Of a stretch of 64,000 nucleotides of DNA, positions 1-64,000 are shown one piece after another. The stretch lies in IMG/VR virus record IMGVR_UViG_3300038701_001599, positions 1-64,000 of that record; one strand, 5' to 3'. The notes under the pieces were generated by a model. The model had not been told where the DNA came from, did no database searches, and worked only from the letters and a program-made list of their open reading frames with translations. The number at the start of each line of letters is the position of its first letter. Within the stretch, counting starts at the first letter, position 1. The position numbers and the translations under genes are program-made. The stretch comes from a virus.

Positions 1-1
1 T

Positions 2-39
2 AGAGATTTATGAATAGTAATTTATTCACAGTAATCTCT
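2..39. repeat. Compound inverted repeat (hairpin) at window start
   Basis: AGAGATT (2-8) pairs with AATCTCT (33-39). Inner TGAATA (11-16) pairs with TATTCA (23-28). Lies in a non-coding AT-rich leader. Confidence 0.5.
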
Positions 40-93
40 TTATTCTTGATATTTATTTAATTTTCTAAGTTTAATTTAGAGATCTAAGAATAG

Positions 94-120
94 CTAAATC
101 CTTGTAAATGAAGGATTTAG
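94..120. repeat. Perfect 10-bp inverted repeat hairpin
   Basis: CTAAATCCTT (94-103) pairs perfectly with AAGGATTTAG (111-120); 7-nt loop GTAAATG. Confidence 0.5.
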
Positions 121-123
121 GAG

Positions 124-163
124 TATAACGAAAATTTCGTTATATAACTAAAGATTACGTTAT
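124..163. promoter_or_regulatory. Two adjacent ATAAC..GTTAT inverted repeats (candidate protein-binding sites)
   Basis: TATAACGA..TCGTTATA palindrome (124-144) is followed by ATAAC-N9-GTTAT (145-163). Both share the same half-site. Function unknown. Confidence 0.3.
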
Positions 164-271
164 GACCTATATTTCTGTCCCTAAATGGGTCAGTCTCATA
201 GGTTATTAATAAAACTCGTTAGGGCGAGTATAAACAGTCATTTAAGCCCTAAGCGTTAATTTTAGCATAAA

Positions 272-664
272 ATGTTAATTTTAGGTATGAATAATAATTC
301 TATTTCTGTGACCTTCTTTTTAGAAGGAGCAGTGAGGTTGACAAGATCGACCAAAAGTGTGGTACTCAAACCACATACTTCTAAAACAGCTATTGGTACT
401 TTTGCGTACAGTGGGCAAACTTTGTCTTCTCACGATGTTGATGCAGAACCACGCCAAGCTACTCTGAAGCGCACATTCGAGCCAGATTTTTTCATGAACA
501 TGCCGTCAAGATCTCAATTGAGAATTCTGGGCATCCACGGACGCGATCGGAAGAAAGTAGCCCGTAATTGGGCTGCTACGCCGACAGAGACTAAGATTAA
601 CTCTAATCTGGCTGACCTTGCCCATGACTTTGGAGCAGTCAGCTTTGAGTGGTCTTACCTCTAA
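272..664 (+). CDS. Hypothetical ORF inside GC-richer island; coding status doubtful
   Basis: 130-codon ORF, but S/T/R-rich composition unlike the K/N/I-rich proteins of this phage. The GC-rich stretch continues about 200 nt past its stop. Confidence 0.25.
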   Translation: MLILGMNNNSISVTFFLEGAVRLTRSTKSVVLKPHTSKTAIGTFAYSGQTLSSHDVDAEPRQATLKRTFEPDFFMNMPSRSQLRILGIHGRDRKKVARNWAATPTETKINSNLADLAHDFGAVSFEWSYL

Positions 665-860
665 ACCTCTAAAACTGTCAATAGCACGACTCTAACAAGT
701 TTACCTTACTGCTGAAATCGGCTCTCCAACGCACCGATATAGCGCCTAAGGATTTAAAGTTAGAGTATTTTTTAACCGTTGCAGGAATTACAATAAATTT
801 AGTAGCTGAAATAAATAATAGGATGAGCGACAGTGGTGGCTTCTAGCCCGTAAAATTCCT
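300..860 (+). ncRNA. Candidate large structured RNA (family unknown)
   Basis: 40-50% GC per 60-nt line against about 25-30% elsewhere. Many perfect 6-7 bp hairpins (312-327, 336-352, 357-376, 557-576, 594-609, 611-643). Sits immediately upstream of the tRNA cluster. Confidence 0.3.
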
Positions 861-861
861 A

Positions 862-1248
862 GTGCTATTAAACAAAATAGGAATGAGTCAGGTAGACAAT
901 ATTTTCAATGGTAATTCCTGCATTTTTAAACGTCAAAATCAAATTATTATGCATATCAAAGAAAATTCTAAGTTTGTAAAAAAGATTTTTCCGATTGCGG
1001 GGGTTTATTCATCAGAAACCAATCAAATTACAGAGGTCTCTGTTGGAAAAGGGTGGGACACCCTTAAAGAAGCAATAGACTTTGTAAAAGAGCAACAAGA
1101 GGCTGTTCAAACTTTCCAAGAAAAAACAGGAATAATGTGGTTTAACACAGAGGAAAAAGTAGGCAAGGTCTTTGACCCAAAAGGGCAGACTATAACCCAT
1201 GTGTTTTATTTTTCTGGGAAATTCGTCGAACAATTTGCCAAAAAATAG
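862..1248 (+). CDS. Hypothetical protein (ATG alternatives at 883 and 949)
   Basis: ORF track. The first codon is GTG; in-frame ATG at 949 gives MHIKENSKF... No recognisable motif. Confidence 0.5.
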   Translation: MLLNKIGMSQVDNIFNGNSCIFKRQNQIIMHIKENSKFVKKIFPIAGVYSSETNQITEVSVGKGWDTLKEAIDFVKEQQEAVQTFQEKTGIMWFNTEEKVGKVFDPKGQTITHVFYFSGKFVEQFAKK

Positions 1249-1328
1249 CTTAGCGTACTGAATTAGGTAAAGACAGGCCCTTAATTGAGGTCTGTCTATA
1301 ATTCTAATTTCTAATATAAGTCGAACAT

Positions 1329-1414
1329 GCCGAGATGTTGGAACTGGTAGACAAGCCAGACTTAAAATCTGGTGGACAGCATTGTCCGTGAGGGTTCGAG
1401 TCCCTCTCTCGGTA
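1329..1414 (+). tRNA. tRNA-Leu (anticodon UAA), type II with long variable arm
   Basis: 86 nt. Acceptor GCCGAGA/TCTCGGT (G1-U72 wobble); 3-bp D stem TTG/CAA. Anticodon stem CCAGA/TCTGG with loop CTTAAAA. Variable arm GGACA..TGTCC; T arm GAGGG-TTCGAGT-CCCTC. No encoded CCA. Confidence 0.85.
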
Positions 1415-1453
1415 CTATTTTTTTGTAAGGGGATTGCCTAAAGTATCCCTAAC

Positions 1454-1505
1454 TGCTTAACTATACGAAAGGCTAGAGAGCTAGACACTCTTTAATAGTT
1501 AAGCA
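1454..1505 (+). other. Long perfect hairpin (11-bp stem) abutting tRNA-Arg
   Basis: TGCTTAACTAT (1454-1464) pairs perfectly with ATAGTTAAGCA (1495-1505). The 30-nt loop contains a CTAG-AGAG-CTAG mini-hairpin (1473-1484). Confidence 0.5.
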
Positions 1506-1510
1506 CATTT

Positions 1511-1584
1511 AGCCCCGTAGCTCAGTTGGATAGAGCATGAGATTTCTAATCTCACGGTCGCAGGTTCGAGTCCTGTCGGGGCTA
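1511..1584 (+). tRNA. tRNA-Arg (anticodon UCU)
   Basis: 74 nt. Acceptor AGCCCCG/CGGGGCT; D arm GCTC-AGTTGGATA-GAGC. Anticodon stem TGAGA/TCTCA with loop TTTCTAA. T arm GCAGG-TTCGAGT-CCTGT. Confidence 0.85.
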
Positions 1585-1783
1585 CTAATCTTTTCATTTA
1601 ATTAAATCAGAATCATGGAAGAATCTTATATTATCGAGCTTGAGGGCCTGCCCTCTCAAGAAGAAATCTTGGCTGAATTTTATCAGCCTCATTTATTAAT
1701 CTTAAAAGAACAACCATCATGAAAATAGTAGGACAAGAAAAAACCGCATTTCATATTAAAAGAAGAGCCTCTTAAAGAGAAGT

Positions 1784-1969
1784 TTGAACCATTATCTTTT
1801 CATTAACCTTAATATCATGAAGAAAAAGTATCTTACAGCAGCAGAACAGGCTGAAAATTTAACCCGTGCCCACAGAAAAGGGCTTGTTCCTAAGACTAAT
1901 GTTATTTCAACTAAAAAAGTAACAAAACACACAAATAGAAGGGGTAACACCTTAACGTTTGTGAGTTAA
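1784..1969 (+). CDS. Small basic hypothetical protein (likely start ATG 1817)
   Basis: ORF track; in-frame ATG at 1817 gives MKKKYLTAAEQAENL... Confidence 0.4.
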   Translation: MNHYLFINLNIMKKKYLTAAEQAENLTRAHRKGLVPKTNVISTKKVTKHTNRRGNTLTFVS

Positions 1970-1994
1970 AAATACATTGGTTTGGTATTCAAAT

Positions 1995-2054
1995 GAGAGT
2001 GTCTAGCAATTGCTGGAATTTGCTTATGCAAATGCTTCCTTAGAAGCCACTCTC
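1995..2054 (+). ncRNA. Perfect 60-nt cloverleaf / four-way junction (tRNA-like or branched terminator)
   Basis: Closing helix GAGAGTG (1995-2001)/CACTCTC (2048-2054). It encloses three abutting hairpins (2002-2017, 2018-2033, 2034-2047) with 4-nt loops. 24 bp in total, no junction nucleotides. Followed by TTTTCTCTTT. Confidence 0.5.
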
Positions 2055-2160
2055 TTTTCTCTTTGCAAAAAATTTTAAATGTTTAGTTTAACCGAAATTA
2101 AAGCATTAGCAACGTAGAATAGTTAAAAAGTGCTAGTATTAATCTAAAATAAAATAATTA

Positions 2161-2234
2161 GGTCTCTTAGCTCAGCTGGTTAGAGCACCGCACTCATAAT
2201 GCGGGGGTCGTCAGTTCAATCCTGACAGAGACCA
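2161..2234 (+). tRNA. tRNA with CAU anticodon (elongator Met, or Ile2 if lysidinylated)
   Basis: 74 nt. Acceptor GGTCTCT/AGAGACC; D arm GCTC-AGCTGGTTA-GAGC. Anticodon stem CCGCA/TGCGG with loop CTCATAA. T arm GTCAG-TTCAATC-CTGAC. G1-C72 pair argues against an initiator. Confidence 0.8.
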
Positions 2235-2249
2235 CAAAAACAAGTAATT

Positions 2250-2435
2250 ATGATAACAATTGAACAATTGATAGCAAAAGCAAAAGAAAAAAGAGTATTA
2301 TTTTCAAAAGGAGATATAAGATTATGCTATAATTTAGAAAACTCTTATGAATTATACAATGGCTATAAATTGCTTATGGTAACTTATAGAGCAGATTTAG
2401 CGGCTATTTGCTATAATGAATTAATTTCACAGTAA
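2250..2435 (+). CDS. Hypothetical protein
   Basis: ORF track; starts 16 nt after the CAU tRNA. Confidence 0.5.
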   Translation: MITIEQLIAKAKEKRVLFSKGDIRLCYNLENSYELYNGYKLLMVTYRADLAAICYNELISQ

Positions 2436-2488
2436 AGGTAATCTCCTACCTAGCAAAGGAGAATAATTAATTTTTAAATCTCAGTAAC

Positions 2489-2815
2489 ATGAGTAAATTA
2501 GAAAGACCCGAATTCTTTGGGTCAAAAGGTTGTATCATTCAACTTGGACGTAGCCGAAACAACAACAGGACTATGCGTCAGTTGAAAGATATGATACTTG
2601 CCTTATCAAATTCTTCTAGTAAGAAATTCCAGAGTAATTTGGAGTATCTTCAGAAGAGTATTCACGAAGCTTTCGACAATCGAAAAATTGACAACTTCGA
2701 GGCAATGTGGCTACAACGCCTAATAGACTCAGAAGAAGTTAATTTTTGCCTTGATCTAATTGGGTATGACCCAAAAATGGAGAAGGCACTGGAAGTCTAC
2801 AACCAGCGTAAATAG
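2489..2815 (+). CDS. Hypothetical protein
   Basis: ORF track; 108 aa, no recognised motif. Confidence 0.55.
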   Translation: MSKLERPEFFGSKGCIIQLGRSRNNNRTMRQLKDMILALSNSSSKKFQSNLEYLQKSIHEAFDNRKIDNFEAMWLQRLIDSEEVNFCLDLIGYDPKMEKALEVYNQRK

Positions 2816-2858
2816 TAGAATAACTGTTTTAATTTTTTTAACTGTAAAACTGTAAATA

Positions 2859-3233
2859 ATGAAAACATTCAATGTAGTAGCTAATGTAGCTACATTCAAC
2901 TCAGGTACTGAAGACTCTAACGGACTAGCACCAGTAATTTTCCGACCAGTTGCCGGGGGAATCCCACGCAATGCGATGGTAATCGCTGGAACTATCGCCA
3001 AAAACGAGGGCTTTGAGCCAGGTAATAACTACCTTTTGCAAGTTCGCGAACTCGAAGAAAAGCACCCTGAATACGGTACTCAGTATCGCCACAGCAATTT
3101 CGGTAAGCTTTCTCCTATGGAGCTAATGTCGGCGGACGTCAAAGCTATGGGAGCACCTAAAGTTCTTACTGTTGCTGAGCAGGAAGAAGAGGCAGAAACT
3201 GCCGATGCACTGAACGAGGGAGCTACTGCATAG
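2859..3233 (+). CDS. Hypothetical protein, GC-rich gene with acidic C-terminus
   Basis: ORF track. Local GC is much higher than the genome background. Followed by its own intrinsic terminator. Confidence 0.65.
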   Translation: MKTFNVVANVATFNSGTEDSNGLAPVIFRPVAGGIPRNAMVIAGTIAKNEGFEPGNNYLLQVRELEEKHPEYGTQYRHSNFGKLSPMELMSADVKAMGAPKVLTVAEQEEEAETADALNEGATA

Positions 3234-3249
3234 TAGGCCCAACTCTTTT

Positions 3250-3287
3250 GGAGGTTAGAGTATAAAGAACCTCCACTTTTAATTTTT
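3250..3287 (+). terminator. Rho-independent terminator
   Basis: GGAGGTT (3250-3256) pairs with AACCTCC (3268-3274), followed by ACTTTTAATTTTT. Confidence 0.65.
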
Positions 3288-3324
3288 AATTTGTATTTTT
3301 AAATCCTTTTAATTAAAAAATTCT

Positions 3325-3822
3325 ATGGAAATTTCTGTTGAAAACAAACAATTGAGCCAACAGCGTATGAACTACGCTAAACTCCAAGCCATCCTTGCAT
3401 TCTTAGCAACGACTCCCAAGGAGAAAATTGCAGGAGAAGATATTGCCCAAATGTCTCAGGAGGCTGGGGCTGCCCTGTCTTCCATGCAGGAAAACCCTGG
3501 TGTCATTGCAGTCCACAAGACTGCTGAGGCTATGGGGGTATTCAACGAGGCTGGAGAGCTAACCTCAAAAGGTATGGCAATTGCCCAGACCTGTTTGAAT
3601 GCGCGGCCTGGATCGCGATACAAGGTGAACTACGAAGAATTCTTCCGCAATCAGGCGCTTGGTGGGCTGTTCGCAGCTCAAAAAGCCTTGGCAGACGAAT
3701 TGAAGTCTCGAATTGAACAGTTCCAAGAACAGGACGGCTTTAAAGCTGAAGGCCAAACAGCCAAACTGTTTGAAGAAGTAGGTGAGTTCTACATGCAACT
3801 CGCTGGAATTGAGCTTGAATAA
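3325..3822 (+). CDS. Hypothetical protein, GC-rich gene
   Basis: ORF track; A/E/G/Q-rich composition unlike neighbouring genes. Followed by its own terminator. Confidence 0.65.
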   Translation: MEISVENKQLSQQRMNYAKLQAILAFLATTPKEKIAGEDIAQMSQEAGAALSSMQENPGVIAVHKTAEAMGVFNEAGELTSKGMAIAQTCLNARPGSRYKVNYEEFFRNQALGGLFAAQKALADELKSRIEQFQEQDGFKAEGQTAKLFEEVGEFYMQLAGIELE

Positions 3823-3842
3823 GCCAATTCCATAATATAAAT

Positions 3843-3880
3843 GTGAGGTTGGTACTACGGTACTGACCTCACTATTTTTT
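3843..3880 (+). terminator. Rho-independent terminator
   Basis: GTGAGGT (3843-3849) pairs with ACCTCAC (3866-3872), followed by TATTTTTT. Confidence 0.7.
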
Positions 3881-3895
3881 AACAAATTAATAACA

Positions 3896-4492
3896 ATGAT
3901 TAATGCTAAAATTAAATCATTACTAACATTAGTTACAACTCCTTTAATTATAGTAAGTATGCTGCTATTTATTCCCAGAACTGCAGCAAATAATAACCAA
4001 ACCAAACAAGAAATAAATCAGGCAATAGAAGCCTATTATGATAGAATTTTTGATGGAGGAGAGTTGCCTGAAATACAAGTGACTGCAAAGCTAACCTTCT
4101 CCCAAAAAATTTACTTACTTGCTAGATTGATAAACAGTGAAGCAGGTAATGAGCCATTATTGGGAAAAATAGCTGTAGCTAATGTTGTAAGAACAAGAGC
4201 TAGAGTTAAGAATAAAACTATAAAGGAAATTATATATCAAAGGAATAAATACGGCCCTCAATTTGATGGTATTGATACTGAAAGATTTAATAGAGTACCA
4301 TCAAAAGAATGCATTATAGCAGCTAAAAGAGGGCTTACAGAGTATGTTATACCAGAGTCAGTATATTATTTCCACAACCCTAAAATATCAACTGATAGTA
4401 AGCACGTGAAACGTGTTGAAAAATATACTTATAAAGACATAGGAAATCATAGATTTTGTCACAATCCTAAATTAATGAAACCATGTTTATAA
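3896..4492 (+). CDS. Cell wall hydrolase, SleB/CwlJ-like, with N-terminal hydrophobic anchor
   Basis: LLARLINSEAGNEPLLGKIAVANVVRTRA matches the SleB-family core (EA.GEP..G..AVA.V..NR). N-terminal segment LLTLVTTPLIIVSMLLFI. Confidence 0.65.
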   Translation: MINAKIKSLLTLVTTPLIIVSMLLFIPRTAANNNQTKQEINQAIEAYYDRIFDGGELPEIQVTAKLTFSQKIYLLARLINSEAGNEPLLGKIAVANVVRTRARVKNKTIKEIIYQRNKYGPQFDGIDTERFNRVPSKECIIAAKRGLTEYVIPESVYYFHNPKISTDSKHVKRVEKYTYKDIGNHRFCHNPKLMKPCL

Positions 4493-4689
4493 TACTTGAA
4501 GTAAAAACTACTCTTCTTGAAGATAAATATTTTAAATTAGCGATTCCTATAGAAAGGATTAAATCTATAAATAACGCTAACAAGACAAGAATAAAGTTAA
4601 AAACAGGAGAAGACTTTATTTGTAAAGACACTATTGAGACTATTGTTAGTAACATTAATCTTTTAAAAAAGAAAAATAATAACTCATGA
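4483..4689 (+). CDS. Hypothetical protein
   Basis: ORF track; start overlaps the upstream stop and its stop overlaps the downstream start. Confidence 0.45.
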   Translation: MFIILEVKTTLLEDKYFKLAIPIERIKSINNANKTRIKLKTGEDFICKDTIETIVSNINLLKKKNNNS

Positions 4690-5264
4690 AAACAGTATAT
4701 AAAAAGTGGAAGACTCAAAAAGGAAGAGGGTTAGACCTAGAACTACTAGAATTTATAGATTATTATCGAGAAAATAATAAAATTTATAAATTTATAGAAG
4801 ACGGTATAACTTATATTGGAGAAATATGGGAAGGAGAGGATGAGTTTGGTAATCGAGTGGAAGTAAAAGTTAGGGTAAAATATAATCCTGACTTATTTAA
4901 TAAAGAATTACAAGACCCAATACCACCACATCTAGTAGATACGTGGTATAACCCCATAGTAGACCCACAAGATTATATTCATAGTCAGCTAGAAGGAAAA
5001 GAAGCTAATAGAACAGACTTTTTAAACGAAGAATTAGAGGAAAGAAGTCTTATTAGCGAGAAAAAACTTGCAAATTATAAGAGAGTATTAAAGAAAATTA
5101 TTAAAAAAGATAACAAAGGACTTTACAATTACGTAAAGTTAAAGATTAGTTTTCTTACAAGTCCTGATTATATAAAATTTAGACAATTACAAAGAATGAA
5201 TAATAAATTTAATTACCAAGAACAAGTTAATGAGATTAATAATAATCTTGCTATTGCTTCCTAG
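4686..5264 (+). CDS. Hypothetical protein
   Basis: ORF track; 192 aa, coupled to its neighbours. Confidence 0.6.
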   Translation: MKTVYKKWKTQKGRGLDLELLEFIDYYRENNKIYKFIEDGITYIGEIWEGEDEFGNRVEVKVRVKYNPDLFNKELQDPIPPHLVDTWYNPIVDPQDYIHSQLEGKEANRTDFLNEELEERSLISEKKLANYKRVLKKIIKKDNKGLYNYVKLKISFLTSPDYIKFRQLQRMNNKFNYQEQVNEINNNLAIAS

Positions 5265-5721
5265 TATTTTACTAGGACAATACAGCAATAGAAACCAAGT
5301 AACTACAGAGGTAGGGCATATGTTGGTTGTAAGGCCAAATAATGAAGTACCTCTATACGTTAATAATCCAAAGTTTGACTTTGGTTATCAATTTAATTAT
5401 GAATTAGATAAGATTAATGAGATATTTATTAACCCTAGTATTGGTTATATAGAAACTAATACAGTCAGAATTACTAGAAATAATTATATAGCCACCGAAG
5501 TAGGGTGGGCTACTTATAAACAGTGGTATACTGGATTTAAAGGATATTACTTATGGCAAAATAAGGAATTTTGCTTTAGCATTAAGACTAGATTATATGT
5601 TACTGACGTAACATCAAACAGAATTAATTTTGGAATGAGTGGAGAAATAGGAAACTTGTTATCTCAAGGATACTTCTTTATTCCTACATTCTTTTTAACT
5701 GCAAACTTAACTAAACAATGA
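5230..5721 (+). CDS. Exported hypothetical protein
   Basis: Signal-peptide-like N-terminus MRLIIILLLLPSILLGQ; aromatic-rich mature part. Confidence 0.55.
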   Translation: MRLIIILLLLPSILLGQYSNRNQVTTEVGHMLVVRPNNEVPLYVNNPKFDFGYQFNYELDKINEIFINPSIGYIETNTVRITRNNYIATEVGWATYKQWYTGFKGYYLWQNKEFCFSIKTRLYVTDVTSNRINFGMSGEIGNLLSQGYFFIPTFFLTANLTKQ

Positions 5722-5966
5722 ATAAATCAAATTATACTATTATAGTCTTGCTAATTTTGATATTAGCAGCTATAGTCATAGACATTCAATACAGGGTAAA
5801 ATATAAGCCTGTTTTAAAGACTTATGAGCCTGTTTATTATAATTATAATAGTAATACTCCAAAAGAGAATAAAAAAGGCTCTAAAACTATTAAAATAGGT
5901 AGGAGCCATTCCGGTAGTTATGTTACTGGTAGTGATAAATTTGGAGAAAATATTTTTAATAAATAA
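5718..5966 (+). CDS. Small single-pass membrane protein with C-terminal KTIKIGRSHSGSYVTGSD motif
   Basis: TM segment YTIIVLLILILAAIVIDI. Its C-terminal 22 aa are 16/22 identical to the N-terminus of the 4,593-aa protein. Confidence 0.6.
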   Translation: MNKSNYTIIVLLILILAAIVIDIQYRVKYKPVLKTYEPVYYNYNSNTPKENKKGSKTIKIGRSHSGSYVTGSDKFGENIFNK

Positions 5967-5976
5967 AACTTGTAAA

Positions 5977-6243
5977 ATGATAAAACTTAGTAATGAAAAA
6001 ATTATAAAAATAGACCCAGTAGTAAAAAAGATGAGTGATATGGAACCATTAGAAGTTTGTGTAATTTTTGATAAAAAACACAATAGTGAATCTAAGACTA
6101 TAGTTATGAGAACTGCAAGTACTGAAAATTTTGAAGTAATAAACTTAAGTTTACCCGGCGCAAGTAAATGCTGGACTTCTACTATAGGACTAAAAGTAAG
6201 AGAATTATTTCCTGGAGAAACTTATACTTTAGAACTTTCTTAA
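5977..6243 (+). CDS. Hypothetical protein (start moved to ATG 5977)
   Basis: The track ORF 5920..6243 overlaps the previous gene by 47 nt. In-frame ATG at 5977 gives MIKLSNEKI... Confidence 0.5.
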   Translation: MIKLSNEKIIKIDPVVKKMSDMEPLEVCVIFDKKHNSESKTIVMRTASTENFEVINLSLPGASKCWTSTIGLKVRELFPGETYTLELS

Positions 6244-6271
6244 TAAATTTAAAAATCAAAATTAAACCAAT

Positions 6272-7453
6272 GTGCAATTTTTCATTACAAATCAGACTCA
6301 TCATATAAATTATAATGAGTTTAAAATTGTATCTTTAGATAAAGTTATTAAATATTTTAAAAATAGAAAGTTTATACAATTAGACTCAGAAACTACTGGA
6401 TTTGATCCACATACTGAGTCTTTACTTACCTTACAACTTGGGTCAACCGAACATCAGTTTGTTATTGATGCTTTAACGGTTGACCTCTCGCCTTTGAAAT
6501 CCCTATTAGAAGATAAAAGTAAGATTATATTAATACATAATGCCAAATTTGATCTAAAATGGCTTTATAAAATAGGGATTATTCCATTTACTAATATTTA
6601 TGATACTTTTTTAGCAGAAAGAGTATTATCTACTGGACTAGATTTACATAAGAAAAGTCTAAGTGCTTGTGTAGAACGTTATTGTGATGTTATTTTACCT
6701 AAAGAAGTAAGAAGTCAGATTAATAGATTAGGTATTTATAATTCTAAAGTATTAGCTTATGCTGCTAATGATGTTAAATATTTAGAAGATATATACCATG
6801 CTCAGCAGAAATTATTAAAAGAAAAAGAATTAGAGAAAGCAATTAGTTTAGACAATTTATTTGTATGTGTATTAGCTTATACTGAATACTTTGGTATTAA
6901 ACTAGATAAAAAATGCTGGTCAGATAAAGCAAAAGCAGATAAAGATAAATTATATATTATAAAGCAAGAATTAGATAATTTAGTTGTAGAATTTTCTAAA
7001 TTTAAAAAGCATACTAAGTATTTACAGCAGCCTGACTTATTTAATACAGAATATACTTGTGGAATTAATTGGAATTCTCAACAACAAGTTATTCCATTAT
7101 TTAAAGAATTAGGGCTAGAGCTTTCTACTGTAGACAAAAAGACAGGCCAAATAAAAGATAGTGTAGAGAGTAAAATTATAAAAGGACAAAAGGATAAACA
7201 TATTATAGTAGAAAAGTACTTACAATATCAAAAGGCTGCTAAATTAGTAAGTACTTATGGATTCTCATTTCTTAGCCACGTAAATCCTGTTACTCATCGT
7301 ATTCACAGTAATTTTACTCAGATTATGAACACTGGAAGACTCTCTTCTGGTGGAAGTGGTACTGTTAATATGCAGAATATTCCTGCAGGAAGAGAAAGAG
7401 AGTGCTTTACAACTGAAAAAGAAAATGTATTTGTAGTATCAGACTACTCGAGT
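6272..7453 (+). CDS. DNA polymerase family A, exon 1 (3'-5' exonuclease domain, thumb, first half of motif A)
   Basis: Exo I QLDSETTG, Exo II HNAKFDLKW, Exo III YAANDVKYL. Ends VVSDYSS, followed directly by TAA. GTG start; no in-frame ATG before Exo I. Confidence 0.8.
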
Positions 7454-7511
7454 TAACCAACAAATTTATAATAAATCATATAAAATTTAGTTAAATTAAT
7501 TTTAATTGTTG

Positions 7512-7519
7512 TATATTTG
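7512..7519 (+). promoter_or_regulatory. Possible Bacteroidota-type -7 promoter element (TAnnTTTG) for the endonuclease ORF
   Basis: TATATTTG lies 29 nt upstream of ATG 7548. No clear -33 TTTG partner was seen. Confidence 0.2.
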
Positions 7520-7547
7520 TGAACATTAATCATTAAATCACAAACAA

Positions 7548-8336
7548 ATGCAACAAAAAAGATTAAACGACGATTACATTGTAAAAGAATACTTAAAAGG
7601 AAGAACACAAAAAGCTATAGCTAAAGAACTAAATACCTATAATACATCTATTAGAAGAGTTTTGCTTAGAAATAATATTAAACCAAGAGGAAATCATATT
7701 GTACAAAGAATAGTAAAACATAACTTTTTACAAAATTTAAAAGATCCGAGTGTACAATATTGGTTAGGATTGTTAGCAACTGATGGGTGTATAACAAAAA
7801 ACTATAGTGTAATATTAGATTTACAAAAAAAAGATAGGCATGTTTTAGAAGATTATATTAAATTTTCTGGTTATCCTTTAAAACTAAGAACTACTACTCA
7901 TAAAAAAACAGGTATAAAGTCACATAGAGTAGATTTTTCAAATAAAGAATTGGTAGAGTTTTTAGAATCTATAGGAATAGCTAGAAGAAAAAGTCTAGAT
8001 ATGGAATTAAAAATACCTATTACTTTTGCAATGTTAAGAGGCATAATTGACGGGGACGGGAGTTTTAGTAGAATAAATAAAACTAGAGCAAGATTAAATA
8101 TCACAACGGGATCAAAAAAGTTTGCGCAACAAGTTTTTAATTTTTTAAAAGAAAATAATTTTAATCCTACGTTAACTAGTACTATTAGCAATAGAAAAAA
8201 CAGATATTACTCCGTAAATATGTTTCGTCAAAAAGAGTTATCTCTTTTATATGATTTATTATATTCAGATGCCAAGTATTTTTTAAAAAGAAAATACTTG
8301 AAAATTGGCTCGTTACTAGGGAAACCTAGTAAGTAA
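7548..8336 (+). CDS. LAGLIDADG homing endonuclease (double-motif) with N-terminal HTH-like region
   Basis: Two LAGLIDADG motifs, WLGLLATDGCI and LRGIIDGDGSF, about 90 aa apart. Sits inside the interrupted polymerase gene. Confidence 0.8.
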   Translation: MQQKRLNDDYIVKEYLKGRTQKAIAKELNTYNTSIRRVLLRNNIKPRGNHIVQRIVKHNFLQNLKDPSVQYWLGLLATDGCITKNYSVILDLQKKDRHVLEDYIKFSGYPLKLRTTTHKKTGIKSHRVDFSNKELVEFLESIGIARRKSLDMELKIPITFAMLRGIIDGDGSFSRINKTRARLNITTGSKKFAQQVFNFLKENNFNPTLTSTISNRKNRYYSVNMFRQKELSLLYDLLYSDAKYFLKRKYLKIGSLLGKPSK

Positions 8337-8501
8337 ATTTCACTAAAACGGGGAAACCTTTGCATCAGGCAATCCCGTGCTAGCAAATAGATTAGGGCTG
8401 TTACCCTGTAATATCTATTGGGCAAGTGTAGAGACTTTACGTGAAACACCTGTACTTAACAGAGATGGTGAAGAGAAAGTCCAGCCAGAATAAACTGGTT
8501 G

Positions 8502-9356
8502 CAAGAGGGACGAGTGTTAGCAGAATACGCTAATGACCCTGATTATAGTGAGATTAGTTTAAATCCTGATAAAGATTTACATAGCTTTTCTGCTAAATTA
8601 TTATATCCTGAATTAGAGCCTCTTTCAGTATCAGAAATTAAGAAGAATCATTCTGATAAAAGGCAAAAGGCTAAGTCAATCTCATTTGCGATACCCTACG
8701 GAGGCAATGGGGCTACTATAGCTCAAAACCTCTCTTTAAGTATAAAACAAGGAGAAGATATTTATAATAAATTTATGAATGCTTTTCCAGGATTAAAAAA
8801 TTATTTTAATCAAGTAAAAAAAGAAACTATAGAACAAGGATATGTTCTTATAAATAAATTAACAGGAAGAAAAAGTTTTTTCTATAATTATGACGAATAT
8901 TTAAATTTAAAAGAAAGGCTAGAAAGTTATTCTAATAGTATAAATCATCCTGAGTCATTTCAAGGTTTATCTCAAACTTTTTGGGATTATTATGGACAAC
9001 AGAAAAGTATAGAAAGTGATATTTTTTTAGAAATGAAAGCATTACTTAGTAAGTATTTTAAATTAAAGAATACTTTTGAAAGAAAAGGGTTAAATTTTCC
9101 AATACAAGGTAGTTCTGCAGAAATGACTAAGTTAGCTGGCATTAAATTTTATCAGTGGATATTAGAAAAGAATTTATGGGGAAAAGTATTTATTTGTGCT
9201 TTTGTACACGACGAGATAGTCACTGAATGTCCTAAAAATATAGCAAACACAGTATCAAAAAAACTAAAGCAATGTATGGAAAGTGCAGGTAAAATATTTT
9301 GCCCTACTATTCCTATCATTGCAGAACCAAATATTGGAGAAAAATGGGATCATTAA
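8502..9356 (+). CDS. DNA polymerase family A, exon 2 (rest of motif A, motifs B and C)
   Basis: QEGRVLAEY; motif B RQKAKSISFAIPYGG; motif C FVHDEIV. No in-frame ATG (stop at 8469-8471; the track start is only TTG 8499). Confidence 0.8.
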   Translation, partial: QEGRVLAEYANDPDYSEISLNPDKDLHSFSAKLLYPELEPLSVSEIKKNHSDKRQKAKSISFAIPYGGNGATIAQNLSLSIKQGEDIYNKFMNAFPGLKNYFNQVKKETIEQGYVLINKLTGRKSFFYNYDEYLNLKERLESYSNSINHPESFQGLSQTFWDYYGQQKSIESDIFLEMKALLSKYFKLKNTFERKGLNFPIQGSSAEMTKLAGIKFYQWILEKNLWGKVFICAFVHDEIVTECPKNIANTVSKKLKQCMESAGKIFCPTIPIIAEPNIGEKWDH

Positions 9357-9399
9357 TAGGTCAATTTTACGAAAATATTTTTAATTAAAATTAAAGATA

Positions 9400-10041
9400 A
9401 TGAAGTCTAAAAAAGAATTCTGCTTTAATTATAATGATAAAGATTATTATGTAGGAGATAAAGTATTTGTACTTATTAAGGGGAAATTTGTAGAGGGCTT
9501 AATACAAAAAGAAGGAGAAAAATTATATATCTGCAACAATATAAAAGATGGGATAAGGGCTAAAGATACTTTAGGGTACAAATACTCTTGGGCCTTTAGT
9601 TTTACTGGAGATGCTTTTACAGACGGAGTAAAATTCTTTAATTTTTCAAGGAAAGATATAGAAGCATACAATGAGAAAAAGGGATTATATTTTGAAAAAA
9701 TACAAGGTATAAGTTCTGATAAATTTAAAATTTATTTAAAAGGAGAAACAATACTGGCTTTTAATTTAAAAATGTATCCTGAATGTTGTGGAAGTAATAT
9801 TATTTATGATTTTAAAGAAAATCTTTATAATACAACAAGACATTTAAGTAATGAGAAAAATGTTGTATTCTGGGAAACATTAAAGAATTCATTATTTATA
9901 AGAACTAATACCAATGCAATATTAAAAAAAGATCAATTTGGAGCTATAAAGCTAATCAAATTATTAGGATTTGAAGAGATTAATAGATTTATTAATAAAA
10001 ACACGGATAATGAATTAATTATGTATTCTAAAAACGTATAG
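9400..10041 (+). CDS. Hypothetical protein
   Basis: ORF track; 213 aa. Confidence 0.6.
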   Translation: MKSKKEFCFNYNDKDYYVGDKVFVLIKGKFVEGLIQKEGEKLYICNNIKDGIRAKDTLGYKYSWAFSFTGDAFTDGVKFFNFSRKDIEAYNEKKGLYFEKIQGISSDKFKIYLKGETILAFNLKMYPECCGSNIIYDFKENLYNTTRHLSNEKNVVFWETLKNSLFIRTNTNAILKKDQFGAIKLIKLLGFEEINRFINKNTDNELIMYSKNV

Positions 10042-10042
10042 A

Positions 10043-10567
10043 ATGGAATACAATAAAGATCTTTATACCAAAGAAAAAATTAGAGAACTTATTAAAGAAA
10101 TAGGTACTAAACTTAATAATTATTTTAATAATGAAGAAACCAAAGATAAGTTAAAAGTATTAGATAATAATGAAGGTAGAACATATTATACTGGAGTAAC
10201 AGAAGAGTACATTCATACTTATGTTTTAGAGCAAAAGTATTTAGACCCTTTTGAAAGAATGATAGTTAAGTATTGTTTAGCAAAAGCAAATATTAAAGAT
10301 TATCCAGGTGGGTATAGTATAAAAAGATTATTCTGTGGACATGTAGAAGATATGGTTTATGAAAGTGGGAAATATCCCACATTACATTGGTCTACAGAAC
10401 TGGTACTGGATGACGGAGAATACTTCTTTTCATTTCAAGGTATTGGAGAAAAAGGAGGTATACTATCAGGAAAAAGAACGCCTTTTATACCCCCTAATGA
10501 AAAGAGCAAACAATCTCAAAAAATCTTATTGGAAAGTTTTAACTTTATTAATAGTTTACTAAATTAA
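10043..10567 (+). CDS. Hypothetical protein
   Basis: ORF track; starts 1 nt after the upstream stop. Confidence 0.6.
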   Translation: MEYNKDLYTKEKIRELIKEIGTKLNNYFNNEETKDKLKVLDNNEGRTYYTGVTEEYIHTYVLEQKYLDPFERMIVKYCLAKANIKDYPGGYSIKRLFCGHVEDMVYESGKYPTLHWSTELVLDDGEYFFSFQGIGEKGGILSGKRTPFIPPNEKSKQSQKILLESFNFINSLLN

Positions 10568-10568
10568 A

Positions 10569-10592
10569 CAAACCACAAACCAAACCAAACCA
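10569..10592 (+). repeat. (CAAAC)n microsatellite in 5' leader
   Basis: CAAACC A CAAAC CAAAC CAAAC running into CAATG, the start of the 10593 gene. Confidence 0.6.
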
Positions 10593-11159
10593 ATGACAAT
10601 TACAGAAATAAAAACATTAATTAACAAAGCCAAAGTAAAAAGTAAGGACGCCGCTATTTTATTAATTTATGCTATAGAAAATAATATTGAGCCAGCTTGT
10701 GTTTTAATTACAGAACAAGATATTCAAAATTTAAGTAAAGCAAACGTTATTTATATAGATAGAAAAGGTAAACCACAAGTAAATTATTCTCTGTTAAAAG
10801 ATAAAGCTAAGGAAAATAAAAATAAAGAAATTTATGATTATGTTAAAGGTAATATTGAGGAATATAGGAAGCTCTGGAAAGGACTTTTTACAGGCAGTAT
10901 GGGTACACCATCAGCTTGTATAGATAAGCTAACAGAGTGGCTTATAAACAATCCTCAATATACTTTTGAAGATGTTTTAAAAGCAGCAAATTATTGGATA
11001 GATAGTAAATCTAAAGAAGTAGAAAATCTTATGATACTAGGCCAAGCAGATTACTTTATCTATAAAAACGTAGATGGAGTACAAACTTCTAGACTATCCT
11101 CTGTAATAGAAGAAGCTTTAGAAAATGCTTCTACTTCTGGCTTTGAAACTTTAATTTAA
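10593..11159 (+). CDS. Hypothetical protein (replication module)
   Basis: ORF track; preceded by the AAACCAATG context. Confidence 0.6.
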   Translation: MTITEIKTLINKAKVKSKDAAILLIYAIENNIEPACVLITEQDIQNLSKANVIYIDRKGKPQVNYSLLKDKAKENKNKEIYDYVKGNIEEYRKLWKGLFTGSMGTPSACIDKLTEWLINNPQYTFEDVLKAANYWIDSKSKEVENLMILGQADYFIYKNVDGVQTSRLSSVIEEALENASTSGFETLI

Positions 11160-11165
11160 TTAACC

Positions 11166-11957
11166 ATGGTAGTAAATCTGTATAATACAGAAAATAAATA
11201 TTATAAAGAAAAAGAAAAAGTAGCTCTTAGTAATATTGCTTATACTCATAAAGATGCAAGATATATTCCAAATGCTTCAGAAGACTTTTCTAAAAAACCT
11301 TTTATAAAAAATCTAAGTAGTTTTAAAAAAAAGAGTGGGCTTTCTTTTGCAAAACCGTGTGCAGTAACTGGAGAATTTGTAGTAAGTAGCAATACCCCAA
11401 TACTTGCTCCCTTTGATGGTAATTGCAAAGTAGGGTATATAATAAATATATATAATTTAGAATGGGTTAAAGTTTATAAAGATATACTTATATACCTAGA
11501 CTTTTTATTAAAGTTTGGGAAAGAAAAAACTTTATTTTTATGTACAATAAAGTCTTCAGATAAGTATATTTTAGACGCGATAAAAAAGAAATTTATTGTA
11601 CCTTATGAAAATAAAGTAAGAATTGGATATGATAAAACTTATCAAATTCATTTTGCTATTCTTAACCATCATGCAGATAATATTTACTTTAAAACAGAAA
11701 AGAAAGAGTTAGAAAATACTGGGTTTGTAATTAAGACTGATCCAGTAGAAGGAGTACCAGATTATTATAAGATGGATTATAAAAAGGCAGATAAACCAGA
11801 AAAAGTAAAAAAAGTACATTGTATTAATCCGACTAGGCTTCTTGAGCCAAAAGTATATGAAGTAGTAAGTTCTACAAAGACTCTTTATAAAGTTAAAAAT
11901 AAGGATGGAAATTGTTTGTATTATAAAAAAGATAGGTTTAAAGAGATTGCAACATGA
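11166..11957 (+). CDS. Hypothetical protein
   Basis: ORF track; its stop overlaps the helicase start. Confidence 0.6.
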   Translation: MVVNLYNTENKYYKEKEKVALSNIAYTHKDARYIPNASEDFSKKPFIKNLSSFKKKSGLSFAKPCAVTGEFVVSSNTPILAPFDGNCKVGYIINIYNLEWVKVYKDILIYLDFLLKFGKEKTLFLCTIKSSDKYILDAIKKKFIVPYENKVRIGYDKTYQIHFAILNHHADNIYFKTEKKELENTGFVIKTDPVEGVPDYYKMDYKKADKPEKVKKVHCINPTRLLEPKVYEVVSSTKTLYKVKNKDGNCLYYKKDRFKEIAT

Positions 11958-13027
11958 GTGCAACAAGGAAAAGAGTAGAGCAGTTAGAAGCACAGAAAAA
12001 GCTTAGAGAAGATGGAAAACTATTCTTTATGCCTTGGTTCTATCATTTTCCTAGGTTAAGTGAACATGTACCAGGTTTAATTAAGGGACAGCTTACAAAA
12101 ATACTTTCTCCGACGGGCGTGGGCAAATCTAAATTAGCGCGCTATTTATCAGTTATTATACCGTATGAGTTAAAGTTAAAATATGGGCTAAAGTATAAAA
12201 CCTTATTTTTTTCATTAGAAGAAAGTAAAGAAGATTTTATAGATAATATGATTATCATGTTATTAAAAATGAGACATAATATTGAGATAGATATTTTAAC
12301 TTTAAATTCTTATTTTAAAGCCCCTCTAGATGATAAAGTATTAGAAAAAATTATGGAAATTAGTGATGAAGTAGATGAAATTTTAAAAGATGTAGAAATT
12401 ATAGATAATATAAAGAATCCTACAGGTATTTATTCTTATGTGAAAGAGTTTTCTAATAGGCATGGAAAACATTATAGCAAGAAAGTACAATTTGATACAG
12501 GAGAAGCTGAAATTTATAGCCATTATGAACAATATGACCCAGAATTATTTATTACTGTCGTAGTAGACCATATAGGCTTATTACAAACAGAGTATGATAG
12601 TCTAAAAGGTAAAAAATTATCAGCACATGAAGCATTAGCAAAGTGGTCAACTGACTACTGCGTTGGGCAAATTTGTAAACATTTAAAATATTGTGTTTTA
12701 AATGTCCAACAAGTAGGTATGTCATCAGATGATGTTACCCACTTTAAAGCAGGTAAATTAGAACCTAGTATTAGTGATGCTGGTAAGAATAAAGAAATTA
12801 TTCAAGATGACCATTTAGTAGTATCATTATATGCTCCTAGTAGACATGAACAATCTACTCACGACGGATATAATGTAAAAATTATGCAAGATAAGTATCG
12901 AAGTATGAAGGTGCTGAAAAATAGAAAAGGTAAAAGTTATATAAAGATAGGATTATACTTTGAAGGCGCTACGGGTAGATTTTCAGAATTGCCACCTCTT
13001 GCAGAAATTAATTACGATGACTATTAA
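11954..13027 (+). CDS. DnaB-like replicative helicase (RecA-fold C-terminal domain)
   Basis: Walker A SPTGVGKS; H1a FSLEES; Walker B VVVDHIGLL; H3 NVQQVG; H4 EIIQDDHLVVSLYAPSR; KNRKGKS. Confidence 0.7.
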   Translation: MSATRKRVEQLEAQKKLREDGKLFFMPWFYHFPRLSEHVPGLIKGQLTKILSPTGVGKSKLARYLSVIIPYELKLKYGLKYKTLFFSLEESKEDFIDNMIIMLLKMRHNIEIDILTLNSYFKAPLDDKVLEKIMEISDEVDEILKDVEIIDNIKNPTGIYSYVKEFSNRHGKHYSKKVQFDTGEAEIYSHYEQYDPELFITVVVDHIGLLQTEYDSLKGKKLSAHEALAKWSTDYCVGQICKHLKYCVLNVQQVGMSSDDVTHFKAGKLEPSISDAGKNKEIIQDDHLVVSLYAPSRHEQSTHDGYNVKIMQDKYRSMKVLKNRKGKSYIKIGLYFEGATGRFSELPPLAEINYDDY

Positions 13028-13040
13028 TTAAAGTGACAAA

Positions 13041-13544
13041 ATGGTAAAATTTAAAAAAGATAGAAACTTCTTATTTACTGAGAAAACACTAGAAAAAGCT
13101 TTTTCTGAAGACGGTGACTTTTATGATTATTTAGATACAAATGAAGTAGACGATTATTTTGAAAAAGAGGTTACTATTGACGGTAAAACTATAGATTTAA
13201 CAGATAATAAGAACCCTGTTTTTAATTTATTAGGAGAATATAGTGATATTATTCTAGAAGTAAGGCCAACTGATAGTAATTGTCAGATTGCTATTGTAGA
13301 TAGATTTGATGACTTTATTAATGAATTTTTATTAGAAAGTAAAGGTTTCAAAGTATTAGATAAAATTTTAAATTTTATGGATAAGCCTTATTATTTATTT
13401 CATGTAACTACTCTATATAAGAACAAAATAGAAAATTTTTTAGAAGAGTATGGGTATAAAATAGAGTATAGCAATAGAATAGAAACTTATTCAAGTGTTC
13501 AACACCATATCCTTTTAAAAAATCCACATTACTCTACAGACTAA
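13041..13544 (+). CDS. Hypothetical acidic protein
   Basis: ORF track; 167 aa. Confidence 0.6.
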   Translation: MVKFKKDRNFLFTEKTLEKAFSEDGDFYDYLDTNEVDDYFEKEVTIDGKTIDLTDNKNPVFNLLGEYSDIILEVRPTDSNCQIAIVDRFDDFINEFLLESKGFKVLDKILNFMDKPYYLFHVTTLYKNKIENFLEEYGYKIEYSNRIETYSSVQHHILLKNPHYSTD

Positions 13545-13574
13545 TTAAAATAAATAATAAACTAAATCAAACCA

Positions 13575-14360
13575 ATGTTAATTCCAAAACCAGGGTCTAT
13601 ACAGGCCCCTACACACCAGAATCCCAGAGAACTTTTTATATTTGCCCAGACTAAAACAGGCAAAACTTCTTTAATAGAAGGTTTAGAAAACCATCTTCTT
13701 ATTGATACAGAAAATGGTAGTGAGTTTGTATCAGGTACTAAAATTAATTTATTGAATTTAGCTCAGGAACAAGGTAAATCTCCTGTAGAATTAATGATGC
13801 AAGTAGCAGAAGAAATCAGAATGGTAAATGAGAAAAAAGGAAGTAAAGTATATGATTATATTGTCATAGACACTGTTACTTTTCTAGAATCTATAGCTAA
13901 AGAATTAGCAGCAGAAATGTATAAAAGCACTCCTATGGGCAAAGCTTGGAAAGGAGAAGATATTACTACCCTTCCTATGGGCGCGGGTTATGGATATGTG
14001 CGAATGGCCTTTAATAAACTTTTAAACCCTTTTAAAACCCTTCCAGCTAAGGCTTTAATTATGTTTGGTCACGTAAAGAATGCGTCTATTAATAAAGAGG
14101 GGAAAGATTTATCTGCTAAGGATATAAATTTAACGGGTGCACTAAAAACAATAGTAGCAGCAGAAAGTGATGCAATAGGTTATATGTTTAGGGATAAGGG
14201 AAGTAATCAGAATATTATTAGTTTTAAAACTCACGAACAGGATTTAGCTAGTGGTGCAAGACCCCCTCATCTTAGAGGACAAGAGTTTGTTATTAGCGAA
14301 ATGACCGAAGATGGGAAAATTAAGACTCACTGGGATAAAATTTTCTTACCTGAAAAGTAA
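13575..14360 (+). CDS. RecA-fold ATPase, AAA_24 / Sak4-like
   Basis: Walker A AQTKTGKTS and Walker B YIVIDTVTFLE. Position matches the AAA_24 genes of crAss-like replication modules. Confidence 0.55.
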   Translation: MLIPKPGSIQAPTHQNPRELFIFAQTKTGKTSLIEGLENHLLIDTENGSEFVSGTKINLLNLAQEQGKSPVELMMQVAEEIRMVNEKKGSKVYDYIVIDTVTFLESIAKELAAEMYKSTPMGKAWKGEDITTLPMGAGYGYVRMAFNKLLNPFKTLPAKALIMFGHVKNASINKEGKDLSAKDINLTGALKTIVAAESDAIGYMFRDKGSNQNIISFKTHEQDLASGARPPHLRGQEFVISEMTEDGKIKTHWDKIFLPEK

Positions 14361-14363
14361 ACT

Positions 14364-14552
14364 ATGGTATATAAAAAAGAGCCGTGTAGAAGGCACGGCA
14401 ACATAAACTGCGATATATGTGGATTTAATACAGAAACAAAAGCGCAAAGAAGAATGAGAGATATGATAGATAAAGCAGAAAGAAATTGGAAATTAAAGTT
14501 TGGTAACACTTTTAAATTACCTAAATTAAATAACAAAACAAATAAAAATTAA
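14364..14552 (+). CDS. Small Cys-containing hypothetical protein
   Basis: ORF track; contains CRRHGNINCDIC. Confidence 0.45.
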   Translation: MVYKKEPCRRHGNINCDICGFNTETKAQRRMRDMIDKAERNWKLKFGNTFKLPKLNNKTNKN

Positions 14553-14559
14553 TATTAAT

Positions 14560-15438
14560 ATGGGAAATTTCGATAAATATAACGAAACATTTAACAGTGG
14601 TTCTGGAAGCGCAAGTGCAGTTTATACTGGTTTAACTGCTACTAAAGTATTAGGAATTAATCCTAATAGAGAACAGCTCAAGAAAATTATTGGAGATGGG
14701 GCTGAAAAGTTTAACGTAAAATACGAAGTAGAAGATAATCCAGTTTTAGGTGCTAAGACCAGACCACTAGTTATGTGGCTACAAGACAAGAATGAAAAAG
14801 TATCTCCATTTATCTTTCAGACTAACTTAGGAAAAGACCTTCAGAAGTCTAAAAGTGGTAATGTAAAAGTAATTAATTCTAAACTACAAGATACTTGGGG
14901 AGCTAGCAAAGAAGCTGTTACAGAGAACCCAAAGATGTCTTGGTTTAGTCAAACTGGAATTCGTGAAGCTCGAATTGGCGAGTTTGAGTATTATAAATTC
15001 CTAGCAACCCTTCTTCGCTTTGATTTTAACAACGAGTCAGTTAACTTCTTTGAAATGTGTGCTGATCTTGATCTAGATTTTGATAAAGTATTGTCTGGAG
15101 ACTACTCTGGACTACATTCTCTTGTAGAGTACATTAACAAAGCAGAGTCTGAAAAATATATTGGCCTAGTATTTGCTGCTAAGCAAAAGCAAGATGGTAA
15201 TTACCGCCAAGACATTCTTTGGATTCCTGAGCTGTTTTATCGCACTGGGGGAGAAATTTCTGAAGGACAAATTATTAATTTTGAAGAAAAGTGTGCTGAT
15301 AAGGAAGCAGAAGGATACCCATACGCAGCATCAAAAGAATTTTCATCAAGATTTAAAGAATTTACAGCTAATACTCCTAAAGAAACCGTATCTCCAGAAA
15401 CAACAGAAATTAATAATATTGATGACTGGATAAGCTAA
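14560..15438 (+). CDS. Hypothetical replication-module protein (possible ssDNA-binding protein; speculative)
   Basis: ORF track. Lies between the recombinase-like ATPase and the primase. Acidic C-terminal tail ...TTEINNIDDWIS. Confidence 0.5.
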   Translation: MGNFDKYNETFNSGSGSASAVYTGLTATKVLGINPNREQLKKIIGDGAEKFNVKYEVEDNPVLGAKTRPLVMWLQDKNEKVSPFIFQTNLGKDLQKSKSGNVKVINSKLQDTWGASKEAVTENPKMSWFSQTGIREARIGEFEYYKFLATLLRFDFNNESVNFFEMCADLDLDFDKVLSGDYSGLHSLVEYINKAESEKYIGLVFAAKQKQDGNYRQDILWIPELFYRTGGEISEGQIINFEEKCADKEAEGYPYAASKEFSSRFKEFTANTPKETVSPETTEINNIDDWIS

Positions 15439-16487
15439 TGATACAAAAGTATGAGAGCGTCTTCAATAAAACTCCTATAAGTATAGTAGATGTATTTCAA
15501 AATCAAGAATTAGTATTTTATACTTTTTTAGGAGTTTTCCCGAGTCGGGAGGTGAGGACGCTCTCACTTTTTAGGAAAGATAATTCACCAAATTGTAGGT
15601 TTGAATATTTTGACAGTTTATGGTGGTTTGTAGATAATGCTACTTATAAAGATAAATTATATTTTAATTGTATAGAATTAGTTATGTATATGCATGATAT
15701 AGACTTTAAAAGTGCTTTAGAAGTTATAAAATCTAGAATTAATATCAAAGGTAAGACAGAAACTATAAGTGCTCCTATATTTGATAATAAAGATGATTAT
15801 GGTATTAAAATTAAGATTACTTATGATGAGTGGAAAGAGTCTAATTATTTCTCTGATAATTATTTTATTAACCACCATTATTTAAATAGTCAGCCTTATT
15901 ATAATATAAATACTTATTGGACTAATAGTAAAAGTAGCCCAATTTTAAAAAAGAATAAGTTTGGATTACCTAAAAATAGAATAGCTTATTACTTTGAAGA
16001 TAGTAACAAGATAAAGCTTTATTTTCCTGATAATAATTTAAATGATATTAAGTGGTATTCTAATGCTACTGAAAAAGATTTATTTGGATGGCATAGAATA
16101 GGGGATTATTTAATCTCAGAAAACTCTGCATTATTTATAACATCTTCTGGAAAAGACGAGCTTATGATAAATTATTATTTAGATGGGCAGTCTATTGCAT
16201 TACAAGGGGAGACTATATATAAATTACCAGAAGATAAATTATGGATTATTAAATGGTTTGATCCTATTTATATATGGATGGATGCAGACGAAGCAGGAGT
16301 TCGTTGTACTAGAAGACTATCTAAATTCTTAAAAAAAACATTCCCTACTAAAAATATAGTAGAGTTATATCATAATAAAAGAGAAGGAAAAGATATTTCA
16401 GAAATAATAGGTAATACAAATAATGAAAAAAACGCTAAAGAAAGACTAAATAAAATATGGAAAAGCTTAAAAAGGGAGATTCTGTAG
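15438..16487 (+). CDS. DNA primase, TOPRIM (DnaG-like) domain
   Basis: TSSGKDELM (conserved Glu) and IWMDADEAG (DxD..AG) TOPRIM motifs; next to the helicase module. Confidence 0.55.
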   Translation: MIQKYESVFNKTPISIVDVFQNQELVFYTFLGVFPSREVRTLSLFRKDNSPNCRFEYFDSLWWFVDNATYKDKLYFNCIELVMYMHDIDFKSALEVIKSRINIKGKTETISAPIFDNKDDYGIKIKITYDEWKESNYFSDNYFINHHYLNSQPYYNINTYWTNSKSSPILKKNKFGLPKNRIAYYFEDSNKIKLYFPDNNLNDIKWYSNATEKDLFGWHRIGDYLISENSALFITSSGKDELMINYYLDGQSIALQGETIYKLPEDKLWIIKWFDPIYIWMDADEAGVRCTRRLSKFLKKTFPTKNIVELYHNKREGKDISEIIGNTNNEKNAKERLNKIWKSLKREIL

Positions 16488-17212
16488 TAATCTCCAAAAA
16501 ATCATCATATTATGACCCCAGCGGAAGAGACCCAGGTAATCCTATTAATACAATAGGAGTTGTAGAAAACATTAGAGAAAGAGCTACAGATTATAGAATT
16601 GAAGTAAGATGGAAAGGAAGTTTTACAAATAGTTATAGTGATAAAGATCTGGAAAAAGTTGACACTTCTAATATTTTAGAAAAATATGCAAAGTATAAAT
16701 CTATTCCAAGCATAAATGAGATTATGCCTAAAGAAAATAGAGTTGATATTAAAGCTTTATCAGACTTTAACTCTTTTGAAGAAGCAGGATTAGATTATGA
16801 ATCTGCTGCTTTATTATTAAGTAGTTATGAAACAGCTCTTAGAAGACTTGAAGAAAAAAATGAGTTCTTGGAAGAGTTATATAACCAAGAACTACAAAAT
16901 CTAGAAAAAGGCAAAGTTGACAAAATTCCAGAAAAAGGAGAAGATAAAATGAGTGTTTATACTCAATCTCCAGCACCAACTAAATTAAAGTCAAAGTCTC
17001 CAAAAGTCAAAGTTATGGAAGGTGACAATTCTCGTTATAGAACATTTCCTAACGTAAGTACTAGTAGTACTTTAACTTCAGAAGAATACTCGCAAATATT
17101 AAAAACAGTAAGAGAAACGTATGGTAAACCAAATAAACCTACTAATATAGTAGTAGAAGGTGATGAAGAGTCTTATTATCCTGAAGATTTTCTTGAAGAT
17201 GACGAAATATGA
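16457..17212 (+). CDS. Hypothetical protein with acidic C-terminus
   Basis: ORF track; 31-nt overlap with the primase gene. Confidence 0.55.
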   Translation: MEKLKKGDSVVISKKSSYYDPSGRDPGNPINTIGVVENIRERATDYRIEVRWKGSFTNSYSDKDLEKVDTSNILEKYAKYKSIPSINEIMPKENRVDIKALSDFNSFEEAGLDYESAALLLSSYETALRRLEEKNEFLEELYNQELQNLEKGKVDKIPEKGEDKMSVYTQSPAPTKLKSKSPKVKVMEGDNSRYRTFPNVSTSSTLTSEEYSQILKTVRETYGKPNKPTNIVVEGDEESYYPEDFLEDDEI

Positions 17213-17928
17213 GTAAGCTTGAAAAATTAAATATAGACAAAAGTTGGCAAGATATATTAGAACCTTGGGTAGAGTTTAAGGAAGGGAATTTAAAACAAAT
17301 TTTACAATATTTAAAAGGTTTAGAAGTAGCAGGGAAAACAATCTGTCCAGCAGATAAGTACAATATATTTAGAGCTTTTTCCTTGCCTAAAAATAAAGTA
17401 AGAGTAGTTTGGTTATTACAAGACCCATATCCTAACCCAAGATTAACCAACGGAATCGCGTTGTCTGTCCCAAAAGGAGAAATGTCTCCTTCTTTGGAAG
17501 CAGTAAAGGACGAGTTATTTAATTACATTCCAGACTTTACTATAGACGATAGATTTGATGAAACTTTAGAGTTATGGACAGAACAAGGAATTCTTATGTT
17601 AAATAGTGCTTTAACTTGTCAAGCATTTCAACCTAAGTCTCATACAGAAATGTGGTATCCCTTTATTAGCCACGTTATAAAAGAGTTAAATAAAGAGACT
17701 GGACTTATATTCGTATTTTCTGGGAAAGTGGCTCAAACCTTTTCTAAATACGTTACAGGTAATAATCACGTTATAAAAACTTATCGCCCAGCAGCAGACA
17801 AACACAAAAGTTATAAAGATGAAAAATTATTTGTAGGCAATGATTTATTTAAGCAAATAGACGATATTATAGAAAAAACAAATGGTTCTGAATTTAAAAT
17901 CAAATGGTTAAAAGATGAAAGTACTTAA
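17209..17928 (+). CDS. Uracil-DNA glycosylase family-1-like protein with altered C-terminal catalytic loop
   Basis: VRVVWLLQDPYP, GIALSV..PSL and GILMLNSALT align to E. coli Ung. The HPSPLS loop is replaced by YRPAADKH. Confidence 0.65.
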   Translation: MSKLEKLNIDKSWQDILEPWVEFKEGNLKQILQYLKGLEVAGKTICPADKYNIFRAFSLPKNKVRVVWLLQDPYPNPRLTNGIALSVPKGEMSPSLEAVKDELFNYIPDFTIDDRFDETLELWTEQGILMLNSALTCQAFQPKSHTEMWYPFISHVIKELNKETGLIFVFSGKVAQTFSKYVTGNNHVIKTYRPAADKHKSYKDEKLFVGNDLFKQIDDIIEKTNGSEFKIKWLKDEST

Positions 17929-18595
17929 ATACCACGATCATACTGCTTCTGTAGGGTTTAATTTTATAGGAGAGATGGATAATCTTAATCCTAACCCAGA
18001 TTTAATTATTTTTACAGGAGGAGCAGATGTAAATCCAGGATTATACGGAGAAAAAAAGCATCCTTATACTGTAGTTAACTTGGAAAGGGATAAGTTAGAC
18101 TTAGAAAAATTTGCTGAATTTAGAACTACCCCTAAACTTATGATTTGTAGAGGAGCACAGTTTGGGTGTGTTATGGCAGGAGGTAAACTTATTCAACATG
18201 TATCAGGTCATGGGTTAAGAAGTACTCATGAAATAGAAACTTTTGATGGAAAGAAACTAGAAATTACTTCTACGCATCACCAAATGATGTATCCTTGGGA
18301 TGTAAAGAATCATTATATATTAGCCCATACTTTTAACCTTTCTGATACTTATCAAGGAGAAAATGAAGAAGAAATATTCAAGGCTGTAGAGTTACATAAA
18401 AAAGGAAAAGTAGTAAAGCCTCTTATTACAGAACCAGAAATTGTTTATTTTCCTGATATTAAAGCATTGTGTGTTCAAGGACATCCAGAGTATTATAATT
18501 GTCCTCAAGAAACTAAAGATTATATAAAGTTTCTAACTAAAAAACTCGTAGAAGATGAATTGGAGGACTATATTTGGTCTAAAGAAGAAGCCTAA
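17915..18595 (+). CDS. Class-I glutamine amidotransferase-like / peptidase C26 (gamma-glutamyl hydrolase family), copy 1
   Basis: FTGGADVNPGLYGE, LMICRGAQFGCVMAGG (nucleophile Cys), THHQMM, VQGHPEY. Confidence 0.7.
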   Translation: MKVLKYHDHTASVGFNFIGEMDNLNPNPDLIIFTGGADVNPGLYGEKKHPYTVVNLERDKLDLEKFAEFRTTPKLMICRGAQFGCVMAGGKLIQHVSGHGLRSTHEIETFDGKKLEITSTHHQMMYPWDVKNHYILAHTFNLSDTYQGENEEEIFKAVELHKKGKVVKPLITEPEIVYFPDIKALCVQGHPEYYNCPQETKDYIKFLTKKLVEDELEDYIWSKEEA

Positions 18596-18641
18596 AAAGG
18601 GCAAACTGATAAAAAACATTAAATTTTTACATAAATTAAAA

Positions 18642-19430
18642 ATGACAGAAATGAGTAAACCACTAATTGGAGTATTAGCACACAATCATAACGCACAAAC
18701 TTTAGGATTTGGTAGTAATGCAGCTTATATTGAATTTGCAAGAAAATTTGGTAATGTAGTCTTAATTGACCCTGTTAATCCTGACCCTCTTCCTATTAAC
18801 TTGCTACTTCTTCCGGGAGGTAGAGATGTTAATCCAGTACGTTATGGAGATGCTCCTAGTATTTATACACAGCCTAGTGACCCTCAGTATGAGTGGTTTT
18901 ATACTCAAGTATTCCATAAGTATGTAGAGCTTGCTAGTAAAAACAAGCTGGCTATATATGGCATTTGCGCAGGATTTCAGAATTTGAACGTTGTATTTGG
19001 AGGAAAGATTAATCAAGATATTGACCAAGTACAATCTACAAAATGGAGAGGTGAGTTAGTAGATGATTTGCAGTTATTTGCAGAGCATCAACTATTTGAA
19101 GTACCTGAACATTGGATTACAGGCAAACGTAGCAGTCGTATTAGTAATACTACTATTTCTAATAGTTGGCTAAAGACAAATTCTATTCACCACCAAGGCG
19201 TATTTGACCACACTGTATTAAAGAAAAGTTTTATTGATAGAATCCCTTATAAGCATACTATGAGTCCAGAAATGGTTACTTTAGCTATTAATAAAGACTT
19301 TGGTAATGTAGAAGTAATGCGACATAAGTCTTTGCCTATTATTGCAGAACAAGCACATCCAGAAGAAAGAACTGACCCTGTTTATACAAATATGCTTATT
19401 AATTATTTGCTAGAAAAAGTAATGGGATGA
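18642..19430 (+). CDS. Class-I glutamine amidotransferase-like / peptidase C26, copy 2
   Basis: LPGGRDVNPVRYGD, IYGICAGFQNLNVVFGG, IHHQGV, EQAHPEE. Start moved to ATG 18642 to avoid a 41-nt overlap. Confidence 0.7.
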   Translation: MTEMSKPLIGVLAHNHNAQTLGFGSNAAYIEFARKFGNVVLIDPVNPDPLPINLLLLPGGRDVNPVRYGDAPSIYTQPSDPQYEWFYTQVFHKYVELASKNKLAIYGICAGFQNLNVVFGGKINQDIDQVQSTKWRGELVDDLQLFAEHQLFEVPEHWITGKRSSRISNTTISNSWLKTNSIHHQGVFDHTVLKKSFIDRIPYKHTMSPEMVTLAINKDFGNVEVMRHKSLPIIAEQAHPEERTDPVYTNMLINYLLEKVMG

Positions 19431-19774
19431 TAAGGGTTAGCTCAACTCAACAAGTATTACTTGTTTTATTTTTATTGTCTTCTTTGGGTTTATACTTTTC
19501 TGATTTTAGTGATGAAGCCCCTACTAGAATATTTTTAATAAGTTCTTTTTCAGTTATGGTTTTTATATCTATTATAATAATTACTGTTATAGGGTATGCA
19601 TCAGAAGGCCCTGATTTAGAATTTAAAATGCCGCATTTATATATTGCAGACTACTTTAAAGAAAAAAAGCAAGAAAAAGAAAAGAAAGCTAAATTATATG
19701 ATGCTTTATATCACGCGAAAACAAAAGAAGAAATTGATTTAATTAATAAAAAATTAGAACATCTTGAAAATTAA
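19427..19774 (+). CDS. Two-TM membrane protein with K/E-rich tail
   Basis: Hydrophobic segments VLLVLFLLSSLGLYF and IFLISSFSVMVFISIIIITVIGY; coupled on both sides. Confidence 0.55.
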   Translation: MIRVSSTQQVLLVLFLLSSLGLYFSDFSDEAPTRIFLISSFSVMVFISIIIITVIGYASEGPDLEFKMPHLYIADYFKEKKQEKEKKAKLYDALYHAKTKEEIDLINKKLEHLEN

Positions 19775-20588
19775 CAATCCAACTTTTGGCACTGACTTTG
19801 AAATGTTTTTGAAGGATAAAAAAGACAATTTTATTAGTGCTATAGGACGTATTGGCGGTACTAAAGAAGAACCGCTATCTATTGGAGAGAGGTGCTTTCG
19901 TCAAGAAGATAATGTAGCAGCAGAGTTTAATATTCCTCCTGTTAATAATAAGAAAGACTGGGAATATTATATAGATTATTGTATTAATAAAGTACAATCT
20001 GACATTTTAGATGCTCAGGATTTAAATTTAGTTGCTGAGTCTGCAGCCTATTTTTCAGAAGAGCAGTTAAATCATCCTAAAGCCCAAGAGTTTGGTTGTA
20101 CTCCAAGTTTTAATGCATGGAGTGGTAGTACTTATCATATTAGAAAAACTGAGAATACTCTTAGAACTACAGGATTTCATTTACATGTAGGATTTAATTA
20201 TGATCCTGAAGGAGATTTGACTCTTCAGGATGTATTTGAACTTATGAAATATTTTGACCTTTACTTAGGTGTACCTTCAATTTTAATTGAACCTGCTAAT
20301 GCGCGGCGGGAGCTTTATGGAAAAGCTGGTGATTGTAGAGCTAAAGATATAGCAGAAAAGAATTTACTTATTGTAGAATATAGAACACTGGGAGGTTATA
20401 TGCTTAACTATAAAGGTTGGGTATACGACCAAATGATGAAGGCAATAGAAGCTTTTGAAAAGAAAGAAGAGTTGAATCCTGCTATTGAGGATGCTATTAA
20501 TCAGTCCAATATTCAACTTGCAAAACAAATTGTAAAAGATTACAAAATTAAACTACCTGAACATGTCAGCAGTACAGTCAATGCCTAA
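19764..20588 (+). CDS. Glutamine-synthetase-fold COOH-NH2 ligase (phiEco32-like type-2 amidoligase)
   Basis: FGTDFEMF (G.E.E-type motif), GFHLHVGF, RRELYGKAGDCR, EYRTLGG. The TTG start is required because the first ATG lies after the FGTDFE motif. Confidence 0.6.
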   Translation: MKINNPTFGTDFEMFLKDKKDNFISAIGRIGGTKEEPLSIGERCFRQEDNVAAEFNIPPVNNKKDWEYYIDYCINKVQSDILDAQDLNLVAESAAYFSEEQLNHPKAQEFGCTPSFNAWSGSTYHIRKTENTLRTTGFHLHVGFNYDPEGDLTLQDVFELMKYFDLYLGVPSILIEPANARRELYGKAGDCRAKDIAEKNLLIVEYRTLGGYMLNYKGWVYDQMMKAIEAFEKKEELNPAIEDAINQSNIQLAKQIVKDYKIKLPEHVSSTVNA

Positions 20589-20976
20589 AGTAGCAGATGT
20601 TAAAACAACAAGAGTATTTGTATATGGTACTCTTAGAGTAGGACAAGATAATTATAAGTATCTACTAAAAGATAAAGCAGGAGCTAATTATTTGGGGCAA
20701 AGTACTATTAGGGGTTATAAAATGGTAAGCCTTGGTGGGTTTCCTGCTATTTTTAATACTGGAAATGAAGAAGATATTATCATAGGGGATGTATTTGATG
20801 TTAATGAAGAAGTAAATTCTAATCTTGATAGGTTGGAAGGATACCCTGGCTGGTATGACAAAGTAGAAGTAGAAACCAATGATTATGGCAAAGCTTTTGT
20901 TTATACAATGGATAAAGTCAGAGATAGTGAAAATCTTATTGAAAATGGAGATTGGGTAGACTATTATGGAAGCTAA
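20563..20976 (+). CDS. Gamma-glutamyl cyclotransferase, AIG2/GGACT-like
   Basis: RVFVYGTLRVGQDNY ... LDRLEGYPGWYDK, typical of the GGCT fold. Confidence 0.7.
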   Translation: MSAVQSMPKVADVKTTRVFVYGTLRVGQDNYKYLLKDKAGANYLGQSTIRGYKMVSLGGFPAIFNTGNEEDIIIGDVFDVNEEVNSNLDRLEGYPGWYDKVEVETNDYGKAFVYTMDKVRDSENLIENGDWVDYYGS

Positions 20977-21184
20977 AGTACAAAAAGATAAAAATAATAA
21001 TGAGTACCATGGATTGGTAGTAGAAGACGGTAAAGAAATTTATCGTACTTCTACTACTAGTCTAGATTTTAATACTGCTTATACAAGAGCTTTAAATTGG
21101 ATGAGAGCCTTTATAAAAGACAGAAGAGAAAAAGCAATAAATAATTCTAAGAGGGTAAAAAAGTATCGTAATAAAAATAAATAA
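20966..21184 (+). CDS. Small basic protein, coupled to the ATP-grasp gene
   Basis: ORF track; 72 aa with K/R-rich C-terminus. Its stop overlaps the ATP-grasp start (TAATG). Confidence 0.5.
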   Translation: MEAKVQKDKNNNEYHGLVVEDGKEIYRTSTTSLDFNTAYTRALNWMRAFIKDRREKAINNSKRVKKYRNKNK

Positions 21185-22026
21185 TGGCAATTAAATGGAA
21201 ACAAGGGTATGTGAGGGTGTTTAGCAGACATCCTTCACATAATCCTCTCAGAAACGCAATAAAAACATTAGGGAAAAGAGTAATTCTTAGGCTAGGTAGT
21301 GTTACTAGCCCTAATTATATGCCTGATATTGAGATTAATACTGTAGAGAGTATAGAAAATACTAAGAATAAGTATACTATGAAGAAATTATTTCAGTCTG
21401 CAGGAGTACATTCTCCTAATTTTTATCCTTTGTTTAATACTCACGCTGGACATTGGGTAGATGGAGAGTTTAAACATATTAGTTTTAAAGATTTAAGTAA
21501 TATTTTACCTTACCCAGTTCTAGCTAAGAAAACTTATCGTAGTAGAGGAATGGGTATGATGAAATTAAATAATCAAGAAGAATTTCTAGAATTTATAGAA
21601 GAAAAAGTTACTAATAACAGACGGCATGAAGCTAATCCTTATTATTTAGAAGAATTTAAGAATTATATTAAAGAGTATAGAATTCATGTTAGTGAGTTAG
21701 GAAATTATTTTTATACTTGTAGAAAAGTATTAAGACAAGAATTTGCAGGAACAGACAATAACTGGTATCGAAATGATGCTAATAGTAATTGGTTGTTAGA
21801 AAGTAATGAAGCTTTTGATAAGCCAGATAATTGGGACGACATTGTAAAAGATTGTCAGAAAGCCAGAGAAACATTAGGACTAAGTATATGTGCTATGGAT
21901 GTAAAAGTAACTAAAGATGGAAGGTGGGCTATTTTAGAGGCTAACTCAGCACCTAGTTTTGGAGACGTTACTGTAGAAAAATATCTGTTAGAAATTACTA
22001 AGATTATCTTTAGTAAAAATAATTAA
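21184..22026 (+). CDS. ATP-grasp ligase, RimK-like
   Basis: PVLAKKTYRSRGMGM, YLEEFKNYIKEYRIHV, AMDVKVTKDGRWAILEANSAPSF. Confidence 0.65.
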   Translation: MAIKWKQGYVRVFSRHPSHNPLRNAIKTLGKRVILRLGSVTSPNYMPDIEINTVESIENTKNKYTMKKLFQSAGVHSPNFYPLFNTHAGHWVDGEFKHISFKDLSNILPYPVLAKKTYRSRGMGMMKLNNQEEFLEFIEEKVTNNRRHEANPYYLEEFKNYIKEYRIHVSELGNYFYTCRKVLRQEFAGTDNNWYRNDANSNWLLESNEAFDKPDNWDDIVKDCQKARETLGLSICAMDVKVTKDGRWAILEANSAPSFGDVTVEKYLLEITKIIFSKNN

Positions 22027-22057
22027 TTTAATAACAAAGTAAAACTAAAGAAAAAAT

Positions 22058-24223
22058 ATGTGTAATTTATCTGGATATATAGGGAAGAATCCTAATATAG
22101 ACAAGTTAAAGCTATTATTAGCTTTAGGAAGAACAAGAGGTACAGATAGCGTAGGCATTAATATTAATGGAGAGGTAGAAAAAGCTGTAAGTAAAAACTA
22201 CTTAAAGCACGGAGATTCTTTAGAGTTTATTCCAGAAAATTACTATCTTTATAAAGAGTTAGTTAAACCAGGAGAATATAATATTATTATGCAGCATAAC
22301 AGGAAAAAAAGTAGTGGTTTAGTTAAATTAGAAGCTGCTCATCCCTACGTTATTGAGTACGAGAAAGAAGACGGCAGCAAGCATAATTTATATTTTATGC
22401 ACAACGGTACTATTACAAATATTCACCAATTGTGCCGTAAATTCGGCTATACTGCTAGTGATTACGAAACAGACTCAGAAGCACTAGCATATTTAATTTT
22501 AGAAAATGGTGCTGAAGCAGTATTGCCTTGGTATGAAGGTGGGGCTGCCTTGGTTTGGTACTATGATGAAGATCCTAAAACAGTTTATATGTGGAAAGGA
22601 GCAAGTCCTAAAACATATGGCAATTATTATAGTGCTTATCAAAGTACTACTGAATTAGAAGAAGAGAGGCCTCTTCATTATTTTCATATGGATGACGGAA
22701 CTTACTTTTCTTCTCTACAAGAACATATGCACGCTATAAATGATGGTAGATTAAATTATGATGAGAATCCAGTTTATATGATTTCAAATAATAATTTATG
22801 TAAGTTTGTAGATGGGCAGATGGTAAATTCAAAGCTTATAGAAAGAAAGACTATTCCTGTAGCAAAACCAAAGACTGTAGCTTCAACAGCTACTAATTAC
22901 TATAGCAGTAAAACAGAGTTTAACAAAGACTTTGATTCAAGTAGTCCGGCTAATAACCGAATTTCTTTTAATGGGTATTCTTATCAACACGAAATTAGAA
23001 GAACTACTTCTTCTACGTTTAAGAAAGCAGATGGTGTATACAGTCTAGACATTAATGGTTATATAACAGCAGCATCAGAGAAAAAGCATGTTAAACTGTT
23101 TTACTTTATTAACGGCTATTTAATAAAAGATGCAGACACTTATACCGTTCTAAGAGAAAAGAAAGCTAATAGTGCAGACTTGGAAGATGTACATCATCTT
23201 TCCTGTTGGTCTGATATGTCTGGAAACAGATATTATAATGGACAAAAAATAGAAGGAAAACTTATCAAACCTTTATTTAGTGATGTTTATATTCAAATAG
23301 GAAAATATGGTAACTTCCTATCTGCACTAAAGTTTGATAGGGCTTTAAGAGAAGGCTTGCTTTCTACAGATCAGCTTGCCTTTGAGTTCTTTTGCGATTG
23401 CTATCATTTAAGTCCTGCAGCAGCACATCCTTATACAGTTAATACTTATGCTAAAAAAGACTTAGGTTGGGAAGACTTTACTATAGATTATTTTAGATAC
23501 TATCTTCCTGCAAATAAAAAACCCCACGAGATTAATCAAAAGTATAAAGATGCTTATGAAAATTTCATGAATTCTAGTCTAGATAAAGAAAAACCTACTT
23601 TGTTATTGCCTACAAAAGAAACAAAAGAAGTTAAAGACACTAAGAAGACAAAAGATGAGGAAAGACAGAAATTTTATGAAGATTTATTTGGACTAGATGA
23701 AGACGACGAAGACGATCTTGCTTCTTTTAACGAAACTTTTAAACAAAGATTTGTTGATAAAACCCAAGCTAATACTTGGTATTATATTTACAGAACAAAG
23801 TTAAAGTATCAGTATAATCCAAATTGGGGGCTTGATGAGTTTTGGATAACACAATATAAAGAAAATAGTAAAAATTATACAGAGGGAAATAAAAAAGAAA
23901 AATCAGATACAAAAGGAGAAAAAGTTATTAAAGCAAAGTCTAAGAGAAAAAGTGGAAAAGTAGTGAATTTAAATGATAACAATTATGACTTACCTTTTGG
24001 TTATGAAGACTCAGTTGTAGCTGGTTTAGAAGAGCAAAATCTATTAGATCAGGCAGAAGAATTATTTTTAAAAGATTATGATGATTTATTAGATAAGCAT
24101 GTAGAAATTTATAACTCATATTATGAATTTAATTTTGGATATGAGGATAACTCTACTAAAGAAAAATGGGAAAGATTAGATGCCAGCAGAAAAATATTAG
24201 AGGGACGCATTACAATTGAATAA
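22058..24223 (+). CDS. Class-II (Ntn) glutamine amidotransferase domain fused to an uncharacterised C-terminal region of about 480 aa
   Basis: MCNLSGYIG (Cys2 nucleophile), HNRKKSSG, FMHNGTITN, TDSEAL. The remainder has no recognised motif and includes K/E/D-rich stretches. Confidence 0.65.
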   Translation: MCNLSGYIGKNPNIDKLKLLLALGRTRGTDSVGININGEVEKAVSKNYLKHGDSLEFIPENYYLYKELVKPGEYNIIMQHNRKKSSGLVKLEAAHPYVIEYEKEDGSKHNLYFMHNGTITNIHQLCRKFGYTASDYETDSEALAYLILENGAEAVLPWYEGGAALVWYYDEDPKTVYMWKGASPKTYGNYYSAYQSTTELEEERPLHYFHMDDGTYFSSLQEHMHAINDGRLNYDENPVYMISNNNLCKFVDGQMVNSKLIERKTIPVAKPKTVASTATNYYSSKTEFNKDFDSSSPANNRISFNGYSYQHEIRRTTSSTFKKADGVYSLDINGYITAASEKKHVKLFYFINGYLIKDADTYTVLREKKANSADLEDVHHLSCWSDMSGNRYYNGQKIEGKLIKPLFSDVYIQIGKYGNFLSALKFDRALREGLLSTDQLAFEFFCDCYHLSPAAAHPYTVNTYAKKDLGWEDFTIDYFRYYLPANKKPHEINQKYKDAYENFMNSSLDKEKPTLLLPTKETKEVKDTKKTKDEERQKFYEDLFGLDEDDEDDLASFNETFKQRFVDKTQANTWYYIYRTKLKYQYNPNWGLDEFWITQYKENSKNYTEGNKKEKSDTKGEKVIKAKSKRKSGKVVNLNDNNYDLPFGYEDSVVAGLEEQNLLDQAEELFLKDYDDLLDKHVEIYNSYYEFNFGYEDNSTKEKWERLDASRKILEGRITIE

Positions 24224-24243
24224 TTATAAAATAAAAATAAATA

Positions 24244-25866
24244 ATGAAAATGGATAAAATAGTAACTTTTGATGGTTCTGTTGCACAAAAGTCTGAATGT
24301 AGGTTTATTAAAGGAGACTATTATAAGATAGGCAATCCAAGTATTAAAGATTCTGGGCAGTGTTTTAAACTCTTAAATAATACTACAGGGGAAAGTAAAT
24401 ATTATAGAATTAACTCTGGATATGTAGAATTTGACCACGAACAAAATGAATATGTTTTGAAAAACCAAGAAAACCTAATTCAGGGGTATGTAGATAAGAA
24501 AGGTACAATAGGATTTTTTACCCCTAATCAGTTTAAAAATGTTTATGTACAAACAGAAGCATCATTAACTGGGCGTACAGGTGTGCCATCTACAGGCACT
24601 CCTTGTATTGATGCTGAAACTGCAGAAGGCTTTGCAGACTTTCATAGCCTTGTAGACGGATTTTATTATTATTTAAACCCTAATTATAGTGAAGAAGAAA
24701 TTAAATTAGAGAAGGCGTATCATGAAAAATATAGAAGAAGGACGTCAACTAGAAAAATTTTATATAATAAGTTTGAGGAAAGTTATAATGCTGCAGAATC
24801 TAATATGTTTAAGTACATGATAGATACTTTTGAAGAAAGCCCTATAGATATTACAGAAAAAGCTAATCAAATTCATAGCTTATTAGGAGGACTAAGTTTT
24901 GGATATGAGTGTGAAACAAATTCAGGCAGAGTACCTGAAAAAGAACTTTATTTAAATGGAGTATTACCACTTAGAGATGGATCTATAAATGGACACGAAT
25001 ACACAAGTATTCCTCTAAGAAGCTCCAAGGGTGTCCAAGCTATGATTAACTTTTTTAATGTAGCAAAAGATTATTGTGGAGTAGATCAATCCTGTAGTCT
25101 ACACTTTCATATTGGTAATGTATTTAAAGGACTATCTTTACAAGAAAGAAAAGAACTTATGATTGCTATTTATATGCTGTATTACCAATTACAAGGCGAA
25201 ATTTGGGAAATTGTGCCTCCTTATAAGCGCAGTAATGATTATTTTAAGACAAAACGTGACTTTAAAGACCACTGTCAGCCACTTAGAACACTGGGCTTAA
25301 TGCACAATAGAATTATTACCAGAGAAGGGGAGATAGATGAAAAAGAGCTAGAACGTAGTTTTGCAGACCTCTTTAGATTCTTAAATGACGGTAGGCCTGC
25401 ATGTTCTGATTATAATATTAAGACTAGAACACATCATAAAGCAGGAGCTGCTAAGTGGAATATTACTAGTAGGTATTATGCTCTAAATTTATATAATGCA
25501 GCATTTTCTAAATCAGATACTGTAGAATTTAGAGCATATTCTGGAACAGTAAATCCAGATAAAGCAGTTAGCCTTTTATTAATTAGTGCTGCTATTATTA
25601 GATTTGCTAAAGAAAACACTAGAGAAATTCTCGCCCATAAAAATAAGTATAATTTAGAAGACATAGTATATTGTTATACTGATAATTTTGGACAAGAAAA
25701 AGGAAATAAATTTTATGAATTTGTAGCACAATATCTTATTAACTTTATTAGAGAAAGAAAGTCTAAGTTTCTTAATGCTTTCTTTGCAGATGATTTATAT
25801 GCTAATGAGTTTAAAGATGACTATAAATTTTCATTTTCTTGGGCTAAACAAAAATTATATGAGTAG
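24244..25866 (+). CDS. Glutamine-synthetase-fold amidoligase (Amidoligase_2-like)
   Basis: LSFGYECETN (G.E.E motif), CSLHFHIGN, VEFRAYSGT. Confidence 0.6.
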   Translation: MKMDKIVTFDGSVAQKSECRFIKGDYYKIGNPSIKDSGQCFKLLNNTTGESKYYRINSGYVEFDHEQNEYVLKNQENLIQGYVDKKGTIGFFTPNQFKNVYVQTEASLTGRTGVPSTGTPCIDAETAEGFADFHSLVDGFYYYLNPNYSEEEIKLEKAYHEKYRRRTSTRKILYNKFEESYNAAESNMFKYMIDTFEESPIDITEKANQIHSLLGGLSFGYECETNSGRVPEKELYLNGVLPLRDGSINGHEYTSIPLRSSKGVQAMINFFNVAKDYCGVDQSCSLHFHIGNVFKGLSLQERKELMIAIYMLYYQLQGEIWEIVPPYKRSNDYFKTKRDFKDHCQPLRTLGLMHNRIITREGEIDEKELERSFADLFRFLNDGRPACSDYNIKTRTHHKAGAAKWNITSRYYALNLYNAAFSKSDTVEFRAYSGTVNPDKAVSLLLISAAIIRFAKENTREILAHKNKYNLEDIVYCYTDNFGQEKGNKFYEFVAQYLINFIRERKSKFLNAFFADDLYANEFKDDYKFSFSWAKQKLYE

Positions 25867-26293
25867 AGGAAAAAATGCTAGAAAAAAAGGCCACGATTTA
25901 GAAAGATATAGAGCACGTTTTTGGCGTGCTCTTGACTTTCCCTATTGTAGAACTAGTCGTGCAGAAAGTAGACTTATGGATGATTGCGGCATTGATATTA
26001 CAAATATTCCATTCTTTTTTCAATGTAAGTCAGGTTATGAAAATAACCCTCCTAAGTATGAAATAGAGTACAATAATATTAAGTTTAATCTAGGAGAAAA
26101 CTTTCCAGAAGGGCACGAACATCACAATGTACCTATTATACTGGAGTGGAAAAGGGATAGAAGTGGCCCAAAGCATCCAGAAAAATGGACTTGGACTATG
26201 GATTATATAACAGCAGAAAAAATTATGACGGATTATTACAAGATGAAAGAATTACTAGAAAAAAACGGAATTGAATATGAAAGTAATTACTAA
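25859..26293 (+). CDS. PD-(D/E)xK nuclease, Hjc/Holliday-junction-resolvase-like
   Basis: ATG 25859 overlaps the upstream stop. KKGHDLERY..., MDDCGIDIT and FFFQCKSG form a G..E / D / (E/Q)xK pattern. The track start at 25775 is inside the previous gene. Confidence 0.4.
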   Translation: MSRGKNARKKGHDLERYRARFWRALDFPYCRTSRAESRLMDDCGIDITNIPFFFQCKSGYENNPPKYEIEYNNIKFNLGENFPEGHEHHNVPIILEWKRDRSGPKHPEKWTWTMDYITAEKIMTDYYKMKELLEKNGIEYESNY

Positions 26294-27501
26294 TGAAAAA
26301 GAATAAATTACAAGAGATTGAAGAATATTTTGAGACTGCGGCAATGTCGCAGTCTCTTTTATTAAGATATTCTAATCACCCCAGATACTTTGAAAGGGAG
26401 AAAAAGAAACAAAAAAGGAAAGAAAGAGAATTATATTATGAAGAGAAACAACATTTCTTAGATGGTAGTGCTGTAGACGTACTTCTTACTATGCCAGAAC
26501 ATTTTGAAGATTTATATTATATTGATAAATTAGAAATTAAGCCTAGTGATATTGTTATGTCTATAATTAAGTATTTAGCAGATCATAATATTTCTATAGA
26601 TGATACTGAAACTATTAGAGAAGTGGCTAATCAACATTCTTATGGTCAAAAATGGAGTGATGAAGTATTACAAAGTAGAATTATTAATGGAGGTACTTCT
26701 GGAAAAGGTTTAGTAGAAAATTTAGGTAGGATATATTACTCACATTTAGAAAAAAGTAGAGGAAAAGAAATTATTAGCAAAGAGGAAGAAAGTAGAATTC
26801 AAGCTTGTGTTAATGGTTTTAAGAATCATCCTAATACTGCTTGGATATGGAATAATACTGATCCTGAAATTGAAATATTATTTCAAGTACCAATCTATTC
26901 TAAACTTACTCACAGAGGCTATGATTTGCCTACAAAAGGACTTATTGATATATTAGTTATCAACCATAGTAAAAAAGAAAAAGTAGTCTCAGAAGCCTTT
27001 AAATTAAGTCCTAATACAGTTTTAGAAATAGATATTAAGACTACTTCTGGATATTTAGATAATTATGACTTTGATATTAAGAAAAGGAGATATGATATTC
27101 AACGTGCTTGGTATAAGAGGTTAATAACTTCTAAGTACATACCTAGTAATAAATTATTTTTTACTGTACCAAGTTTGCCTAAGCCTTTTATGTATGGATA
27201 TTCTTCTCCTTGTATAATTGTAAATAGTTTTGTTGAGCCAGACTATCCTAAAGTTTATAAATTTAGTTATGATGATATGCATTTTGCTAGTATGGGTAGA
27301 AATGTTTACAGTAGTGGTACTATTTTAGATGAAGAAGGAGAAAAAACTACAATGGAAATATTATTTAATTATAAAAACCCAATTATAGGAATACACCAAT
27401 TACTAGACAGATATGTTTATTTTGAAGAAAATGGTTATATTTGGGAAGAAAGGGAAAATAACGGAGTAGAAACAACAAATTTGTGGCATGTACAATCCTA
27501 A
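26293..27501 (+). CDS. RecB/Cas4-like PD-(D/E)xK nuclease
   Basis: GLIDILV ... LEIDIKTTSG (D.KT motif) ... DIQRAWYKRL (Q...Y motif). Confidence 0.45.
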   Translation: MKKNKLQEIEEYFETAAMSQSLLLRYSNHPRYFEREKKKQKRKERELYYEEKQHFLDGSAVDVLLTMPEHFEDLYYIDKLEIKPSDIVMSIIKYLADHNISIDDTETIREVANQHSYGQKWSDEVLQSRIINGGTSGKGLVENLGRIYYSHLEKSRGKEIISKEEESRIQACVNGFKNHPNTAWIWNNTDPEIEILFQVPIYSKLTHRGYDLPTKGLIDILVINHSKKEKVVSEAFKLSPNTVLEIDIKTTSGYLDNYDFDIKKRRYDIQRAWYKRLITSKYIPSNKLFFTVPSLPKPFMYGYSSPCIIVNSFVEPDYPKVYKFSYDDMHFASMGRNVYSSGTILDEEGEKTTMEILFNYKNPIIGIHQLLDRYVYFEENGYIWEERENNGVETTNLWHVQS

Positions 27502-28141
27502 ATCAAAGTTAAACTTAGTTTCTAAGGGGGTTTATAAAAATAAAACTCTTAGGTACATAGTTCCCACTTTAAAAAGTTATGGTAAAGAGTTTGTAGAAAA
27601 ACTTAGTAAGTTATCTTATAGAGGATTTACTATAGGAGATTTAAATTATTCTGATAGCTTATCAGATTATATATTTTGTATAGTATCAATAAATAATTAT
27701 AAAGCATTTAATGAATTACTGGATTATTTAGAAAATAAAGATTATTATGTTACTGATTATATATATAGTCTTACTAATAAATTACATTGTATTGTATTAA
27801 AGAATCCTAGACCAGAAGTTGTTGATAACTTTTTAGTAGGAAAATATAGTAAAATGTATAGTGAGGAAGAAATTAATAGATTTTTCCTAAAAACTGTAAC
27901 TATTAAGGGAGTAGAACATTATACAGAAGTATACGCTATTCTTACTAAAAGACCAGAATATCAAAATAAATTTATAGAAAATATTTATAAAGACTTTGGT
28001 ACTCAATTAGATTTAGTATCAGAAGACATGGAGTTAGATTATCCTCCTATACAATCAGAAGAAATACTTAATTTAGAAAAAGATAGTTTATTAGATTTAA
28101 TTCTAACCCAAAAAAATATTCTTTATGGAGTTAGCAGTTAA
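27488..28141 (+). CDS. Hypothetical protein
   Basis: ORF track; 217 aa. Confidence 0.6.
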   Translation: MYNPKSKLNLVSKGVYKNKTLRYIVPTLKSYGKEFVEKLSKLSYRGFTIGDLNYSDSLSDYIFCIVSINNYKAFNELLDYLENKDYYVTDYIYSLTNKLHCIVLKNPRPEVVDNFLVGKYSKMYSEEEINRFFLKTVTIKGVEHYTEVYAILTKRPEYQNKFIENIYKDFGTQLDLVSEDMELDYPPIQSEEILNLEKDSLLDLILTQKNILYGVSS

Positions 28142-28922
28142 CATTACTAGACCTAATACTAAAATAGATACTTATACTCCTAGAACTTTTGTTATAGGGG
28201 ATATACACTCAACATATCTTGCTTTAGCTGACCTGATAGATAAAATAGGTCTTAGAGAAAAAGACACTCTTATATTTTTAGGAGATTACATTGATGGGTA
28301 TCCTGATCCAGTAAATACTATAAAATATATTATTGATCTTAGTAGTCAATATAATGTAATTAAGATTAAAGGAAACCATGATTTATTTTTAGAGAGGTAT
28401 TTAAAAACTGGTATTCCTCCTTATGGTTGGTTTACTAACGGAGGAAAAACAACTTTTAATCAAGTCAAGAGTTATTTAAAAAATAATCCTCAAGAATATG
28501 ATTTATTTATGGACTTTTTTAATAGTCTTCATAATTATTATATAGATGATAATAATAATCTTTTTATTCACGGAGGATTTGATTATAAAAAGTCTTTATA
28601 TGAAAATAAAAGATTTTATGGAGAAGAAATATTTTATAATGATAGAGAATTAGTTCAAAAGGCCTTTAATTTACATAACAGCAATAAAAACAAAGTAAAT
28701 TTTTTACCTACACAAGAAATGTTTAAAGAAATATTTATAGGGCATACTACTACAGAAATTTATGATAAAAAAGAATATAAGCCTTTAAACTTTTTAAATG
28801 TATGGTTGTTAGATACAGGAGCAGGATGGACAGGTAAATTATGTGCTATGGATATAAATACCAAGGAATATTGGATGTCAGATTTTACTAGTACTTATTA
28901 CCCTACCTGGCAACACGATTAA
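28125..28922 (+). CDS. Calcineurin-like metallophosphoesterase (lambda Ser/Thr phosphatase / ApaH type)
   Basis: VIGDIHS, FLGDYIDGYPD, GNHD, FIHGG, IGHTT: the full metallophosphoesterase motif set. Confidence 0.7.
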   Translation: MELAVNITRPNTKIDTYTPRTFVIGDIHSTYLALADLIDKIGLREKDTLIFLGDYIDGYPDPVNTIKYIIDLSSQYNVIKIKGNHDLFLERYLKTGIPPYGWFTNGGKTTFNQVKSYLKNNPQEYDLFMDFFNSLHNYYIDDNNNLFIHGGFDYKKSLYENKRFYGEEIFYNDRELVQKAFNLHNSNKNKVNFLPTQEMFKEIFIGHTTTEIYDKKEYKPLNFLNVWLLDTGAGWTGKLCAMDINTKEYWMSDFTSTYYPTWQHD

Positions 28923-28940
28923 TAATTAAATACCAAACCA

Positions 28941-29759
28941 ATGAAAAAAATAAGAATATACTGGAGATACATAATTAAAGTCTTTAGTATATTAATAACT
29001 AAGGGGTATTATAAAGTAAAGACTCCAGAAGATGCTTCTGATTTAACTTATGAAACTGATACTGTAGTTGTCAGCGATCATAAAGTTATAGAAGAAAAAA
29101 TTAAAGAAGGTACTATTAGTAGAAAAGACAATTGGAAAATATTTGTAATTCTAGATGCAGGGCATGGCCCAACTACTTCAGGAAAAAGAAGTCCTGTTAT
29201 GGAAAATAATAAAGTATTCTATGAATGGAAATTTAATTTAGAAATAATAAATAGAATTTCTTATAAATTAAAGTCATTAGGAATTCCTCATGATATTGTA
29301 AATAAATACTTAGACCCAGACCATGGAAATGCTTTAAAAGAAAGAGCGTTTATTATTAACAATTTAATAATTCCACCTAAAGACTTATTTCCTCTAGTAA
29401 TATCTCAACATGCTAATGCTTGGGGAACTAATTGGAATAGTGCCAGTGGAAGTGAGGTGTGGGTTTATTATAATGGAGATAAAGATAGTAAAGCACATAA
29501 GGATAGAGTAGATTTAGCTAGTGTATTTTTAAAACATTATATTAAGAATTTAAAATTAAGAAATAGAGGAGTAAAATATAGACTTATAGATCAGTTTTAT
29601 TTACTTAGAAAAACTAAATATTTAACTATCTTTTTAGAGCCTGGATTTATGACTAATAAAAAAGAAGTAAAATTTTTAGATAGTGAAAAAGGAAAAGAAT
29701 TAGTAGTACAATCTTTTGTAGATGCAATAATTGAGATAAATAATAAAATTAAAACATGA
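28941..29759 (+). CDS. N-acetylmuramoyl-L-alanine amidase (Amidase_3 family) with N-terminal hydrophobic segment
   Basis: ILDAGHGPTTSGKRSP, EWKFNLEI, VISQHANA, LEPGFMTNKKE. Confidence 0.7.
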   Translation: MKKIRIYWRYIIKVFSILITKGYYKVKTPEDASDLTYETDTVVVSDHKVIEEKIKEGTISRKDNWKIFVILDAGHGPTTSGKRSPVMENNKVFYEWKFNLEIINRISYKLKSLGIPHDIVNKYLDPDHGNALKERAFIINNLIIPPKDLFPLVISQHANAWGTNWNSASGSEVWVYYNGDKDSKAHKDRVDLASVFLKHYIKNLKLRNRGVKYRLIDQFYLLRKTKYLTIFLEPGFMTNKKEVKFLDSEKGKELVVQSFVDAIIEINNKIKT

Positions 29760-29848
29760 TAAGCCAAACAACTGCAATGATTATAGCTATTGTAATAGGA
29801 GTAATAGCTATACAAATTTTAGAATATAAATCTAGGGAAAATGAATAA
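29756..29848 (+). CDS. 30-aa single-TM micro-protein (holin-like candidate), below ORF-track cutoff
   Basis: ATGA overlap with the amidase stop. MISQTTAMIIAIVIGVIAIQILEYKSRENE. Its stop overlaps the next start (29841). Confidence 0.35.
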   Translation: MISQTTAMIIAIVIGVIAIQILEYKSRENE

Positions 29849-30449
29849 TCTAATCGGTGTTACAGGACTTAAAGGCTCAGGCAAAGATACAGTAGCTAAA
29901 ATTATAAATACTCTCCATCAAAAGCAATATAAAACAAAAAGATTTGCCGACCCACTTAAAAGATTTGTAGCAGATATACTAGGCGTGTCTGTAGAGAAAC
30001 TTGAAGATAGAGAATTTAAAGAAACTATTTTAGGTAAAGAATGGTGGATTTATCAAAATCCTGATACTGGTGAAATATATCCTTATACAGACCCTCCAAT
30101 GTTTAAAGATCACCATAAGTTGATTAAGCTTACTCCTAGAATTTTTATGCAATTAATAGGCACAGACGTAGGCAGAGTTATACATCCTCAAATGTGGGTT
30201 AATGCTTTGTTTTCCAGTTATACTAAAGATAGTAAATGGATTATAGTAGACACTCGCTTTGATAACGAGGCTAAAGCTATTAAAGACAGAGGTGGGATAA
30301 TTATCAAGGTGGAAAGAGATGTAGGTATTACAGATACTCATGCATCAGAGAAAGGTATATCAGATGAATACATAGATATAGTTATTGATAATAATGGGAG
30401 TATGGAAGAATTAATTGAAAAAGTAAAGACTGCATTATATGCCAGCTAA
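29841..30449 (+). CDS. Deoxynucleoside monophosphate kinase (T4 gp1-like P-loop kinase)
   Basis: IGVTGLKGSGKDTVAKII and FADPLKRFVADILG resemble T4 gp1 (LSGVKRSGKDT ... LAGPIKDALA). Confidence 0.65.
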   Translation: MNNLIGVTGLKGSGKDTVAKIINTLHQKQYKTKRFADPLKRFVADILGVSVEKLEDREFKETILGKEWWIYQNPDTGEIYPYTDPPMFKDHHKLIKLTPRIFMQLIGTDVGRVIHPQMWVNALFSSYTKDSKWIIVDTRFDNEAKAIKDRGGIIIKVERDVGITDTHASEKGISDEYIDIVIDNNGSMEELIEKVKTALYAS

Positions 30450-30615
30450 GATTAAAATTAAAGTACAATATCCTGATGGTAGTTTTACTATATATGAAAG
30501 TATTAGAGAAGCTGCTGAAGGAGAAAATATAAGTTATGCATCGTTAAGGTTTTTATTAGCTACATCAAGTAAAATATGGTACAAGAAAAAACTATATATT
30601 TCAAAACTACAGTAA
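30439..30615 (+). CDS. 58-aa NUMOD1-like DNA-binding mini-protein (possible homing-endonuclease remnant)
   Basis: Found by manual translation: MPAKIKIKVQYPDGSFTIYESIREAAEGENISYASLRFLL... This resembles the F.S..EAA...GIS...I module of GIY-YIG/HNH endonucleases. Confidence 0.35.
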   Translation: MPAKIKIKVQYPDGSFTIYESIREAAEGENISYASLRFLLATSSKIWYKKKLYISKLQ

Positions 30616-30616
30616 A

Positions 30617-31000
30617 ATGATAAGATATAGTCTATTCAAAAAAGCAAAAGATAACCTCTTATCTAAAGAAGATTTAAAGATGACAAAGATTAATAAACAT
30701 ATGTTCAATAAGTTTATAAAGTCTGGAGATTTAGCTAGAGAACATTTTGATTATGATAGAGGGTATTATGATGTGAGTATATATTATTTTTTTGATAGAG
30801 GTAAGCACTTTTGTCGTGTATGGTTTGGTACTATAGACGACGGAGATTTTGGATCTTGGAATAAATGTAATACAAAGAAAGCTGCATTAGAATTAGTTAT
30901 AGCAGTAAAAAATAGATTTTCTTCAATTAATATTTGTCCTTCACAAAAAGAATTAAACAGTATATTTAAAGATTTGGGGGTTCAATTTAAACACGAATAA
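30617..31000 (+). CDS. Hypothetical protein
   Basis: ORF track. Confidence 0.55.
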   Translation: MIRYSLFKKAKDNLLSKEDLKMTKINKHMFNKFIKSGDLAREHFDYDRGYYDVSIYYFFDRGKHFCRVWFGTIDDGDFGSWNKCNTKKAALELVIAVKNRFSSINICPSQKELNSIFKDLGVQFKHE

Positions 31001-31013
31001 AAGTATATATAAA

Positions 31014-31217
31014 ATGAAAGATCCAGAAGAACTACCAAAAGACGCTAAAATTGAGAAGACTAAGAAAGGTACAAGCTATAGTTATTATGATAAGCGAAAA
31101 GGAACTACAGTCTATGGGTTTACTCCTAAAAAGAGTAAGAAAAGTAGACTGAAAAAGCATTTAAATAAGTTTGTTCAATTATTTGATTTCAGAGAATTAC
31201 AAAAAATATTCATATGA
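31014..31217 (+). CDS. Small basic hypothetical protein
   Basis: ORF track. Confidence 0.45.
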   Translation: MKDPEELPKDAKIEKTKKGTSYSYYDKRKGTTVYGFTPKKSKKSRLKKHLNKFVQLFDFRELQKIFI

Positions 31218-31375
31218 AAGATATTAAAGAATGCAGAGTTAAGAATTGTACAAAAGTAGCTTTGCCTGGCAAGGTCTACTGTATTAAACACATTCAGGGA
31301 CAGCGACAAGAGCGTCCTATCAGACCATCAAGCTCATATGGGACAGTTAAACAAAAAAGAAAAAGTACTAAATAA
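31214..31375 (+). CDS. 53-aa zinc-ribbon-like micro-protein
   Basis: Manual translation; ATGA overlap with the upstream stop. Contains C.VKNC...LPGKVYCIKH (C-x4-C-x10-C-x2-H). Confidence 0.3.
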   Translation: MKDIKECRVKNCTKVALPGKVYCIKHIQGQRQERPIRPSSSYGTVKQKRKSTK

Positions 31376-31529
31376 TCTGACAATAGTGTCTGGAATAGGC
31401 ATGTTTGTACTAACTGTAATAGGTTGGAATTATTGTTATACAACTATGGATTTTATAATTTGTACAGCTTTTATTCCTACAGGTATTATGTTAATTGCTA
31501 TTGGAAAAACATTAAACAATGATGGCTAG
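31338..31529 (+). CDS. Two-TM small membrane protein
   Basis: ORF track; hydrophobic segments IVSGIGMFVLTVIGW and IICTAFIPTGIMLIAIG. Confidence 0.45.
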   Translation: MGQLNKKEKVLNNLTIVSGIGMFVLTVIGWNYCYTTMDFIICTAFIPTGIMLIAIGKTLNNDG

Positions 31530-31671
31530 AGATTACATGGTAGTACTTACTATCTTGAGTGGTTGGAAGATAGTACCTTATACACCTTTAAATAGATTAC
31601 AGTATGGTACTAATCACTTTATAGGTAGTTATGAAGATTGTGAACTACAACTTAAAAACAAGCAACAATGA
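31522..31671 (+). CDS. 49-aa micro-protein
   Basis: Manual translation; overlaps the upstream stop and ends in an ATGA overlap with the next ORF. Confidence 0.3.
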   Translation: MARDYMVVLTILSGWKIVPYTPLNRLQYGTNHFIGSYEDCELQLKNKQQ

Positions 31672-31838
31672 TTGGATGGATCAAACGTTGGCTAAGCAGA
31701 CGCTGGCCTTTCTATATGCCTAAGAAATGGGTAGATGATACTTATGACTATGACATGAGAGCTAAGGGTATAGACCCTGAACAGCATAAAAATGATTTTC
31801 TAAACAAACTAAACGACAGATTAAATGGAAACAATTAA
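31668..31838 (+). CDS. 56-aa micro-protein
   Basis: Manual translation: MIGWIKRWLSRRWPFYMPKKW... Coupled on both sides. Confidence 0.3.
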   Translation: MIGWIKRWLSRRWPFYMPKKWVDDTYDYDMRAKGIDPEQHKNDFLNKLNDRLNGNN

Positions 31839-32079
31839 AGCTTTCTTTATTGTAATAAGTACTACTATACTTACTACATTCGCTATCTATGCTACAATGG
31901 ATAAAGATAGATGCAATATGCCTACTAAAGAAGAACTGACTGCTATATACAAGTCAGGATATTGGGCTGGTGCTGCTGCTGAAGCACACAGAGCTAATAT
32001 GATAGGTGTAGATACATTTGATATGGACTCAGCTTTTGTCCATGACAGCCTGCGATTTTCTAAACTAATAAATAACTAA
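31825..32079 (+). CDS. Small membrane protein
   Basis: ORF track; N-terminal TM segment AFFIVISTTILTTFAIYA. Confidence 0.5.
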   Translation: METIKAFFIVISTTILTTFAIYATMDKDRCNMPTKEELTAIYKSGYWAGAAAEAHRANMIGVDTFDMDSAFVHDSLRFSKLINN

Positions 32080-32451
32080 ATGAAATATTTAATATTTGTC
32101 TTTACGCTACTATCTACAGTAGCTAGTGCTCAAGTACAAAGTCTACATGGCAATTATGTAGATTGGGGTGGGGATATTCGGTATACATCTATGGATGTAC
32201 ATATTTCACATTCTAAGATTGTAGTAGTAGACAAGAATGTACTATATATCCAACCTATAGCTAGTGTAGATACATTGTCTATTTCAGAGTTTTATACTAA
32301 GGTTAAATATGTAACTGACTATGGTAATCAGTTTATTGTAGAGCATAATCCTGTCGGTATTGAGACAGTAGATTTTATTCTACCAGACAGTACCATAATT
32401 AAAATTCGGGAAATCTTTTATGATTATAATCAGGGTACTAGCGGCTATTAG
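32080..32451 (+). CDS. Secreted small protein
   Basis: Signal-peptide-like MKYLIFVFTLLSTVASAQ; starts immediately after the upstream stop. Confidence 0.55.
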   Translation: MKYLIFVFTLLSTVASAQVQSLHGNYVDWGGDIRYTSMDVHISHSKIVVVDKNVLYIQPIASVDTLSISEFYTKVKYVTDYGNQFIVEHNPVGIETVDFILPDSTIIKIREIFYDYNQGTSGY

Positions 32452-32611
32452 TTTATTAGCAGGATTGTTTGCTATTTTATCTATGTTTAAGTTTAGTCCT
32501 TATTTAATAGTAGCAACTATATTAATAGGCAATCCTGCTTATAAACTTTACAAAAAAATTGTATTTATATGCGCAAGATTAATAGACTCATCAATAAATG
32601 ATACTCTATGA
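32420..32611 (+). CDS. Two-TM small membrane protein
   Basis: ORF track; hydrophobic segments AAISLLAGLFAILSMF and YLIVATILIG. Confidence 0.45.
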   Translation: MIIIRVLAAISLLAGLFAILSMFKFSPYLIVATILIGNPAYKLYKKIVFICARLIDSSINDTL

Positions 32612-32775
32612 CAGATAATGAAATTGAAGAAAAACTTAAAAATTATTCTGAAAATGAAATAGTTGCTTTTTGTAGTGACTACTATACAGAAGGAGATGTT
32701 TTAATGTGGTTAGCAGAAGGTATTAATTATGACTTAATTTACGAGTGCATAGAAAGAAATGAATTATGGGATTAA
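32608..32775 (+). CDS. 55-aa acidic micro-protein
   Basis: Manual translation: MTDNEIEEKLKNYSENEIVAFC... ATGA overlap upstream; overlaps the radical-SAM start. Confidence 0.35.
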   Translation: MTDNEIEEKLKNYSENEIVAFCSDYYTEGDVLMWLAEGINYDLIYECIERNELWD

Positions 32776-33641
32776 TTACCCATAAACCACGTAAAACTAT
32801 TAGAATAGACCCAAACAATAGAAGTAGTGACTTTATTCTAAGCTTTGGAAACGGCTGCTTATTTAATTGTCATTATTGTACTTGCAGAAGATTTAAACAT
32901 AAAGGAGTTAATATACCCACTAATGTAGATGAAATATTAGAAGCAGCAGATAGATTTCAAGAAAAATTGCCAGTTAAAATTCCTAATCAGATTAGTCGTG
33001 ACTTTTATATGTTTGATATTTCTTGCACAGAAGACTTCTGTCTACATGCTAAATATTATGATTGGAAAAAGATATTTAATTTCTTTAAAGAGAGGGATTC
33101 TATAGGAGCTACCATGGCTACTAAGTATGTAAATTATAATTTATTAGACTATAACCCCAAAGATAAACTTGGTAGAAGTAAAATTAGAATTAGGTTTAGC
33201 CTAATGCCTCAAGAATTATCTTATATTTTAGAGCCTAATACTAGTCTTATAGAGGAAAGAATTATGGCTATTAATACATTTAAGAAAGCAGGATATGAAG
33301 TACATATTAATTTTAGTCCTATAATCCTTTCTAAGGGTAGTTTAGAGCTATATAAGGAACTTTTTAGACAAATTGATGCCATACTACTAGATAAAGAAAA
33401 TATAGCCTCAGAATGTATCTTTTTAACTCATAGTGAAAGGTTACATAATTATAATATAGATAATGGATATTTTGAAGCAGAGGAATTATTATGGAAACCT
33501 GAAATTCAAGAATTGAAACAAAGTCAATATCAATCTAATGTATTAAGGTATAATTATAAATTAAAACACAAAGCTAAAAATACTTTTATAGAAGAATATA
33601 ATAAAATAATACCTTATATACCTATTAGATATATATTTTAA
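32766..33641 (+). CDS. Radical SAM enzyme, SplB / spore-photoproduct-lyase-like
   Basis: CLFNCHYC is a CxxxCxxC cluster motif near the N-terminus. The size and motif position fit the DNA-photolyase-like radical SAM group (COG1533-like). Confidence 0.5.
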   Translation: MGLITHKPRKTIRIDPNNRSSDFILSFGNGCLFNCHYCTCRRFKHKGVNIPTNVDEILEAADRFQEKLPVKIPNQISRDFYMFDISCTEDFCLHAKYYDWKKIFNFFKERDSIGATMATKYVNYNLLDYNPKDKLGRSKIRIRFSLMPQELSYILEPNTSLIEERIMAINTFKKAGYEVHINFSPIILSKGSLELYKELFRQIDAILLDKENIASECIFLTHSERLHNYNIDNGYFEAEELLWKPEIQELKQSQYQSNVLRYNYKLKHKAKNTFIEEYNKIIPYIPIRYIF

Positions 33642-33651
33642 ATAAATAACT

Positions 33652-33966
33652 ATGACTGAAGAAAAGAAAAATAGACTCAAAGAGTTTTATAAGCTGAATG
33701 ATACAGAGCTTTCTAATATAATAAGCTGGATTGAAAATATTTTGACAGATCAACATTATGATAAGACTGGCAAGTTATCTTTTATTCAAGTAGGCTTAAT
33801 AGATGAAATTATTAAAGACGCAGGTTTTGAATTGATTGAGGCTGATATTAATGGTTATCAAGTAGACTTTTGGAATACTTACAAGAAAGACAACCAGGTG
33901 TTTTTATTATCAGGCTCTTTATATTATGGTGATTTTAAACTACAAAAGAAAGAACATGAACATTAA
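33652..33966 (+). CDS. Hypothetical protein
   Basis: ORF track. Confidence 0.55.
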   Translation: MTEEKKNRLKEFYKLNDTELSNIISWIENILTDQHYDKTGKLSFIQVGLIDEIIKDAGFELIEADINGYQVDFWNTYKKDNQVFLLSGSLYYGDFKLQKKEHEH

Positions 33967-34369
33967 AGAAAGTAACAAGCTTATAGCTGAATTTATGGGA
34001 GCGCACTCAAGAGTATCAGATAAATATGGTGAATTATTTAGATTTGATAATAGAGGTGGAGAGTATGGAGAAAATGCTCTGCCTATAAGGTATCACCAAT
34101 CTTGGGACTGGCTTATGCCAGTTGTTGATAAGATTGATACTATGGATTTATCAAATATACAAGCTTGTATTAACGGCACTTTAGGTAAGCCGACAGGAGC
34201 TTCAATGATAATGTATGATGATAGAAGTTATATATGTGTAGATGGGGTGGGGACTCTTTTGAATGTATTTAATACCAATAATAGACTTTCTAATACTTAC
34301 GAGTGTGTAGTAGAGTTTATAAAATGGTACAATAAAAATAAAAATAATGTCAACAATAACAACTCATAG
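33956..34369 (+). CDS. Hypothetical protein (start moved to ATG 33956)
   Basis: The track start at 33926 overlaps the upstream gene by 41 nt. In-frame ATG at 33956 gives MNIKESNKL... Confidence 0.55.
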   Translation: MNIKESNKLIAEFMGAHSRVSDKYGELFRFDNRGGEYGENALPIRYHQSWDWLMPVVDKIDTMDLSNIQACINGTLGKPTGASMIMYDDRSYICVDGVGTLLNVFNTNNRLSNTYECVVEFIKWYNKNKNNVNNNNS

Positions 34370-34619
34370 CTACTGTGTAGTTAAAGACCATGACTTTGTA
34401 GTAGGTGATAAGATGGATGTAGTTAGTCATTTCGTAAGTTGGAGAATAGATAAAGAGAGACAGCTGTGGTATAAAATGAAAGGGTATCAAGACGTAAAAG
34501 GTTTTTCTTATGATACTGACTGGACTCACACAGATATGATTAAAGATGCTGTAGACTTTTTGTTTAATAAGTTAAAGAAAACTCCAGGCTATAAAGTATT
34601 TAGAGACATTGGGTTTTAA
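34347..34619 (+). CDS. Hypothetical protein
   Basis: ORF track. Confidence 0.55.
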   Translation: MSTITTHSYCVVKDHDFVVGDKMDVVSHFVSWRIDKERQLWYKMKGYQDVKGFSYDTDWTHTDMIKDAVDFLFNKLKKTPGYKVFRDIGF

Positions 34620-34630
34620 AATATAAAATA

Positions 34631-35047
34631 ATGAATGAACAACTTGTATCTTTTGAAGTAGCTAAGTTAGCTAAAGAAGTAGGATTTAATTGGAAGTGTA
34701 ATTTTTATGATGAATATATTACAGTATATGAAGTACAAAATGTAAAATATAATAGAAAAAAGTTTGGAATTTATGAAGATTGGAATCATAAAAAATATGG
34801 AAAAGCTTTTACTAGTTTGCCTACACAATCATTATTACAAAAATGGCTCAGAGATATACATGGTATAGCAGTACATATTAGCACAGATATTACACTTAGT
34901 TGGATTTATACTATCCAATCATTACATCCACAAGCTACATATACAGGACTTACTATACACTCTGAACAAGTATTTAGTACTTATGAAGAGTCTCTTGAGA
35001 AAGGTCTTTACAGAGCTTTAAAATTAATTAATAGAAAACCAAACTAA
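34631..35047 (+). CDS. Hypothetical protein
   Basis: ORF track. Confidence 0.55.
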   Translation: MNEQLVSFEVAKLAKEVGFNWKCNFYDEYITVYEVQNVKYNRKKFGIYEDWNHKKYGKAFTSLPTQSLLQKWLRDIHGIAVHISTDITLSWIYTIQSLHPQATYTGLTIHSEQVFSTYEESLEKGLYRALKLINRKPN

Positions 35048-35619
35048 TGACATTACAAGAGTACAAACAATTAGCTCCTAATACAATGAAAGAAATGGAT
35101 TATAAAGACCAGCAAATACATTTAGTATTAGGAATATCAGGAGAATTTCTTAGTGAAGTAGCCCCTGTTCTTTCTGGGGGCATTATAAATAAGACAGAAC
35201 TTACAGAAGAGTTAGGAGATATGATGTGGTATGTAGGATGTTATGCTAATATTAATGATATGTTTTTACGTGCTTATCCTACTCCTCCTATTGATAGTGT
35301 AGGAAAAATTATAGGAGACTTACTAGAAAATAGTAAGAAAGAGTGGGTATACGGAAAAGAGTTTAAAACAGTTGATAAAGAAAAGTATATTCAACAAATA
35401 GTGTTTTGGGTAAATCATATTTGTAATCAATTTGATATAGAATTGTCAGATGTTTTATCTTTAAATATAGAAAAGTTGCAAAAAAGATTTCCTAATAAAT
35501 TTGAAGCAGACAAAGCAATTAATAAAAATACAGTAGCAGAACAAGAAATATTTAATGGGACTGACACCAAAACAGAAGAAGCAACTTCTGAAAGCTCAGA
35601 AGGAGCAGGAGAAAAATGA
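35047..35619 (+). CDS. MazG-like nucleoside triphosphate pyrophosphohydrolase
   Basis: LGISGEFLSEV and LTEELGDMMWYV (EE.GD..WY) are MazG core motifs. Confidence 0.6.
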   Translation: MTLQEYKQLAPNTMKEMDYKDQQIHLVLGISGEFLSEVAPVLSGGIINKTELTEELGDMMWYVGCYANINDMFLRAYPTPPIDSVGKIIGDLLENSKKEWVYGKEFKTVDKEKYIQQIVFWVNHICNQFDIELSDVLSLNIEKLQKRFPNKFEADKAINKNTVAEQEIFNGTDTKTEEATSESSEGAGEK

Positions 35620-35705
35620 TAAAAAAGCCAAAAAGAAGTGGTACAAAGAGAAATTTCAAAATAAAACTAACTAATGAAAATTGGAGAAACAATTGTTGAA
35701 TTAGT

Positions 35706-35864
35706 ATGATCCCCCACATTAATGTAATTAATTTTTTAAAGTGGGTAAGGGATAATTTTACTTTGTCTGTAAAAGATAGGGGGTGGATAAAAAATAATAC
35801 AAATGATTTATATACAGAAAAATTAGTTTATAAAGACTATTTAAATAACCTTGATAATAAATAA
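35706..35864 (+). CDS. 52-aa micro-protein
   Basis: Manual translation: MIPHINVINFLKWVRDNFTLSV... Same strand as the whole module, and replaces the antisense track ORF. Confidence 0.3.
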   Translation: MIPHINVINFLKWVRDNFTLSVKDRGWIKNNTNDLYTEKLVYKDYLNNLDNK

Positions 35865-35866
35865 TA

Positions 35867-36031
35867 ATGGGAACATTAAAAAGCAAAATTAAAGAATTTC
35901 TTAAGCCAGGTAGTAGTAAAAGATTAGAAAACCGAGATAATAGAGTAAAAGCAAAACAAAAAAGAGCTAAGAGAAGAGGTATGTGGGAACGCATTTGGAA
36001 AAGAGGATTAAAAAATAGTGATGAAGTTTAA
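35867..36031 (+). CDS. 54-aa highly basic micro-protein
   Basis: Manual translation: MGTLKSKIKEFLKPGSSKRLENRDNRVKAKQKRAKRRGMWERIWKRG... Overlaps the ligase start. Confidence 0.3.
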   Translation: MGTLKSKIKEFLKPGSSKRLENRDNRVKAKQKRAKRRGMWERIWKRGLKNSDEV

Positions 36032-37049
36032 TAAATACCATAAAATTCCACAATTTAGAGACGTTGTTAGGACAGTTCAGCATATGGCACATTTTATTGG
36101 GCTAGATGAAGATAATCAGCCCATTTATGATAGTTTTATAAGAAAACCTATTTTAACTTTTACTGGTACAGTTAAATTACATGGTACAAATGCTATGATT
36201 ACTTATACTCCTGAAGAAGGTATTAGAGCTGGTAAAAGAAGTAGTTTACTTCCTCCTAAAGAATATAGTGCTCATTTTGAATTTAATGGGTTTGTCTGGA
36301 GAAATGAAGGATATTTTACAAAAAAGATGCATGAATTATGGGAAAAATATTGCTCTCCTGGAGAGCAAATTACAATATTTGGAGAATGGGCAGGAGAAGG
36401 AATTCAAAAAGGAGTAGGAATATCAGAATTGCCTAAAGCATTTTATATATTTGACTGCAAAGTGAGAAATATAGAAACTAATTCTGATGTATGGATTGAT
36501 GTAGATACTCCTGATTTTAATTTTGATCTAGATGGTGTTTACAATATACATAATTTTATTACTTATAAAGTAATTGTAGATTTTGAAAAGCCTAAAGAGT
36601 CTCAAAATGCTTTTATAGAGTTAACAGAATCAGTAGAAAAAGAATGTCCTGTAGCTTTAGAATTAGGTGCAAAAGATAATTTAATAGGAGAAGGTATTGT
36701 ATGGACTACTTTTTGGAAAGGGGAAAAGCTTATATTTAAAGTTAAAGGAGAAAAGCATAGTAATACTAAAGTTAAAAAATTAGCTAAAGTAGATACAGAA
36801 AAGTTAGAATCAATAGATAAATTTGTAGAGTATGCCTGTACAGAAAATAGAATAGAGCAAGGTATTCAAGAAAGTAACGCTACAGAAACAAAGGATGTAG
36901 GGAATTTAATTAGGTGGGTAGCAAATGATATATTAGCAGAAGAGTCAGATACTTTAAAAGATAATAATTTAGAGTGGAAAGAAGTAGCAAAAGATGTAGC
37001 GACTAAAACTAGAAAGTATTACTTTGATAAACTAAATGAGATTTTATAA
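36021..37049 (+). CDS. RNA ligase, Rnl2 / RNA_ligase (PF09414-like) family
   Basis: Motif I VKLHGTN (nucleotidyl-Lys), GEWAGEGIQKG, EGIVW, FKVKGEKH. ATG 36021 is preferred over GTG 36018. Confidence 0.6.
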   Translation: MKFNKYHKIPQFRDVVRTVQHMAHFIGLDEDNQPIYDSFIRKPILTFTGTVKLHGTNAMITYTPEEGIRAGKRSSLLPPKEYSAHFEFNGFVWRNEGYFTKKMHELWEKYCSPGEQITIFGEWAGEGIQKGVGISELPKAFYIFDCKVRNIETNSDVWIDVDTPDFNFDLDGVYNIHNFITYKVIVDFEKPKESQNAFIELTESVEKECPVALELGAKDNLIGEGIVWTTFWKGEKLIFKVKGEKHSNTKVKKLAKVDTEKLESIDKFVEYACTENRIEQGIQESNATETKDVGNLIRWVANDILAEESDTLKDNNLEWKEVAKDVATKTRKYYFDKLNEIL

Positions 37050-37285
37050 TGCCTTGTGAAATATGTGGAAAAAAGAGCTGTACAAAAAGTTTTCATTCTG
37101 TAGAAACTCAAGAAGAATTTGATAATATAGCAGATAAAGTAAAAGATACTATGAGAAAAGAATTTAAAAAGTTATTAGATGATTTTTCTGACGAGTTATT
37201 AAACAGAGACTTAATTATAGAAACTGGTATTAATGTATTTATTGACTTATATAATCAGTACGATGATAAAATTGATTTACTATGA
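37049..37285 (+). CDS. Small hypothetical protein with N-terminal CxxC
   Basis: ORF track; MPCEICGKKSC... Confidence 0.5.
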   Translation: MPCEICGKKSCTKSFHSVETQEEFDNIADKVKDTMRKEFKKLLDDFSDELLNRDLIIETGINVFIDLYNQYDDKIDLL

Positions 37286-37632
37286 GTAAAATAAATAAAA
37301 CTCTATTTAATTTTGACTTTGAAGGAAAAAATATTTATTGCAATATTAATTTTGAAAAGGAGTTTGTTAAAAATAATTTTTATGGAGATCCAGAAAAACT
37401 TATTAAAAGTTGGAAAGAAGACTTGTCTAAGTTACTTAATAAAAATAGTTTATTTAATACTAGCATTTATTTTTTTAAATATAGTAAAGGGAAAGAAACT
37501 TATATTATAGATATTTATGAACCAAACGGTAATTATGTTGTATTTAATGATGTATTAGCTGTTACTGGACATGAAAACTTAGTCTTAGTAGATTTAAATA
37601 CTAAAGAATGGACAAAAGTACACACTAACTAA
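37282..37632 (+). CDS. Hypothetical protein (last plus-strand gene)
   Basis: ORF track. Confidence 0.55.
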   Translation: MSKINKTLFNFDFEGKNIYCNINFEKEFVKNNFYGDPEKLIKSWKEDLSKLLNKNSLFNTSIYFFKYSKGKETYIIDIYEPNGNYVVFNDVLAVTGHENLVLVDLNTKEWTKVHTN

Positions 37633-37655
37633 AATTGATTTACTATAAAAAGTGT

Positions 37656-37687
37656 GGAGAAAGGTAAAAATTAAATTACCTTTCTCC
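37656..37687. terminator. Bidirectional intrinsic terminator at the convergence of the two modules
   Basis: GGAGAAAGGTAA (37656-37667) pairs perfectly with TTACCTTTCTCC (37676-37687). T-rich on the minus-strand side (complement of CTATAAAAAGTG). Confidence 0.65.
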
Positions 37688-37731
37688 TTCTACTAAAAAA
37701 TTTCTCCGCTAATTACTTTAGGTATATTAGT

Positions 37732-40700
37732 TTAATATAACCAATTTAAAGCTTTATATTTTAAGAATTGATTAGCTGAATCTGGATCTCTTAAAGACAT
37801 ACTACCTTTAACACCAGGTATTTGCTTTAATATATATCTTTCCCTTTTACTCATTCCTTTATAAGGGCCTCTCTCTACTTCTTCACTTCCCCAAATTAAA
37901 TCCATAACATCAAGCATTTGTTCTACTTGTTTAGTACCAGCTACTGGACTATTTAATACTGTTAAAAGTTCCATATAAGGTACTGGAGTAGGAGTTAATG
38001 ATAATGCAGAAGTTTCCAACAATACCCTGTTAGATAAATATGCTAACGCTTCTAATTGCCAGTTGTCATCATCATCGTCACTTGCGTTATTTATAATTTT
38101 AGCTACTACTGACATTATGCCTACAGCTATAATTTCTAACATAGCTCTACGAACAGCTTCTTTTTGATAAGGTTCAAATTCATCTAAACTAGTTAATAAC
38201 TTTTTAAGATTTGCTACTCTATTTGGTTCCATTATAGTAGACTTCAGAATATTTAAAAATTCTCTATGGTAGCCTACTTCAATTTCACCTGTCATAAGAT
38301 TAGTACCTTTAGCTTTATATCTTCTAGCAATACCATCAATTAACCAACCTCTATGCGTTGCCACTAATTGTCCCCAAGTAGACTGGTGTATTTTAGCTCT
38401 ATCTAATTGAGTTAAAGTACCATCAGCTTTAGTGGCTAGATTATTTATAGTATAATCTAAATAATTTAAATCTGACTCTTTAACAACATTTTTAAATTCT
38501 TCTTTTACTACTAATTTATGGTTTTTAACTTCCATCATATCATATATAGAAGTTAGTTCTCCATATTTTTCTACTGGGTTTATAGTACCATTTTTAATAG
38601 CTTGGTTAAAATTAGCTTCAGTATAAAACTTGTCTTTATAAAGTTTATAATTAAACATTACTGCCAAAGATATATTAGCTTTCATAGCATAATCAGCCAT
38701 ACCATAGCCAAAATAAACTATATCACTTTTAGTAATTCTTTTTATTTTACTTTTGTCTAAGTCATCAAATATTTCATCAAAAGAATCTACTACTCTAAAA
38801 TATTCTAGCATAACATTTAACTTATTATTCTTATTAATAGATTTAAATTCTTTAATAGCTTCAGGAAGACTAGTAATATACTCTCCCCAAGCTTTTTTCT
38901 TAGCATTTACTGTTGTATACTTACCTACTATATCTTCTATAAAACTATTAGCAACTCCGTTTATATAGCCAGACGCTATAGTAAAAAAGTTAAACATTAA
39001 GTTTACTCCTCTAATATAAGAATTAACTCCATTAGCTAATTTATTAACATTTACTTTTCTATTAATTAAAGGTATAGTAATATCTGCCTGCCCCTGCTTT
39101 TGCTTACCATAAACTTGCATTTCCATAAAAGTTTGTATCATTTTATAAGTATTAGTCTCTACTCCACTTTTTACTACACTGTCTTTTTTATATTTTACTT
39201 TACCAAACTCTTCTTTTACAATCTCTAAATCAGGTGCTATCTTAGACATCTCTTCATAATTATTAGCCATTTGACTATATTTAATTACAGAAGAAACTAA
39301 GTCTGTAGATACATTACCAGGGTTTTCTAACATTTTAGTAAAGTAAATAGGAACATACATCTTAACACTACCGTCTATTCTCTCATCTGGATTACCAAAC
39401 TCATCATCATCTACTCTACTAAATATTTCATCTGATAATAATTCTTTTAAGTTTTCTTTATTTAAATTACCTCCAACAAGTAAGTCATTAAAAGACTTAC
39501 TAATTTGGGGTAACATATAAGCATTTCTAGTACCCACTGGAATTTTATTATCCATTCTTTGTTTAGTATCTAATAATTCTTTAAGAGCTGCTTTTTCATT
39601 AACACTTAATCTATTATAATCTGAATTATTCCATTTAGAACTTGGCTGCATTCCAATCCAAGAGGGGTCATATTTATCATTATAAAATTTAGAATCTTTA
39701 GATAATTCTTTCCATTTTGCTTCTTTAATAATATACTTCTTATGTCTTGGTACTAAATGAGTAGCATAAGAGTAAGGAACAGATTTACCTTTGTAATTAG
39801 CATAATAATGTTTTGCTATGAATTCTTTTATTTTACCATCCCTTCTAGCTTTTTCCTCCATTTCTCTAAATTCAGCAGTAGTTTCTGTAGTAGCATAAAG
39901 TCCAATATTACTCTTCTTTCTATCCTTTTTAACTTGTTTATTCTCATATAATTCATTGGTAATACTTTGAATTTGCTTGTCTATATCTCTAATAATTTCT
40001 AGAGTAGTTTCAGGAACTTTAGAAAGATTAACTTCCATTTTTCCATTCTGAAATGGAGATAAAATTTCTTTCCTTTTCTTTTTTAAATGCTCAATATCAT
40101 CTGATAATTTTTCTCCTTTTTCTAAGTTAGAGATAATATTCCAAAATGCCTTATCATAAACTTCCTCACTATTAGCTTTTAACCAAGCTTCATATTCTTC
40201 TTTAGTATATCTGTCTTTAGCGACTTTTCTCTCTTTTTCAAACTGCTCTTTTTTTACATCAAACTCTCTTTCTTTATTTATTTTTTCATAAAAAGCATTT
40301 AATTCCTTAGCAATTTCTAATTGTTTGCCTTCTTTTTTAGTACCATCTTCATTATATTCTTTAGATAATCTTTTTCTATCTATTTTTAAATCTTCTAGTT
40401 TGCTTAAATCAGTATCAGATAATAAATAATAATCTACATTACCATCTTCTGTTCTTACTTTATTTTCTATATCTTTAATCTGTACATCAATATATAATAA
40501 AGCCTCCCTAGTTTCTAAAGATAAATCATTCTGCATATCATAATAATCTGATGTATATACTCTCTCTGTATTTTCAGATAACCAAGCATTTTTTTCTTTT
40601 CTAAATTCTAGTGCTTTTTTAGGATCATAAGGTTCTCTTTGCCCTTCTTCTAATTTATATTTTTCTTTTAACTTGTCAAAAAATTCATCATATTCTTTAT

Positions 40701-42276
40701 AAAATTCTGCTAGTCTATATTGAGTTAAGAAATAACCTGTTGCTTTACTTCCTTTAGTTTCTACTAATTTAGAAGTATCTACTACACCTAAGTCATTTAT
40801 TACTTTATTTATTAAGTCTTTACCTAAATTTGAAGTATTACGTAGTATTTTTTGTTTTGCTTTAGCAACTAAAGTATATATAGATCTAGCTATAGGGCTA
40901 GATAAATCTCTAATACTACCAAACCAAGATTGTATAACATTAGCATCAATGTTTTGAGTATCAAATAATTCTTCTTTATTAAAGTCTTCTTCTACATTAG
41001 CATCACTATAAATATCAGATATAACATTTTTAGCCATTTCTGAATGTGCGTCTGTATGAAAATCTTCTACATCTTCTAATGCTGATATTAACCCTCTAAT
41101 AATATTATCAATTTCATTTTGTCTCTCTTGAGAATAATTTGTAAATAGAGGAGAATAATTATTTTTCTTTTTAATTTCTCTTAATAATGGCATGTAGTAA
41201 TCAATAAATTCTTTTAATTGACTAATCTTATTACTACTAACTTCTTTATCTCCTTTTCTAATTTCATTAATATATTGATTAGCTATTCTAACATCATCTT
41301 GTACAAAACCTAAAAATAATTCTAGTCCTTGTTCTTCTTCAGCTCTAGCTAATTTTTCTCTTAGTTTAGTAATAGTATCTCCTACCCTTTGAGTAGTACG
41401 TTGAGCAGCTTTTCTTTTTCTTAAAGAAGTAAGTCTAGCTTCTAATCTTTCTATAGCAGCATTTAAAGCCTCCTTTAAGTCTTTTTGCTGTTCTGCAGAG
41501 AAATATATGCCTTCTGTATTAAAGTCCGTTATAGAGCCTCTATTAGTCTTATTTAGCATATCATTAGTAACACTTTCTATATAACTATTTAGTTGCTCTG
41601 CCTTAGCTTTATTAGAGTTAAAAATACTTAATAATTTATTCCAAAGACTTTCTAAAGTTCTAAACATTCTATAAGAAATTCCTTCTTTTTGATTAGTAAT
41701 AATATTATCTGCTACTAATTTACCTAATATTTCTTTTCTAACTTTAGTTTCTATTTGTTCTGATGTAAGTTCAGGATTTAATTCTTTATAACGAGCAGTA
41801 TATCCTTCTACATTTTTTTTATATTGCTCTGTATCTGCTACTAATTCTAAAACTCTGTCTAATTGTCTAGACTTTGGCATAATAGCAACTCCTAAGTGAG
41901 CTGCTTCCTCTACAAAATCATAGTCAGAAGCATTATCTCCTAAAGCAATTACAGAGTTATTTAAATCTATTAAGGCATTAATTCCTTCTGTAGAAAATTC
42001 TTTACCTCTAATTTTTAAACTAGCCATATAGTCTTCTAATGACTTAGTTTCAAACCCCAGCTCATTAACAAATTCATAAATTCTATTTACAATCTTTTGA
42101 TCTAATTTGGGGGGAGATTGCTCTCCCCCCAAATTTAAATCTTCTAAAGTAGGAAAATATTTTACATTATTTTCAGATTGCCATAAAGATACAGTTACTT
42201 CCATTTCAAACTGAGACATCCCAGAATCTTTTACTAATTGCTGAAATTCAGGATTTGAAATATTAACACAATCCAT
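37732..42276 (-). CDS. Large virion-associated protein (1,514 aa) with degenerate zincin-like N-terminal module
   Basis: Uninterrupted 4.5-kb ORF, 1 nt from the upstream gene. Residues 98-127 are paralogous to the HEXXH region of the 4,593-aa protein but read EEAAH. Long coiled-coil-like K/E regions. Confidence 0.6.
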   Translation of the reverse strand: MDCVNISNPEFQQLVKDSGMSQFEMEVTVSLWQSENNVKYFPTLEDLNLGGEQSPPKLDQKIVNRIYEFVNELGFETKSLEDYMASLKIRGKEFSTEGINALIDLNNSVIALGDNASDYDFVEEAAHLGVAIMPKSRQLDRVLELVADTEQYKKNVEGYTARYKELNPELTSEQIETKVRKEILGKLVADNIITNQKEGISYRMFRTLESLWNKLLSIFNSNKAKAEQLNSYIESVTNDMLNKTNRGSITDFNTEGIYFSAEQQKDLKEALNAAIERLEARLTSLRKRKAAQRTTQRVGDTITKLREKLARAEEEQGLELFLGFVQDDVRIANQYINEIRKGDKEVSSNKISQLKEFIDYYMPLLREIKKKNNYSPLFTNYSQERQNEIDNIIRGLISALEDVEDFHTDAHSEMAKNVISDIYSDANVEEDFNKEELFDTQNIDANVIQSWFGSIRDLSSPIARSIYTLVAKAKQKILRNTSNLGKDLINKVINDLGVVDTSKLVETKGSKATGYFLTQYRLAEFYKEYDEFFDKLKEKYKLEEGQREPYDPKKALEFRKEKNAWLSENTERVYTSDYYDMQNDLSLETREALLYIDVQIKDIENKVRTEDGNVDYYLLSDTDLSKLEDLKIDRKRLSKEYNEDGTKKEGKQLEIAKELNAFYEKINKEREFDVKKEQFEKERKVAKDRYTKEEYEAWLKANSEEVYDKAFWNIISNLEKGEKLSDDIEHLKKKRKEILSPFQNGKMEVNLSKVPETTLEIIRDIDKQIQSITNELYENKQVKKDRKKSNIGLYATTETTAEFREMEEKARRDGKIKEFIAKHYYANYKGKSVPYSYATHLVPRHKKYIIKEAKWKELSKDSKFYNDKYDPSWIGMQPSSKWNNSDYNRLSVNEKAALKELLDTKQRMDNKIPVGTRNAYMLPQISKSFNDLLVGGNLNKENLKELLSDEIFSRVDDDEFGNPDERIDGSVKMYVPIYFTKMLENPGNVSTDLVSSVIKYSQMANNYEEMSKIAPDLEIVKEEFGKVKYKKDSVVKSGVETNTYKMIQTFMEMQVYGKQKQGQADITIPLINRKVNVNKLANGVNSYIRGVNLMFNFFTIASGYINGVANSFIEDIVGKYTTVNAKKKAWGEYITSLPEAIKEFKSINKNNKLNVMLEYFRVVDSFDEIFDDLDKSKIKRITKSDIVYFGYGMADYAMKANISLAVMFNYKLYKDKFYTEANFNQAIKNGTINPVEKYGELTSIYDMMEVKNHKLVVKEEFKNVVKESDLNYLDYTINNLATKADGTLTQLDRAKIHQSTWGQLVATHRGWLIDGIARRYKAKGTNLMTGEIEVGYHREFLNILKSTIMEPNRVANLKKLLTSLDEFEPYQKEAVRRAMLEIIAVGIMSVVAKIINNASDDDDDNWQLEALAYLSNRVLLETSALSLTPTPVPYMELLTVLNSPVAGTKQVEQMLDVMDLIWGSEEVERGPYKGMSKRERYILKQIPGVKGSMSLRDPDSANQFLKYKALNWLY

Positions 42277-42277
42277 A

Positions 42278-45200
42278 TTAACAGTTTTTTAAATATTGTT
42301 CAAATTCCTCCAAAGTAGTAAACTTTTTCTTTTTAGCTATTATTTCGTATCCTTTTCTAAATTCATCATAAGTCATAGAAGGATTTTTTGCAGTTAACTT
42401 TTCTTTAAAAGTGTCCCAAAGACTTTCTAATTTAGCCTCAACTGACTCTGTAGGTATTTCTGTAGGCACTTTAGTTTCAGAAACTTGGTTTTGTTTAAAA
42501 TTAGTAGACGGTTGTGTACCAAACTCATATTGAGTAAACATCTTTCCACTAGTTAATCCACCTTTCTCTCTTGTTTTATAAGTACCTAAAGCTTCTGTAG
42601 GTGCATAAATAGCAGCTTTATCTCTAGTACTTTTTAAAGTTAATAATACTGTTTCTTTATTTACTGTAGCTTTAATATAATTTACAAATTCTCCGTCTTT
42701 ATTTAAAAATTCATTACTTTCATTTCCTATAACAACATATTGTAATTTATTATTTTCTAATTTAAATGTTCTAATATTAGATTTATTTTCAATATCTGCT
42801 CTAGGTATATAAGCTAAACTTCTAAAATGGTTTCTTACAAACTGATGAAAGAAATGACTAACATATTGAGAGTAGGCTCCAACACCATTATCTTGATCTA
42901 CCTGTATTGCTTCTGCTGCTTTAATCTGATGCTCCATATTTTTATTAAAATCAGGCAAGAAATCAGTATAAAACCCAACAGGTTGCAAATGACTAAAACT
43001 TTGAGGAGATATTCTAAATCCTGCTACCATAAAAGAATACTTAATTAAGTCTTTAGCTAAATCAGAATATTTATAATCTCCTGATAATGCTGTATCATCA
43101 TATAACATACTTTCCCAAGTATCTCTAATTACGTCTACTACTTTTTTATCTTGTCCACTAATACCAGTATAAACAATATAAGTAATATTATTGTTTTTGT
43201 CTACATCTAAATTTAATCTATTTAGTAATGGAGAATATTTATCACTATAATTACTGTTTAAATCTTTAGCAGTACTTAAGTTTTTACTAATAGTAGCTAT
43301 TAAATTCTTATCAAAAGCAAAGAAAGGATCAGTACTTGCTAAATAATCTAAATAGTTTTTATTTATAAACTCAATCTCTTTAACTGTTAAGTTAGTATCT
43401 GCTTTATAGTTATTAAACATTTGTCTTAGTAAATAAAAAGCCCCAGTGTCTCTGTCTGGTAAATATAACTCTCCTTTATTTCTATCACCAATAATTAATT
43501 TTCTACCATTTTCAATAACCCTATTTAAATGATAAGGAAATAAATCAGTACGATTTAATAATTCTTCAGCTCCTTCTAAACCTTCAAAATTGTAGGCTTC
43601 AAGTTGGTCTAATCTATATAAGTTATCAGAGTCACTAGGGCCTAAACCTTGTTCACCTATTTTAACAGCGGTAACTAAATTAGAAATAGGTTTAGATAAC
43701 TTTTTATAAATTAAAAAAGTTTTTAATAACTTAGCAGACGTATCAGAATCTAATTTAGTAGCTACGTTATCTTTTAGAAAATCTGTACTAAACTCAGTTA
43801 TATTACCAGAATTAACATTCTTCTTTCCTATATTAAACTCTTTCTTATTTATTCCTAACTTTAAAGCCGCTTCTTCTTTGGCTAAATTCTCAGCTTTTAC
43901 ATTAGCCCCATTATTAAAATAACTAATGGTAAAATCTTCAATTACTTCTTGTGATAAAAAGTATTGAATAGTATCTAAATCAATTCCAGACAAAGCCATT
44001 CCCATAGCTACATCAATAGTATAACTATTTATATTAGAATACTTAGCTTGTGGGTCTTTTCCGTTATCTACAAATGCTGCAAGAGTTTCTGATATAACTT
44101 TAGTAATTAACTTAGATTTTCCTACTACATATTGTAAGTTTAAGTCTGAATATTCTTTACCATCAAATTTAAAAGGAGTCTTTAATTTAAGAGTAGAAGC
44201 TAATTGAAAAATAGCGTGAGCTGCATTAGCATTAGCACTGACACCAATCAAAGCTTTACCAGTTAAGTTTCTATCTGATATTTCAGCATGGGTACTAGGA
44301 GACATTACATTTACTTTTTCTATAAATTCATCTCCTTCTTTAGTAAACTTTCTTTTACCAGACTCCATTTTAGCCTCATTAATAACATTATTATTTGCTT
44401 TGATAGTATCGAAATTACCAGGAGATAAGAAAGATTTAGTTCCTTTTGTACTTTCTAAAACTGATCTCATTAATTCTAGCTTTCTATTATCTCTAGTTTT
44501 CTTGTTATCTAAAGTATTAGGATTAATCTTTTTATTCTTATGGTCTGCATTATAAAAGAATCCATATACTTTATCAATGTCGAAATCCAAGCCAGCTATA
44601 GTAGTAACTTCAGGTGGAAGTACAATAGTACCACCAGTTTCTTGCGGTAAGAAACCTTTAATTCTTATACTAAAAGTAGAATATTTATCTTCATTAGGAA
44701 TCCTCCAAACTATTCCTCTTAATGCTTTTTCGCTAGCACCTTTTCCATAGTCTTTATCAAACTGTTTCTCATTAAATTTACCATTTTCATCTATATAAGG
44801 ATATAATTTTTTATCATATACAGGCGCATAAGCTTCCATATAATTTAAACTACCGTCTTTATTAAATACTAATTTAGGTTTATCTCTAAAGCCATAAGAG
44901 GACATATTAGCTAATGTAACGCCATTTGTTAACTCTTGCCTTGTTACACCCTTAGTAAATAAAGAATTAAGCATAGACTCGATTCTATACAGGTGTAAAG
45001 GATGCCATAATGGTAGTTTAGTATTTATAACTTCTGTTACATTACCGCCTACATCAGTAACTTGTTCTTTCCAATAATCTAATGCTTGTAAGTATTGATC
45101 TCCTAAATCTCTTTTTATAACTTCTTCTCTTAAAGTATTTATTAAAGAATCAAAGTTATCAAACTTTTTAGAAACTTTAGAATAGCTTTCTTGTATATCT

Positions 45201-48200
45201 TTAATTATTACTTCATTATATTTCTCTAACCATTCTGCACCAGTTATCATGTTACTTGGATTATCTGGATCTCTATAAATTTTGCTATCCATTTCCAAGT
45301 CATTTAACATGTGCTTTCTAACTTGAGTAGCAAATACTACTTTATCATTAACATGGTGAATAGGAGTCTCCATTTGAAGTCTCCAGTCTGAATTATTAAA
45401 TTTATGAGTTTTTGCCTCTTTAATATTATCAGACTCCCCAAATAGTCCTAATTTAATAGCGCTATCAAATACAAATTGATCTGTTAAATTATTATTAGGC
45501 GCTCTTCTTTTTGCTTCAAATTCTTCAATATTATCTATAGTACCATTTTCATTATATCCCATATCTAATAACATCTCTTTAAACTTAGAGTTATAAAAAG
45601 TATTATTAGGATTAGCAAAAGCAGGAATAATTATAGCTTCACTATTTTTATTTTGTACGGGATAAACTTCTTTAGTAGCATCATTATAATGGAACCCAAA
45701 GTAAAATGGCTTATTAACATTAAATAATTCAAGATTTTCCATATCCTGAATATTAAATTCTCCTTTAAGAAGTCTTCTATAAGACTGCTCCTTAGTATTA
45801 CTCCACCTATGTAATCCGTCCTGTTGTTCTTTATATCTAAATAAATCAATATAAGATTGAGCGTCAGTTTCATCTACTCCTTTTTCATAAGGAGCTGCTA
45901 CTTTTTTAGCAACAGACTCATCACCATATAAAGCTAATGCTGCAGCATATATAGCATCATAAGAAGACTCTTTCATATTTTTATCTATAGCATTAGTCTT
46001 TAGAATCTTGGCATTAAAATTAACTCTAGTTTGAGTAGTATCAAGATAAGTACCTGGACTCCATATCTGTTTTGCCCTCTTATAGTAATCCCCTACGTTT
46101 TTATAGTAAGACAAATCACCATTAAATAAACCAGTAAATTGATTTTGGAATAACATAAAATTAGCTACAAAGTGTTCTGCAAATACTTCTACCGGAGTAT
46201 TATTAAGTAAATCATCTTTCCACTCATACTTATCTTTTTCAGAATTATAAGATATAATATTTAATTCTTCCATCTTAGTTCTTTCTGCTATAAGAGTATT
46301 GTTATACTGCTCCTCTACTACTTCAGCTAGTATCTCTCTAATCCTATCTTGATCTTGTTCTAAATCTAGTGATAATAATTCTTTCTTTTTATTCAATCCT
46401 TTAAAAGTTGGAGTATTAGACTCTAATACATCAAAAAATAAGAATTTAGAATTACCATTAGAATCTCTATTTTTACTCTTCTGATTTTTAGTAGTAGTTC
46501 TATCTAAATTAACTCTTACTAATTCTTGATATGCTGCATCATTTAAATAATCTAATATTCCCTTTTGGCCTGTTTCCTTAGTATTTAAATTCTTAATAAC
46601 AGGAATTTCTATAGCAGTCATAGTAGGAGAATCAGCATGTACTGGTAATGGTAAATAAGCTTTATTTCCTACATGGTTAGAATTATAATAAAGCATTAAC
46701 AGATTAATATATAATTGTCTTTCTGACATATTACTATATTCTGTAGGAAGGCTTTCTCCAACCATTTTTATTTCTGATGGTATAGCAAAGTTAATCTCAT
46801 TTGGATTTAAATAATAATCTATATTATTAGGAGTTTCACTATGTCCATTCTTTATAAGATTTAATAAAGGAGAAAACTGATAGTACATATCTTGTTGTAA
46901 AGACTGTATCTTTTTAATACCTGCTACTTTATCTTTTAATTCTAGTATAGTCCTTCCTAAGAAATTAGAATCAAGCCATTCATAAACTTGACCTCCAGTA
47001 GAATTTTTATGTGCATCTTGTACATCATAATCATATCCACTAGATATTTGCTTTACAAAATTTTTAATACCATCGTTACCTTCTTCTATAGGGTCTTTAC
47101 CGTTAGCAATATTTTCAATAAAAGAATAAATAGAGTTAGTTTTATTAGTCATAACTTTTCTAAAGTCTTTATTATTTCTATCATTAGCATATTCTAAAGC
47201 CTCTATAGGAATACTTAAATTAATACTTTGCAAAGCTTCATAGAAAGATTCTAATATATTATCTGGAAGTTTTTTACCAGCATTATTAGAATAATGATTC
47301 TTAATAACTTCTTTTATTTTATTAAACTTAGAATTTACTTCTTTAGCCTTTTCTACATTAGGCTTACCTGTACTAGTAAACAGAGAAGAATTAGTAAATA
47401 ATGATCCTACTAAATTTTCCGTAATTTTATTTACTTTACTTACAGCATTAGTTGGTATTACTTTACTTCTTACCTTACCTCTATCTTTATCTTGTATAGC
47501 AGAAACAAATTTAGGATGTTGCTTCTGTCCAATATGTATCCAAAGTAATCCTAAGAAATCATTATCACTACCATAAGTATCCATTATATATTTAAACATG
47601 GGCTTAGATAAAGCAGCAGTACGTAACTTATTTTCCATATTAAGCCTACTAAAAGAGTTACCTGCTACTTGTTGTACTTGTCTATATACATGGCCTAAGT
47701 TGTAATGCTTATTAAAAGATAAGAATCCTTCAACAGGAGTAACTTCAGTTTTACTAGTATCTGACCATTTAACTACTGGTATTTTATTAAACTCAAATTT
47801 TAATTTCTCTCCTAATTTGTCTAGCTGAGATATAGTAAAAGATAATATTTGCCAAGCTTCTCTCATATCATTTTCTTCTACAAAGTCAGTATTATCTGGC
47901 TCTATCTCAGCCCTTCCAAACTCGTCTTCTTCTAATTTCCTTGTGTCTAAATTAATTATAATACCACGACTACTTAAATTCTTTAAAATATCAAAAGCTA
48001 ATAGCTTAGGTCTTAAACTAATAGTACCATCTTCTTTTTCTACTGGTACAGCTAATGCATTAAGAAAGTCATTAAATTGCTGTGCTGTCTCTTCATCTAA
48101 TATATCTTGAGAATCTAACTCAGCCATTCTATCTAATACTTTATTATATACTGAGTTTTCATTATCTAATGATAATATTAAATTATCAGCTAAATCTTCA

Positions 48201-51200
48201 GCAGTTACTTCTGCTTTACTAGGAAATAATAAATTATTTTTTACTATGTCTTTAATTGGAGTATCAGGATTTTGCTCTCTAAAAGTACTTAATACATCAT
48301 CTAATACAGAAGTCATAGTATCTATAACTCTCTGATATTCAGCAGGATTAGGATATAATGGATGCTTTTTAAACTTAGGTAGTATACTAGAAACATCTCT
48401 TTTAAATTCTTTATTAGCAAATTGTCCCTCATTAATTCTCCAAAATAATTGATCTATTGTAGGTTTATTATTAACTAAAGATTGTATAAACTCTAGTAAA
48501 TTTTTAAATACTCTTTTTATTCTAGAAGGCAGACTAATAGAAGTTTTAGAATTTTTCCACTTTTTAAAGTTTTCAATATCTTGCTTAGTACCTAAACTAT
48601 AAATATTTTCTGAACGAGGAGTAAAGTAGTCTAAGTTACCTATATCCCACTTAGTCTCTGCATTTTTTAATATAGCTAAAGTAATGTTTTTACTAACATC
48701 AGCATTGGCCTCTGTATCTAAAATAGATCTAGAATATTGTTCTGCTAAATCCCTTTTTGCAGTAAAGTAAAAGTTTAAATCTGATGGAGTACCAAATCCT
48801 TCTCCAATAAAAGAACTATCAAATTGTTCAATAACGCCTTCTTTATAACTACCGTGATATAAGATATTAGAAAACTCACTACCTGAAAAATTACTACTTA
48901 AATAATCTAAATATTCAGTAGTAGTTCCAACCTTAGCTAATTCTTCGTTATTTTTAAATAGAAAATTTACTGCGTTTTTATTATGAAAAGAATGAGTCTT
49001 TGTAAATTTATTTTGAGACTTAACATATTCCATAAAATCATCTGCTAATTTTTCTTCTAATACTAAATCTTTAGCTTCTGTTTCTGAAATATCAATACCA
49101 GACTCTTTTACTTGAGCTATCATATCAGAAACTTCTTTAGAACTAACATTATATCTTTTATCTGCTGCCCTTAATATTCTACCTGCCTCCTTTTCAGAAA
49201 GGTACATATTAAATACAGCGTGGAAAGCTTCGTGATAAGTAGTACCAGCTTGAGCAGACTCTAGTAGATGTATAACACCATTATAAAATGCACCATATCC
49301 ATTTATTCCAAACTGCTTTAAAAATGTTAAAGAGTCGTATACTTTATTACTTACATTTGGTAAATTTTCTTTTAACCAAGCTAGTTCTTCTTCTTTATTC
49401 CATACTTCTCTAGGCTTATTTGAATCTACTGTTTTAAATTTAGGAATTTCAACTCCTAGTTTTTCTAATTTATTTGATACATCCCATACATAAGGATCAA
49501 CAGATGTACCTATAGATTCTGGATTAAACTCAGTAGACTCTGAGTCTGGTAATACAAAAATAACAGAGTCAGAATTTAAATTTGGTTCTACAAAGCTTTT
49601 CCAATTTTCAATAGATACACTAACACACCCAAAACTAGCTTTATTGTCTTCTATATTACTTGACTTTAAATTCTTAATAGTGCTCTTAATATTAGGGTGA
49701 AATGCGTTTATAAGACCTCCAGAATTAGTTCCTTCTAGGGCGTAAATATATTCAGACCCGTAATCCGTATTGTCTAACTTACTTAATTTAAAAGTTCCTG
49801 CAGGAGTAATTTTAGGAATTCCTAATTGATTATAATAATTATAAGGATTCTTAAATTTAGCTTTACCTTCTGGTGTTAAATTTTCCCAAGCAATACTTAC
49901 TTTAAATTGTTGATCTCCATAGTTTGCTCCAAAAATACTTGGAAATTCTTTTACTAAATTATTAGAAGAGTCAAATATTAAAACTCTGGCATTGGGTTTA
50001 TCTGCAATAACATAACCAGACTTTAATTCTCCTTTGTTAAAATTGTTTTGCTGTAAAGCATATACTTTTGCAGCATTTCCTGTTAGTGTAAGATTATCTA
50101 CAGATATACTATCTTGATAATTAATAACACCATTAGCAGCTCTAGTAAAAAACTCAGATTTTTCTATTTTAGTATCAGGAGAAATAAATGCAGTATTAGT
50201 AAAATATAAACTAGAAATAACTGCTACGGATAATATAGCTTTAGAAATTTTCTTAATAATGTCTTTAATTTTAGACATGACTCTCTTACCAGTATTATAA
50301 TTTACTACTTGATTAGAAACAAATTTTTCTAAAGTAGAATTATCTTGACTATTTGATACATCCTGTTTAGCTTCTTCATAGGCTTCTTCTAAGGCTATTT
50401 TTTCTTTAGTAAGTAAATTTTCTACTTGCTCTCTAATTTCTTTTAGAGCAGGAACTTTAGGTTCCTGAGGAGTATCTTTTTTAGTAGCTCTCTTCCTACG
50501 CATCATTTCTAAAGGAGATAGTACTTTTCCTTCTACTGGAGATTCTCCTGTTTCAGTTGGCTTACTTTCTATAGTAGTTTCTGGAGTGTTAACTCTCTTT
50601 TTGTTGTCAACTACTTTTGAAACATCAAGTGCCTTATTTACTTCTATTATTTGTTCTTGAGTAGATTGTAAGGGTTGTTGAGTACCTTCTACTGTAGTAG
50701 TACTTACAGAAGGAGTAACTTTACTTAAAATCTTTTCTCTAGTTTTACCACTCTTGAATCTCTCTTTACCTTTAGTAGTTTTACCTAAAGATATGATTCT
50801 ATTATCTGGTAACACATAATAAGAAGTATTAGCATGGTCTACTTTTCTACCAGGGTCATAATCTTTTTTAACTAAATACTTATTAATAGTAGACTCGTCA
50901 GTAACCTCATTACCATTATCGTAGAAGTATTTACCATCTTTTTCAGTAATAATAAATTGCTCTACTTTAATTCCTTTAGTTGTATCTTGGTCTGTAGGTA
51001 CTTGAGTTTCTAAAGAAGCTAATTCTGCATCATATTTAGCGTTAATTTTATTATAAGTAGTTTCTTGTAATATATATTTGCCAGCACTTACACTAATACC
51101 AAACTTTTCTTTTACTAATTCACTTATTTCTTCAAAAGTTTTTCCTACCTTCATTAGTGCTTTAACATAAGATTGCGCTTTCTTAGAATCCTTTCTATCT

Positions 51201-54200
51201 AATTTTTTAACTAAATCATTCCTAATTTCTATCCAGCCTTGTACTCTAAATCCAAGTTCTCCTTCAGGAGTTAACTCAAGTTCTACTAATTCGTCACCTT
51301 TATATTGTTTGTTCGCTTTAGATAATTCTTCTTTCCTTCTTTTTTCTATATCTTTCTTTCTCTGCTCTATATTTTTAGGTACTTCTTTTTTAGCAGCTTC
51401 TTTCTTCTTAGGTTGTTCCTTTTTACGTAGAGTATTTAAATCTACTTGAAACTTAGGAGATGCAAAATTATTTTTAGGAACAAGATCACTTTCTAATCTT
51501 TCATTAGCTACAGTCTCATTATAATTACCTATATTAACTTTTTTATGATCTATCTGTAGTGGCCTATTATCCATGTCATAAAACATATAATAGTTGTAAG
51601 CATAATGTAATTCAATATTGCCTTGTGCCATTGCTTCATTTAAAAACTCTGCACTTGTACTTTCTCCTACTTTATTAAAATTACTATCTAGTTTTTGTAC
51701 TTGCCATTTACCATTTACTTTTTCCGTAAGTTGATAATTAGTATTACTAGTAGTATCTACTAATATCATACCTTCAGTTAAACCTTTTGTAGAATATTCT
51801 ACACCTTCAGAGTTCTTTTGAATAGAAAAATTAGCACCTCCTAATTGAGACTTAAATTGAATCTTACCATCAGCTAATACAACTTTTACTCCTGAATAAA
51901 TATCAGATAAATTATTATCAAAATCTGGAATTAGCTTCTTAACACCTTTTTTATTAACTACATTAAACTTTATAATTTCTGCTGCAGCATCTTTTTTAAA
52001 CTCTCTAATTAAGTTTAATAGTTTATCTCTAAGTCTTGGTACACTTTTTACAGGCTTACTAAATACTCTAATAGGGATTAAATCATTATTAGCATTACGT
52101 ACTAAAACATAAGGTTGTCCTGTAGTAAGTCTTCCTTTTTTAATAGGTTTATCTTTAGCAAACTCTGCTAATTTAGAGTTGGGCGGCTGTAAATTATTTT
52201 CCCTATTATCTTCTACATTAAGATTTAAATGAATGTCATAACTATCAAAGTTACCAGGAATATTATACCCAACTCCAAGTATTAAAGGATTATTATCATT
52301 AATAACACTCTTAGGATTATTTCGTTGACTCTTATCATAAAAAGTGTTAAATCTACCGCCTAGTATTTTCCCTATTTTAGTAGACTTAGAATATCTGAAA
52401 GTCTTAGACTCAGTATTAGGAGTTCTATTATTTGCTATTAATTCATTAAATATCTGTTGTCTTATCTCTTTGTAACTATCTTTTGAGTACTCTTTAACTG
52501 CTGGCATAACTCCAATTACTGTTCTAACTCCATTAGGGTAAATAACATAATCTATTCTAATTCTACCAGACTGTTGAGTAGCATTAAAATTATCTTGAGT
52601 ATCAATTTCTATAAAGACTTCTTCGTCTTTATATTTATATAATTCTTTAACAGCGTCAATATTATAGTCTCTAATTACATTTCCAAAAGTAGATTTAATA
52701 GGGTATCCTTTACTATCTTTTAATGGATAATACTCATTAATTCTAAGCTTTTTAGGAATATGATACTGATTAATACTAGAAGAGTCTACTTTATGATACA
52801 AATAATCTCCATTACCGTCTCTAACTTCTTCTACAGCATCTACAGGAATAAACCCACCTTGAATATGATTTAGGTAAATCCCCCACTGCCCTTTAAATTT
52901 TTGAAATTTAAATAAACCAGTATCATATACTTGAGCATACGATTGGTCTTTACCATCTTCATTTTCAAAGGTTTGTTCTAATTCTTCACTTTCAGAATTG
53001 TTAATTTCTTCAATTTGTGGAACCTGTTCTACTTCGGAAAGTTTTGCTTCTTTCCTAGTCTCATTTTCTACAGACTCATTAAGAATCTGCTTTATAGGTT
53101 TTTCTTTAGGAGTAGTTTGAGTAGTTGCAGGCTCGGGTTCAGCAGGTTCTTCTTGTACAGGTGTATTCTCTGGTACTTTTTCTGGTTGTTTAATACTTAT
53201 TTTTATACCAAAACCATTTTCAGCAACGTATTTTTTTAATTTATTTCTTTCTTTAATATCCTTTTTATAAGAAACATTCTCATCAATAGGAAGACCCAAT
53301 GCTTTGTTTAGTTCAGCAGCAGTAGCATCTAAATATGGAATAGACTTTTTAGGTAACTTTTTACTATTCCATTCTTTATTTAACTTATTAGCCGCTTCCT
53401 CAAGTTTTGACTGTAGTTCAGCGGATGCTTCCGAGTTAAAAGTCCATTGTGTTTTAGCTTTATCTGCCCACCCATCTTTAATAACCCAGTTAGATAATCC
53501 ATAAAAAGGATACCAATTTCCTGCTTGTTTTCCACTAGTTCCTGAAGAACTTCTATAAAAACCGTAAGTTTTACCATCTATATTTACAAAAGTAACTTCT
53601 CTGTCAATTGCATCATTGTCAAATATAGTATACTCTTTACCTTTAATTATTACAGGAACAACTGTTTCTCTTAATGATTTAGGTATAGGTACTGTTGAAG
53701 GTCTTTTAAGTTTTTCTATTAAAGATTCTATGTCTCTTATTTCTTGTTGTATAAGAGGCCCTTGTGATTTTTTTGCAGTAGCTTTCTCATTTTTTAACTT
53801 AACTATTTTAGCTTCTAACTCAGCAATTTCAGCTTTTATATCAGCTTCTCCTTCTGTATTTTTTACATTAGGAGTACTTTTACTTTCTTTTGCTTCGGGT
53901 TTCCCTTTACTCTCTTCCTTAGCTTTCTTTGCGGCTTCTTCTTTTTGTGCTTTAGCAGCTCCTTCTAGAAACTTTTTACCTTTTTCTTCATTAGTAGTCT
54001 CAGTAGTAGAAGCAGGGCCTAATTTAGAAATTAATTCATCCTGAGTGTTTACATTAAACTTTCTTTTTCTAGCAAAAGGCTTGTCTTTGTAGTAGTCTAA
54101 AATAGTATCTACATCCGTAGTTATAGGTTCCTTAGTATTACCAACCTCTGCTTTAGCCTTATTATTTTCAACAGCTTTAAGTATATCTAAAGCTTCTGTA

Positions 54201-56059
54201 TCATTTTTATAAGCATCCTTTTGTACTTCTAGCTGACTAGGAGTTTGTGCTTTAGTAGCTTCTGTTTGAACCTCAGATAATCTTTCTTGTCTAATCTGTT
54301 CTGCTTTTTCTTTTTTAACTTCCTCTCTTTTTTCTTTGCTATTGAACTCTTTAAACTCTTTTCTAGCAGTATCTAAATTGTTTTCAGCAGTTACTACTAA
54401 ATTAGCTAGTCTTTCTATAATAGTATCATTAGAAGTAGGAGTAGGACTACCCTTTTCAGTTTCTTTTAATTGTCTAACTTCTTCTTCATACTTTTTAATT
54501 AAGCTTTCATTTTTAGCCTTCTTAGCTGCTTTAAGCTTCTCTGCTGCACTTTTCTTTTGAGCATTAATATCAGTCTCATATTGAGATAATTGAGAGCTTA
54601 CATCAGATATATATTCTTCATTAAATCTTTGGGCAAATAAGTTTTTAATCTTTTTTTCTTTAACATCAGGATCAGCCTCATTAATAGAATTAGCTATCTG
54701 ATCGTAATAGTCTATATAAGAAATAGCTTTTTGTGAATTTTCAGCCTGCTCTGGAGTAACTCCTTTTGTATTAATAGCATTTTGAAAACTCTTTTTTAAC
54801 ACATCTAATTTACCTTCTTGAGCATGTTGGTTAATAACATCATAAACATGTTGATTATTAACTTCAGCTAGCTTATATTGATTATTATCACTTTGGAATT
54901 TCTGAGCTTTTGTCATTTTACTCTTATAATTATCTGCTATTCTAGTAGCAGCCTTACCTACAGCAGTAAATACAGCACCACCTAAAGCACCTTGTACCAT
55001 AGCTTGCTGCATTTCTGTATCACTAAGCCCATCTAAAAATTCATTAAATATAGTACTATCTTGTTTCTTTTCTCCAAGTCTATAAGCTATTTCATTTTTA
55101 GCCTCTTGAGCTACTGCATATTGATAACCTTCTTCAAAAGCTTCACTGCCCATCTGACCTCCTAAACTAGCAACTCCTTTTAACTTAGAAAACTTACCAG
55201 CAGTTCCTAAAGCATTTAATATACCATTAAATTGCAGCATATCTACTGCTGCTAACATAAAGTTATTAGTATATACTCTAGCAGAAGCATCTCCAGCTAA
55301 CTTCTTAGCTTTTTCTTCACTATGGCCTTTTCTAATTAAATCAGCATAAGTAGAATTAAATGTTTCATAGGCTTCCATACCTCCTTCAATCATTCTAGAG
55401 GTAGCCGCCATTCTAGCAGACTTAGTTAATTGTGCTGCTTTAGAACCACTCTGAATCCATGCTTCAGCATTAGCAATATGCTTACCTACTTGGCCTACTT
55501 TACTAAGTCTACTAGCTAATGCAGGATATGCTAAACCTTCTGTTAAAAATGTAGCTGCTAACATAGCTACTGTAGGGCCAAATTGTGCAATAGTATTAGC
55601 TGTCCACTCTCCATCAAAAGGATTAAACAAAGTTTCTTTACTAGCCTGATCCCTATAAATAGGAGCAGCTTCTTCTCCTACTCCTTTTAGCCAGTTTCCA
55701 GCATCTATAAATATATTATCCATTTCTTCAGAACTTCCAAATACTGGGGCTACTGCTCCTACACCTTCAAATACGTAACCAGGAGTAGCTATAATATCTC
55801 CTACAGTACCAGTTACTAATTGTACAAAAGAGTTTCCAATAGCTTTCCAATTACTTTGTTGCCTTGCTGCATAATCATCTTGGTTTAGTCCATGTACTAA
55901 TCCGTCATCATAATCTGTACTACCAAATAAACCTTTAGTTTCACCTAAAGTTCTAAATTCTCCTATTACATCAGAACCAGGTACATATCCTCCTCCATGA
56001 GATCTACCTATTTTTAAAGTCTTACCTTTACCAGGATTTTTAGACTTATTATCTTTCAT
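42278..56059 (-). CDS. Giant polyvalent virion-cargo protein (4,593 aa): YkuD-like, zincin HEXXH, ART-like and beta-prime-type DPBB RNA polymerase motifs
   Basis: Uninterrupted 13.8-kb ORF. TPAGTF...FHPN...SFGCVSV (Cys2145); YHEAFH (2276-2280); LYHGS..FYFTA..Y (His2402); RIPNEDKYS..IVLPPEVTTIAGLDFDIDKV (Asp3825/3827/3829). Confidence 0.7.
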   Translation of the reverse strand: MKDNKSKNPGKGKTLKIGRSHGGGYVPGSDVIGEFRTLGETKGLFGSTDYDDGLVHGLNQDDYAARQQSNWKAIGNSFVQLVTGTVGDIIATPGYVFEGVGAVAPVFGSSEEMDNIFIDAGNWLKGVGEEAAPIYRDQASKETLFNPFDGEWTANTIAQFGPTVAMLAATFLTEGLAYPALASRLSKVGQVGKHIANAEAWIQSGSKAAQLTKSARMAATSRMIEGGMEAYETFNSTYADLIRKGHSEEKAKKLAGDASARVYTNNFMLAAVDMLQFNGILNALGTAGKFSKLKGVASLGGQMGSEAFEEGYQYAVAQEAKNEIAYRLGEKKQDSTIFNEFLDGLSDTEMQQAMVQGALGGAVFTAVGKAATRIADNYKSKMTKAQKFQSDNNQYKLAEVNNQHVYDVINQHAQEGKLDVLKKSFQNAINTKGVTPEQAENSQKAISYIDYYDQIANSINEADPDVKEKKIKNLFAQRFNEEYISDVSSQLSQYETDINAQKKSAAEKLKAAKKAKNESLIKKYEEEVRQLKETEKGSPTPTSNDTIIERLANLVVTAENNLDTARKEFKEFNSKEKREEVKKEKAEQIRQERLSEVQTEATKAQTPSQLEVQKDAYKNDTEALDILKAVENNKAKAEVGNTKEPITTDVDTILDYYKDKPFARKRKFNVNTQDELISKLGPASTTETTNEEKGKKFLEGAAKAQKEEAAKKAKEESKGKPEAKESKSTPNVKNTEGEADIKAEIAELEAKIVKLKNEKATAKKSQGPLIQQEIRDIESLIEKLKRPSTVPIPKSLRETVVPVIIKGKEYTIFDNDAIDREVTFVNIDGKTYGFYRSSSGTSGKQAGNWYPFYGLSNWVIKDGWADKAKTQWTFNSEASAELQSKLEEAANKLNKEWNSKKLPKKSIPYLDATAAELNKALGLPIDENVSYKKDIKERNKLKKYVAENGFGIKISIKQPEKVPENTPVQEEPAEPEPATTQTTPKEKPIKQILNESVENETRKEAKLSEVEQVPQIEEINNSESEELEQTFENEDGKDQSYAQVYDTGLFKFQKFKGQWGIYLNHIQGGFIPVDAVEEVRDGNGDYLYHKVDSSSINQYHIPKKLRINEYYPLKDSKGYPIKSTFGNVIRDYNIDAVKELYKYKDEEVFIEIDTQDNFNATQQSGRIRIDYVIYPNGVRTVIGVMPAVKEYSKDSYKEIRQQIFNELIANNRTPNTESKTFRYSKSTKIGKILGGRFNTFYDKSQRNNPKSVINDNNPLILGVGYNIPGNFDSYDIHLNLNVEDNRENNLQPPNSKLAEFAKDKPIKKGRLTTGQPYVLVRNANNDLIPIRVFSKPVKSVPRLRDKLLNLIREFKKDAAAEIIKFNVVNKKGVKKLIPDFDNNLSDIYSGVKVVLADGKIQFKSQLGGANFSIQKNSEGVEYSTKGLTEGMILVDTTSNTNYQLTEKVNGKWQVQKLDSNFNKVGESTSAEFLNEAMAQGNIELHYAYNYYMFYDMDNRPLQIDHKKVNIGNYNETVANERLESDLVPKNNFASPKFQVDLNTLRKKEQPKKKEAAKKEVPKNIEQRKKDIEKRRKEELSKANKQYKGDELVELELTPEGELGFRVQGWIEIRNDLVKKLDRKDSKKAQSYVKALMKVGKTFEEISELVKEKFGISVSAGKYILQETTYNKINAKYDAELASLETQVPTDQDTTKGIKVEQFIITEKDGKYFYDNGNEVTDESTINKYLVKKDYDPGRKVDHANTSYYVLPDNRIISLGKTTKGKERFKSGKTREKILSKVTPSVSTTTVEGTQQPLQSTQEQIIEVNKALDVSKVVDNKKRVNTPETTIESKPTETGESPVEGKVLSPLEMMRRKRATKKDTPQEPKVPALKEIREQVENLLTKEKIALEEAYEEAKQDVSNSQDNSTLEKFVSNQVVNYNTGKRVMSKIKDIIKKISKAILSVAVISSLYFTNTAFISPDTKIEKSEFFTRAANGVINYQDSISVDNLTLTGNAAKVYALQQNNFNKGELKSGYVIADKPNARVLIFDSSNNLVKEFPSIFGANYGDQQFKVSIAWENLTPEGKAKFKNPYNYYNQLGIPKITPAGTFKLSKLDNTDYGSEYIYALEGTNSGGLINAFHPNIKSTIKNLKSSNIEDNKASFGCVSVSIENWKSFVEPNLNSDSVIFVLPDSESTEFNPESIGTSVDPYVWDVSNKLEKLGVEIPKFKTVDSNKPREVWNKEEELAWLKENLPNVSNKVYDSLTFLKQFGINGYGAFYNGVIHLLESAQAGTTYHEAFHAVFNMYLSEKEAGRILRAADKRYNVSSKEVSDMIAQVKESGIDISETEAKDLVLEEKLADDFMEYVKSQNKFTKTHSFHNKNAVNFLFKNNEELAKVGTTTEYLDYLSSNFSGSEFSNILYHGSYKEGVIEQFDSSFIGEGFGTPSDLNFYFTAKRDLAEQYSRSILDTEANADVSKNITLAILKNAETKWDIGNLDYFTPRSENIYSLGTKQDIENFKKWKNSKTSISLPSRIKRVFKNLLEFIQSLVNNKPTIDQLFWRINEGQFANKEFKRDVSSILPKFKKHPLYPNPAEYQRVIDTMTSVLDDVLSTFREQNPDTPIKDIVKNNLLFPSKAEVTAEDLADNLILSLDNENSVYNKVLDRMAELDSQDILDEETAQQFNDFLNALAVPVEKEDGTISLRPKLLAFDILKNLSSRGIIINLDTRKLEEDEFGRAEIEPDNTDFVEENDMREAWQILSFTISQLDKLGEKLKFEFNKIPVVKWSDTSKTEVTPVEGFLSFNKHYNLGHVYRQVQQVAGNSFSRLNMENKLRTAALSKPMFKYIMDTYGSDNDFLGLLWIHIGQKQHPKFVSAIQDKDRGKVRSKVIPTNAVSKVNKITENLVGSLFTNSSLFTSTGKPNVEKAKEVNSKFNKIKEVIKNHYSNNAGKKLPDNILESFYEALQSINLSIPIEALEYANDRNNKDFRKVMTNKTNSIYSFIENIANGKDPIEEGNDGIKNFVKQISSGYDYDVQDAHKNSTGGQVYEWLDSNFLGRTILELKDKVAGIKKIQSLQQDMYYQFSPLLNLIKNGHSETPNNIDYYLNPNEINFAIPSEIKMVGESLPTEYSNMSERQLYINLLMLYYNSNHVGNKAYLPLPVHADSPTMTAIEIPVIKNLNTKETGQKGILDYLNDAAYQELVRVNLDRTTTKNQKSKNRDSNGNSKFLFFDVLESNTPTFKGLNKKKELLSLDLEQDQDRIREILAEVVEEQYNNTLIAERTKMEELNIISYNSEKDKYEWKDDLLNNTPVEVFAEHFVANFMLFQNQFTGLFNGDLSYYKNVGDYYKRAKQIWSPGTYLDTTQTRVNFNAKILKTNAIDKNMKESSYDAIYAAALALYGDESVAKKVAAPYEKGVDETDAQSYIDLFRYKEQQDGLHRWSNTKEQSYRRLLKGEFNIQDMENLELFNVNKPFYFGFHYNDATKEVYPVQNKNSEAIIIPAFANPNNTFYNSKFKEMLLDMGYNENGTIDNIEEFEAKRRAPNNNLTDQFVFDSAIKLGLFGESDNIKEAKTHKFNNSDWRLQMETPIHHVNDKVVFATQVRKHMLNDLEMDSKIYRDPDNPSNMITGAEWLEKYNEVIIKDIQESYSKVSKKFDNFDSLINTLREEVIKRDLGDQYLQALDYWKEQVTDVGGNVTEVINTKLPLWHPLHLYRIESMLNSLFTKGVTRQELTNGVTLANMSSYGFRDKPKLVFNKDGSLNYMEAYAPVYDKKLYPYIDENGKFNEKQFDKDYGKGASEKALRGIVWRIPNEDKYSTFSIRIKGFLPQETGGTIVLPPEVTTIAGLDFDIDKVYGFFYNADHKNKKINPNTLDNKKTRDNRKLELMRSVLESTKGTKSFLSPGNFDTIKANNNVINEAKMESGKRKFTKEGDEFIEKVNVMSPSTHAEISDRNLTGKALIGVSANANAAHAIFQLASTLKLKTPFKFDGKEYSDLNLQYVVGKSKLITKVISETLAAFVDNGKDPQAKYSNINSYTIDVAMGMALSGIDLDTIQYFLSQEVIEDFTISYFNNGANVKAENLAKEEAALKLGINKKEFNIGKKNVNSGNITEFSTDFLKDNVATKLDSDTSAKLLKTFLIYKKLSKPISNLVTAVKIGEQGLGPSDSDNLYRLDQLEAYNFEGLEGAEELLNRTDLFPYHLNRVIENGRKLIIGDRNKGELYLPDRDTGAFYLLRQMFNNYKADTNLTVKEIEFINKNYLDYLASTDPFFAFDKNLIATISKNLSTAKDLNSNYSDKYSPLLNRLNLDVDKNNNITYIVYTGISGQDKKVVDVIRDTWESMLYDDTALSGDYKYSDLAKDLIKYSFMVAGFRISPQSFSHLQPVGFYTDFLPDFNKNMEHQIKAAEAIQVDQDNGVGAYSQYVSHFFHQFVRNHFRSLAYIPRADIENKSNIRTFKLENNKLQYVVIGNESNEFLNKDGEFVNYIKATVNKETVLLTLKSTRDKAAIYAPTEALGTYKTREKGGLTSGKMFTQYEFGTQPSTNFKQNQVSETKVPTEIPTESVEAKLESLWDTFKEKLTAKNPSMTYDEFRKGYEIIAKKKKFTTLEEFEQYLKNC

Positions 56060-56063
56060 TTAT

Positions 56064-57977
56064 CTACTCTCTATTTAGCGGTTCATTATTTAATTTTTTA
56101 AATTCACTACCCTCTTTTCTATATATATTAAATCCTTTTGTAGTGTACTCCATTTTATAAGTACCTCTAGAATTTATATATTCTCCTAAACCGTTAGGTA
56201 CTTGTCTGCCATCACTAGTAGTATAGACTTGAGGCATTGGAGGTAATTCTTCTACTACACTAAAATTATTAAGGGGAGATTGTTGTGCTCTATACATCAT
56301 ATTTAAACCATATTCAGGCTTCTGTTTGTCATACATTAAAGGCTCTGCTCTATACTCTTTGTCTCCTATTTGAAAAGTTCTAGTACCATAAGGAAGCATA
56401 GATTCTGGTTGGGACACTTTAGTTTCTACATTAGGCATTCCTTCTTTTTTAACCTGCTTCATTAATTCTGTTCCAGAGACAGGGGACTTGTCTTCTTGGC
56501 TATAAACTTTTAAATTTGAAATAAATCCTGGAGTAGCTTGGTTATCATTATTAAAGGAATTAAATAAAATACTGTTTTCTAATTTCTTTTGTTTCTCATC
56601 AAATATTAGAGAAGAGGTTGCAGAAATAGTAGCCCTATCTAATTCTTGATTAAAATAATTACCTAAAGTATTTATTTTTTCTTGCTCATTCATTGGAATT
56701 TTTTCCCCATTTTCATTTTCTTTAACAAACATACCTCTTTCTTCTAGAATTTGTACAGTATTTTGAAGTTGTGGACTATTTAAAGGGTCTTTTATAACCT
56801 CGTCTTTTCCAAATAAACCTCTAATGGCAGAGTCAAACATCATACCAATTCCTGTTGGAGTTAATCCTTCTACTGCCATTACTCCAGCTCTATAATCTTT
56901 CTCTTTTTTAGCTTTAGAACCTTTTAATTTAAATGCCCCGTCTTCAGTAATTTCAACTTTATCTGCAAACATTCCCTTACTTGTATTAAAAGGCTGCGTC
57001 AATACAGCTAAATTAGACATTCTTTCACTTTCTTCTACAGCCCTTTTTGCTTTCCACATAGCCCAATCATTAGTAATTACTTTGTCGGTAACGTCATCTT
57101 CTTGGAAAGCAGTGCCTCTAGTAATACCTTGCAACAATTGTCCTAAAGAAGTATTAGCAAATTTAACTCTTCCCTGTTTATCTTGAACAGGCATTCCATC
57201 TTCATCTACTTCAAATATTTGGCTTTGATTACCTTCAAGACCATAAGCTTCTCCTAATACTTGCTCACTAGCTAAAATTTCAGGAGTAGTTTGTTCTGCT
57301 AAAGCCATAGCTGCTTTATTCCAATCTATAAATTTAGTTTTATTTCTTACTAATAAATCTTTAAAGCTTAATCCCTTTAAAGCGTTTCTATCTAAAAAAG
57401 CATCTCCTACTATCTGATCTGCTGAAATATTTCCAACTACTTGGTCATAATATTTCATTTTTTCTTCAGAGCTTAATACTTTAGTTAAATTAGGATTTCC
57501 TATACCATAGTTACCAGCATTTGCTGCTTCTTCATAAGGACTAATTTGTATTTGATTTTTATAATAATTTGCTACTCTAGGATCATCGTAAGTTTCGTCT
57601 ATTTTTTTATTTATACTTTCTATAGTCTCTAGTCTTTTTTGAAAAATATCTGCTTTACCACCAGGTTGCCAATCTCTTGATATTTCTCTCAACAATTCTT
57701 TTCTTCTTCTATTTCCTGCACTAACTCCTTCATCTGAATAACTTTGTGCTAAGCCGTCTATTTTACTTCTAACACTACTCATATAGTCTTCTAAAGCCAT
57801 TCTTTCTTCTGGAGATTGATAATGTTTAGGTACTTTTTCTCCTACTGCTAAAGCTTGGTCATAAGTTTGCTGTTGACTACCTAAAGTAGTAGCCAACGCA
57901 GCAAAGTCTGGAACGTAAGTTTGAGGAACATAATTACTTCTAACAGGAATTATTTGCCTAAAACGATTAATAGCCAT
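56064..57977 (-). CDS. Virion-module hypothetical protein (637 aa)
   Basis: ORF track; 4-nt and 2-nt spacers to its neighbours. No recognised motif. Confidence 0.65.
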   Translation of the reverse strand: MAINRFRQIIPVRSNYVPQTYVPDFAALATTLGSQQQTYDQALAVGEKVPKHYQSPEERMALEDYMSSVRSKIDGLAQSYSDEGVSAGNRRRKELLREISRDWQPGGKADIFQKRLETIESINKKIDETYDDPRVANYYKNQIQISPYEEAANAGNYGIGNPNLTKVLSSEEKMKYYDQVVGNISADQIVGDAFLDRNALKGLSFKDLLVRNKTKFIDWNKAAMALAEQTTPEILASEQVLGEAYGLEGNQSQIFEVDEDGMPVQDKQGRVKFANTSLGQLLQGITRGTAFQEDDVTDKVITNDWAMWKAKRAVEESERMSNLAVLTQPFNTSKGMFADKVEITEDGAFKLKGSKAKKEKDYRAGVMAVEGLTPTGIGMMFDSAIRGLFGKDEVIKDPLNSPQLQNTVQILEERGMFVKENENGEKIPMNEQEKINTLGNYFNQELDRATISATSSLIFDEKQKKLENSILFNSFNNDNQATPGFISNLKVYSQEDKSPVSGTELMKQVKKEGMPNVETKVSQPESMLPYGTRTFQIGDKEYRAEPLMYDKQKPEYGLNMMYRAQQSPLNNFSVVEELPPMPQVYTTSDGRQVPNGLGEYINSRGTYKMEYTTKGFNIYRKEGSEFKKLNNEPLNRE

Positions 57978-57979
57978 AT

Positions 57980-59992
57980 TTATTTATCATTTAGTCTGGT
58001 AAATACAATTAATTCTTGATCTGACAAATCTTCAGGACGCATTTGACCTTTAGACACTTTTATAAGGTTACTTACCATATCATTATTTACATCAAAATCA
58101 GGAGCTATCATATTAAGTAAAGCCTTTCCTTCTTCAATCTTAGCAGCAGTAATATTTCTAACATCCTTAGCAGTACTAAGTCTATCTGCTTCAGCAACAA
58201 CATCAGCCATAAACTGTCTGCGAATATCTTGACTTCTAGCTTTATTTTGTAAGTTTGCTACTTGTTGCTCTTGTTCTATATTTCTTACTACATTAGCCTT
58301 ATTAGCTTCGTATTGTCCTTGTTGTCCTAATATCTGATTACGCATCTGCTGTTCTTGCATTCCTATTCTACCTAATTGATCTTGTAAATTGCCTATATTA
58401 GAAAGTTCTCTAGCTCTAAATTGAGAGTAACTAGAACTTGCTCCTCTGTTTAGATCACTAGCTCTATTAGAAGCGCCTGTAACATCTTGTCTAGCTTGGT
58501 CTAAAGTTGCATTCATAGCATTAATTCTTTCATCAGATTTAGAATAATCTGGAGTAATAAGTCTATCCTCTTCAGCAGGCTGTAAAGCATCAATACCAGA
58601 AGCTACTAGTCCTGCAGTTCTAAGTATTTGATCTAACCCTATTCCAGATTTATCTGTATTAGGAGTATTAGCAGGATTAACATTTACATTTGGACTAGGA
58701 ATATTACTTAGATTCATTTCTGGCATAGTGTTAGTAGATGCACTCATACTTTCTACTTGATCGTTCCCTCTAGTAAAAAGTTCTGGAATTGGTCTAAACA
58801 TCTCTATCCTATTATAAGGATTGTCTGATAATGAAAAATCTAATGGTTTAAATGTAGGAACTTCTTGTATATTTTCATAACCACTCATTGGGCCAGTTAA
58901 AGGGTCTTGAGGTGGCATACCACCAGATAAAGAACCTCCTGGAGCATATTTAGTTTTACCACCATACCTCATCTGAACCATATTAGATACAGCATTCTTA
59001 GCAGCATTTATAGTCTCATTAATATCTTCTACGCCCTTAATTTCCATTTCCATTGCTGCCTTAGAAGTTAAATCTGTATCAGGATTTTTATTTTTATATT
59101 TAGAAATAATATCTTTTACCATATTAGAAGTCTGATTAGCATCACTAAACACATAATTAGTTCCAACCTTATCTGGTAAGGTACTATATTTATATGAATT
59201 TTCTGTACCTTCTATTTCAGCGACAGGGTTTTGAGTATCTGGAACTCCTTCTTTATTAACCATCTGTCCTCCCATTTCGTGACTAGGAGCATTATATTGT
59301 TTAAATCCAGATACTTCTCCTCCATCTTTCATTTGCTGATTCATAGTATAAATATCAGTATTACCTTCTTGATTCATACCCATTTTAGCAACTCCTGCTA
59401 CTCCGCCAATTGCTGTGCCTAAACCAGGAGTAATTAAATTTAAAGCAGGAGCAAATTTTTGTAAGAAGTTTAAACCTCCTCCTTTTTCCATTTGTAATTT
59501 TGGAGCATAATTACTATTAGTATCTACTGGAGATTGTTGAGTTGGAGTGTACTCTTGCCTTAGTTCTTTTGCAAACTCTGTGTTAGGATACTGTTGCATA
59601 TAATTAATAGCAGAATTACCTTTATTTACTAGTGCCTTTTTATAATTAGTTACGGATTGATTATAAGCTTTATCTGCTTTTGCCATAGCATTAGGATCAT
59701 AAGAGTCTCCATAAACTTTTTGGCCTAAATAATTAGCTATATTATCTAATATACCTCCATCTTCTTTTTTACCTTCTCTTTTATTTTTTAAGTGAACATT
59801 TGCCCACAAACCTCTACGAGTTTCTCTTCCATCTTCAGTAACATAAGTATTTTTATTTTTTAAATATCCGCCTTTTTTTAATTCTTGTACTGCTCCACTA
59901 TTAATTAAGTCTCTAATAATTTCTGCAGGGTTTTTAAATTCTCCTACTTTAACTTTTTCAGTAAAGTTCTTTTTGTTATTTCTTATTGCCAT
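57980..59992 (-). CDS. Virion-module hypothetical protein (670 aa) with repeated QMxxGG motifs and C-terminal coiled-coil-like region
   Basis: ORF track; QMEKGG, QMKDGG, HEMGG, QMRYGG, KKGGY, EDGGI. Confidence 0.65.
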   Translation of the reverse strand: MAIRNNKKNFTEKVKVGEFKNPAEIIRDLINSGAVQELKKGGYLKNKNTYVTEDGRETRRGLWANVHLKNKREGKKEDGGILDNIANYLGQKVYGDSYDPNAMAKADKAYNQSVTNYKKALVNKGNSAINYMQQYPNTEFAKELRQEYTPTQQSPVDTNSNYAPKLQMEKGGGLNFLQKFAPALNLITPGLGTAIGGVAGVAKMGMNQEGNTDIYTMNQQMKDGGEVSGFKQYNAPSHEMGGQMVNKEGVPDTQNPVAEIEGTENSYKYSTLPDKVGTNYVFSDANQTSNMVKDIISKYKNKNPDTDLTSKAAMEMEIKGVEDINETINAAKNAVSNMVQMRYGGKTKYAPGGSLSGGMPPQDPLTGPMSGYENIQEVPTFKPLDFSLSDNPYNRIEMFRPIPELFTRGNDQVESMSASTNTMPEMNLSNIPSPNVNVNPANTPNTDKSGIGLDQILRTAGLVASGIDALQPAEEDRLITPDYSKSDERINAMNATLDQARQDVTGASNRASDLNRGASSSYSQFRARELSNIGNLQDQLGRIGMQEQQMRNQILGQQGQYEANKANVVRNIEQEQQVANLQNKARSQDIRRQFMADVVAEADRLSTAKDVRNITAAKIEEGKALLNMIAPDFDVNNDMVSNLIKVSKGQMRPEDLSDQELIVFTRLNDK

Positions 59993-59993
59993 T

Positions 59994-62900
59994 TTATCTT
60001 ATTGATTGCATTTCCATTGTGTTTGAAAGTCTATGAGTAACTTTTTCAGAATCTTTATTAGGATAATAATAAAGTCTTACAATTAAAAATTTATCTCTCA
60101 ATTCTCCTGCTTGATAAGGAGATTTACTATAGTCTATATTTTGAGGTACTTTATCTATATAACCATTTAAGGTTAATTCATTTTCTAATTCTTCTGGATT
60201 TTCTGAAAAAATAATATTACTAGTAGAGTAGTCCCACAAATTACTAATTTTTGAATTTAAATCAGTCTCTACAATATATTTAGTATTTGTGTTATTACTA
60301 ATTTGAGAGTAAGGGTTATCTTGTTGATTATATAAATTTAAATTTAGTTTTCCTGTACTTTGATTAGTATTGTAAGCCCATAAATTATTATAGTTAGTAT
60401 TATCTACTTTATAATTATTATCAGTAAAAGTAGCATAATAATGTACAGCTTTAGTTATGTCTGTTGAAAAATCATTTGCTACATATTCTATAATAAAAGG
60501 ATATTGGGTATCAAAGTATTTAGAAAAACTATTTTTATGTAAATGTTTATATATCTTATTATCTTTAACAGTATAATAAAAAGTTTCATCATTAAACATA
60601 ATATCAGTAAGATAAGAGTGAAAAGAAATAAAAGCTTTATTTTTAAAAGAATAAGATATACACCACCCCCTACGGTGGAAAAAGTTTGAATTTTCTAAAC
60701 TAACTTTTCTTAAACTTGAGTTATAATTAACTACAAATTGATTAGTATTAGTATTAAAATAAAGTTTATTTTGTTCTAGACTATTTACTTGAGTACTATT
60801 ATTAACAACTGTAATATCCTTATCTTTAGGAGTATAGTCTTTTTTATTTATTATTACTCTTTCAAATCTAGGGTCATACACCATACTAATACCTACTCCG
60901 TCTATATCATTTATAGAGTCGTTATATAAATAAGGTTTACCAGTTAGGCTTTTTACAAACTCATTTATTTCCAACCTGCTATTTTCTTTAAACCATTGCA
61001 GCATTCCTAGATTAGATAAATTATCTATACCCTGAGTTAAACTTAATACTTTACCAGTAAGAGAGTCAAACCATACATAACCATACTCACTATTAGATGT
61101 TGCTAATTTATTTTGTAAGCCTCCATAACCTAAATCTGTTTGCATTATTTCATAAGGGGGAATACTAAGAAAGTCTCCAGTATTTAAATAAGCAGTATTT
61201 TGGTCAGTAGAAATAAATTGAGGGTTAGGCTGAAGTATAAAAGTAGTTTGTTCTGTATGTACGTATAATTTATTATTCTTATATTTCATACCTGTTATTT
61301 TACCTCTATGGTAAGGTAGATCTATATAGTCGTCTACAAAGTTTAGTCTATAAAAGTCACTAATTTCTTCATTAAAACTTTGAGGAGAAAATATAATTCG
61401 ATTGGGCCTATGTGCTAAACAAGCATCACAGTAGTCAAAATTAAAAGGTAGTTGAATTCCTACATTGGTATTAAATGGACTGTAATCTTTATTATATCTA
61501 TAATATTCTCTACATGGGTTAGTTCTAGGCCTCCAATTACTTCCATTAAATTCAGCTACTTTATTAATAGTATAAACACTTAATTCTTGGTTAGTATTAT
61601 AAACAGTATTACACCCAGTTCCTTCAACTCTTAGATCAAAATTAACAGTTGAGTCTACAAATATATTTTTAGCGTATTCATATCTAACGCTAACATTATT
61701 ACTACCAAATAGTTCAGGCAACCAGTTGCCTCCTAGTGCAGAAGATATTCTTTTAATAGAATAAATATCTAGTTCATTAGTAAATGCTTTACCCTGATAA
61801 GTAATTTGAGAATCTGATAAAGTTAATATATCACTAATTGGCTCATACTGTAATTGAAATAAATTAGTAAAAGGAGTTACATTTCTTTTTAAAGAAACTA
61901 TTACATTAGCAATATTATTATTTAATCCAGGTTCTTGAAATACTCCTCTATTTAATTCTACTGCTAATATATTATTACTAAAGTTTTGGTTTTTTATAGT
62001 TCTAGCAAAGTCTCCATTAAATATACTATTAGGAGAAATTAATTTATTTTTATTTACAACTCTATATCTAGTAGATAGTGTTGATAAATTACTATTATAA
62101 TTCCATTGAGCGCCATTTGTAGTAAAATCATCAAAGTCTTGTATATTAGAATTAACTATATCATCTACATTTTGATAACTAACTACTTTAATATAATCTA
62201 AGTTAGTAAGTTCTCCAGAAAGTATTTTAGGACTTATAAGACCTCTAAATTTAAGTTCTGGGTCTACACTAGTAGCACCGTTAAAACTGCTCCCAGAGAT
62301 GCTTGAATCGCCTCCAAAAGTAAAAAATTCTTCTCCTTCTATTCCATATCCTACAATAAAACCATAATCTAATACAGTTTTATCAGACTCTGTTCTTTTT
62401 GCTGAAACAAATCTATGACCTACAATATTAGGATCAGGATATTCTATATTGTCAAACTCTAATCCAATTTTACTTACTCTAGTTCTACCAGAAGAATTTT
62501 TAAATGTAATAGGTCTATTTCTTCTACAAGGTATTCTATGATGTCTAACAGGAGTTCCTGCTAACTCTCCATAAATAGGTTCATTATCACAATCAAGGGT
62601 TTCAGGATAATTAGTATTAGTTTCATAATAACCTAAATTACCAGAGATAGCTCCTGTAGCAGTATTTTCATATTTCCATCTTGGTATTTTATCTCCTACA
62701 TTAAGTTCTAAGTGGGCTGCATCTTCTGGATTTATATTAACGCCTACTTCTAAATCTACAGTATCAAAAATATCTGAAGGCCTGCCTGGTATATGAAATA
62801 CAGGACTAATAGTACCATCATTAAATATATACTCAATACCAAGAGCATACACTTCATCTGCTAAAAAAGTATTACCATTAATATAATTAAGTGGGTTTTT

Positions 62901-64000
62901 AGTATTAAGAGGAGCATTAATATCTTCTGGAAATTCAGTAGTATGTCTCCAAGTAACTGTTATGTTATTTGCTACTTTTTGGTATTTAGAGTAATCTCTA
63001 ATGTCTTCTTTTACATTAGCCCTAACTAATCTATTTTGTACTTGCTCCATAATTTCAGTAGAAAAGTACTTTTGCTTAGGAACTTTATATTTAGTAGCGT
63101 CGTCTAAAGTAGCGTTATTTAAATTAGTAAACTCATATTCAATAACACTATCTGAAATAGGAATAAAGTCTTCTAATTTATATGCAGTCTCTAACGTACT
63201 ATTATCACTTCCTCTATAAAAAACTATAAGTCTTGCAAAAGAAAAAGAAGTATCAAGATTAGTAAATTGTAAAGAAAAAGACTTGTTAGTAATTTCAATT
63301 CCTCCCGCATCAGAATTAAATTGTGGGGCTGGAAGATTGCCTCTTATACTAGAATAAGTATCAGAAGTATTATCATTATAGACTGGAACGTAATTAGTAA
63401 ATACTCCATAATCTATAGAATTTAAATTATTATCAAGTAATTCAATAGCAAAAGCATAACTTCCTACCTTAAGGTTTCCTCCACTATCATTTACACTATT
63501 TACTTTTACTTGTGGTATTTTAAACTCAGGAGTAAGTCTCATAAGATTACAGTCCCAATTACCAGAGTCGTCTTTAAAACTATCTAAATCATCTAAATCT
63601 AGAAATCTATCAGGATTTAATCCGTCATTAAAATAAATTATTCTATTACATCCTTCACGAACTCTGTATTCTCCTAAAATAGTATTCTTGGTACTAAACC
63701 CTAAACAAGTATTTGATACTAGCTCAGTAGCATTACAATAAGAATCTAATAATATAATTTTACTTTCTGTGTTATTAGTAGCAAAGATTACCTTCTCACC
63801 ATCTTCTAAATAAATAGAACCAATTATTTTATAACCTAAAGGTAATTCGTAACACAGCTCATTAGAAGGCTCACTTTGATAGTTATTAAAGTTTCCAGAA
63901 GTATCTTCTTTAATACTATTTAAAGCAAATCTAATAGTTTCTTTAGGTTGCTCTGAAGGATGTACATCTTTATTTAAACCTAATACAGGTTTATTTATTG
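59994..64000 (-). CDS. Large virion structural protein, 5'-truncated by the window edge (at least 1,335 codons in the window)
   Basis: The reading frame upstream of the track start (63542) stays open to nt 64000, with no stop and no ATG by manual translation. The true start therefore lies beyond the window. Confidence 0.65.
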   Translation of the reverse strand, partial: INKPVLGLNKDVHPSEQPKETIRFALNSIKEDTSGNFNNYQSEPSNELCYELPLGYKIIGSIYLEDGEKVIFATNNTESKIILLDSYCNATELVSNTCLGFSTKNTILGEYRVREGCNRIIYFNDGLNPDRFLDLDDLDSFKDDSGNWDCNLMRLTPEFKIPQVKVNSVNDSGGNLKVGSYAFAIELLDNNLNSIDYGVFTNYVPVYNDNTSDTYSSIRGNLPAPQFNSDAGGIEITNKSFSLQFTNLDTSFSFARLIVFYRGSDNSTLETAYKLEDFIPISDSVIEYEFTNLNNATLDDATKYKVPKQKYFSTEIMEQVQNRLVRANVKEDIRDYSKYQKVANNITVTWRHTTEFPEDINAPLNTKNPLNYINGNTFLADEVYALGIEYIFNDGTISPVFHIPGRPSDIFDTVDLEVGVNINPEDAAHLELNVGDKIPRWKYENTATGAISGNLGYYETNTNYPETLDCDNEPIYGELAGTPVRHHRIPCRRNRPITFKNSSGRTRVSKIGLEFDNIEYPDPNIVGHRFVSAKRTESDKTVLDYGFIVGYGIEGEEFFTFGGDSSISGSSFNGATSVDPELKFRGLISPKILSGELTNLDYIKVVSYQNVDDIVNSNIQDFDDFTTNGAQWNYNSNLSTLSTRYRVVNKNKLISPNSIFNGDFARTIKNQNFSNNILAVELNRGVFQEPGLNNNIANVIVSLKRNVTPFTNLFQLQYEPISDILTLSDSQITYQGKAFTNELDIYSIKRISSALGGNWLPELFGSNNVSVRYEYAKNIFVDSTVNFDLRVEGTGCNTVYNTNQELSVYTINKVAEFNGSNWRPRTNPCREYYRYNKDYSPFNTNVGIQLPFNFDYCDACLAHRPNRIIFSPQSFNEEISDFYRLNFVDDYIDLPYHRGKITGMKYKNNKLYVHTEQTTFILQPNPQFISTDQNTAYLNTGDFLSIPPYEIMQTDLGYGGLQNKLATSNSEYGYVWFDSLTGKVLSLTQGIDNLSNLGMLQWFKENSRLEINEFVKSLTGKPYLYNDSINDIDGVGISMVYDPRFERVIINKKDYTPKDKDITVVNNSTQVNSLEQNKLYFNTNTNQFVVNYNSSLRKVSLENSNFFHRRGWCISYSFKNKAFISFHSYLTDIMFNDETFYYTVKDNKIYKHLHKNSFSKYFDTQYPFIIEYVANDFSTDITKAVHYYATFTDNNYKVDNTNYNNLWAYNTNQSTGKLNLNLYNQQDNPYSQISNNTNTKYIVETDLNSKISNLWDYSTSNIIFSENPEELENELTLNGYIDKVPQNIDYSKSPYQAGELRDKFLIVRLYYYPNKDSEKVTHRLSNTMEMQSIR

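Follow-up and report, generated by a model that had tools for sequence, protein, structure and literature searches.

About 2 kb into a crAss-like phage genome lies a 60-nt element that folds into a perfect four-way RNA junction, with no nucleotides between its helices, and is followed directly by a T-rich tract. It occupies positions 1995-2054 on the + strand of the window, by which we mean the whole 64-kb stretch of DNA analysed here. Its anatomy and context suggest a non-canonical, branched Rho-independent terminator that also caps the 3′ end of the RNA, a reading that we hold tentatively and with slightly less than even confidence.

The window covers the first 64 kb of a virus genome that is complete at 108,763 bp and has ~29% G+C. 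Judged from its sequence, the genome is that of a crAss-like phage; the best named matches of its PolA protein, at 42% identity or less, are Crassvirales (cr108_1, DAC15 and IAS virus). Relatives gathered on the basis of PolA are at most 45% identical, and Logan assemblies hold closer ones (74-98% identical). We read the 127-bp terminal repeat of the record as an assembly overlap. The + strand carries the genes from ~105.1 kb onward, across the contig start and up to 37.7 kb; those of the remaining stretch are on the - strand. The element falls within a GC-richer, apparently accessory region of 4 kb, whose features are as follows, in window coordinates.

214-290, + strand: Pistol ribozyme (RF02679; 56.6 bits, gathering score 34.5), overlapping the start of ORF 272-664 and on the same precursor as the tRNAs
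272-664 and 862-1248, + strand: upstream ORFs, placed between the Pistol ribozyme and tRNA-Leu
1329-1415, + strand: tRNA-Leu(UAA)
1454-1505, + strand: 11-bp hairpin just before tRNA-Arg
1480-1491, + strand: 12-nt word complementary to 1996-2007, in the loop of that hairpin
1511-1585, + strand: tRNA-Arg(UCU)
Between tRNA-Arg and the 50-aa ORF, + strand: 35-aa ORF
1817-1969, + strand: 50-aa basic mini-gene
1995-2001, + strand: 5′ strand of the closing helix, GAGAGTG, paired with 2048-2054 (7 bp, 4 of them G-C)
2002-2017, + strand: hairpin 1, 6 bp, loop AATT (AAUU), with the single wobble T2004.G2015
2018-2033, + strand: hairpin 2, 6 bp, loop TTAT (UUAU)
2034-2047, + strand: hairpin 3, 5 bp, loop CTTA (CUUA)
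2048-2054, + strand: 3′ strand of the closing helix, CACTCTC
2055-2064, + strand: T-tract TTTTCTCTTT, 8 of 10 T, adjoining the closing helix; presumed terminator U-tract
2161-2235, + strand: tRNA(CAU), the next gene downstream (ARAGORN; RF00005, 69.1 bits)
2859-3233 and 3325-3822, + strand: two of the small ORFs past tRNA(CAU), with hairpin-plus-T terminators at 3249-3275 and 3843-3872, respectively

An earlier sequence-only reading of the window had described the element, and on re-reading the sequence and every stem are as it gave them. The three hairpins do abut directly, with zero junction nucleotides; TTTTCTCTTT does follow immediately; the stop of ORF 1817-1969 is indeed 25 nt upstream; and the gap to tRNA(CAU), put at about 105 nt, is 106 nt.

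The gene just upstream deserves description. Because two variants of its product, identical in length and 74-76% identical in sequence (P0027 and P0028), occur on Logan contigs of 2,661 and 76,051 nt, respectively, we regard the 50-aa ORF as a real conserved gene. The protein is rich in Lys and Arg, lineage-specific and conserved in length, and no Pfam, PHROG or remote homologue of it was found. Within its cluster the 108-aa protein nearby keeps at least 90% identity, against 74-76% for the 50-aa protein, so sequence change is faster around the junction than in the flanks.

Farther upstream, a run of seven T begins 3 nt past the discriminator base of tRNA-Leu (window 1416-1426). There a genuine cloverleaf also abuts a T-tract, and partial termination after tRNA-Leu is a possibility.

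Folding with ViennaRNA gives the four-way junction as both the minimum-free-energy (MFE) structure and the centroid, at -26.3 kcal/mol and 0.73 of the ensemble. All of its helices are perfect and internal loops are absent. The junction is kept when the element is folded in 226-nt and 655-nt contexts, it is the MFE structure from 15 to 60 C, and the pair probabilities of the closing stem are at least 0.99. The closing helix contributes -8.6 kcal/mol beyond the three hairpins, which singly are worth -4.2 to -6.4 kcal/mol each. The geometry suggests that hairpin 3 and the closing helix can form one stack of 12 bp. The - strand folds at -23.0 kcal/mol as compared with -26.3 kcal/mol for the + strand, the G.U wobble becoming a C.A mismatch; this strand bias is a weak clue, since a single transition gives the same half of the time by chance.

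The fold is confirmed as not due to chance. The sequence-only reading had suggested folding against shuffled controls, and none of 200 shuffles was as stable (z -5.69). In a descriptor scan for compact four-way junctions on both strands of the 108.8-kb genome, the element ranks first. The scan was repeated on 40 locally dinucleotide-shuffled genomes, a control that corrects for the search of a whole genome; the best junction per shuffled genome averaged -7.8 kcal/mol (sd 4.0, extreme -16.2), and a rough Gumbel extrapolation from these values gives P ~0.002. No locus as stable was found in the AT-rich loci of crAss-like relatives, which come to ~1 Mb over both strands. In a scan of sliding 60-nt stretches across the whole genome, both strands included, the element is among the approximately five most stable places, and none of the others has three hairpins. 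Many of the most stable 60-nt stretches in that scan cluster at genome coordinates 72000-79000 and 106500-107700, both of which are G+C-richer.

The T-tract is the strongest functional clue. Ten-mers this rich in T (at least eight) account for 0.2-0.5% of positions on the + strand and for 1.5% of those in the local intergenic DNA; a T-rich tail follows just two of the 30 most stable 60-nt stretches in the genome, the element itself and the terminator at 3843-3872. The 7-bp helix, with its four G-C pairs, ends at 2054 and the T-tract starts at 2055. The element stands past a gene stop, on the transcribed strand and within the + strand gene block, and its slot after the 50-aa gene is the one that plain hairpin-plus-T terminators occupy after ORFs 2859-3233 and 3325-3822. 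Rho-independent terminators likewise consist of a G-C-containing helix abutting a U-rich tract of ~8-10 nt, on the coding strand and tens of nucleotides past a stop. They differ in being single hairpins with a loop of usually ~3-8 nt, whereas here the ‘loop’ is 46 nt long and made of three hairpins. Because these inner hairpins are weak, and because hairpin 3 ends 7 nt short of the T-tract, the functional stem would be the closing helix. A helix branched in this way would be missed by pattern-based terminator finders, and a consensus terminator scan caught only hairpins 1 and 3 of the element.

If the element does terminate transcription, it would do so on the + strand transcript of an early or accessory region of the phage. 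Transcription from upstream would cross the Pistol ribozyme, two ORFs, tRNA-Leu, tRNA-Arg and two mini-genes before reaching it. The three short hairpins would fold successively on leaving the polymerase, and CACUCUC, on emerging, would pair with GAGAGUG to set a 7-bp helix (-8.6 kcal/mol) against the U-rich UUUUCUCUUU. Closed helix and UUUUCUCUUU together would present the geometry that releases RNA polymerase at ordinary terminators. The RNA set free would finish in a four-way junction that is compact and fully paired (-26 kcal/mol) and that should block 3′-to-5′ exonucleases and stabilise the message of the upstream mini-gene; tRNA(CAU) and the genes following it would form a separate unit.

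A source for such a transcript can be proposed. Four exact copies of AAAAACTATTTCC lie on the + strand outside the window, starting at genome coordinates 107098, 107441, 107935 and 108556. All are intergenic, and the motif is found nowhere else in the genome. TTCTAATYYTTGA stands 10-20 nt after two or three of the four copies, with variant forms after the others, and a fifth site, with TTCTAATCCTTGA, is at genome coordinate 106407 (+). Together AAAAACTATTTCC and TTCTAATYYTTGA are probably the promoter set of the early rightward genes. The AAAAACTATTTCC motif is absent from positions 1-4000, and therefore a transcript from its last copy would run into the junction. Other promoter searches were negative: a Bacteroidetes-type promoter motif showed no enrichment, a naive k-mer search gave nothing near the element, and no promoter was identified between the element and tRNA(CAU).

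Several considerations count against termination. The 46-nt insert between the helix strands should slow closure, the search for a promoter ahead of tRNA(CAU) was negative, and the phage makes simple terminators nearby, which leaves the elaborate form without explanation. To our knowledge no intrinsic terminator characterised so far takes the form of a four-way junction, and the literature searched yielded no account of one; we found no described precedent for an intrinsic terminator with a branched stem. A branched intrinsic terminator was among the roles that the sequence-only reading had listed. The context it would need is present (abutting T-tract, position after a gene, G.U wobble on the + strand), and from this context we infer termination itself.

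That reading had also pointed to a tRNA-like topology while holding that the element is not a canonical tRNA, and in the latter it was correct. A 7-bp acceptor-like helix and a 5-bp 3′-proximal hairpin are present, but T and D loops, a 7-nt anticodon loop, junction bases 8, 9 and 26 and the variable region are absent. The Rfam tRNA model RF00005 has no match to the element at E<=10, and ARAGORN in tRNA mode finds nothing there in the standard run or with -ps or -ps80. With -ps50 it calls a different, overlapping stretch (~2033-2106). Only the permissive mitochondrial mode (-mt -ps) reports 1995-2055, as ‘mtRNA-???’ with a 2-nt or undefined anticodon.

From this topology an unlikely alternative can nevertheless be built. 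The element would be a tRNA-shaped, anticodon-less small RNA or processing mark, cut from a polycistronic tRNA/mRNA precursor by tRNA-processing enzymes, with RNase P acting at G1995 and RNase Z or exonucleases after C2054. The outcome would be either a mini-gene mRNA split from the tRNA, in the manner of a t-element, or a stable 60-nt decoy or sponge RNA. The four arms speak for it, as do the 7-bp and 5-bp helices, which would form a 12-bp stack like that of a tRNA acceptor and T stem, and the permissive mitochondrial call. Precedents are the mascRNA of MALAT1 and the species 1 and 2 RNAs of phage T4, which are tRNA-like. Plant mitochondrial t-elements, which are tRNA-like processing signals at mRNA ends (PMC1920247), are another. 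The element moreover lies inside a tRNA cluster whose precursor needs RNase P anyway and bears the Pistol ribozyme.

With tRNAs and these tRNA-like RNAs the element thus shares a four-arm cloverleaf, helices of 7 and 5 bp, a place among tRNA genes and an RNase P precursor. It differs from them in having no anticodon loop, no T or D consensus, no junction or variable nucleotides and no encoded or partial CCA. The known tRNA-like signals keep the T-arm elbow and the element does not; lacking T and D loops, it offers RNase P, RNase Z and the CCA-adding enzyme no elbow to measure from. Perfect four-way RNA junctions without linkers are expected to stack as an X and not as an L. The trailer would be UUUUCUC, as against three real tRNA trailers that all start A-C, and the T-tract is left without explanation. 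The evidence against a tRNA mimic or processing signal is the stronger. Of the mimic or decoy role put forward by the sequence-only reading, topology and helix lengths survive; the RF00005 and ARAGORN tRNA-mode results and the missing elbow go against it. Its more specific proposal of a decoy for anticodon nucleases is not credible and was rejected, as the element has no anticodon loop. In its most ambitious form, which we consider decidedly doubtful, the tRNA-shaped account would make the junction a phage RNA of a new kind: a minimal module, lacking an anticodon and having an acceptor-like stack of 12 bp, that is excised by the host tRNA-processing machinery and acts as operon punctuation or as a stable decoy or scaffold.

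It is adjacency to the 50-aa gene that suggests a further role, one that seems to us improbable. The junction might be a protein-binding RNA platform in a 3′ UTR, for example an operator or a site of assembly, bound by the 50-aa protein or by some other RNA-binding protein of phage or host and offering a rigid scaffold like that of the enterovirus 5′ cloverleaf. The upstream neighbour does encode a lineage-specific Lys/Arg-rich protein of conserved length, and the element, single-copy in the genome, is a rigid, fully paired scaffold that shows three A/U-rich tetraloops. The enterovirus 5′ cloverleaf and the hairpin-ribozyme junction are perfect four-way RNA junction scaffolds, in which, as here, a closing helix and three stem-loops meet with (almost) no unpaired junction bases. 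Those RNAs carry internal loops or protein-binding or active-site loop sequences, however; the element has none, and it sits at a gene 3′ end beside a U-tract. A binding platform would also leave the abutting T-tract without explanation, though such a platform could be a terminator at the same time, and the 50-aa protein brings no family or remote homologue to its support.

The sequence-only reading had further raised a DNA-level role, as a cruciform or four-way junction. What holds of this is that folding with DNA parameters gives the same structure (MFE -15.3 kcal/mol, z -5.3); the role itself is disfavoured, as the three palindromes are mutually different, a C.A mismatch interrupts the fold of the - strand and the T-tract is confined to one strand. 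In full, the proposal would be an immobile four-way junction, formed in single-stranded DNA or extruded from supercoiled DNA, that serves in replication priming, as an origin or as a site for a structure-specific nuclease, and we rate it very unlikely. Duplex DNA would not stably extrude arms as short as 5-7 bp. Parvovirus termini (the AAV ITR) and G4-type single-strand origins are nested-palindrome DNA hairpins, and the likeness is that an outer inverted repeat encloses smaller, different palindromes in a single-copy element that folds as DNA; this element, however, belongs to a 109-kb double-stranded phage, is not at a physical end and has much shorter arms. The cumulative GC-skew minimum and the region where the coding strand switches are ~2 kb from it, which would suit an origin, but the minimum is at the contig start, away from the element. 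The virion RNA polymerase of crAss-like phages prefers single-stranded templates, and the early promoters of phage phi14:2 have no known motif (bioRxiv 10.1101/2020.03.07.982082), which would fit a DNA-level role; the four-times-repeated upstream motif AAAAACTATTTCC is nevertheless the better promoter candidate, and T-tract and gene-end position fit an RNA signal.

Copies and relatives of the element were sought widely. Exact or loop-degenerate patterns of it have no match in IMG/VR or GTDB genomes, and neither tRNA(CAU) nor the neighbouring proteins, used as anchors, led to a copy in IMG/VR or the JGI metagenomes. BLASTN of positions 1200-3200 against INPHARED returned tRNA matches only; a similarity to an S-SSM7 tRNA was set aside as irrelevant. 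A covariance model built from the single sequence recovered only the element itself from this genome, had no hit in four other crAss-like records (three of them complete, the fourth ~68%) and gave only noise in 40 relative loci (E >=0.48). A descriptor scan of the relative loci gave no convincing counterpart, the best zero-linker match (L032) folding otherwise, and there is none at the left end or early region of phi14:2 or in the tRNA region of cr108_1. Rfam 15 holds no matching family; the sole overlap is a chance Histone3 hit (16.7 bits, E 1.3). The four-way-junction ribozymes (hairpin and twister-sister) and skipping-rope RNAs have no covariance match, and the element lacks the core and internal loops. 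A ribozyme or riboswitch was rejected, as the element has no unpaired core nucleotides or ligand pocket. An RNA/toxin pairing of the skipping-rope kind found no support; the neighbouring proteins, considered as nuclease or defence partners, have no family matches.

An orphan without copy or structural homologue in the collections searched or in distant relatives could be a functionless or selfish palindromic insert: a lineage-specific compound palindrome, such as the remnant of a mobile element or local duplication, whose stability is incidental. The GC-richer, apparently accessory surroundings would suit such an origin, and a 12-nt inverted copy of the 5′ end of the element lies 500 nt upstream. 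We think there is little chance that this is the explanation. Four nested, different helices with zero junction bases and three 4-nt loops would hardly arise unless the fold were selected, the genome has no further copies of the sort that a mobile element should leave behind, and position and T-tract fit a transcript signal.

The upstream word at 1480-1491 is complementary to 1996-2007, and both words are unique in the genome. By a shuffle test, such complementarity within 1 kb on either side has P ~0.012. Its pairing with the junction is not favoured, cofolding and folding in cis both keeping the two local structures, and a role as antiterminator is thermodynamically unfavoured. The word may be a partner site or may be due to chance, and its belonging to the feature is uncertain.

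Phage phi14:2 makes abundant early non-coding RNAs, with no function assigned, from the equivalent genome end (bioRxiv 10.1101/2020.03.07.982082), and unexplained RNA biology in this region therefore has precedent. If the element terminates transcription, intrinsic terminators are not necessarily simple hairpins, and a closing helix on a pre-folded multi-branch core suffices; standard terminator finders would then systematically miss such signals. Branched terminators would matter for operon annotation in the crAss-like phages, a group in which little of early transcription and of RNA biology has been worked out. The element would also be a compact part for synthetic biology, of 60 nt and -26 kcal/mol with no helix longer than 7 bp. 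Were it instead excised by tRNA enzymes, bacterial viruses would have a counterpart of the organellar t-elements or of mascRNA, and the element would add to the abundant early non-coding RNAs seen in phi14:2.

One other branched structure with a T-tract is found in the genome. The stretch 50402-50472 (+) folds at -22.3 kcal/mol (z -3.2) into three hairpins side by side, closed by a weak stem, and TATCTTTTTT comes after it. This cluster, weaker than the element, is antisense to the gene for a 4,593-aa virion protein.

Follow-up and report, generated by a model that had tools for sequence, protein, structure and literature searches.

The 64,000-nucleotide stretch of viral DNA that we analysed (the window, from IMG/VR record IMGVR_UViG_3300038701_001599) carries nine co-directional plus-strand ORFs between positions 17915 and 25866, here called g1 to g9. 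The coordinates of all nine were confirmed, every sequence motif quoted in the original prediction is present in the translations, and each enzyme family named there was recovered by profile search (Pfam, PHROG). The genes are as follows.

17915–18595, plus strand: g1, class-I GATase-like / Peptidase_C26 protein, subtype 1, with Cys78, His190 and HPE
18555–19430, plus strand: g2, class-I GATase-like / Peptidase_C26 protein, subtype 2
19427–19774, plus strand: g3, small protein with two hydrophobic segments in its sequence (2-TM)
19764–20588, plus strand: g4, marker gene of the module; COOH-NH2 ligase type 2 whose start codon is TTG, a carboxylate-amine ligase of the GS fold
20563–20976, plus strand: g5, AIG2/GGACT-type gamma-glutamyl cyclotransferase (GGCT); accessory
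20966–21184, plus strand: g6, 72-aa basic ORF, species-specific
21184–22026, plus strand: g7, ATP-grasp amide ligase; core
22058–24223, plus strand: g8, protein with a class-II (Ntn) glutaminase domain at residues 1–265; core
24244–25866, plus strand: g9, Amidoligase_2 protein, with a GS/GCL-fold ligase at residues ~205–540; core

This co-directional set of enzymes is the Crassvirales version of the amidoligase module of phiEco32-type phages, which is known from phiEco32 (gp77–gp88), PaP3 (orf42–orf50) and LUZ24-like phages (Iyer, Abhiman, Burroughs & Aravind 2009). The Pfam family of g4, PF14395, carries the name 'Phage phiEco32-like COOH.NH2 ligase-type 2', and two papers cite the 2009 survey for the gene set (PMC10580990, PMC11945000), as the original prediction had correctly stated. 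In the literature the module is termed a 'putative peptidoglycan modification module', a computational prediction that had no place in the original one. The statement that no product had been proven is borne out in that the literature found up to 2026 documents neither a substrate nor a product nor a complex for any protein of the module. Relatives of the marker ligase were counted in 308 phage records of GenBank and in at least 579 contigs of IMG/VR, and the same gene set is found in phiEco32, PaP3, 7-11-like, Vibrio and crAss-like phages, with hosts as different as E. coli, Pseudomonas and marine bacteria; the locus is thus a version of an already named, widespread module rather than the highly novel island it had been taken for. 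A search of 185,579 species genomes returned five matches to the marker ligase (four MAG contigs and one 1.1-kb isolate scaffold), indicating that it is essentially restricted to phages. In a module-bearing Pseudomonas phage under directed evolution, the genes for the amidoligase and the GATase acquired missense mutations in parallel (PMC11450229), which suggests a function relevant to fitness. The module is among the most widespread multi-enzyme sets of tailed phages without a known product. Discovery of that product would show how these phages alter the chemistry of a component shared by all hosts, be it cell wall, metabolite, DNA or protein, and would explain what two Pfam families do that have so far been predicted only. 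The window itself adds nothing categorically new, but it contributes a compact variant from the crAss lineage and defines the unit to test more sharply.

As in phiEco32-type phages, a COOH-NH2 ligase type 2, an Amidoligase_2 protein, a long class-II GATase, an ATP-grasp protein and a GGCT are encoded on one strand inside the early/replication region of a podovirus-type genome. The differences lie in protein identity (only 23–41%), in the presence here of two C26 paralogues, and in gene order, which is C26-C26-L2-GG-AG-G2-A2 here (L2, COOH-NH2 ligase; GG, GGCT; AG, ATP-grasp; G2, class-II GATase; A2, Amidoligase_2) as opposed to L2-[phrog_4877]-A2-G2-AG-GG. No window ORF matches phrog_4877 or the two hypothetical proteins of the gp87/gp88 type (~320–400 aa) that are encoded upstream in phiEco32 and PaP3; these proteins are lineage-variable and therefore do not define the module. 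The closest relative in GenBank is the uncultured crAss-like phage cr108_1 (MT774385.1, Steigviridae), with identities of 39% for g4, 35% for the ATP-grasp protein and 41% for g1. Its module also lies between primase and UDG genes, although the UDG gene follows the module in cr108_1 and precedes it here, and cr108_1 lacks a GGCT and has one C26 gene and two extra hypothetical genes.

Comparison of the 39 IMG/VR loci flanked by 7 kb or more on each side (complete loci) allowed us to separate a core from accessory genes. The COOH-NH2 ligase, Amidoligase_2, class-II GATase and ATP-grasp genes are each present in 39 of 39 complete loci (100%), all on one strand, and the GATase and Amidoligase_2 genes adjoin in 79 of 81 loci (98%), in two different gene orders, although both figures overstate the independent support because the loci counted are phylogenetically related. 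C26 genes are found in 77% of complete loci and GGCT genes in 13 of 39 (33%), frequencies that speak against the 'complete build/trim/recycle toolkit' originally envisaged as a unit. What is newly defined here is therefore an invariant core of four enzymes (g4, g9, g7 and g8), a glutaminase-amidoligase gene pair within it, and C26 and GGCT proteins as accessories, without a conserved carrier peptide.

The small ORFs fall outside this set. For neither g3 nor g6 was a family found in Pfam, PHROG or NCBIfam. A match to the C-terminal half only of g3 occurs in the closest relative, L012; g3 is lineage-specific and probably does not belong to the enzyme set. The g6 ORF had been put forward as a possible carrier or precursor, an idea that loses its footing since no homologue of g6 was found beyond its species (tblastn against L001–L003 and L012–L016 gave no match); where g6 is missing, the GGCT and ATP-grasp genes adjoin (L012) or overlap (L013 and L014). 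No conserved small ORF that could serve as carrier or precursor was found in the crAss-type loci. A RiPP- or Pup-like pathway dependent on such a protein was considered and set aside on the same ground.

Three of the four core proteins are predicted ligases. The g4 protein scores 25.5 bits against PF14395 (cut-off 25), matches phrog_3815 with an E-value of 1.7e-57 and shares 29–34% identity with the phiEco32 and PaP3 proteins. Its TTG start is required, as originally predicted, since the next Met is residue 14, beyond D11 and E13 of the FGTDFE motif, both of which are among 17 residues invariant in an alignment of 42 homologues. The g9 protein reaches only 18.5 bits against Amidoligase_2 (PF12224), below the cut-off of 22; we nevertheless assign it to this family because it matches phrog_2443 (1.7e-29) and because its AlphaFold (AF2) model, with a pLDDT of 92.9, has a GS/GCL fold, and PF12224 is found in many of its homologues. 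The best PDB matches of this model in Foldseek are GshF (3e-4), then GCL, YbdK, GS and Dop (the last with E-values of 0.36–2.6), all with low TM-scores (0.25–0.3), and most of these glutamine-synthetase-fold carboxylate-amine ligases act on the gamma-carboxylate of glutamate. Residues E222, E224, H287, R410, E428 and R430 of g9 are invariant, and its N-terminal beta domain (residues 1–110) is family-specific. The g7 protein, the most conserved of the set (79% identity to L012), matches Synapsin_C (24.4 bits, cut-off 22.5) and phrog_2599 (7e-23), with weak matches to Ddl and R2K. It had been described as a RimK-like ATP-grasp ligase; the ATP-grasp part of this description stands, whereas membership of the RimK family does not (TIGR00768, 31.2 bits against a cut-off of 143.4), and g7 can be placed in the ATP-grasp superfamily only.

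The fourth core protein, g8, combines the glutaminase domain with a beta-rich middle domain (residues ~298–450) and a disordered K/E-rich tail. It matches phrog_4736 and, over only the first ~190 residues, GATase_6 (4.5e-11), and the top Foldseek matches of its AF2 model are GFAT, GlmS and PurF (5e-10), with only residues 1 to ~340 aligned. Residues C2, R27, R82, N116, G117 and D139 correspond to GlmS C1, R26, R73, N98, G99 and D123, and these glutamine-binding residues are invariant in 22 homologues, apart from C2, which is nearly invariant. Neither Pfam, past residue ~190, nor Foldseek revealed a fused or recognisable synthase (acceptor) domain in g8. That the g8- and g9-type genes adjoin almost throughout, in either order, suggests that the glutaminase and the amidoligase form a two-component enzyme. 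We know of no characterised amidotransferase in which a class-II glutaminase is paired with a GS-fold ligase.

Among the accessory proteins, g1 matches Peptidase_C26 (PF07722, 7e-13, 49.3 bits against a cut-off of 20.5) and phrog_7218 (4e-33) and has orthologues in cr108_1 and Vibrio phage IME234 (36%). The g2 protein matches PF07722 over its full length (1.9e-21, 77.3 bits against the same cut-off) and has orthologues in L012–L014 (36–72% identity). The Cys, HHQ and His residues are invariant in the C26 alignment, the HPE motif is present in both proteins, in keeping with a Cys-His-Glu triad, and the C26 proteins could be glutaminase subunits instead of hydrolases. The g5 protein matches GGACT (PF06094, 7.6e-23, 81.8 bits against a cut-off of 22.8) and phrog_2520 (6e-26) and contains VYGTLR and LEGYP, the YGTL and catalytic Glu motifs of GGACT/AIG2 proteins.

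The explanation that we favour, with confidence somewhat better than even, is a phiEco32-type amidoligase module built on the four-enzyme core and working as follows. The enzymes would act in the cytoplasm. Each ligase would use ATP to activate a carboxylate as an acyl-phosphate and form one amide bond, and since there are three ligases the product could contain up to three new amide bonds. The g8 and g9 proteins would act as a glutamine-dependent pair, in which either g8 passes ammonia from glutamine to the acyl-phosphate that g9 has produced, or its Ntn domain unloads a gamma-glutamyl amide formed by g9. The two C26 proteins and the GGCT would trim or recycle the gamma-glutamyl or amide group as accessories, with the 2-TM protein and the 72-aa ORF as bystanders. 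The acceptor is probably a small glutamate-containing peptide, or a peptide precursor, common to many bacteria.

One candidate acceptor is a precursor of the cell wall. Stem-peptide carboxylates of peptidoglycan are amidated by glutamine-dependent enzymes (MurT/GatD, AsnB/LtsA), which offers a precedent by analogy, and MurT/GatD resembles the arrangement here in that a dedicated glutaminase gene adjoins the ligase gene. The published prediction takes up this candidate, the stem-peptide precursor (Iyer/Aravind 2009; PMC11945000, PMC10580990): in the cytoplasm, ligases would attach residues to the stem peptide of murein precursors, or amidate its residues, so as to alter the wall and thereby block superinfection or prepare lysis. 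The weak Ddl-like matches of g7 fit this reading, as does the phylogenetic breadth of the hosts, which calls for a universal acceptor. An Amidase_3 gene 3 kb downstream of the module also fits, but only this species and L012 show such an arrangement; murein hydrolases and synthases show no recurrent linkage in 80 IMG/VR loci, and no Mur-ligase-like or UDP-sugar-binding domain was detected. We regard peptidoglycan as a possible target, though a rather doubtful one.

Equally tentative is the proposal that the product is a soluble gamma-glutamyl conjugate of a peptide or amine (glutathione-like, amidated or polyamine-containing), used in redox chemistry, DNA packaging or counter-defence. The modelled g9 fold is nearest to GshF and GCL, a GCL-type ligase together with an ATP-grasp ligase would follow the logic of glutathione synthesis (GshA/GshF GCL and an ATP-grasp synthetase), C26 and GGCT proteins are enzymes of gamma-glutamyl catabolism, and the enzymes have no detectable macromolecule-binding domain of a known type. 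A GS-fold ligase (PuuA) and a C26-type cysteine hydrolase (PuuD) are likewise combined in the E. coli Puu pathway, where gamma-glutamyl is a transient handle, although the module, unlike Puu, encodes three ligases together with an Ntn glutaminase and lacks an oxidase or dehydrogenase. No protein reaches the cut-off of the GshA, GshB, PuuA or PuuD models, however, many loci do without GGCT or C26, and macromolecule binding is a possible role for both the g9 N-terminal beta domain and the g8 middle domain. Identity with Puu itself was rejected: the PuuD model NF008471 gave 15.4 bits against a cut-off of 266, and no Gln-synt_C domain was detected in g4 or g9. Nor is a sequence relation detectable to the glutathione enzymes or MurT/GatD, from which the module also differs in TM-scores of ~0.3 and in combining a class-II glutaminase with a GS-fold ligase.

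A further reading is protein tagging or tailing, in which a protein of the phage or its host would receive glutamate or a short peptide, much as RimK, LysX and PafA modify their targets, and hydrolases would trim the tag. The top NCBIfam matches of g7 are the RimK family (rimK_fam, 1.4e-7), MptN (7e-7) and LysX; the fold matches of g9 include PafA and Dop, which likewise have the GS fold; and the 2009 survey has, by its title, peptide tagging by these folds as its subject. All such matches fall far below the family cut-offs, those to Dop having E-values no better than 0.36, and there is no conserved small target or carrier, g6 being species-specific. Tagging strikes us as improbable.

The original prediction favoured yet another product, a glutamyl or peptidyl adduct on a phage DNA base or dNMP, and took the adjacent UDG gene as a pointer to DNA chemistry. 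The gene upstream (17209–17928) does encode a relative of family-1 UDGs (TIGR00628, 1.6e-36, below the cut-off), with Arg at the position of E. coli His187. Across the IMG/VR loci, however, primase, UDG and exonuclease genes are recurrent neighbours, and the UDG linkage reflects placement of the cluster in an early/middle replication module in several lineages. The cluster is invariably located in the replication module, which counts in favour of this reading, but such surroundings would be explained equally well by DNA or nucleotide chemistry and by the timing of expression alone. Thymidine hypermodification clusters (5-HMUDK, aGPT-Pplase, PLP/rSAM) are likewise multi-enzyme sets in phage DNA-metabolism regions, and in some viral contigs amidoligase and amidotransferase genes lie beside them (Lee et al. 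2021, PMC8989533). The phage analysed here also has a spore-photoproduct-lyase (SPL)-like radical SAM gene (32766–33641), L102, L105 and L106 each have a relative of this gene at a distance of 6–8 kb from the module, and the SPL-like enzyme M6 gp53 acts on a modified thymine in DNA (PMC8989533). Against this, the SPL-like gene has no match in GenBank phages, including the 308 marker-ligase records, and the sole P-loop kinase found (29841–30449) is an ordinary dNMP kinase of a kind present in about 3000 phages. The kinase, transferase and hydroxymethylase that define hypermodification clusters were not found: searches with Pfam, PHROGs and precomputed Pfam assignments, confined to the plus-strand ORFs of the window (~45 kb of the genome lie beyond it), gave no 5-HMUDK, aGPT-Pplase, dUMP hydroxymethylase/thymidylate synthase or TET/JBP. 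Moreover, the DNA of module phages is cut by restriction enzymes, that of U17 by 11 of 16 and that of tf by HaeIII. We consider DNA or nucleotide hypermodification unlikely. We give similarly little credence to a bolder version, in which the module and the SPL-like radical SAM enzyme of the crAss-like clade would together place a glutamyl or peptidyl group on thymine or a different base of phage DNA or nucleotides without a 5-hmdU kinase or aGPT-Pplase and, more generally, g8 and g9 would be the first amidoligase known to consist of two components, a class-II glutaminase and a GS-fold ligase.

A last observation concerns the boundaries of g2. Because its homologues begin at about residue 31–34 (MTEMSKPLIG), the true start probably lies near 18645–18654, and the apparent overlap of g1 and g2 is probably not real. 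In the sister strains L006 and L009, g2 is split by a 1152-bp intron-like insert.

Between positions 17915 and 25866 the plus strand of the window contains exactly the nine ORFs (g1–g9) that the original prediction had described, and every motif quoted for them is present in the translations. Profile searches recovered each of the enzyme families it had named, with one restriction: g7, predicted to be a RimK-like ATP-grasp ligase, is an ATP-grasp protein, but its score against the RimK family (31 bits) lies far under the cut-off of 143.

Families assigned to the nine plus-strand ORFs at window 17915-25866
g1 and g2: Peptidase_C26/class-I GATase-like proteins (49 and 77 bits against a cut-off of 20.5; phrog_7218)
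g3: 2-TM protein, no family match in profile searches
g4: phage phiEco32-like COOH.NH2 ligase-type 2 (PF14395 marginally above cut-off; phrog_3815, 1.7e-57)
g5: GGCT (GGACT, 7.6e-23)
g6: 72-aa ORF, no family match in profile searches
g7: ATP-grasp protein (phrog_2599, 7e-23)
g8: class-II GATase domain, limited in profile searches to the first ~190 residues
g9: Amidoligase_2, under the Pfam cut-off (phrog_2443, 1.7e-29)

The class-I triad Cys and His are retained in both g1 and g2. The TTG start proposed for g4 is indeed needed, as D11 and E13 do not vary among 42 homologues and no further Met occurs before residue 14. The island has no megablast match among GenBank phages, and sequence searches of the PDB with g4, g8, and g9 found no real relatives. 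A sigma-70 promoter search of the island returned matches at chance level, and it contains no convincing plus-strand terminators. The upstream gene (window 17209-17928), predicted to encode a variant UDG, specifies a family-1 UDG relative with Arg at the His187 position; the QDPY aspartate is kept, YRPAAD replaces HPSPLS of E. coli Ung, and the catalytic His187 (E. coli Ung numbering) is kept in three of the four aligned crAss-like UDG homologues. We note that g2 is intact in the window and in sister strains L007, L008, L010, and L011, and that in sister strains L006 and L009 a 1152-bp insert (L006:7262-8413, L009:6505-7656) occupies the site corresponding to window 18973/18976. Within this insert are an HNH-type ORF of 281 aa on the minus strand and, on the plus strand, a partial group I intron match (RF00028, 37.7 bits, E 1.3e-7, under the gathering score).

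The window region has every defining feature tested of the phiEco32-type module, the gene neighbourhood from which PF14395 takes its name. Relatives of g4 are found by tblastn in 308 GenBank phage records and by an alignment-based scan in at least 579 IMG/VR contigs, whereas an IMG/VR scan with g4 as a single protein found none. A scan of 185,579 species genomes with one pattern placed this marker ligase on just five contigs, mostly MAG-derived (four of the five) and probably viral; the ligase is in essence confined to phages. The annotated loci of phiEco32 (gp77-gp88), PaP3 (orf42-orf50), a 7-11-like Salmonella phage, Vibrio phage IME234, and cr108_1 have in common a COOH-NH2 ligase, an amidoligase, a long 'GlmS-like' GATase, and an ATP-grasp protein; among these five loci GGCT is annotated only in phiEco32 and PaP3. 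The window version differs from those of phiEco32 and PaP3 in gene order, in carrying two C26 paralogues, and in having neither the phrog_4877 protein nor two larger hypothetical proteins. Tests for membership of the RimK family, of the Puu and thymidine-hypermodification pathways, and of carrier-peptide systems were all negative. Because a crAss-like version, that of cr108_1, is already annotated in GenBank, we place the window module in a known, computationally described kind.

Passages of two later papers credit the phiEco32-type neighbourhood to Iyer et al. 2009 and describe a putative peptidoglycan-modification module with a possible role in superinfection exclusion or lysis preparation (PMC10580990, PMC11945000). 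In a module-bearing Pseudomonas phage under directed evolution, parallel missense mutations arose in the amidoligase and GATase genes (PMC11450229), the only functional hint for the module in the literature. Searches of full-text literature up to mid-2026 found no experimental product for it, so that the description of the island as one with no known product is correct; the system, however, is a widespread and earlier-described one. The finding itself is not new, but the function of the module has been a genuine question for more than 15 years. The observation made from the sequence is confirmed and its interpretation is partly supported.

To compare gene content, we retrieved 80 IMG/VR loci and scored their six-frame ORFs with HMMs from our own alignments. 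Component counts rest on the 39 loci flanked on each side by 7 kb or more, in which the module components share one strand.

Module components in 39 IMG/VR loci; the loci are phylogenetically related, so the percentages are not independent
COOH-NH2 ligase: 100% (by construction)
Amidoligase_2 core: 100%
Class-II GATase: 100%
ATP-grasp: 100%
C26: 77%
GGCT: 33%

Two gene orders recur, which we write with L2 for the g4-type ligase, A2 for the g9 type, G2 for the g8 type, AG for the g7 type, and GG for GGCT. The first, C26-L2-[209-aa family]-A2-G2-AG(-GG), is that of PaP3, phiEco32, and the 7-11-like phage; the second, in crAss-like contigs, is C26-L2-GG-AG-G2-A2 or AG...C26-L2-G2-A2. The class-II GATase and Amidoligase_2 genes abut (gap of at most 150 nt), in either order, in 79 of 81 loci, a count that relatedness likewise makes non-independent, and the L2 and A2 genes never abut. 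That the adjacency is kept through inversion of the order argues for coupling of the GATase and Amidoligase_2.

The ~209-aa family is a further frequent module component that has no Pfam match and is not in the window; it separates the COOH-NH2 ligase gene from that of Amidoligase_2 at L049:10713-11342 and in 48 other loci of the A2-G2-AG order seen in PaP3. Also outside the window, a 97-aa ORF directly follows the ATP-grasp gene at L035:14235-14528 and in 11 other IMG/VR loci of that order; it has a weak match, below cut-off, to glycine-cleavage H-protein (a lipoyl-carrier fold; E 0.0016) and apparently no lipoyl lysine. The 72-aa g6 has no homologue in any relative compared, and g3 is matched in the nearest relative only, over its C-terminal half. 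As neither is a conserved component, the proposal that g6 is a carrier or precursor is unsupported. The module might tag a protein, a reading for which there is no conserved target.

The model of g9 (pLDDT 92.9) comprises an N-terminal beta domain of ~110 residues, a linker, and a catalytic domain with E222, E224, H287, R410, E428, and R430 invariant. The best PDB matches of the catalytic domain are GshF (3e-4), plant and E. coli gamma-glutamylcysteine ligases, YbdK, and glutamine synthetases, with weaker resemblance to Dop; the modeled fold thus matches GS-fold carboxylate-amine ligases, most of which act on the gamma-carboxylate of glutamate. A soluble gamma-glutamyl peptide would fit as the product by analogy with these folds, but no family cut-off is reached. 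Among 1.84 billion representatives, nearly all full-length matches to the N-terminal domain of g9 have it at the N-terminus of a protein of comparable size (~450-650 aa), many being g9 homologues identified earlier, and so it offers no Rosetta-stone clue.

The model of g8 is confident over residues 1-265 and moderate over a beta-rich domain at ~298-450; the remainder is disordered or helical and K/E-rich. With Foldseek the N-terminal part alone aligns, to the glutaminase domains of GFAT, GlmS, PurF, and AsnB (5e-10), and no known acceptor domain was found by Pfam or Foldseek. The glutamine-binding and -hydrolysing residues of GlmS are conserved in g8: R26, R73, N98, G99, and D123 correspond to invariant positions in the g8 family, and the counterpart of Cys1 is a Cys that is nearly invariant. 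Homology of the g8 middle domain to the g9 N-terminal domain was rejected (hhalign probability 3%), and longer fusion homologues of g4, g8, and g9 contain no additional Pfam domains.

With three ATP-dependent ligases, the module could form up to three amide bonds. The intact glutamine site of g8, its lack of a synthase domain, and its fixed place beside a GS-fold ligase are most simply read as those of the ammonia-delivering half of a two-component amidoligase, with g9 as partner. Alternatively, g8 could resemble EgtC or MgsA and unload a gamma-glutamyl amide built by its partner ligase. C26 and GGCT, being dispensable in module loci, would supply accessory trimming or recycling activities. 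The target for reconstitution is narrowed to four core enzymes: g4, g7, and the pair g8 and g9.

As to the acceptor, peptidoglycan is the conjecture in the published passages on the module, but the IMG/VR loci show no recurrent linkage to murein enzymes or peptidoglycan hydrolases, and the Amidase_3 gene 3 kb downstream is restricted to the window species and its nearest relative, L012. DNA or a nucleotide is compatible with the recurrent neighbours (primase, UDG, and exonuclease), a neighbourhood that could equally reflect just the timing of expression. Two results speak against DNA or a nucleotide: the window ORFs tested include no homologue of 5-HMUDK, aGPT-Pplase, a hydroxymethylase, or TET, and many restriction enzymes cut the DNA of module-bearing phages. 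The window P-loop kinase, considered as a 5-HMUDK, was rejected as an ordinary dNMP kinase. The remaining lead for DNA is the following gene:

32766-33641, plus strand: SPL-like radical SAM protein (Pfam SPL 5.3e-21; 1.7e-13 to solved SPL structures), with a CxxxCxxC motif at residues 31-38

Its relatives lie on five IMG/VR contigs, of which L102, L105, and L106 have module genes 6-8 kb away and the other two are short. Because tblastn found no match in 50,697 GenBank phage records, including the 308 with the marker ligase, it cannot be a general component of the module.

The window is a Crassvirales genome, with a crAss-type replication module and a 4593-aa minus-strand ORF. Among GenBank records the best relative is cr108_1 (Steigviridae), with amino-acid identities of just 24-42%, and the window species is represented on 17 metagenomic contigs, including a g8-carrying contig of 108.8 kb. 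Other genes of the window are as follows.

42278-56059, minus strand: the 4593-aa ORF, parts of which match a giant hypothetical protein of cr108_1; flanking large minus-strand ORFs are of 1514, 637, 670, and 1182 aa
28125-30449 and 35047-37049, plus strand: Metallophos phosphoesterase, Amidase_3 (N-terminus hydrophobic), dNMP kinase, MazG-like pyrophosphatase, and RNA ligase
214-290, 1329-1414, 1511-1584, and 2161-2234: three tRNA genes and a match to the Pistol ribozyme (56.6 bits; gathering score 34.5), in a first 4 kb with G+C of 0.37-0.39 against 0.26-0.34 elsewhere in the window
6272-9356: split DNA polymerase I gene (N part 6272-7456, C part 8499-9356) with an endonuclease ORF between the parts (7548-8336; phrog_4645, weak LAGLIDADG/HNH matches), an arrangement suggestive of a mobile insertion of intron or intein type

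Follow-up and report, generated by a model that had tools for sequence, protein, structure and literature searches.

A DFDID motif in a giant polyprotein of a crAss-like phage very probably marks the catalytic loop of a two-barrel virion RNA polymerase

The DFDID motif of a 4,593-residue open reading frame (ORF) in a 64-kb viral window (the whole stretch of DNA that was analysed) is very probably the catalytic Mg2+-binding loop of a single-chain two-barrel DNA-dependent RNA polymerase (RNAP) of the Crassvirales virion type; with the same high confidence, drawn from sequence comparison and structure modelling, the loop is placed in the beta-prime-like of the two double-psi beta-barrels (DPBBs). 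A virion RNAP had been proposed here in the original prediction, and sequence, profile, predicted fold and synteny all lead to gp66 of phage phi14:2, whose structure is PDB 6VR4 (Drobysheva et al., bioRxiv 10.1101/2020.03.07.982082 / Nature 2021). The enzyme family, its motif, structure and virion location, and its tendency to form giant fused polyproteins are already published, and DFDID is a known hallmark. Judged by identity, the protein is a very divergent member: no catalogued phage RNAP exceeds 28%, and the nearest metagenomic cluster stands at 48%. From N- to C-terminus it consists of a gp67-like N-terminus, inserts, and a gp66-like RNAP, and the same protein, identical, is also found on an independent Logan contig. 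The ORF, the RNAP module and the motif lie as follows:

42278..56059 (-): ORF of 4,593 aa, fused virion cargo / RNA polymerase polyprotein (ORF list; BLASTP against phi14:2 g067 and g066)
42281..48592 (-): complete gp66-equivalent RNA polymerase module, aa ~2490-4593 (crAss RNAP profile; start by a weak hhalign match)
44573..44587 (-): catalytic DFDID, D3825/D3827/D3829, putative Mg2+ ligands (aligned to gp66 1361-DFDID-1365)

Translation of 44567-44704 (-) gives exactly RIPNEDKYSTFSIRIKGFLPQETGGTIVLPPEVTTIAGLDFDIDKV for residues 3786-3831, the peptide on which the original prediction was built, and DFDID (aa 3825-3829) is in frame with the ORF as claimed. D.D.D occurs once in the 4,593-aa protein, at DFDID (motif scan). 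The three aspartates and K3830 are kept in 42-43 of the 42-43 relatives compared at these positions in a MAFFT alignment.

Homology of the module, which makes up the C-terminal ~2,100 residues of the polyprotein, to phi14:2 gp66 along its whole length was shown by profile comparison and modelling. A phmmer search of the whole ORF against PDB sequences matched 6VR4_A at E=6.1e-23, with DFDID on DFDID, and a profile built from this ORF and 22 metagenomic relatives, with gp66 left out, matched 6VR4 among PDB entries at E=1.6e-121, as a single colinear alignment over chain residues 962-2155. The ORF also matches a profile of seven annotated crAss RNAPs (E=4.9e-111), aa 2710-4533 being colinear with profile positions 235-2279 of 2354, and tblastn retrieved 105 records from crAss-like phages, annotated 'putative RNA polymerase'; identity to the catalogued phage RNAPs is only 25-28%. 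When the whole ORF was scanned against PHROGs and Pfam, no RNAP family matched. Over its N-terminal third, aa ~2490-3200, the module resembles known RNAPs only weakly (E=3e-14), and the start of the RNAP was placed near aa 2490 by a weak hhalign match of 33 columns (probability 36%). The counterpart of the cleft-blocking element of gp66 (aa 196-233) would fall where similarity to known RNAPs is weak.

An AlphaFold2 (AF2) model of aa 3270-4200 (pLDDT 89.2, pTM 0.88) extends this relationship to the predicted fold. Foldseek against the PDB placed 6VR4 first (E=4.6e-32, TM 0.77), eight chains of QDE-1 second (E=2e-4 to 6e-3), and beta-prime/Rpb1 chains third (E=0.02-0.2, probability 0.1-0.3). Against BFVD there were 58 matches at E<=1e-3, and every named one among the 50 listed is a crAss-like or related uncultured phage protein. 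Lack of a predicted DPBB around residues 3780-3840 would have told against the original prediction; instead, the model is highly confident there and can be superposed on 6VR4. The elements of the catalytic core, each mapped to gp66, are:

45389..45865 (-): DPBB-B, beta-like double-psi beta-barrel, aa 3399-3557 (gp66 aa 962-1095)
44915..45388 (-): connector between the barrels, aa 3558-3715 (gp66 connector 1095-1238)
44552..44914 (-): DPBB-A, beta-prime-like double-psi beta-barrel with DFDID, aa 3716-3836 (gp66 aa 1238-1372)
44210..44302 (-): bridge helix, aa 3920-3950 (gp66 aa 1529-1559)
43994..44110 (-): trigger loop, aa 3984-4022 (gp66 aa 1598-1636)

That two DPBB domains lie in one chain with a connector between them follows from the mapping to gp66 and from the superposition of the AF2 model on 6VR4, an overall superposition and not a strand-by-strand one. 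The beta-like barrel, which had not been located by eye, is present by gp66 mapping at aa 3399-3557, directly upstream of the published gp66 connector; its strands and helices are modelled with high confidence, and D3399, K3450, K3471, E3474 and K3536 are invariant in the 34-40 relatives aligned (MAFFT). The connector is mostly helical in the AF2 model. In DPBB-A, 41 of 112 aligned positions are identical to gp66, and R3786, P3788, E3790, P3815 and G3823 are invariant among the relatives aligned (MAFFT). The bridge helix is modelled as a single long helix (model residues 652-682, aa 3921-3951), with A3942 and N3943 conserved in 45 of 46 aligned sequences; similarly, A3994, D3998 and P4003 of the trigger loop are invariant in 46 of 46 (both MAFFT). 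The order DPBB-B, connector, DPBB-A, bridge helix, trigger loop is canonical, and all family-invariant residues are intact.

The neighbourhood of the gene is the crassvirus block that holds muzzle, cargo and transcription genes:

59994..63542 (-): crassvirus muzzle protein gene, upstream in the same block (Pfam PF25731 crAss_MUZ, E=8.4e-28, above cut-off; phrog_15100)
56064..59992 (-): pair of genes, 670 aa and 637 aa, that separates the polyprotein from the muzzle gene (position only)
37732..42276 (-): gp65-like RNAP-associated virion protein gene, 1,514 aa, downstream (BLASTP to phi14:2 g065, E=6e-17)

The gene order matches g067-g066-g065 of phi14:2, a gp67-like/gp66-like fusion being followed by the gp65-like gene at the same block end. 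The gp65-like protein also matches a virion structural protein family (phrog_37651, E=3e-40) and has a strong membrane-like helix near aa 1374-1396 by hydropathy. The 670-aa and 637-aa products gave no family match in PHROGs or Pfam; their genes occupy the place of g068/g069 in phi14:2 and, by position only, may correspond to crassvirus cargo proteins. The order muzzle-gp45-gp46-gp47 in crAss001 points the same way. All of the best phage matches inspected belong to Crassvirales, family Steigviridae. As judged by sequence, the muzzle protein and the giant RNAP confirm that the 64-kb window comes from a crAss-like (Crassvirales) phage; the test covers these two proteins, the capsid, portal and terminase genes lying outside the window.

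Between its N-terminus and the RNAP module, the polyprotein carries further recognizable segments:

54953..55885 (-): gp67-like N-terminal domain, aa 59-369 (BLASTP to phi14:2 g067 aa 65-404, E=2.7e-9)
53477..53590 (-): short second gp67-like motif, aa 824-861 (BLASTP to g067 aa 1398-1440, 51% identity, E=1.5e-8)
50183..50239 (-): predicted membrane-spanning helix, aa 1941-1959 (Kyte-Doolittle 19-residue mean 1.68, the protein's strongest)
49598..50017 (-): YkuD-like (L,D-transpeptidase-fold) domain, aa 2015-2154, with His2121 and Cys2145 (Pfam PF03734)
48905..49462 (-): zincin-type metallopeptidase-like region, aa 2200-2385 (invariant residues in the alignment of relatives)
48560..48907 (-): partial ART-PolyVal-like domain, aa 2385-2500 (Pfam PF18760, below cut-off)

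The gp67-like domain, which is N-terminal in 65 of the 150 best relatives from an exhaustive HMMER search, contains two moderately hydrophobic segments (aa 89-107 and 164-182, by hydropathy). The predicted membrane helix stands directly upstream of the YkuD-like domain, and a similar hydrophobic stretch before the YkuD-like region was seen by eye in relatives P0004, P0006 and P0009. Assignment of aa 2015-2154 as YkuD-like has moderate support from sequence: PF03734 scores 20.1-20.7 bits in the whole protein and 23.6 bits when the domain is isolated (cut-off 23.4), three of four homologous copies match it, and the His and Gly-Cys are invariant in the four copies. The partial ART-like domain reaches 25.7 bits for PF18760, where the cut-off is 31.2, and its match is confined to profile positions 8-48 of 140. 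Five of six homologous copies match this profile (best E=2.9e-18), the position of the domain varies among relatives, and the copy here is possibly a degenerate one related to the PF18760 family. Profile searches of the PDB with the YkuD-like and ART-like sub-alignments returned nothing meaningful.

Among the 150 best relatives, 114 have a stretch resembling the zincin-type region. The HEAFH of this region lies at aa 2276-2280 (49220-49234), and the H, E, H and two downstream Glu (E2335/E2336) are invariant in the alignment of relatives; [YF]HE.FH is found in 93 of the best 150, a median 1,340 aa upstream of DFDxD. In phi14:2, HExxH is found only in gp65, whereas here it is located upstream of the RNAP in the same chain, and a motif scan found none in the 1,514-aa gp65-like protein. 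A reading of the zincin-type region as a degenerate gp66 N-terminus was rejected, the 33-column hhalign match lying downstream of the zincin. The AF2 model of aa 1961-2520, spanning the YkuD-like, zincin and ART region, is poor (pLDDT 38), and the accessory folds are thus candidates only.

The original prediction regarded the doubled size and the fusion as notable. Both exist, but neither is unusual: 109 of the best 150 relatives have at least 3,000 aa and ten at least 4,593 aa (median 3,534 aa, maximum 5,584 aa), and such forms are already in the literature. Relatives number 1,755 in all. The phi14:2 study, citing Yutin et al. 2018, mentions fused 'huge polyprotein' forms in other crAss-like phages (bioRxiv 10.1101/2020.03.07.982082), and crAss RNAP genes reach ~6,000 aa (review PMC10136315); these giant fused RNAPs are of the same architecture class as the ORF described here. 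The closest representative among the relatives, P0002 (3,918 aa), is 48% identical. What is uncommon among the best 150 is the set of inserts, that is, the membrane helix with the YkuD-like domain and the partial ART. Of the 150, P0009 alone gave the YkuD-like region in an iterative search; P0004 and P0006 can be aligned to this region, and Pfam YkuD matches two of the three. About a dozen of the 150 carry the ART-like region.

The phi14:2 protein is the closest characterized counterpart. It is an active RNAP in which every D-to-A substitution in DFDID abolishes activity, it is located in the virion, and early transcription of phi14:2 is rifampicin-resistant (bioRxiv 10.1101/2020.03.07.982082). 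The module described here shares with gp66 the same DFDID, the same domain order, ~1,200 colinear residues and the same genomic position. However, identity is only 17-24%, and gp66 is an unfused protein of 2,180 aa, whereas the 4,593-aa protein adds gp67-like, YkuD-like, zincin-type and ART-like modules. In PhiCrAss001, the counterpart of the C-terminal module is gp50 (27% identity, E=8e-41), which forms with gp49 and gp47 a conserved three-protein set encoded by separate genes; here the gp50-like part belongs to a fused polyprotein. PhiCrAss001 also differs in having gp47 on the opposite strand and the motif DFDVD. The three proteins are virion cargo by mass spectrometry, and capsid cargo is ejected with partial unfolding in this phage (PMC10172136).

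More distant systems share parts of this arrangement. Neurospora crassa QDE-1 (PDB 2J7N, 7Y7Q-7Y7T), a two-barrel RNAP of RNA interference, likewise holds two DPBBs and a similar connector in one chain, and was the second-best structural match (Foldseek, E=1.7e-4, probability 1.0). It differs in being a eukaryotic cellular enzyme with Gly at motif position 4, ~9-10% identity and no sequence-level signal. N4-like virion RNAPs are T7-like single-subunit right-hand polymerases and not two-barrel enzymes, and are analogous, not homologous, to the polymerase here. The Schitoviridae (N4-like) vRNAP is a ~3,500-aa protein that is packaged in the virion and injected to transcribe early genes (PMC13434306). 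In Thermus phage P23-45 a virion two-barrel RNAP is also embedded in a giant injected virion protein, gp96, where it is fused to a 5,002-aa tape measure protein (bioRxiv 10.1101/2022.12.01.518664). The gp96 RNAP is N-terminal, has a flat architecture without a clamp and belongs to another lineage, and gp96 was not among the listed Foldseek matches of the AF2 model to the PDB.

Packaging, processing and activity of the polymerase described here can be discussed by homology, and phi14:2 and PhiCrAss001 suggest the following course. The protein would be made late and packed in the capsid as cargo, probably self-inhibited, and would then leave through the muzzle and tail in a partly unfolded state, either before the DNA or together with it. 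After refolding in the cell, the RNAP module would transcribe the early genes in a rifampicin-resistant manner, with the host RNAP taking over afterwards. The three aspartates would bind the catalytic Mg2+ at the interface of the two barrels, and the Ile at motif position 4 would mean that activity requires a refolding of this loop. More speculatively, cleavage by the zincin-type domain may separate a gp67-like part of the polyprotein from the RNAP part downstream, and during entry the membrane helix together with the YkuD-like domain may have the cell wall as a target.

Alternatively, the polyprotein might remain uncut and work as one envelope-spanning ejection machine, with the gp67-like part and membrane helix in the envelope, the YkuD-like domain on periplasmic peptidoglycan, and a tethered C-terminal RNAP that transcribes and thereby helps to pull in the entering DNA. 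The modules do lie in a single frame in an order that fits such a topology, with the membrane-like helix directly before the YkuD-like domain, and fusion is the majority state among the relatives. Precedents are found in the P23-45 tape-measure fusion (bioRxiv 10.1101/2022.12.01.518664) and in the N4 ejectosome (PMC13434306). However, the same parts are separate genes in phi14:2, crAss001 and many relatives, so that a covalent link between them cannot be a requirement, cleavage of fused forms is what the phi14:2 authors expect (bioRxiv 10.1101/2020.03.07.982082), and a conserved zincin-type motif sits just upstream of the RNAP. We consider such an uncut machine unlikely.

It is very unlikely that the module is a relic without catalytic activity that persists only as bulky cargo of the capsid or in a structural role. 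Divergence is high, at 25-28% identity to known phage RNAPs, and disrupted RNAP ORFs have been published for the Zeta group of crAss-like phages (PMC7886860). Here, however, 4,593 codons are uninterrupted (the probability of such an open frame at 30% G+C is ~10^-170), the AF2 model is of high confidence, and all family-invariant residues of both barrels, the bridge helix and the trigger loop are kept.

The original prediction rested on a comparison with cellular beta-prime. The E. coli peptide that it quoted is genuine (RpoC residues 425-466), and the spacing of I.L.P.V......DFD.D is the same as in RpoC, although the 'one 4-residue insertion' upstream is actually a 5-residue offset followed by a 1-residue compensation, a trivial slip. 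Aligned with the RpoC peptide, the peptide here has a local score of 33 (z=4.4), which one of 2,000 shuffles reaches. BLASTP of the whole protein against RpoC did not recover this pairing at the motif at E<40, BLASTP aligned the ORF neither significantly nor at the right place with RpoC and RpoB of E. coli, and HMM searches of the PDB returned no beta-prime or beta chain at E<=10. By itself, the peptide match is suggestive and not significant; the motif owes its significance to homology to gp66/6VR4, not to the beta-prime match. The DPBB fold is probably shared with RpoC 425-466 (NADFDGDQM), the Foldseek matches to beta-prime/Rpb1 chains being weak, and the R.P / F.P / L.P / DFD.D positions are the family-invariant ones here; gp66 itself is structurally related to T. 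thermophilus RNAP, and Gly at motif position 4 was reported for all previously studied RNAPs (bioRxiv 10.1101/2020.03.07.982082). In cellular RNAPs, however, the barrels are on two subunits and the motif is DFDGD, whereas here one chain carries both and the motif is DFDID. The label 'beta-prime-type' is apt at the level of fold at most; by sequence the family is gp66/QDE-1-like, with Ile and not Gly at position 4.

A recently captured fragment of cellular beta-prime (or beta/beta-prime), which would make the protein a true member of the multisubunit RNAP family, is a most improbable origin. The local pattern in common with RpoC and the weak Foldseek matches to beta-prime chains speak for it; the failure of the PDB and BLASTP searches just described, the Ile at position 4, and the presence of both barrels in one chain with a QDE-1/gp66-type connector speak against it. 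Finally, a chance DFDID in a large structural protein can be dismissed, for although a bare D.D.D is uninformative alone because ~1.0 is expected per 4,593 aa, exact DFDID is expected 0.003 times (both from the protein's own composition) and lies inside ~1,200 residues colinear with a solved RNAP by phmmer, profile and Foldseek.

Overall, the giant ORF would, by analogy with its characterized relatives, be the injected early-transcription enzyme of a crAss-like phage, and coordinates are now available for its barrels, connector, bridge helix and trigger loop. It is quite unlikely that the 4,593-aa protein stays intact, or is cut by its own zincin-type domain only after injection, and so serves as an all-in-one entry machine. 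If this were true, the gp67-like part and membrane helix would be an envelope anchor, a periplasm-facing YkuD fold would open or remodel peptidoglycan, which would be a new use of this fold in phage entry, and a tethered two-barrel RNAP would couple early transcription to DNA entry. The fusion partners, namely the helix with the YkuD-like domain, the zincin-type motif and the mobile ART-PolyVal-like domain, could guide work on cargo processing and envelope crossing.

The DFDID motif that the original prediction took as the mark of a virion RNA polymerase (RNAP) lies in a frame recovered in the ORF list:

42278-56059, minus strand: giant ORF, 4,593 codons

At the base composition of the window (29.9% G+C), an open frame this long has a probability of about 10^-170. 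The peptide originally quoted is the exact translation of 44567-44704 on the minus strand, and DFDID (44573-44587) forms residues 3825-3829. The whole protein contains no other D.D.D; about one bare D.D.D is expected per protein of its size and composition, and 0.003 occurrences of exact DFDID.

That the giant ORF carries a virion RNAP module is borne out by its PDB match, RNAP profiles, predicted fold and gene order. In a phmmer comparison of the whole protein with PDB, the sole real match was 6VR4 (E=6.1e-23), the virion RNAP gp66 of Cellulophaga phage phi14:2, with DFDID aligned on gp66 1361-DFDID-1365. A profile of seven annotated crAss-like RNAPs matched at E=4.9e-111 and colinearly (aa 2710 to 4533 on profile positions 235-2279 of 2354), which places a complete gp66 equivalent at roughly aa 2490-4593. 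A profile of the window protein and 22 metagenomic relatives, built without gp66, found 6VR4 at E=1.6e-121 in a single stretch (chain residues 962-2155). By tblastn, 105 crAss-like phage genomes had a 'putative RNA polymerase' match, each at just 25-28% identity. The giant ORF RNAP adds a new, divergent member to a family already well characterised, rather than a new type of system.

A double-psi barrel fold, as originally expected, is predicted around the motif. AlphaFold2 modeling of aa 3270-4200 (48-sequence alignment, no templates) gave a mean pLDDT of 89.2 and pTM of 0.88, and the top Foldseek match of the model in PDB was again 6VR4 (E=4.6e-32, query TM 0.77). Eight QDE-1 chains ranked second (E=1.7e-4 to 5.6e-3, probability about 1), followed by a weak long tail (E>=0.02) of bacterial beta-prime, archaeal and Pol II largest-subunit chains; this ranking reproduces the hierarchy published for gp66 (bioRxiv 10.1101/2020.03.07.982082). 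Among predicted viral structures, Foldseek returned 58 matches at E<=0.001, and all named matches among the 50 listed were segments of giant proteins from crAss-like or related uncultured phages. One match to the RNAP core in BFVD, from phage cr116_1, bears the name 'ART-PolyVal-like domain-containing protein'.

The published domain order runs from the beta-like barrel (DPBB-B) through a connector to the beta-prime-like barrel (DPBB-A). In gp66, published boundaries put the connector at 1095-1238, bridge helix at 1529-1559 and trigger loop at 1598-1636 (bioRxiv 10.1101/2020.03.07.982082). Mapping gp66 onto the giant ORF through the family profile placed these landmarks as follows:

aa 3399-3557, minus strand: DPBB-B
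aa 3558-3715, minus strand: connector
aa 3716-3836, minus strand: DPBB-A
aa 3920-3950, minus strand: bridge helix
aa 3984-4022, minus strand: trigger loop

The second barrel, which had been missed by eye, is thus present as DPBB-B. Independently of the mapping, the AlphaFold2 model shows a single long helix at aa 3921-3951. In the MAFFT alignment of relatives, invariant residues fall in DPBB-B (D3399, K3450, K3471, E3474, K3536), DPBB-A (R3786, P3788, E3790, P3815, G3823, D3825, D3827, D3829, K3830) and the trigger loop (A3994, D3998, P4003), and bridge helix residues A3942 and N3943 are kept in 45 of 46 sequences.

The motif was originally recognized by its likeness to E. coli beta-prime. The cited peptide is genuine RpoC 425-466. 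I.L.P.V and DFD.D stand equally far apart in both proteins, and the pairing scores above 1,999 of 2,000 shuffles (z=4.4). When the whole giant ORF protein was compared with RpoC by BLASTP, however, this pairing was not recovered, and HMM searches over all PDB sequences returned no beta-prime chain even at E=10. The motif observation was therefore correct, while its significance does not come from beta-prime likeness. The elements R.P, F.P, L.P and DFD.D are among the family-conserved positions, consistent with a real but very distant relationship.

The size and fusion of the protein, initially considered notable, are not unusual. Searched exhaustively with HMMER, 1.84 billion cluster representatives yielded 1,755 relatives at E<=0.001, of which 530 also pass E<=1e-30; the nearest is 48% identical. 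The best 150 have a median length of 3,534 aa and a maximum of 5,584 aa; 109 have 3,000 aa or more, 36 have 4,000 or more and 10 have 4,593 or more. Nearly all of these that cover the site carry D[FY]D[IV]D, 65 of the 150 begin with a gp67-like domain, and 93 have [YF]HE.FH upstream of the catalytic motif (median distance 1,340 aa; 1,550 aa in the giant ORF). The P23-45 tape measure protein is likewise a giant virion protein with a built-in two-barrel RNAP.

Between its gp67-like part and the RNAP, the giant ORF contains several further modules:

aa 1941-1959, minus strand: membrane-like helix (hydropathy)
aa 2015-2154, minus strand: YkuD-like domain (Pfam 23.6 bits, cut-off 23.4, isolated domain)
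aa 2276-2280 (49220-49234), minus strand: HEAFH of a zincin-type region, with invariant E2335/E2336
aa 2385-2500 (48560-48907), minus strand: partial ART-PolyVal-like domain (25.7 bits, below the cut-off of 31.2)

Their description as cell-wall and protein-modifying modules is plausible, with moderate support. Three of four homologous copies of the YkuD-like domain match Pfam, with His2121 and Cys2145 invariant, as do five of six copies of the ART-PolyVal-like domain (best E 2.9e-18); PDB profile searches found nothing for either region, and the AlphaFold2 model of the fused modules was poor (pLDDT 38). Speculatively, the zincin-type domain could self-process the polyprotein, and the YkuD-like domain behind the membrane helix could have a cell-wall role. 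Within these giant proteins the ART-PolyVal-like domain seems to be mobile: in metagenomic relatives P0069, P0090, P0057 and P0146 it stands before the RNAP, after it or as a tandem pair (P0069). The zincin-type HExxH shares a chain with the RNAP, upstream of it, both in the giant ORF and in 93 of the 150 relatives, whereas in phi14:2 it occurs in gp65 alone among g065-g069, and the gp65-like protein of the window lacks it; the protease-like module seems to have swapped partner between lineages.

The phi14:2 minus-strand block comprises g068, g067 (1,797 aa), g066 (RNAP, 2,180 aa) and g065 (1,421 aa), after which a plus-strand block converges on it. The window has the same layout, with g067-like, g066-like and g065-like parts in order: the giant ORF aligns with g067 at its N-terminus (aa 59-369, E=2.7e-9; aa 824-861, E=1.5e-8) and with g066 at its C-terminus. 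A crassvirus muzzle protein gene (PF25731, E=8e-28) lies upstream. The plus-strand block encodes a family-A DNA polymerase, DnaB-like helicase, exonuclease, RNA ligase and endolysin.

37732-42276, minus strand: g065-like gene, 1,514 aa, next after the giant ORF (E=6e-17)
28941-29759 and 36018-37049, plus strand: Amidase_3 endolysin (E=1.5e-25) and RNA ligase (phrog_548, E=4e-61), listed in that order

The window virus is a crassvirus. A short Gly/Trp/Tyr-rich motif in the giant ORF, FYRSSSGTSGKQAGNWYPFYGLSNWVIK (aa 824-861; 53477-53590, minus strand), shares 51% identity with phi14:2 gp67 aa 1398-1440 and is found again in relative P0004; the motif is conserved and its flanks poorly so. An identical 4,593-aa protein occurs in a public assembly (Logan SRR12363488 contig 4749, L010, 24.6 kb), together with the same upstream 637-aa and 670-aa genes. 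Elsewhere, polA, which encodes the family-A DNA polymerase, is in two parts (6272-9356, plus strand), amide-bond-forming and glutamine-using enzyme genes cluster at 18555-25866 (plus strand), and three tRNA genes are present:

1329-1415, plus strand: tRNA Leu(taa)
1511-1585, plus strand: tRNA Arg(tct)
2161-2235, plus strand: tRNA Met(cat)
6272-7456, plus strand: polA first part, 3'-5' exonuclease and PolA profile positions 28-160
7548-8336, plus strand: LAGLIDADG homing endonuclease ORF between the polA parts (PF14528, E=2e-13)
8499-9356, plus strand: polA second part, PolA profile positions 163-380
18555-19430, plus strand: Peptidase_C26/GATase
19764-20588, plus strand: phiEco32-like COOH-NH2 ligase
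21184-22026, plus strand: ATP-grasp protein
22058-24223, plus strand: GATase_6 protein, 721 aa
24244-25866, plus strand: amidoligase-type protein

The polA gene looks interrupted by an intron or homing endonuclease, resembling the interrupted polA reported in crAss-like phages. The enzyme cluster is possibly a pathway modifying a peptide or metabolite, and the Leu and Arg anticodons, for A-ending codons, fit a 30% G+C genome.

The gp66-type catalytic core of the giant ORF is shown here to be complete and intact, within a crassvirus cargo gene block. The virion protein gp66 requires Mg2+ and each of the three aspartates, favours single-stranded or denatured DNA as template, is rifampicin-resistant, and transcribes the early genes of phi14:2, with middle and late genes left to the host RNAP (bioRxiv 10.1101/2020.03.07.982082). 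In PhiCrAss001, gp47, gp49 and gp50 were found in the virion by mass spectrometry and assigned by the authors to a capsid cargo zone, with ejection through the tail in partly unfolded form proposed (PMC10172136). Ile at motif position 4 points to a loop that must refold for Mg2+ binding, as argued for gp66 (bioRxiv 10.1101/2020.03.07.982082). By analogy with these homologues, the giant ORF RNAP would be virion-borne, dependent on Mg2+ and the three aspartates, and responsible for early-gene transcription.

Follow-up and report, generated by a model that had tools for sequence, protein, structure and literature searches.

An uninterrupted open reading frame for a protein of 4593 amino acids was located on the minus strand of the window (the whole 64,000-nucleotide stretch of viral DNA analysed here) at 42278..56059, as read from both the open reading frame list and the translation. 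The ORFs on either side match virion structural PHROGs. Within the giant protein, in order along the polypeptide, lie a hydrophobic helix, a YkuD-fold domain, a HEXXH module that is interrupted by a segment resembling an ADP-ribosyltransferase (ART), and the parts of a virion RNA polymerase. Every motif listed in the initial annotation of this locus was recovered at the residue and nucleotide position given there.

Homology to crassvirus cargo proteins

Protein queries from crAss001 found three matches at the locus by BLASTP: residues 2094-2258 of gp47 corresponded to residues 2217-2368 of the giant protein (E = 1e-16), residues 977-2240 of gp50 to its residues 3306-4470 (E = 2e-44), and gp49 to the ORF downstream (E = 9e-34). 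The polymerase part matched 76 crassvirus records by tblastn. Its DFDID catalytic motif (residues 3825-3829; 44573..44587, minus strand) was assigned to a two-barrel virion RNA polymerase from where the motif lies and from homology to crassvirus polymerases, crAss001 gp50 among them. The block of genes and their order are those of gp47/gp49/gp50 in crAss001 and gp65/gp66/gp67 in phi14:2; the homology of the HEXXH module to the gp47 C-terminus, the DFDxD two-barrel polymerase, and the downstream gp49-like ORF are likewise held in common, although sequence identity is only 25-30%. The phage behind the window is crAss-like (Crassvirales-type) and deeply divergent. Judged by homology, the giant ORF is a fusion of two cargo proteins encoded by separate genes in crAss001: residues 1 to ~2560 would represent a gp47-like (phi14:2 gp65-like) 'RNA-polymerase-associated' cargo protein, and residues ~2510 to 4593 a gp50-like two-barrel virion RNA polymerase. 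The region singled out in the initial annotation (48731-50032) corresponds to the C-terminus of the gp47-like half. A collinear orthologue of 5417 aa was found (P0008), and in Dulem virus 41 the gene order is identical but the genes are separate. Fusion of gp65/gp66/gp67-type crassvirus proteins into one polyprotein has already been published.

That the protein is a polyvalent virion cargo, as first proposed, is borne out by homology to crAss001 gp47 and gp50, both detected in virions, and by the relatives of its YkuD module, which carry LPD37, LPD38, or LPD39 and also ART-PolyVal domains. Both sequence homology and synteny with the transcription/cargo gene block place it among the gp47-/gp50-like crassvirus cargo proteins, and its YkuD, HEXXH, ART-like, and polymerase parts, in one ORF amid virion-protein genes, place it among the polyvalent proteins. 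In crAss001 virions, gp47, gp49, and gp50 were all detected by mass spectrometry; by analogy, the giant protein would be packaged in the virion and ejected. The ejection model in the crAss001 structural atlas is itself offered only as hypothetical.

Like the polyvalent proteins described previously (Iyer, Burroughs, Anand, de Souza & Aravind 2017; PMC5512222), among which are N4-like virion polymerases with MPTase and ART domains, the giant protein, presumably delivered with the virion, groups enzymatic domains of unrelated kinds about an MPTase that is zincin-like, and ART-PolyVal, the family of its insert, is also found among them. The virion RNA polymerase of Roseovarius Plymouth podovirus 1 has the same architecture of polymerase, MPTase, and ART. 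Two differences separate the giant protein from that set: its polymerase is of the crassvirus two-barrel type, whereas the N4-like virion polymerases are T7-like, and its HEXXH module matches no Pfam MPTase family.

The HEXXH module and its ART-like insert

The N-terminal part of the HEXXH module (residues 2199-2348; 49016..49465, minus strand) consists of a helix, three strands, the HEAFH helix, and a Glu-bearing helix, with homologues in P0001-P0007 and in the C-termini of Steigviridae gp47 proteins (alignment A3). The C-terminal part (residues 2505-2562; 48374..48547, minus strand) is made up of helices with a WRINEGQFANK motif at the end; it was modelled with a pLDDT of 73-87, and in all homologues its aligned counterpart is the FFKxL...YxxINxGxY segment. 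The HEAFH motif itself (H2276, E2277, and H2280; 49220..49234, minus strand), located within TTYHEAFHAVF at residues 2273-2283, was at least 90% conserved in A3 and was present in every gp47 homologue inspected; together with a downstream Glu it varied hardly at all among 12 crassvirus homologues. The candidate third metal ligand is provided by E2335-E2336 (49052..49057, minus strand), on the predicted LEExxAExF helix. E2335 was the sole invariant column of alignments A3 and A4, and E2336 was at least 90% conserved.

In the AlphaFold2 model the core of the module (pLDDT 83-93) adopts an alpha-beta-beta-beta-alpha(HEXXH) topology; the predicted order of elements (H33-43, E48-52, E67-70, E73-77, and H84-97, the last of these bearing HEAFH) agrees with the account of the zincin core in PMC5512222. 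The module was matched by no family in Pfam, NCBIfam, or PHROG and by no PDB profile, and a Foldseek search with the model returned nothing significant (best zincin-type match PprI, E = 6.9). Alignment by hhalign to the HExxH (C1) domains of N4-like virion polymerases was weak and local (32 columns, E = 2.5e-3, probability 10-12%). The conserved HEXXH with its Glu and the predicted topology speak for the zincin peptidase proposed in the initial annotation; the lack of a significant family or structure match speaks against it. On the conserved residues and the model, a gluzincin-type metallopeptidase is the most likely identity of the module, and its membership in the zincins is plausible. The domain in gp65 orthologues has previously been called zincin-like, and the cleavage into three products envisaged in the initial annotation has a counterpart in print, where cleavage of the polyprotein was put forward as a hypothesis; both the fusion and the protease-like module having been described, the zincin and polyprotein parts of our analysis add little to published proposals.

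In fused forms the module is located exactly at the junction between the gp47-like and polymerase parts, a position that would fit a role in the processing or activation of cargo, and Iyer et al. argued that MPTase domains commonly process polyvalent proteins, citing the processed DdrB of P1 (PMC5512222). The competing account, which we find possible if not favoured, is that cleavage never occurs: the chain of 4593 residues would be packaged, ejected, and active as a whole, spanning the envelope with its YkuD domain in the periplasm and its polymerase in the cytoplasm, while the HEXXH module served as a structural or regulatory domain or as an effector protease against host proteins or peptidoglycan peptides. 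The N4 virion polymerase carries an HExxH C1 domain and is described in a structural study as one virion protein of ~3500 residues, so an HEXXH domain does not imply self-cleavage. In Steigviridae the module ends a separate gp47, which has no part beyond it that could be released; the paper on crAss001 virion mass spectrometry gives gp47 at its full 262.5 kDa, with processing unmentioned; and in the Drobysheva preprint digestion of peptidoglycan is suggested as another possible role.

A loop of the HEXXH module is occupied by a reduced ART-PolyVal-like domain (residues 2377-2499; 48563..48931, minus strand), recognised by Pfam PF18760 and by BLAST to P0008, and reaching past the lower boundary originally drawn. 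The initial annotation had placed the ART in tandem with the zincin; because HEXXH homologues skip the 2377-2499 segment, it is instead an insert within the module. In cr85 and P0003, by contrast, the ART follows the module. Assignment to the ART superfamily held, whereas assignment to the PARP-type H-Y-E clade did not: the family is ART-PolyVal, with an H-Y-D active site. The match to PF18760 (E = 2.4e-5; 25.6 bits against a cut-off of 31.2) was limited to profile positions 8-52 of 140. LYHGS lies at residues 2400-2404 and FYFTAKRDLAEQY at 2430-2442, with 29 residues from H2402 to Y2431; the spacing H...[YF][FL][TSA]x8[YF] is found again in related proteins with bona fide ART-PolyVal domains. 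In all three MAFFT modes, H2402 and Y2431 aligned with the YHGT and [YF] of cr85, P0057, P0008, and P0003. The same alignment was obtained by BLAST to P0008, whose ART, verified by jackhmmer, was matched in its two halves by collinear segments (E = 2e-5 and 1e-3).

Whether the insert is an active, host-modifying ADP-ribosyltransferase is doubtful. Activity is supported by the retained His and Tyr of the NAD site, with Y-x10-Y as the conserved spacing, by the profile match itself, and by the full ART-PolyVal domains that relatives have within the same proteins. Such full domains are present in cr85 gp47 (82.9 bits), downstream of the YkuD domains of P0057, P0092, P0122, and P0048, and in a 3261-aa protein resembling a virion RNA polymerase. 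The acidic residue could be supplied by D2472, D2477, or E2484, but these candidates depend on the register of the alignment and none was clearly aligned. Against activity, approximately 40 residues are missing, among them the NDGxI strand found in 6/6 full domains; an ART HMM built from relatives did not find the insert; and AlphaFold2 (pLDDT 31-50) gave no confident fold. Having lost a conserved strand, the insert is probably weakly active or inactive.

The YkuD domain and its upstream helix

The giant protein carries a predicted catalytic domain of the YkuD fold (L,D-transpeptidase / L,D-carboxypeptidase superfamily; residues 2015-2170; 49550..50017, minus strand). Its motifs are VIADKPNARVLIFD at residues 2017-2030, ITPAGTFKL at 2084-2092, FHPN at 2120-2123, and ASFGCVSV at 2141-2148. 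Every Pfam match in the window fell below its gathering threshold, this one narrowly: the domain matched PF03734 over profile positions 2-132 of 146 with E = 2e-4 and 22.3 bits (cut-off 23.4). The cut-off was passed, however, by homologues found with the segment (P0016, 32.7 bits; P0090, 30.7; P0010, 30.5; P0021, 30.0; the pSTEC648_2 protein, 27.2; P0061, 26.4). An exhaustive search yielded 160 homologue clusters. In the alignment of these homologues K2021, G2044, T2085, G2088, H2121, G2144, and C2145 were invariant, and S2142 along with G2144 was conserved in the family. His2121, the predicted catalytic histidine (49697..49699, minus strand), was invariant in 112/112 aligned sequences, as was Cys2145, the predicted nucleophile (49625..49627, minus strand); both were invariant in alignment A1 too. 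The spacing between them is 24 residues, as against 16-18, and the second position after Cys2145 is Ser, as against Asn or Arg. At two positions that are otherwise 93-99% conserved in the subfamily the window departs, with T2127 in place of R and S2147 in place of N.

The AlphaFold2 model of the domain was of high confidence (pLDDT 89.9, pTM 0.85). All of the top 50 Foldseek matches in the PDB had the YkuD fold, nearly all at a probability of 1.00 and the lowest at 0.97, while TM-scores against solved YkuD structures were only 0.4-0.55. The L,D-carboxypeptidases Pgp2 (6xj7, the best match, E = 3e-6) and Csd6 came first, and Bd1075 and DpaA were also present. Matches in BFVD were to a polyvalent-protein chunk (E = 3.6e-13), a marine-virus LysM protein, and a Tlde1-domain protein. 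With profile, homologue family, and predicted fold in agreement, the YkuD domain claimed in the initial annotation is confirmed as a real domain at the level of sequence and model. As a side observation, the first YkuD strand also drew a spurious match to an NHL repeat; short strand motifs can mislead.

Upstream of the domain by ~65 residues is a hydrophobic or amphipathic helix (residues 1934-1959; 50183..50260, minus strand), a putative membrane anchor for it. This is the sole strongly hydrophobic segment of the giant protein (Kyte-Doolittle peak 1.68 at 1941-1959); AILSVAVISSLYF, at residues 1941-1953 (50201-50239), lies just outside the range first annotated. The helix is conserved across the family, with a similar hydrophobic segment 55-115 residues upstream of YkuD in nearly all of the 106 homologues examined. 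Carriers of the combined anchor and YkuD domain include a protein of an E. coli phage-plasmid as well as polyvalent proteins in which LPD and ART-PolyVal domains are present. Steigviridae gp47 proteins, unlike the giant protein, are without a YkuD domain. The initial annotation had called an L,D-transpeptidase fold an unusual choice of wall-active module. YkuD is indeed rare among annotated phage lytic proteins, but at least 48 giant proteins without annotation have it. Wall-directed domains named in the main text of PMC5512222 are lysozyme, SpoIID, DD-peptidase, and zeta kinase, with YkuD/L,D-transpeptidase not among them, and a YkuD wall-enzyme domain in giant cargo proteins of this kind appears to be new. 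It would join the wall-directed domains listed for polyvalent proteins and also the known peptidoglycan enzymes of virions, among which it is a rare and under-annotated type.

Proposed passage through the envelope

Crassviruses, which outnumber all other phages in the human gut, have to bring their DNA and a cargo set of ~500 kDa across the envelope. The reading that we favour, to which we give a probability of roughly 55%, is of a divergent crass-like fusion protein with a periplasmic, hydrolytic YkuD domain, a gluzincin-type HEXXH module, and a reduced ART. The order of events would be as follows: during ejection through the envelope, the helix at 1934-1959 most likely holds the YkuD domain at the periplasm-facing membrane; there, in the periplasm, the domain would act on peptidoglycan stem peptides; and hydrolysis, as by an L,D-carboxy- or endopeptidase of the Csd6, Pgp2, or Tlde1 kind, would open the wall locally for the ejection conduit. 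Such chemistry is likelier than the formation of cross-links. Csd6 (H. pylori), Pgp2 (C. jejuni), Bd1075, DpaA/YafK, and Tlde1/Tae5 have the fold and the His/Cys pair in common with the giant protein, and the T6SS effectors Tlde1/Tae5 show that injected enzymes with a YkuD fold can attack the wall in the periplasm. These hydrolases differ from the phage domain in sequence (7-17% identity), in their shorter His-Cys spacer, and in motif, that of the phage subfamily being I.DK..A...FD / TTPAG / H..Y..R..L.S....DN.S.GCIN. The phage domain also differs in its setting, following a hydrophobic helix within a protein of 4593 aa. For crassvirus entry, the giant protein would offer, inside the cargo, a concrete candidate for action on peptidoglycan that has one essential cysteine and can be put to the test.

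Alternatively, the domain could be a true transpeptidase that covalently links a phage or host protein to peptidoglycan, or that remodels cross-links, so as to staple the ejection conduit into the wall. L,D-transpeptidases have this fold and this His/Cys pair; among them, the E. coli enzymes LdtA-C (ErfK, YbiS, and YcfS) attach Braun lipoprotein to peptidoglycan. The subfamily motif SxGCIN resembles the SHGCVN motif of the LdtMt2 type. A membrane anchor followed by YkuD is the usual layout of cellular enzymes of this class, as of the giant protein with its conserved helix, and small cellular homologues of the subfamily exist. The cellular L,D-transpeptidases (PF03734; LdtMt2, Ldtfm, B. subtilis YkuD, and E. 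coli LdtA-E) share with the giant protein a profile match over nearly the full domain, the fold, and the arrangement of anchor and catalytic domain; the differences are a score 1 bit under the cut-off, Ser in place of Arg/Asn after GC-h, and the phage cargo context. Weighing against transpeptidation, the best structural matches (Pgp2, Csd6, Bd1075, and DpaA) are hydrolytic, the known injected weapons with a YkuD fold, Tlde1/Tae5, are L,D-carboxypeptidases, and a phage on entry must open the wall, not strengthen it. We consider a transpeptidase improbable. More speculative still, and a long shot, is a general scheme in which the anchor helix and YkuD domain of ejected giant proteins, in crass-like and other phages, act as a transpeptidase to staple the conduit or the cargo to host peptidoglycan, with the purge of cysteines described below serving redox or thiol control of cargo release; if stapling were true, it would amount to a covalent link between phage and cell wall in genome delivery, previously undescribed. 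From the sub-threshold Pfam scores and the NHL-repeat match it might be argued that a protein of such length and biased composition shows these motifs by chance and has no such domains, but this is extremely improbable, being refuted for the YkuD domain by its homologue clusters, the invariance of its catalytic residues over 112 homologues, its high-confidence AlphaFold model, and exclusively YkuD-fold Foldseek matches, and for the HEXXH module by its conservation in A3 and across crassvirus families.

The cysteine content of the giant protein bears on catalysis by the YkuD domain. Only two cysteines were found in 4593 residues, at 2145 and 4593, where ~45 were expected (Poisson P = 3e-17). 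One of the two that were kept is the predicted YkuD nucleophile, which argues for selection on catalysis. The other, located from cysteine positions in the translation, is the C-terminal residue (Cys4593; 42281..42283, minus strand). The conserved gp47 tail KKGWTxExW..ISxEEReQAIrC is absent from the giant protein, and the terminal Cys is found instead at the end of the whole fusion. Such a purge, sparing the nucleophile and a C-terminal Cys, could be a simple sequence signature of ejected cargo. The same cysteine-poor pattern was observed in P0008, P0029, P0040, and others, and a terminal or near-terminal Cys was present in these three, in P0022, P0024, P0078, P0061, and P0091, and in 5/5 Steigviridae gp47 proteins.

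The YkuD domain of the giant protein

The minus-strand ORF at 42278..56059 runs without interruption and encodes a giant protein of 4593 residues, to which the residue numbers used here refer. Every motif quoted from it in the initial annotation was found at its residue and nucleotide position. The hydrophobic segment (residues 1941-1953, nt 50201-50239) lies slightly above the upper coordinate of the range annotated (48731-50032), and the ART-like segment extends past the lower one, reaching about residue 2499.

A YkuD-like domain had been proposed, and profile, catalytic residues and predicted fold all bear it out. The Pfam YkuD profile aligned almost in full to residues 2015-2154 (E = 2e-4; 22.3 bits, just below the cut-off of 23.4), and that cut-off was exceeded by many homologues of the domain (residues 2015-2170). 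Relatives were found by exhaustive search only, which returned 160 representative clusters at E <= 1e-3; a word-indexed search with the YkuD-only segment as query returned none. Of the 135 clusters among these that spanned most of the query, 48 were at least 1400 aa long and 82 were shorter than 700 aa. Four residues (G2044, G2088, H2121 and C2145) were invariant among 112 aligned sequences, and D2020, K2021, T2085 and G2144 were 96-99% conserved; K2021, T2085 and G2144 were also invariant in the 29-row alignment used for modelling. The subfamily signature reads I.DK..A...FD / TTPAG / H..Y..R..L.S....DN.S.GCIN. The giant protein departs from it at two otherwise conserved positions, with T2127 in place of Arg and S2147 in place of Asn.

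AlphaFold2 modelled the domain from the same alignment with a pLDDT of 89.9 and a pTM of 0.85. The best 50 Foldseek matches to this model in the PDB were all YkuD-fold enzymes, led by the L,D-carboxypeptidases Pgp2 and Csd6 and followed by mycobacterial and enterococcal Ldts, Bd1075, B. subtilis YkuD and DpaA. TM-scores of 0.4-0.55 to the solved structures indicate that the modelled domain is a divergent member of the fold. A phmmer match to NHL repeats in the PDB (E = 1e-6) was rejected as an identity, because a single strand motif of 30 residues accounted for all five propeller blades matched; in YkuD, the segment concerned forms the canonical first strand. Nearly all homologues carry a hydrophobic helix 55-115 residues upstream of the YkuD domain; in the giant protein this helix (1934-1959) is the sole strongly hydrophobic segment.

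Fusion to the virion RNA polymerase and depletion of cysteine

The window is phage DNA: minus-strand ORFs flanking the giant ORF matched virion structural PHROGs, and plus-strand ORFs matched DNA polymerase and exonuclease families. Also on the plus strand, adjoining ORFs at 22058-25866 matched phrog_4736 (glutamine amidotransferase-like) and phrog_2443 (amidoligase) and may be nucleotide- or DNA-modification genes. Megablast of 20 kb of the window against INPHARED gave no match and thus no near-identical genome, and pattern scans of IMG/VR, with the window region and with a 399-aa YkuD subfamily member (P0009), returned no relatives. In Logan, the giant protein was present on one contig.

BLASTP against the crAss001 proteins aligned residues 2217-2368 with gp47 (2094-2258) and residues 3306-4470, including DFDID at 3825, with gp50 (977-2240); the downstream 1514-aa ORF aligned with gp49. 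The giant protein thus combines, in one chain, a gp47-like protein and a gp50-like virion RNAP. The fusion is genuine and not an assembly artefact, because a 5417-aa orthologue (P0008) is collinear with it at 32-41% identity, two further homologues (P0061 and P0091) also join YkuD and RNAP-like regions, and in Dulem virus 41 separate adjacent genes follow the same order. Mass spectrometry of crAss001 identified gp47, gp49 and gp50 as virion cargo proteins (PMC10172136). The annotated RNAPs nearest to that of the giant protein belong to the Steigviridae and are only 25-28% identical, so the lineage of the window is deeply divergent. The part best conserved relative to the orthologue (40% identity) is the N-terminal region, residues 43-493 (window 54581-55933), with three mildly hydrophobic segments rich in Gly and Ala (89-107, 164-182 and 267-285).

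The giant protein has exactly two cysteines: C2145 of the YkuD domain (nt 49625-49627) and its last residue, C4593 (nt 42281-42283). At the frequency observed in the other ORFs of the window (0.98%), about 45 would be expected (Poisson P = 3e-17). The same depletion extends through the cargo block, with no Cys in the 637-aa (56064-57977) or 670-aa (57980-59992) ORFs and one in the gp49-like ORF (37732-42276). The two-Cys pattern recurs in six homologues (P0008, P0029, P0040, P0022, P0024 and P0078), and the YkuD Cys is the sole one kept in three more (P0013, P0020 and P0057). A terminal or near-terminal Cys occurs in those six and in P0061 and P0091, and in five Steigviridae gp47 proteins such a Cys, C2339 in crAss001, is the sole one. 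That the nucleophile is kept while Cys has been purged from the rest of the protein argues for catalytic use of the YkuD domain. As for the purge, it would suit a protein that has to travel through the tail and an oxidising periplasm in an unfolded state.

Two roles considered for the terminal Cys were rejected. An interaction of C4593 with C2145 is countered by the Steigviridae gp47 proteins, which keep the terminal Cys and have no YkuD domain. Prenylation, suggested by CaaX-like endings (CLAI, CASI and CIAF), is implausible in bacteria, and other homologues end in NC, KC or RCS. The Steigviridae gp47 proteins (crAss001, 12500-12747 of its gp47 locus, and four further loci) share a conserved C-terminal tail, KKGWTxExWxxISxEEReQAIrC(xx); this tail, which follows the HEXXH module, is absent from the giant protein and its collinear orthologue.

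The HEXXH module and its ART-like insert

The first homologue search returned seven sequences (P0001-P0007), which aligned only to residues 2174-2401 and 2496-2553 and represent the C-terminal parts of gp47-like proteins from crassviruses. The HEXXH module (residues 2199-2348 and 2505-2562 in the giant protein) closes gp47 in crAss001, cr112, cr128, cr85 and Dulem virus 41. In an alignment of the module, E2335 was invariant, and H2276, E2277, H2280 and E2336 were at least 90% conserved. The HEXXH and ART regions were modelled together from an alignment of only 8 rows. The HEXXH core was predicted with a pLDDT of 83-93, in the order helix, three strands, HEXXH helix, then helices including the Glu helix, which is the element order described for the zincin core (PMC5512222).

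As to the zincin motif proposed initially, the conserved HEXXH and Glu residues and the zincin-like predicted order speak for it, and confirmation by profile or Foldseek search was not obtained. The module matched no family in Pfam, NCBIfam or PHROG; PHROGs and NCBIfam returned nothing for the YkuD, HEXXH or ART-like segments. A profile search of the PDB with the module alignment and phmmer with the combined HEXXH and ART segment gave nothing meaningful, and Foldseek with the half-disordered model of both gave no significant match (PprI, E = 6.9). With hhalign, the C1 domains of N4-like vRNAPs aligned over 30-32 columns around the strand-loop-HEXXH (E ~3e-3, probability 10-12%). A zincin-like protease domain has already been stated for gp65 orthologues (10.1101/2020.03.07.982082), the primary source being, as relayed there, Yutin et al. 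(2018).

The presence of the module does not automatically mean that the giant protein cleaves itself. The vRNAP of N4, with its HExxH C1 domain, was described structurally as one virion protein of ~3500 residues (PMC13434306), and in the Steigviridae the module ends a stand-alone protein. On the side of cleavage, gp65, gp66 and gp67 of some crAss-like phages are fused as a polyprotein described as 'likely cleaved' (10.1101/2020.03.07.982082); the same preprint offers digestion of peptidoglycan as an alternative role. In our view the module probably acts as a metallopeptidase, one that would process or activate the cargo where the gp47-like part meets the RNAP.

The third segment (residues 2377-2499) had been read as an ART of the PARP-type H-Y-E clade. 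The superfamily holds, but the family is ART-PolyVal, which has an H-Y-D active site and whose Pfam profile (positions 8-52 of 140) matched residues 2399-2454 (E = 2.4e-5, 25.6 bits; cut-off 31.2). Two pieces of the segment are collinear with the ART of the orthologue, 2377-2442 with its residues 1637-1701 (E = 2e-5) and 2466-2499 with 1956-1987 (E = 1e-3); the ART-PolyVal domain of the orthologue (1659-1710 and 1909-1975) is itself interrupted by an insert. H2402 and Y2431 are conserved, as is the Y-x10-Y spacing. Between the two pieces some 40 residues are missing, among them the NDGxI strand present in six of six full ART domains, and the placement of the acidic residue is ambiguous (candidates D2472, D2477 and E2484). 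A word-indexed search with the ART-only segment found nothing, jackhmmer from it found nothing even within the local sequence set, and an HMM seeded from the cr85 ART did not retrieve it. The segment had a pLDDT of 31-50, because the 8-row alignment gave it no depth; an alignment with ART-only rows added was left out of modelling, as MAFFT had placed those rows onto the HEXXH module.

Bona fide ART-PolyVal domains follow the HEXXH module in cr85 gp47 (82.9 bits) and lie 250-400 residues after the YkuD domain in four homologues (P0057, P0092, P0122 and P0048). Another occurs in a 3261-aa vRNAP-like protein adjoining P0004. The ART-like segment is probably what remains of an accessory domain that has been shuffled between these proteins. 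The three modules were initially described as lying in tandem; instead, the ART-like segment is inserted within the HEXXH module, in the loop that connects the Glu helix to the final helices (residues 2349-2504, window 48548-49015). Loops on both sides of the Glu helix take insertions: crAss001 gp47 has an insert of ~45 residues after it (about 2215-2260), and the orthologue has an unrelated one of ~520 residues just before it (about 2500-3020).

The vRNAP-like ART-PolyVal protein is encoded at 16305-22166 of a locus taken from a crassvirus contig (ENA ANDE20-1 scaffold_336). On the same contig, P0004 (721 aa, 10001-12166), a HEXXH-module protein, has an N-terminal PD-(D/E)XK nuclease domain, and no gene was called in the 6.3 kb upstream of it (3681-10001), perhaps owing to reassignment of a stop codon.

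Proposed function and wider occurrence

Upon infection, the cargo would be ejected, as inferred from crAss001. The helix at 1934-1959 would set the YkuD domain at a membrane, facing the periplasm, where the Cys2145/His2121 pair would attack the stem peptides of peptidoglycan. Hydrolysis is the favoured chemistry, because the nearest structures are L,D-carboxypeptidases, YkuD-fold effectors injected by the T6SS act as L,D-carboxypeptidases, and phage entry needs the wall opened.

Earlier publications already cover the fusion into a polyprotein, its zincin-like domain and the hypothesis that it is cleaved. Four features appear undescribed so far: the YkuD module, both as part of crassvirus cargo and as a recurrent element of polyvalent proteins; the occurrence of ART-PolyVal in cargo proteins of crassviruses; the way in which the ART-like segment is inserted; and the Cys purge with a conserved terminal Cys. 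In the searchable literature, no paper connects crassviruses or polyvalent proteins with YkuD or transpeptidase domains, and a text search found no report of crassvirus cargo proteins that carry ART-PolyVal. Neither YkuD nor transpeptidase appears among the wall-directed domains in the main text of Iyer et al. (2017), and YkuD accounts for just 10 of the phage lytic protein entries in PhaLP.

Matches to the YkuD domain in BFVD included a 'Large polyvalent protein associated domain-containing protein' (E = 3.6e-13), a Podoviridae 'L,D-TPase catalytic domain-containing protein', a LysM protein of marine virus NIOZ-UU157 and a Tlde1-domain protein. Other YkuD-bearing giant proteins contain LPD37 or LPD39 and ART-PolyVal. 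With two central subfamily members as queries, tblastn matched no GenBank phage record and seven plasmid or chromid records. Among YkuD-bearing proteins is a 2318-aa 'hypothetical protein' with YkuD (27.2 bits) and LPD38, encoded by the E. coli phage-plasmid pSTEC648_2 (CP061838.1; 5755-12711 of the extracted locus). Its gene adjoins GH104, holin and lysozyme genes, and the protein could therefore serve as a tractable model; megablast of this region against RefSeq complete E. coli genomes gave no match. The 399-aa member P0009, with an internal hydrophobic helix, is encoded at 10001-11200 of the locus taken from a JGI 3300025317 contig, with an unannotated protein on either side (802 and 830 aa). 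Its neighbours are of cellular type (CCA-adding enzyme, KsgA, UvrD and LysM-M23), so the YkuD subfamily is not confined to mobile elements.
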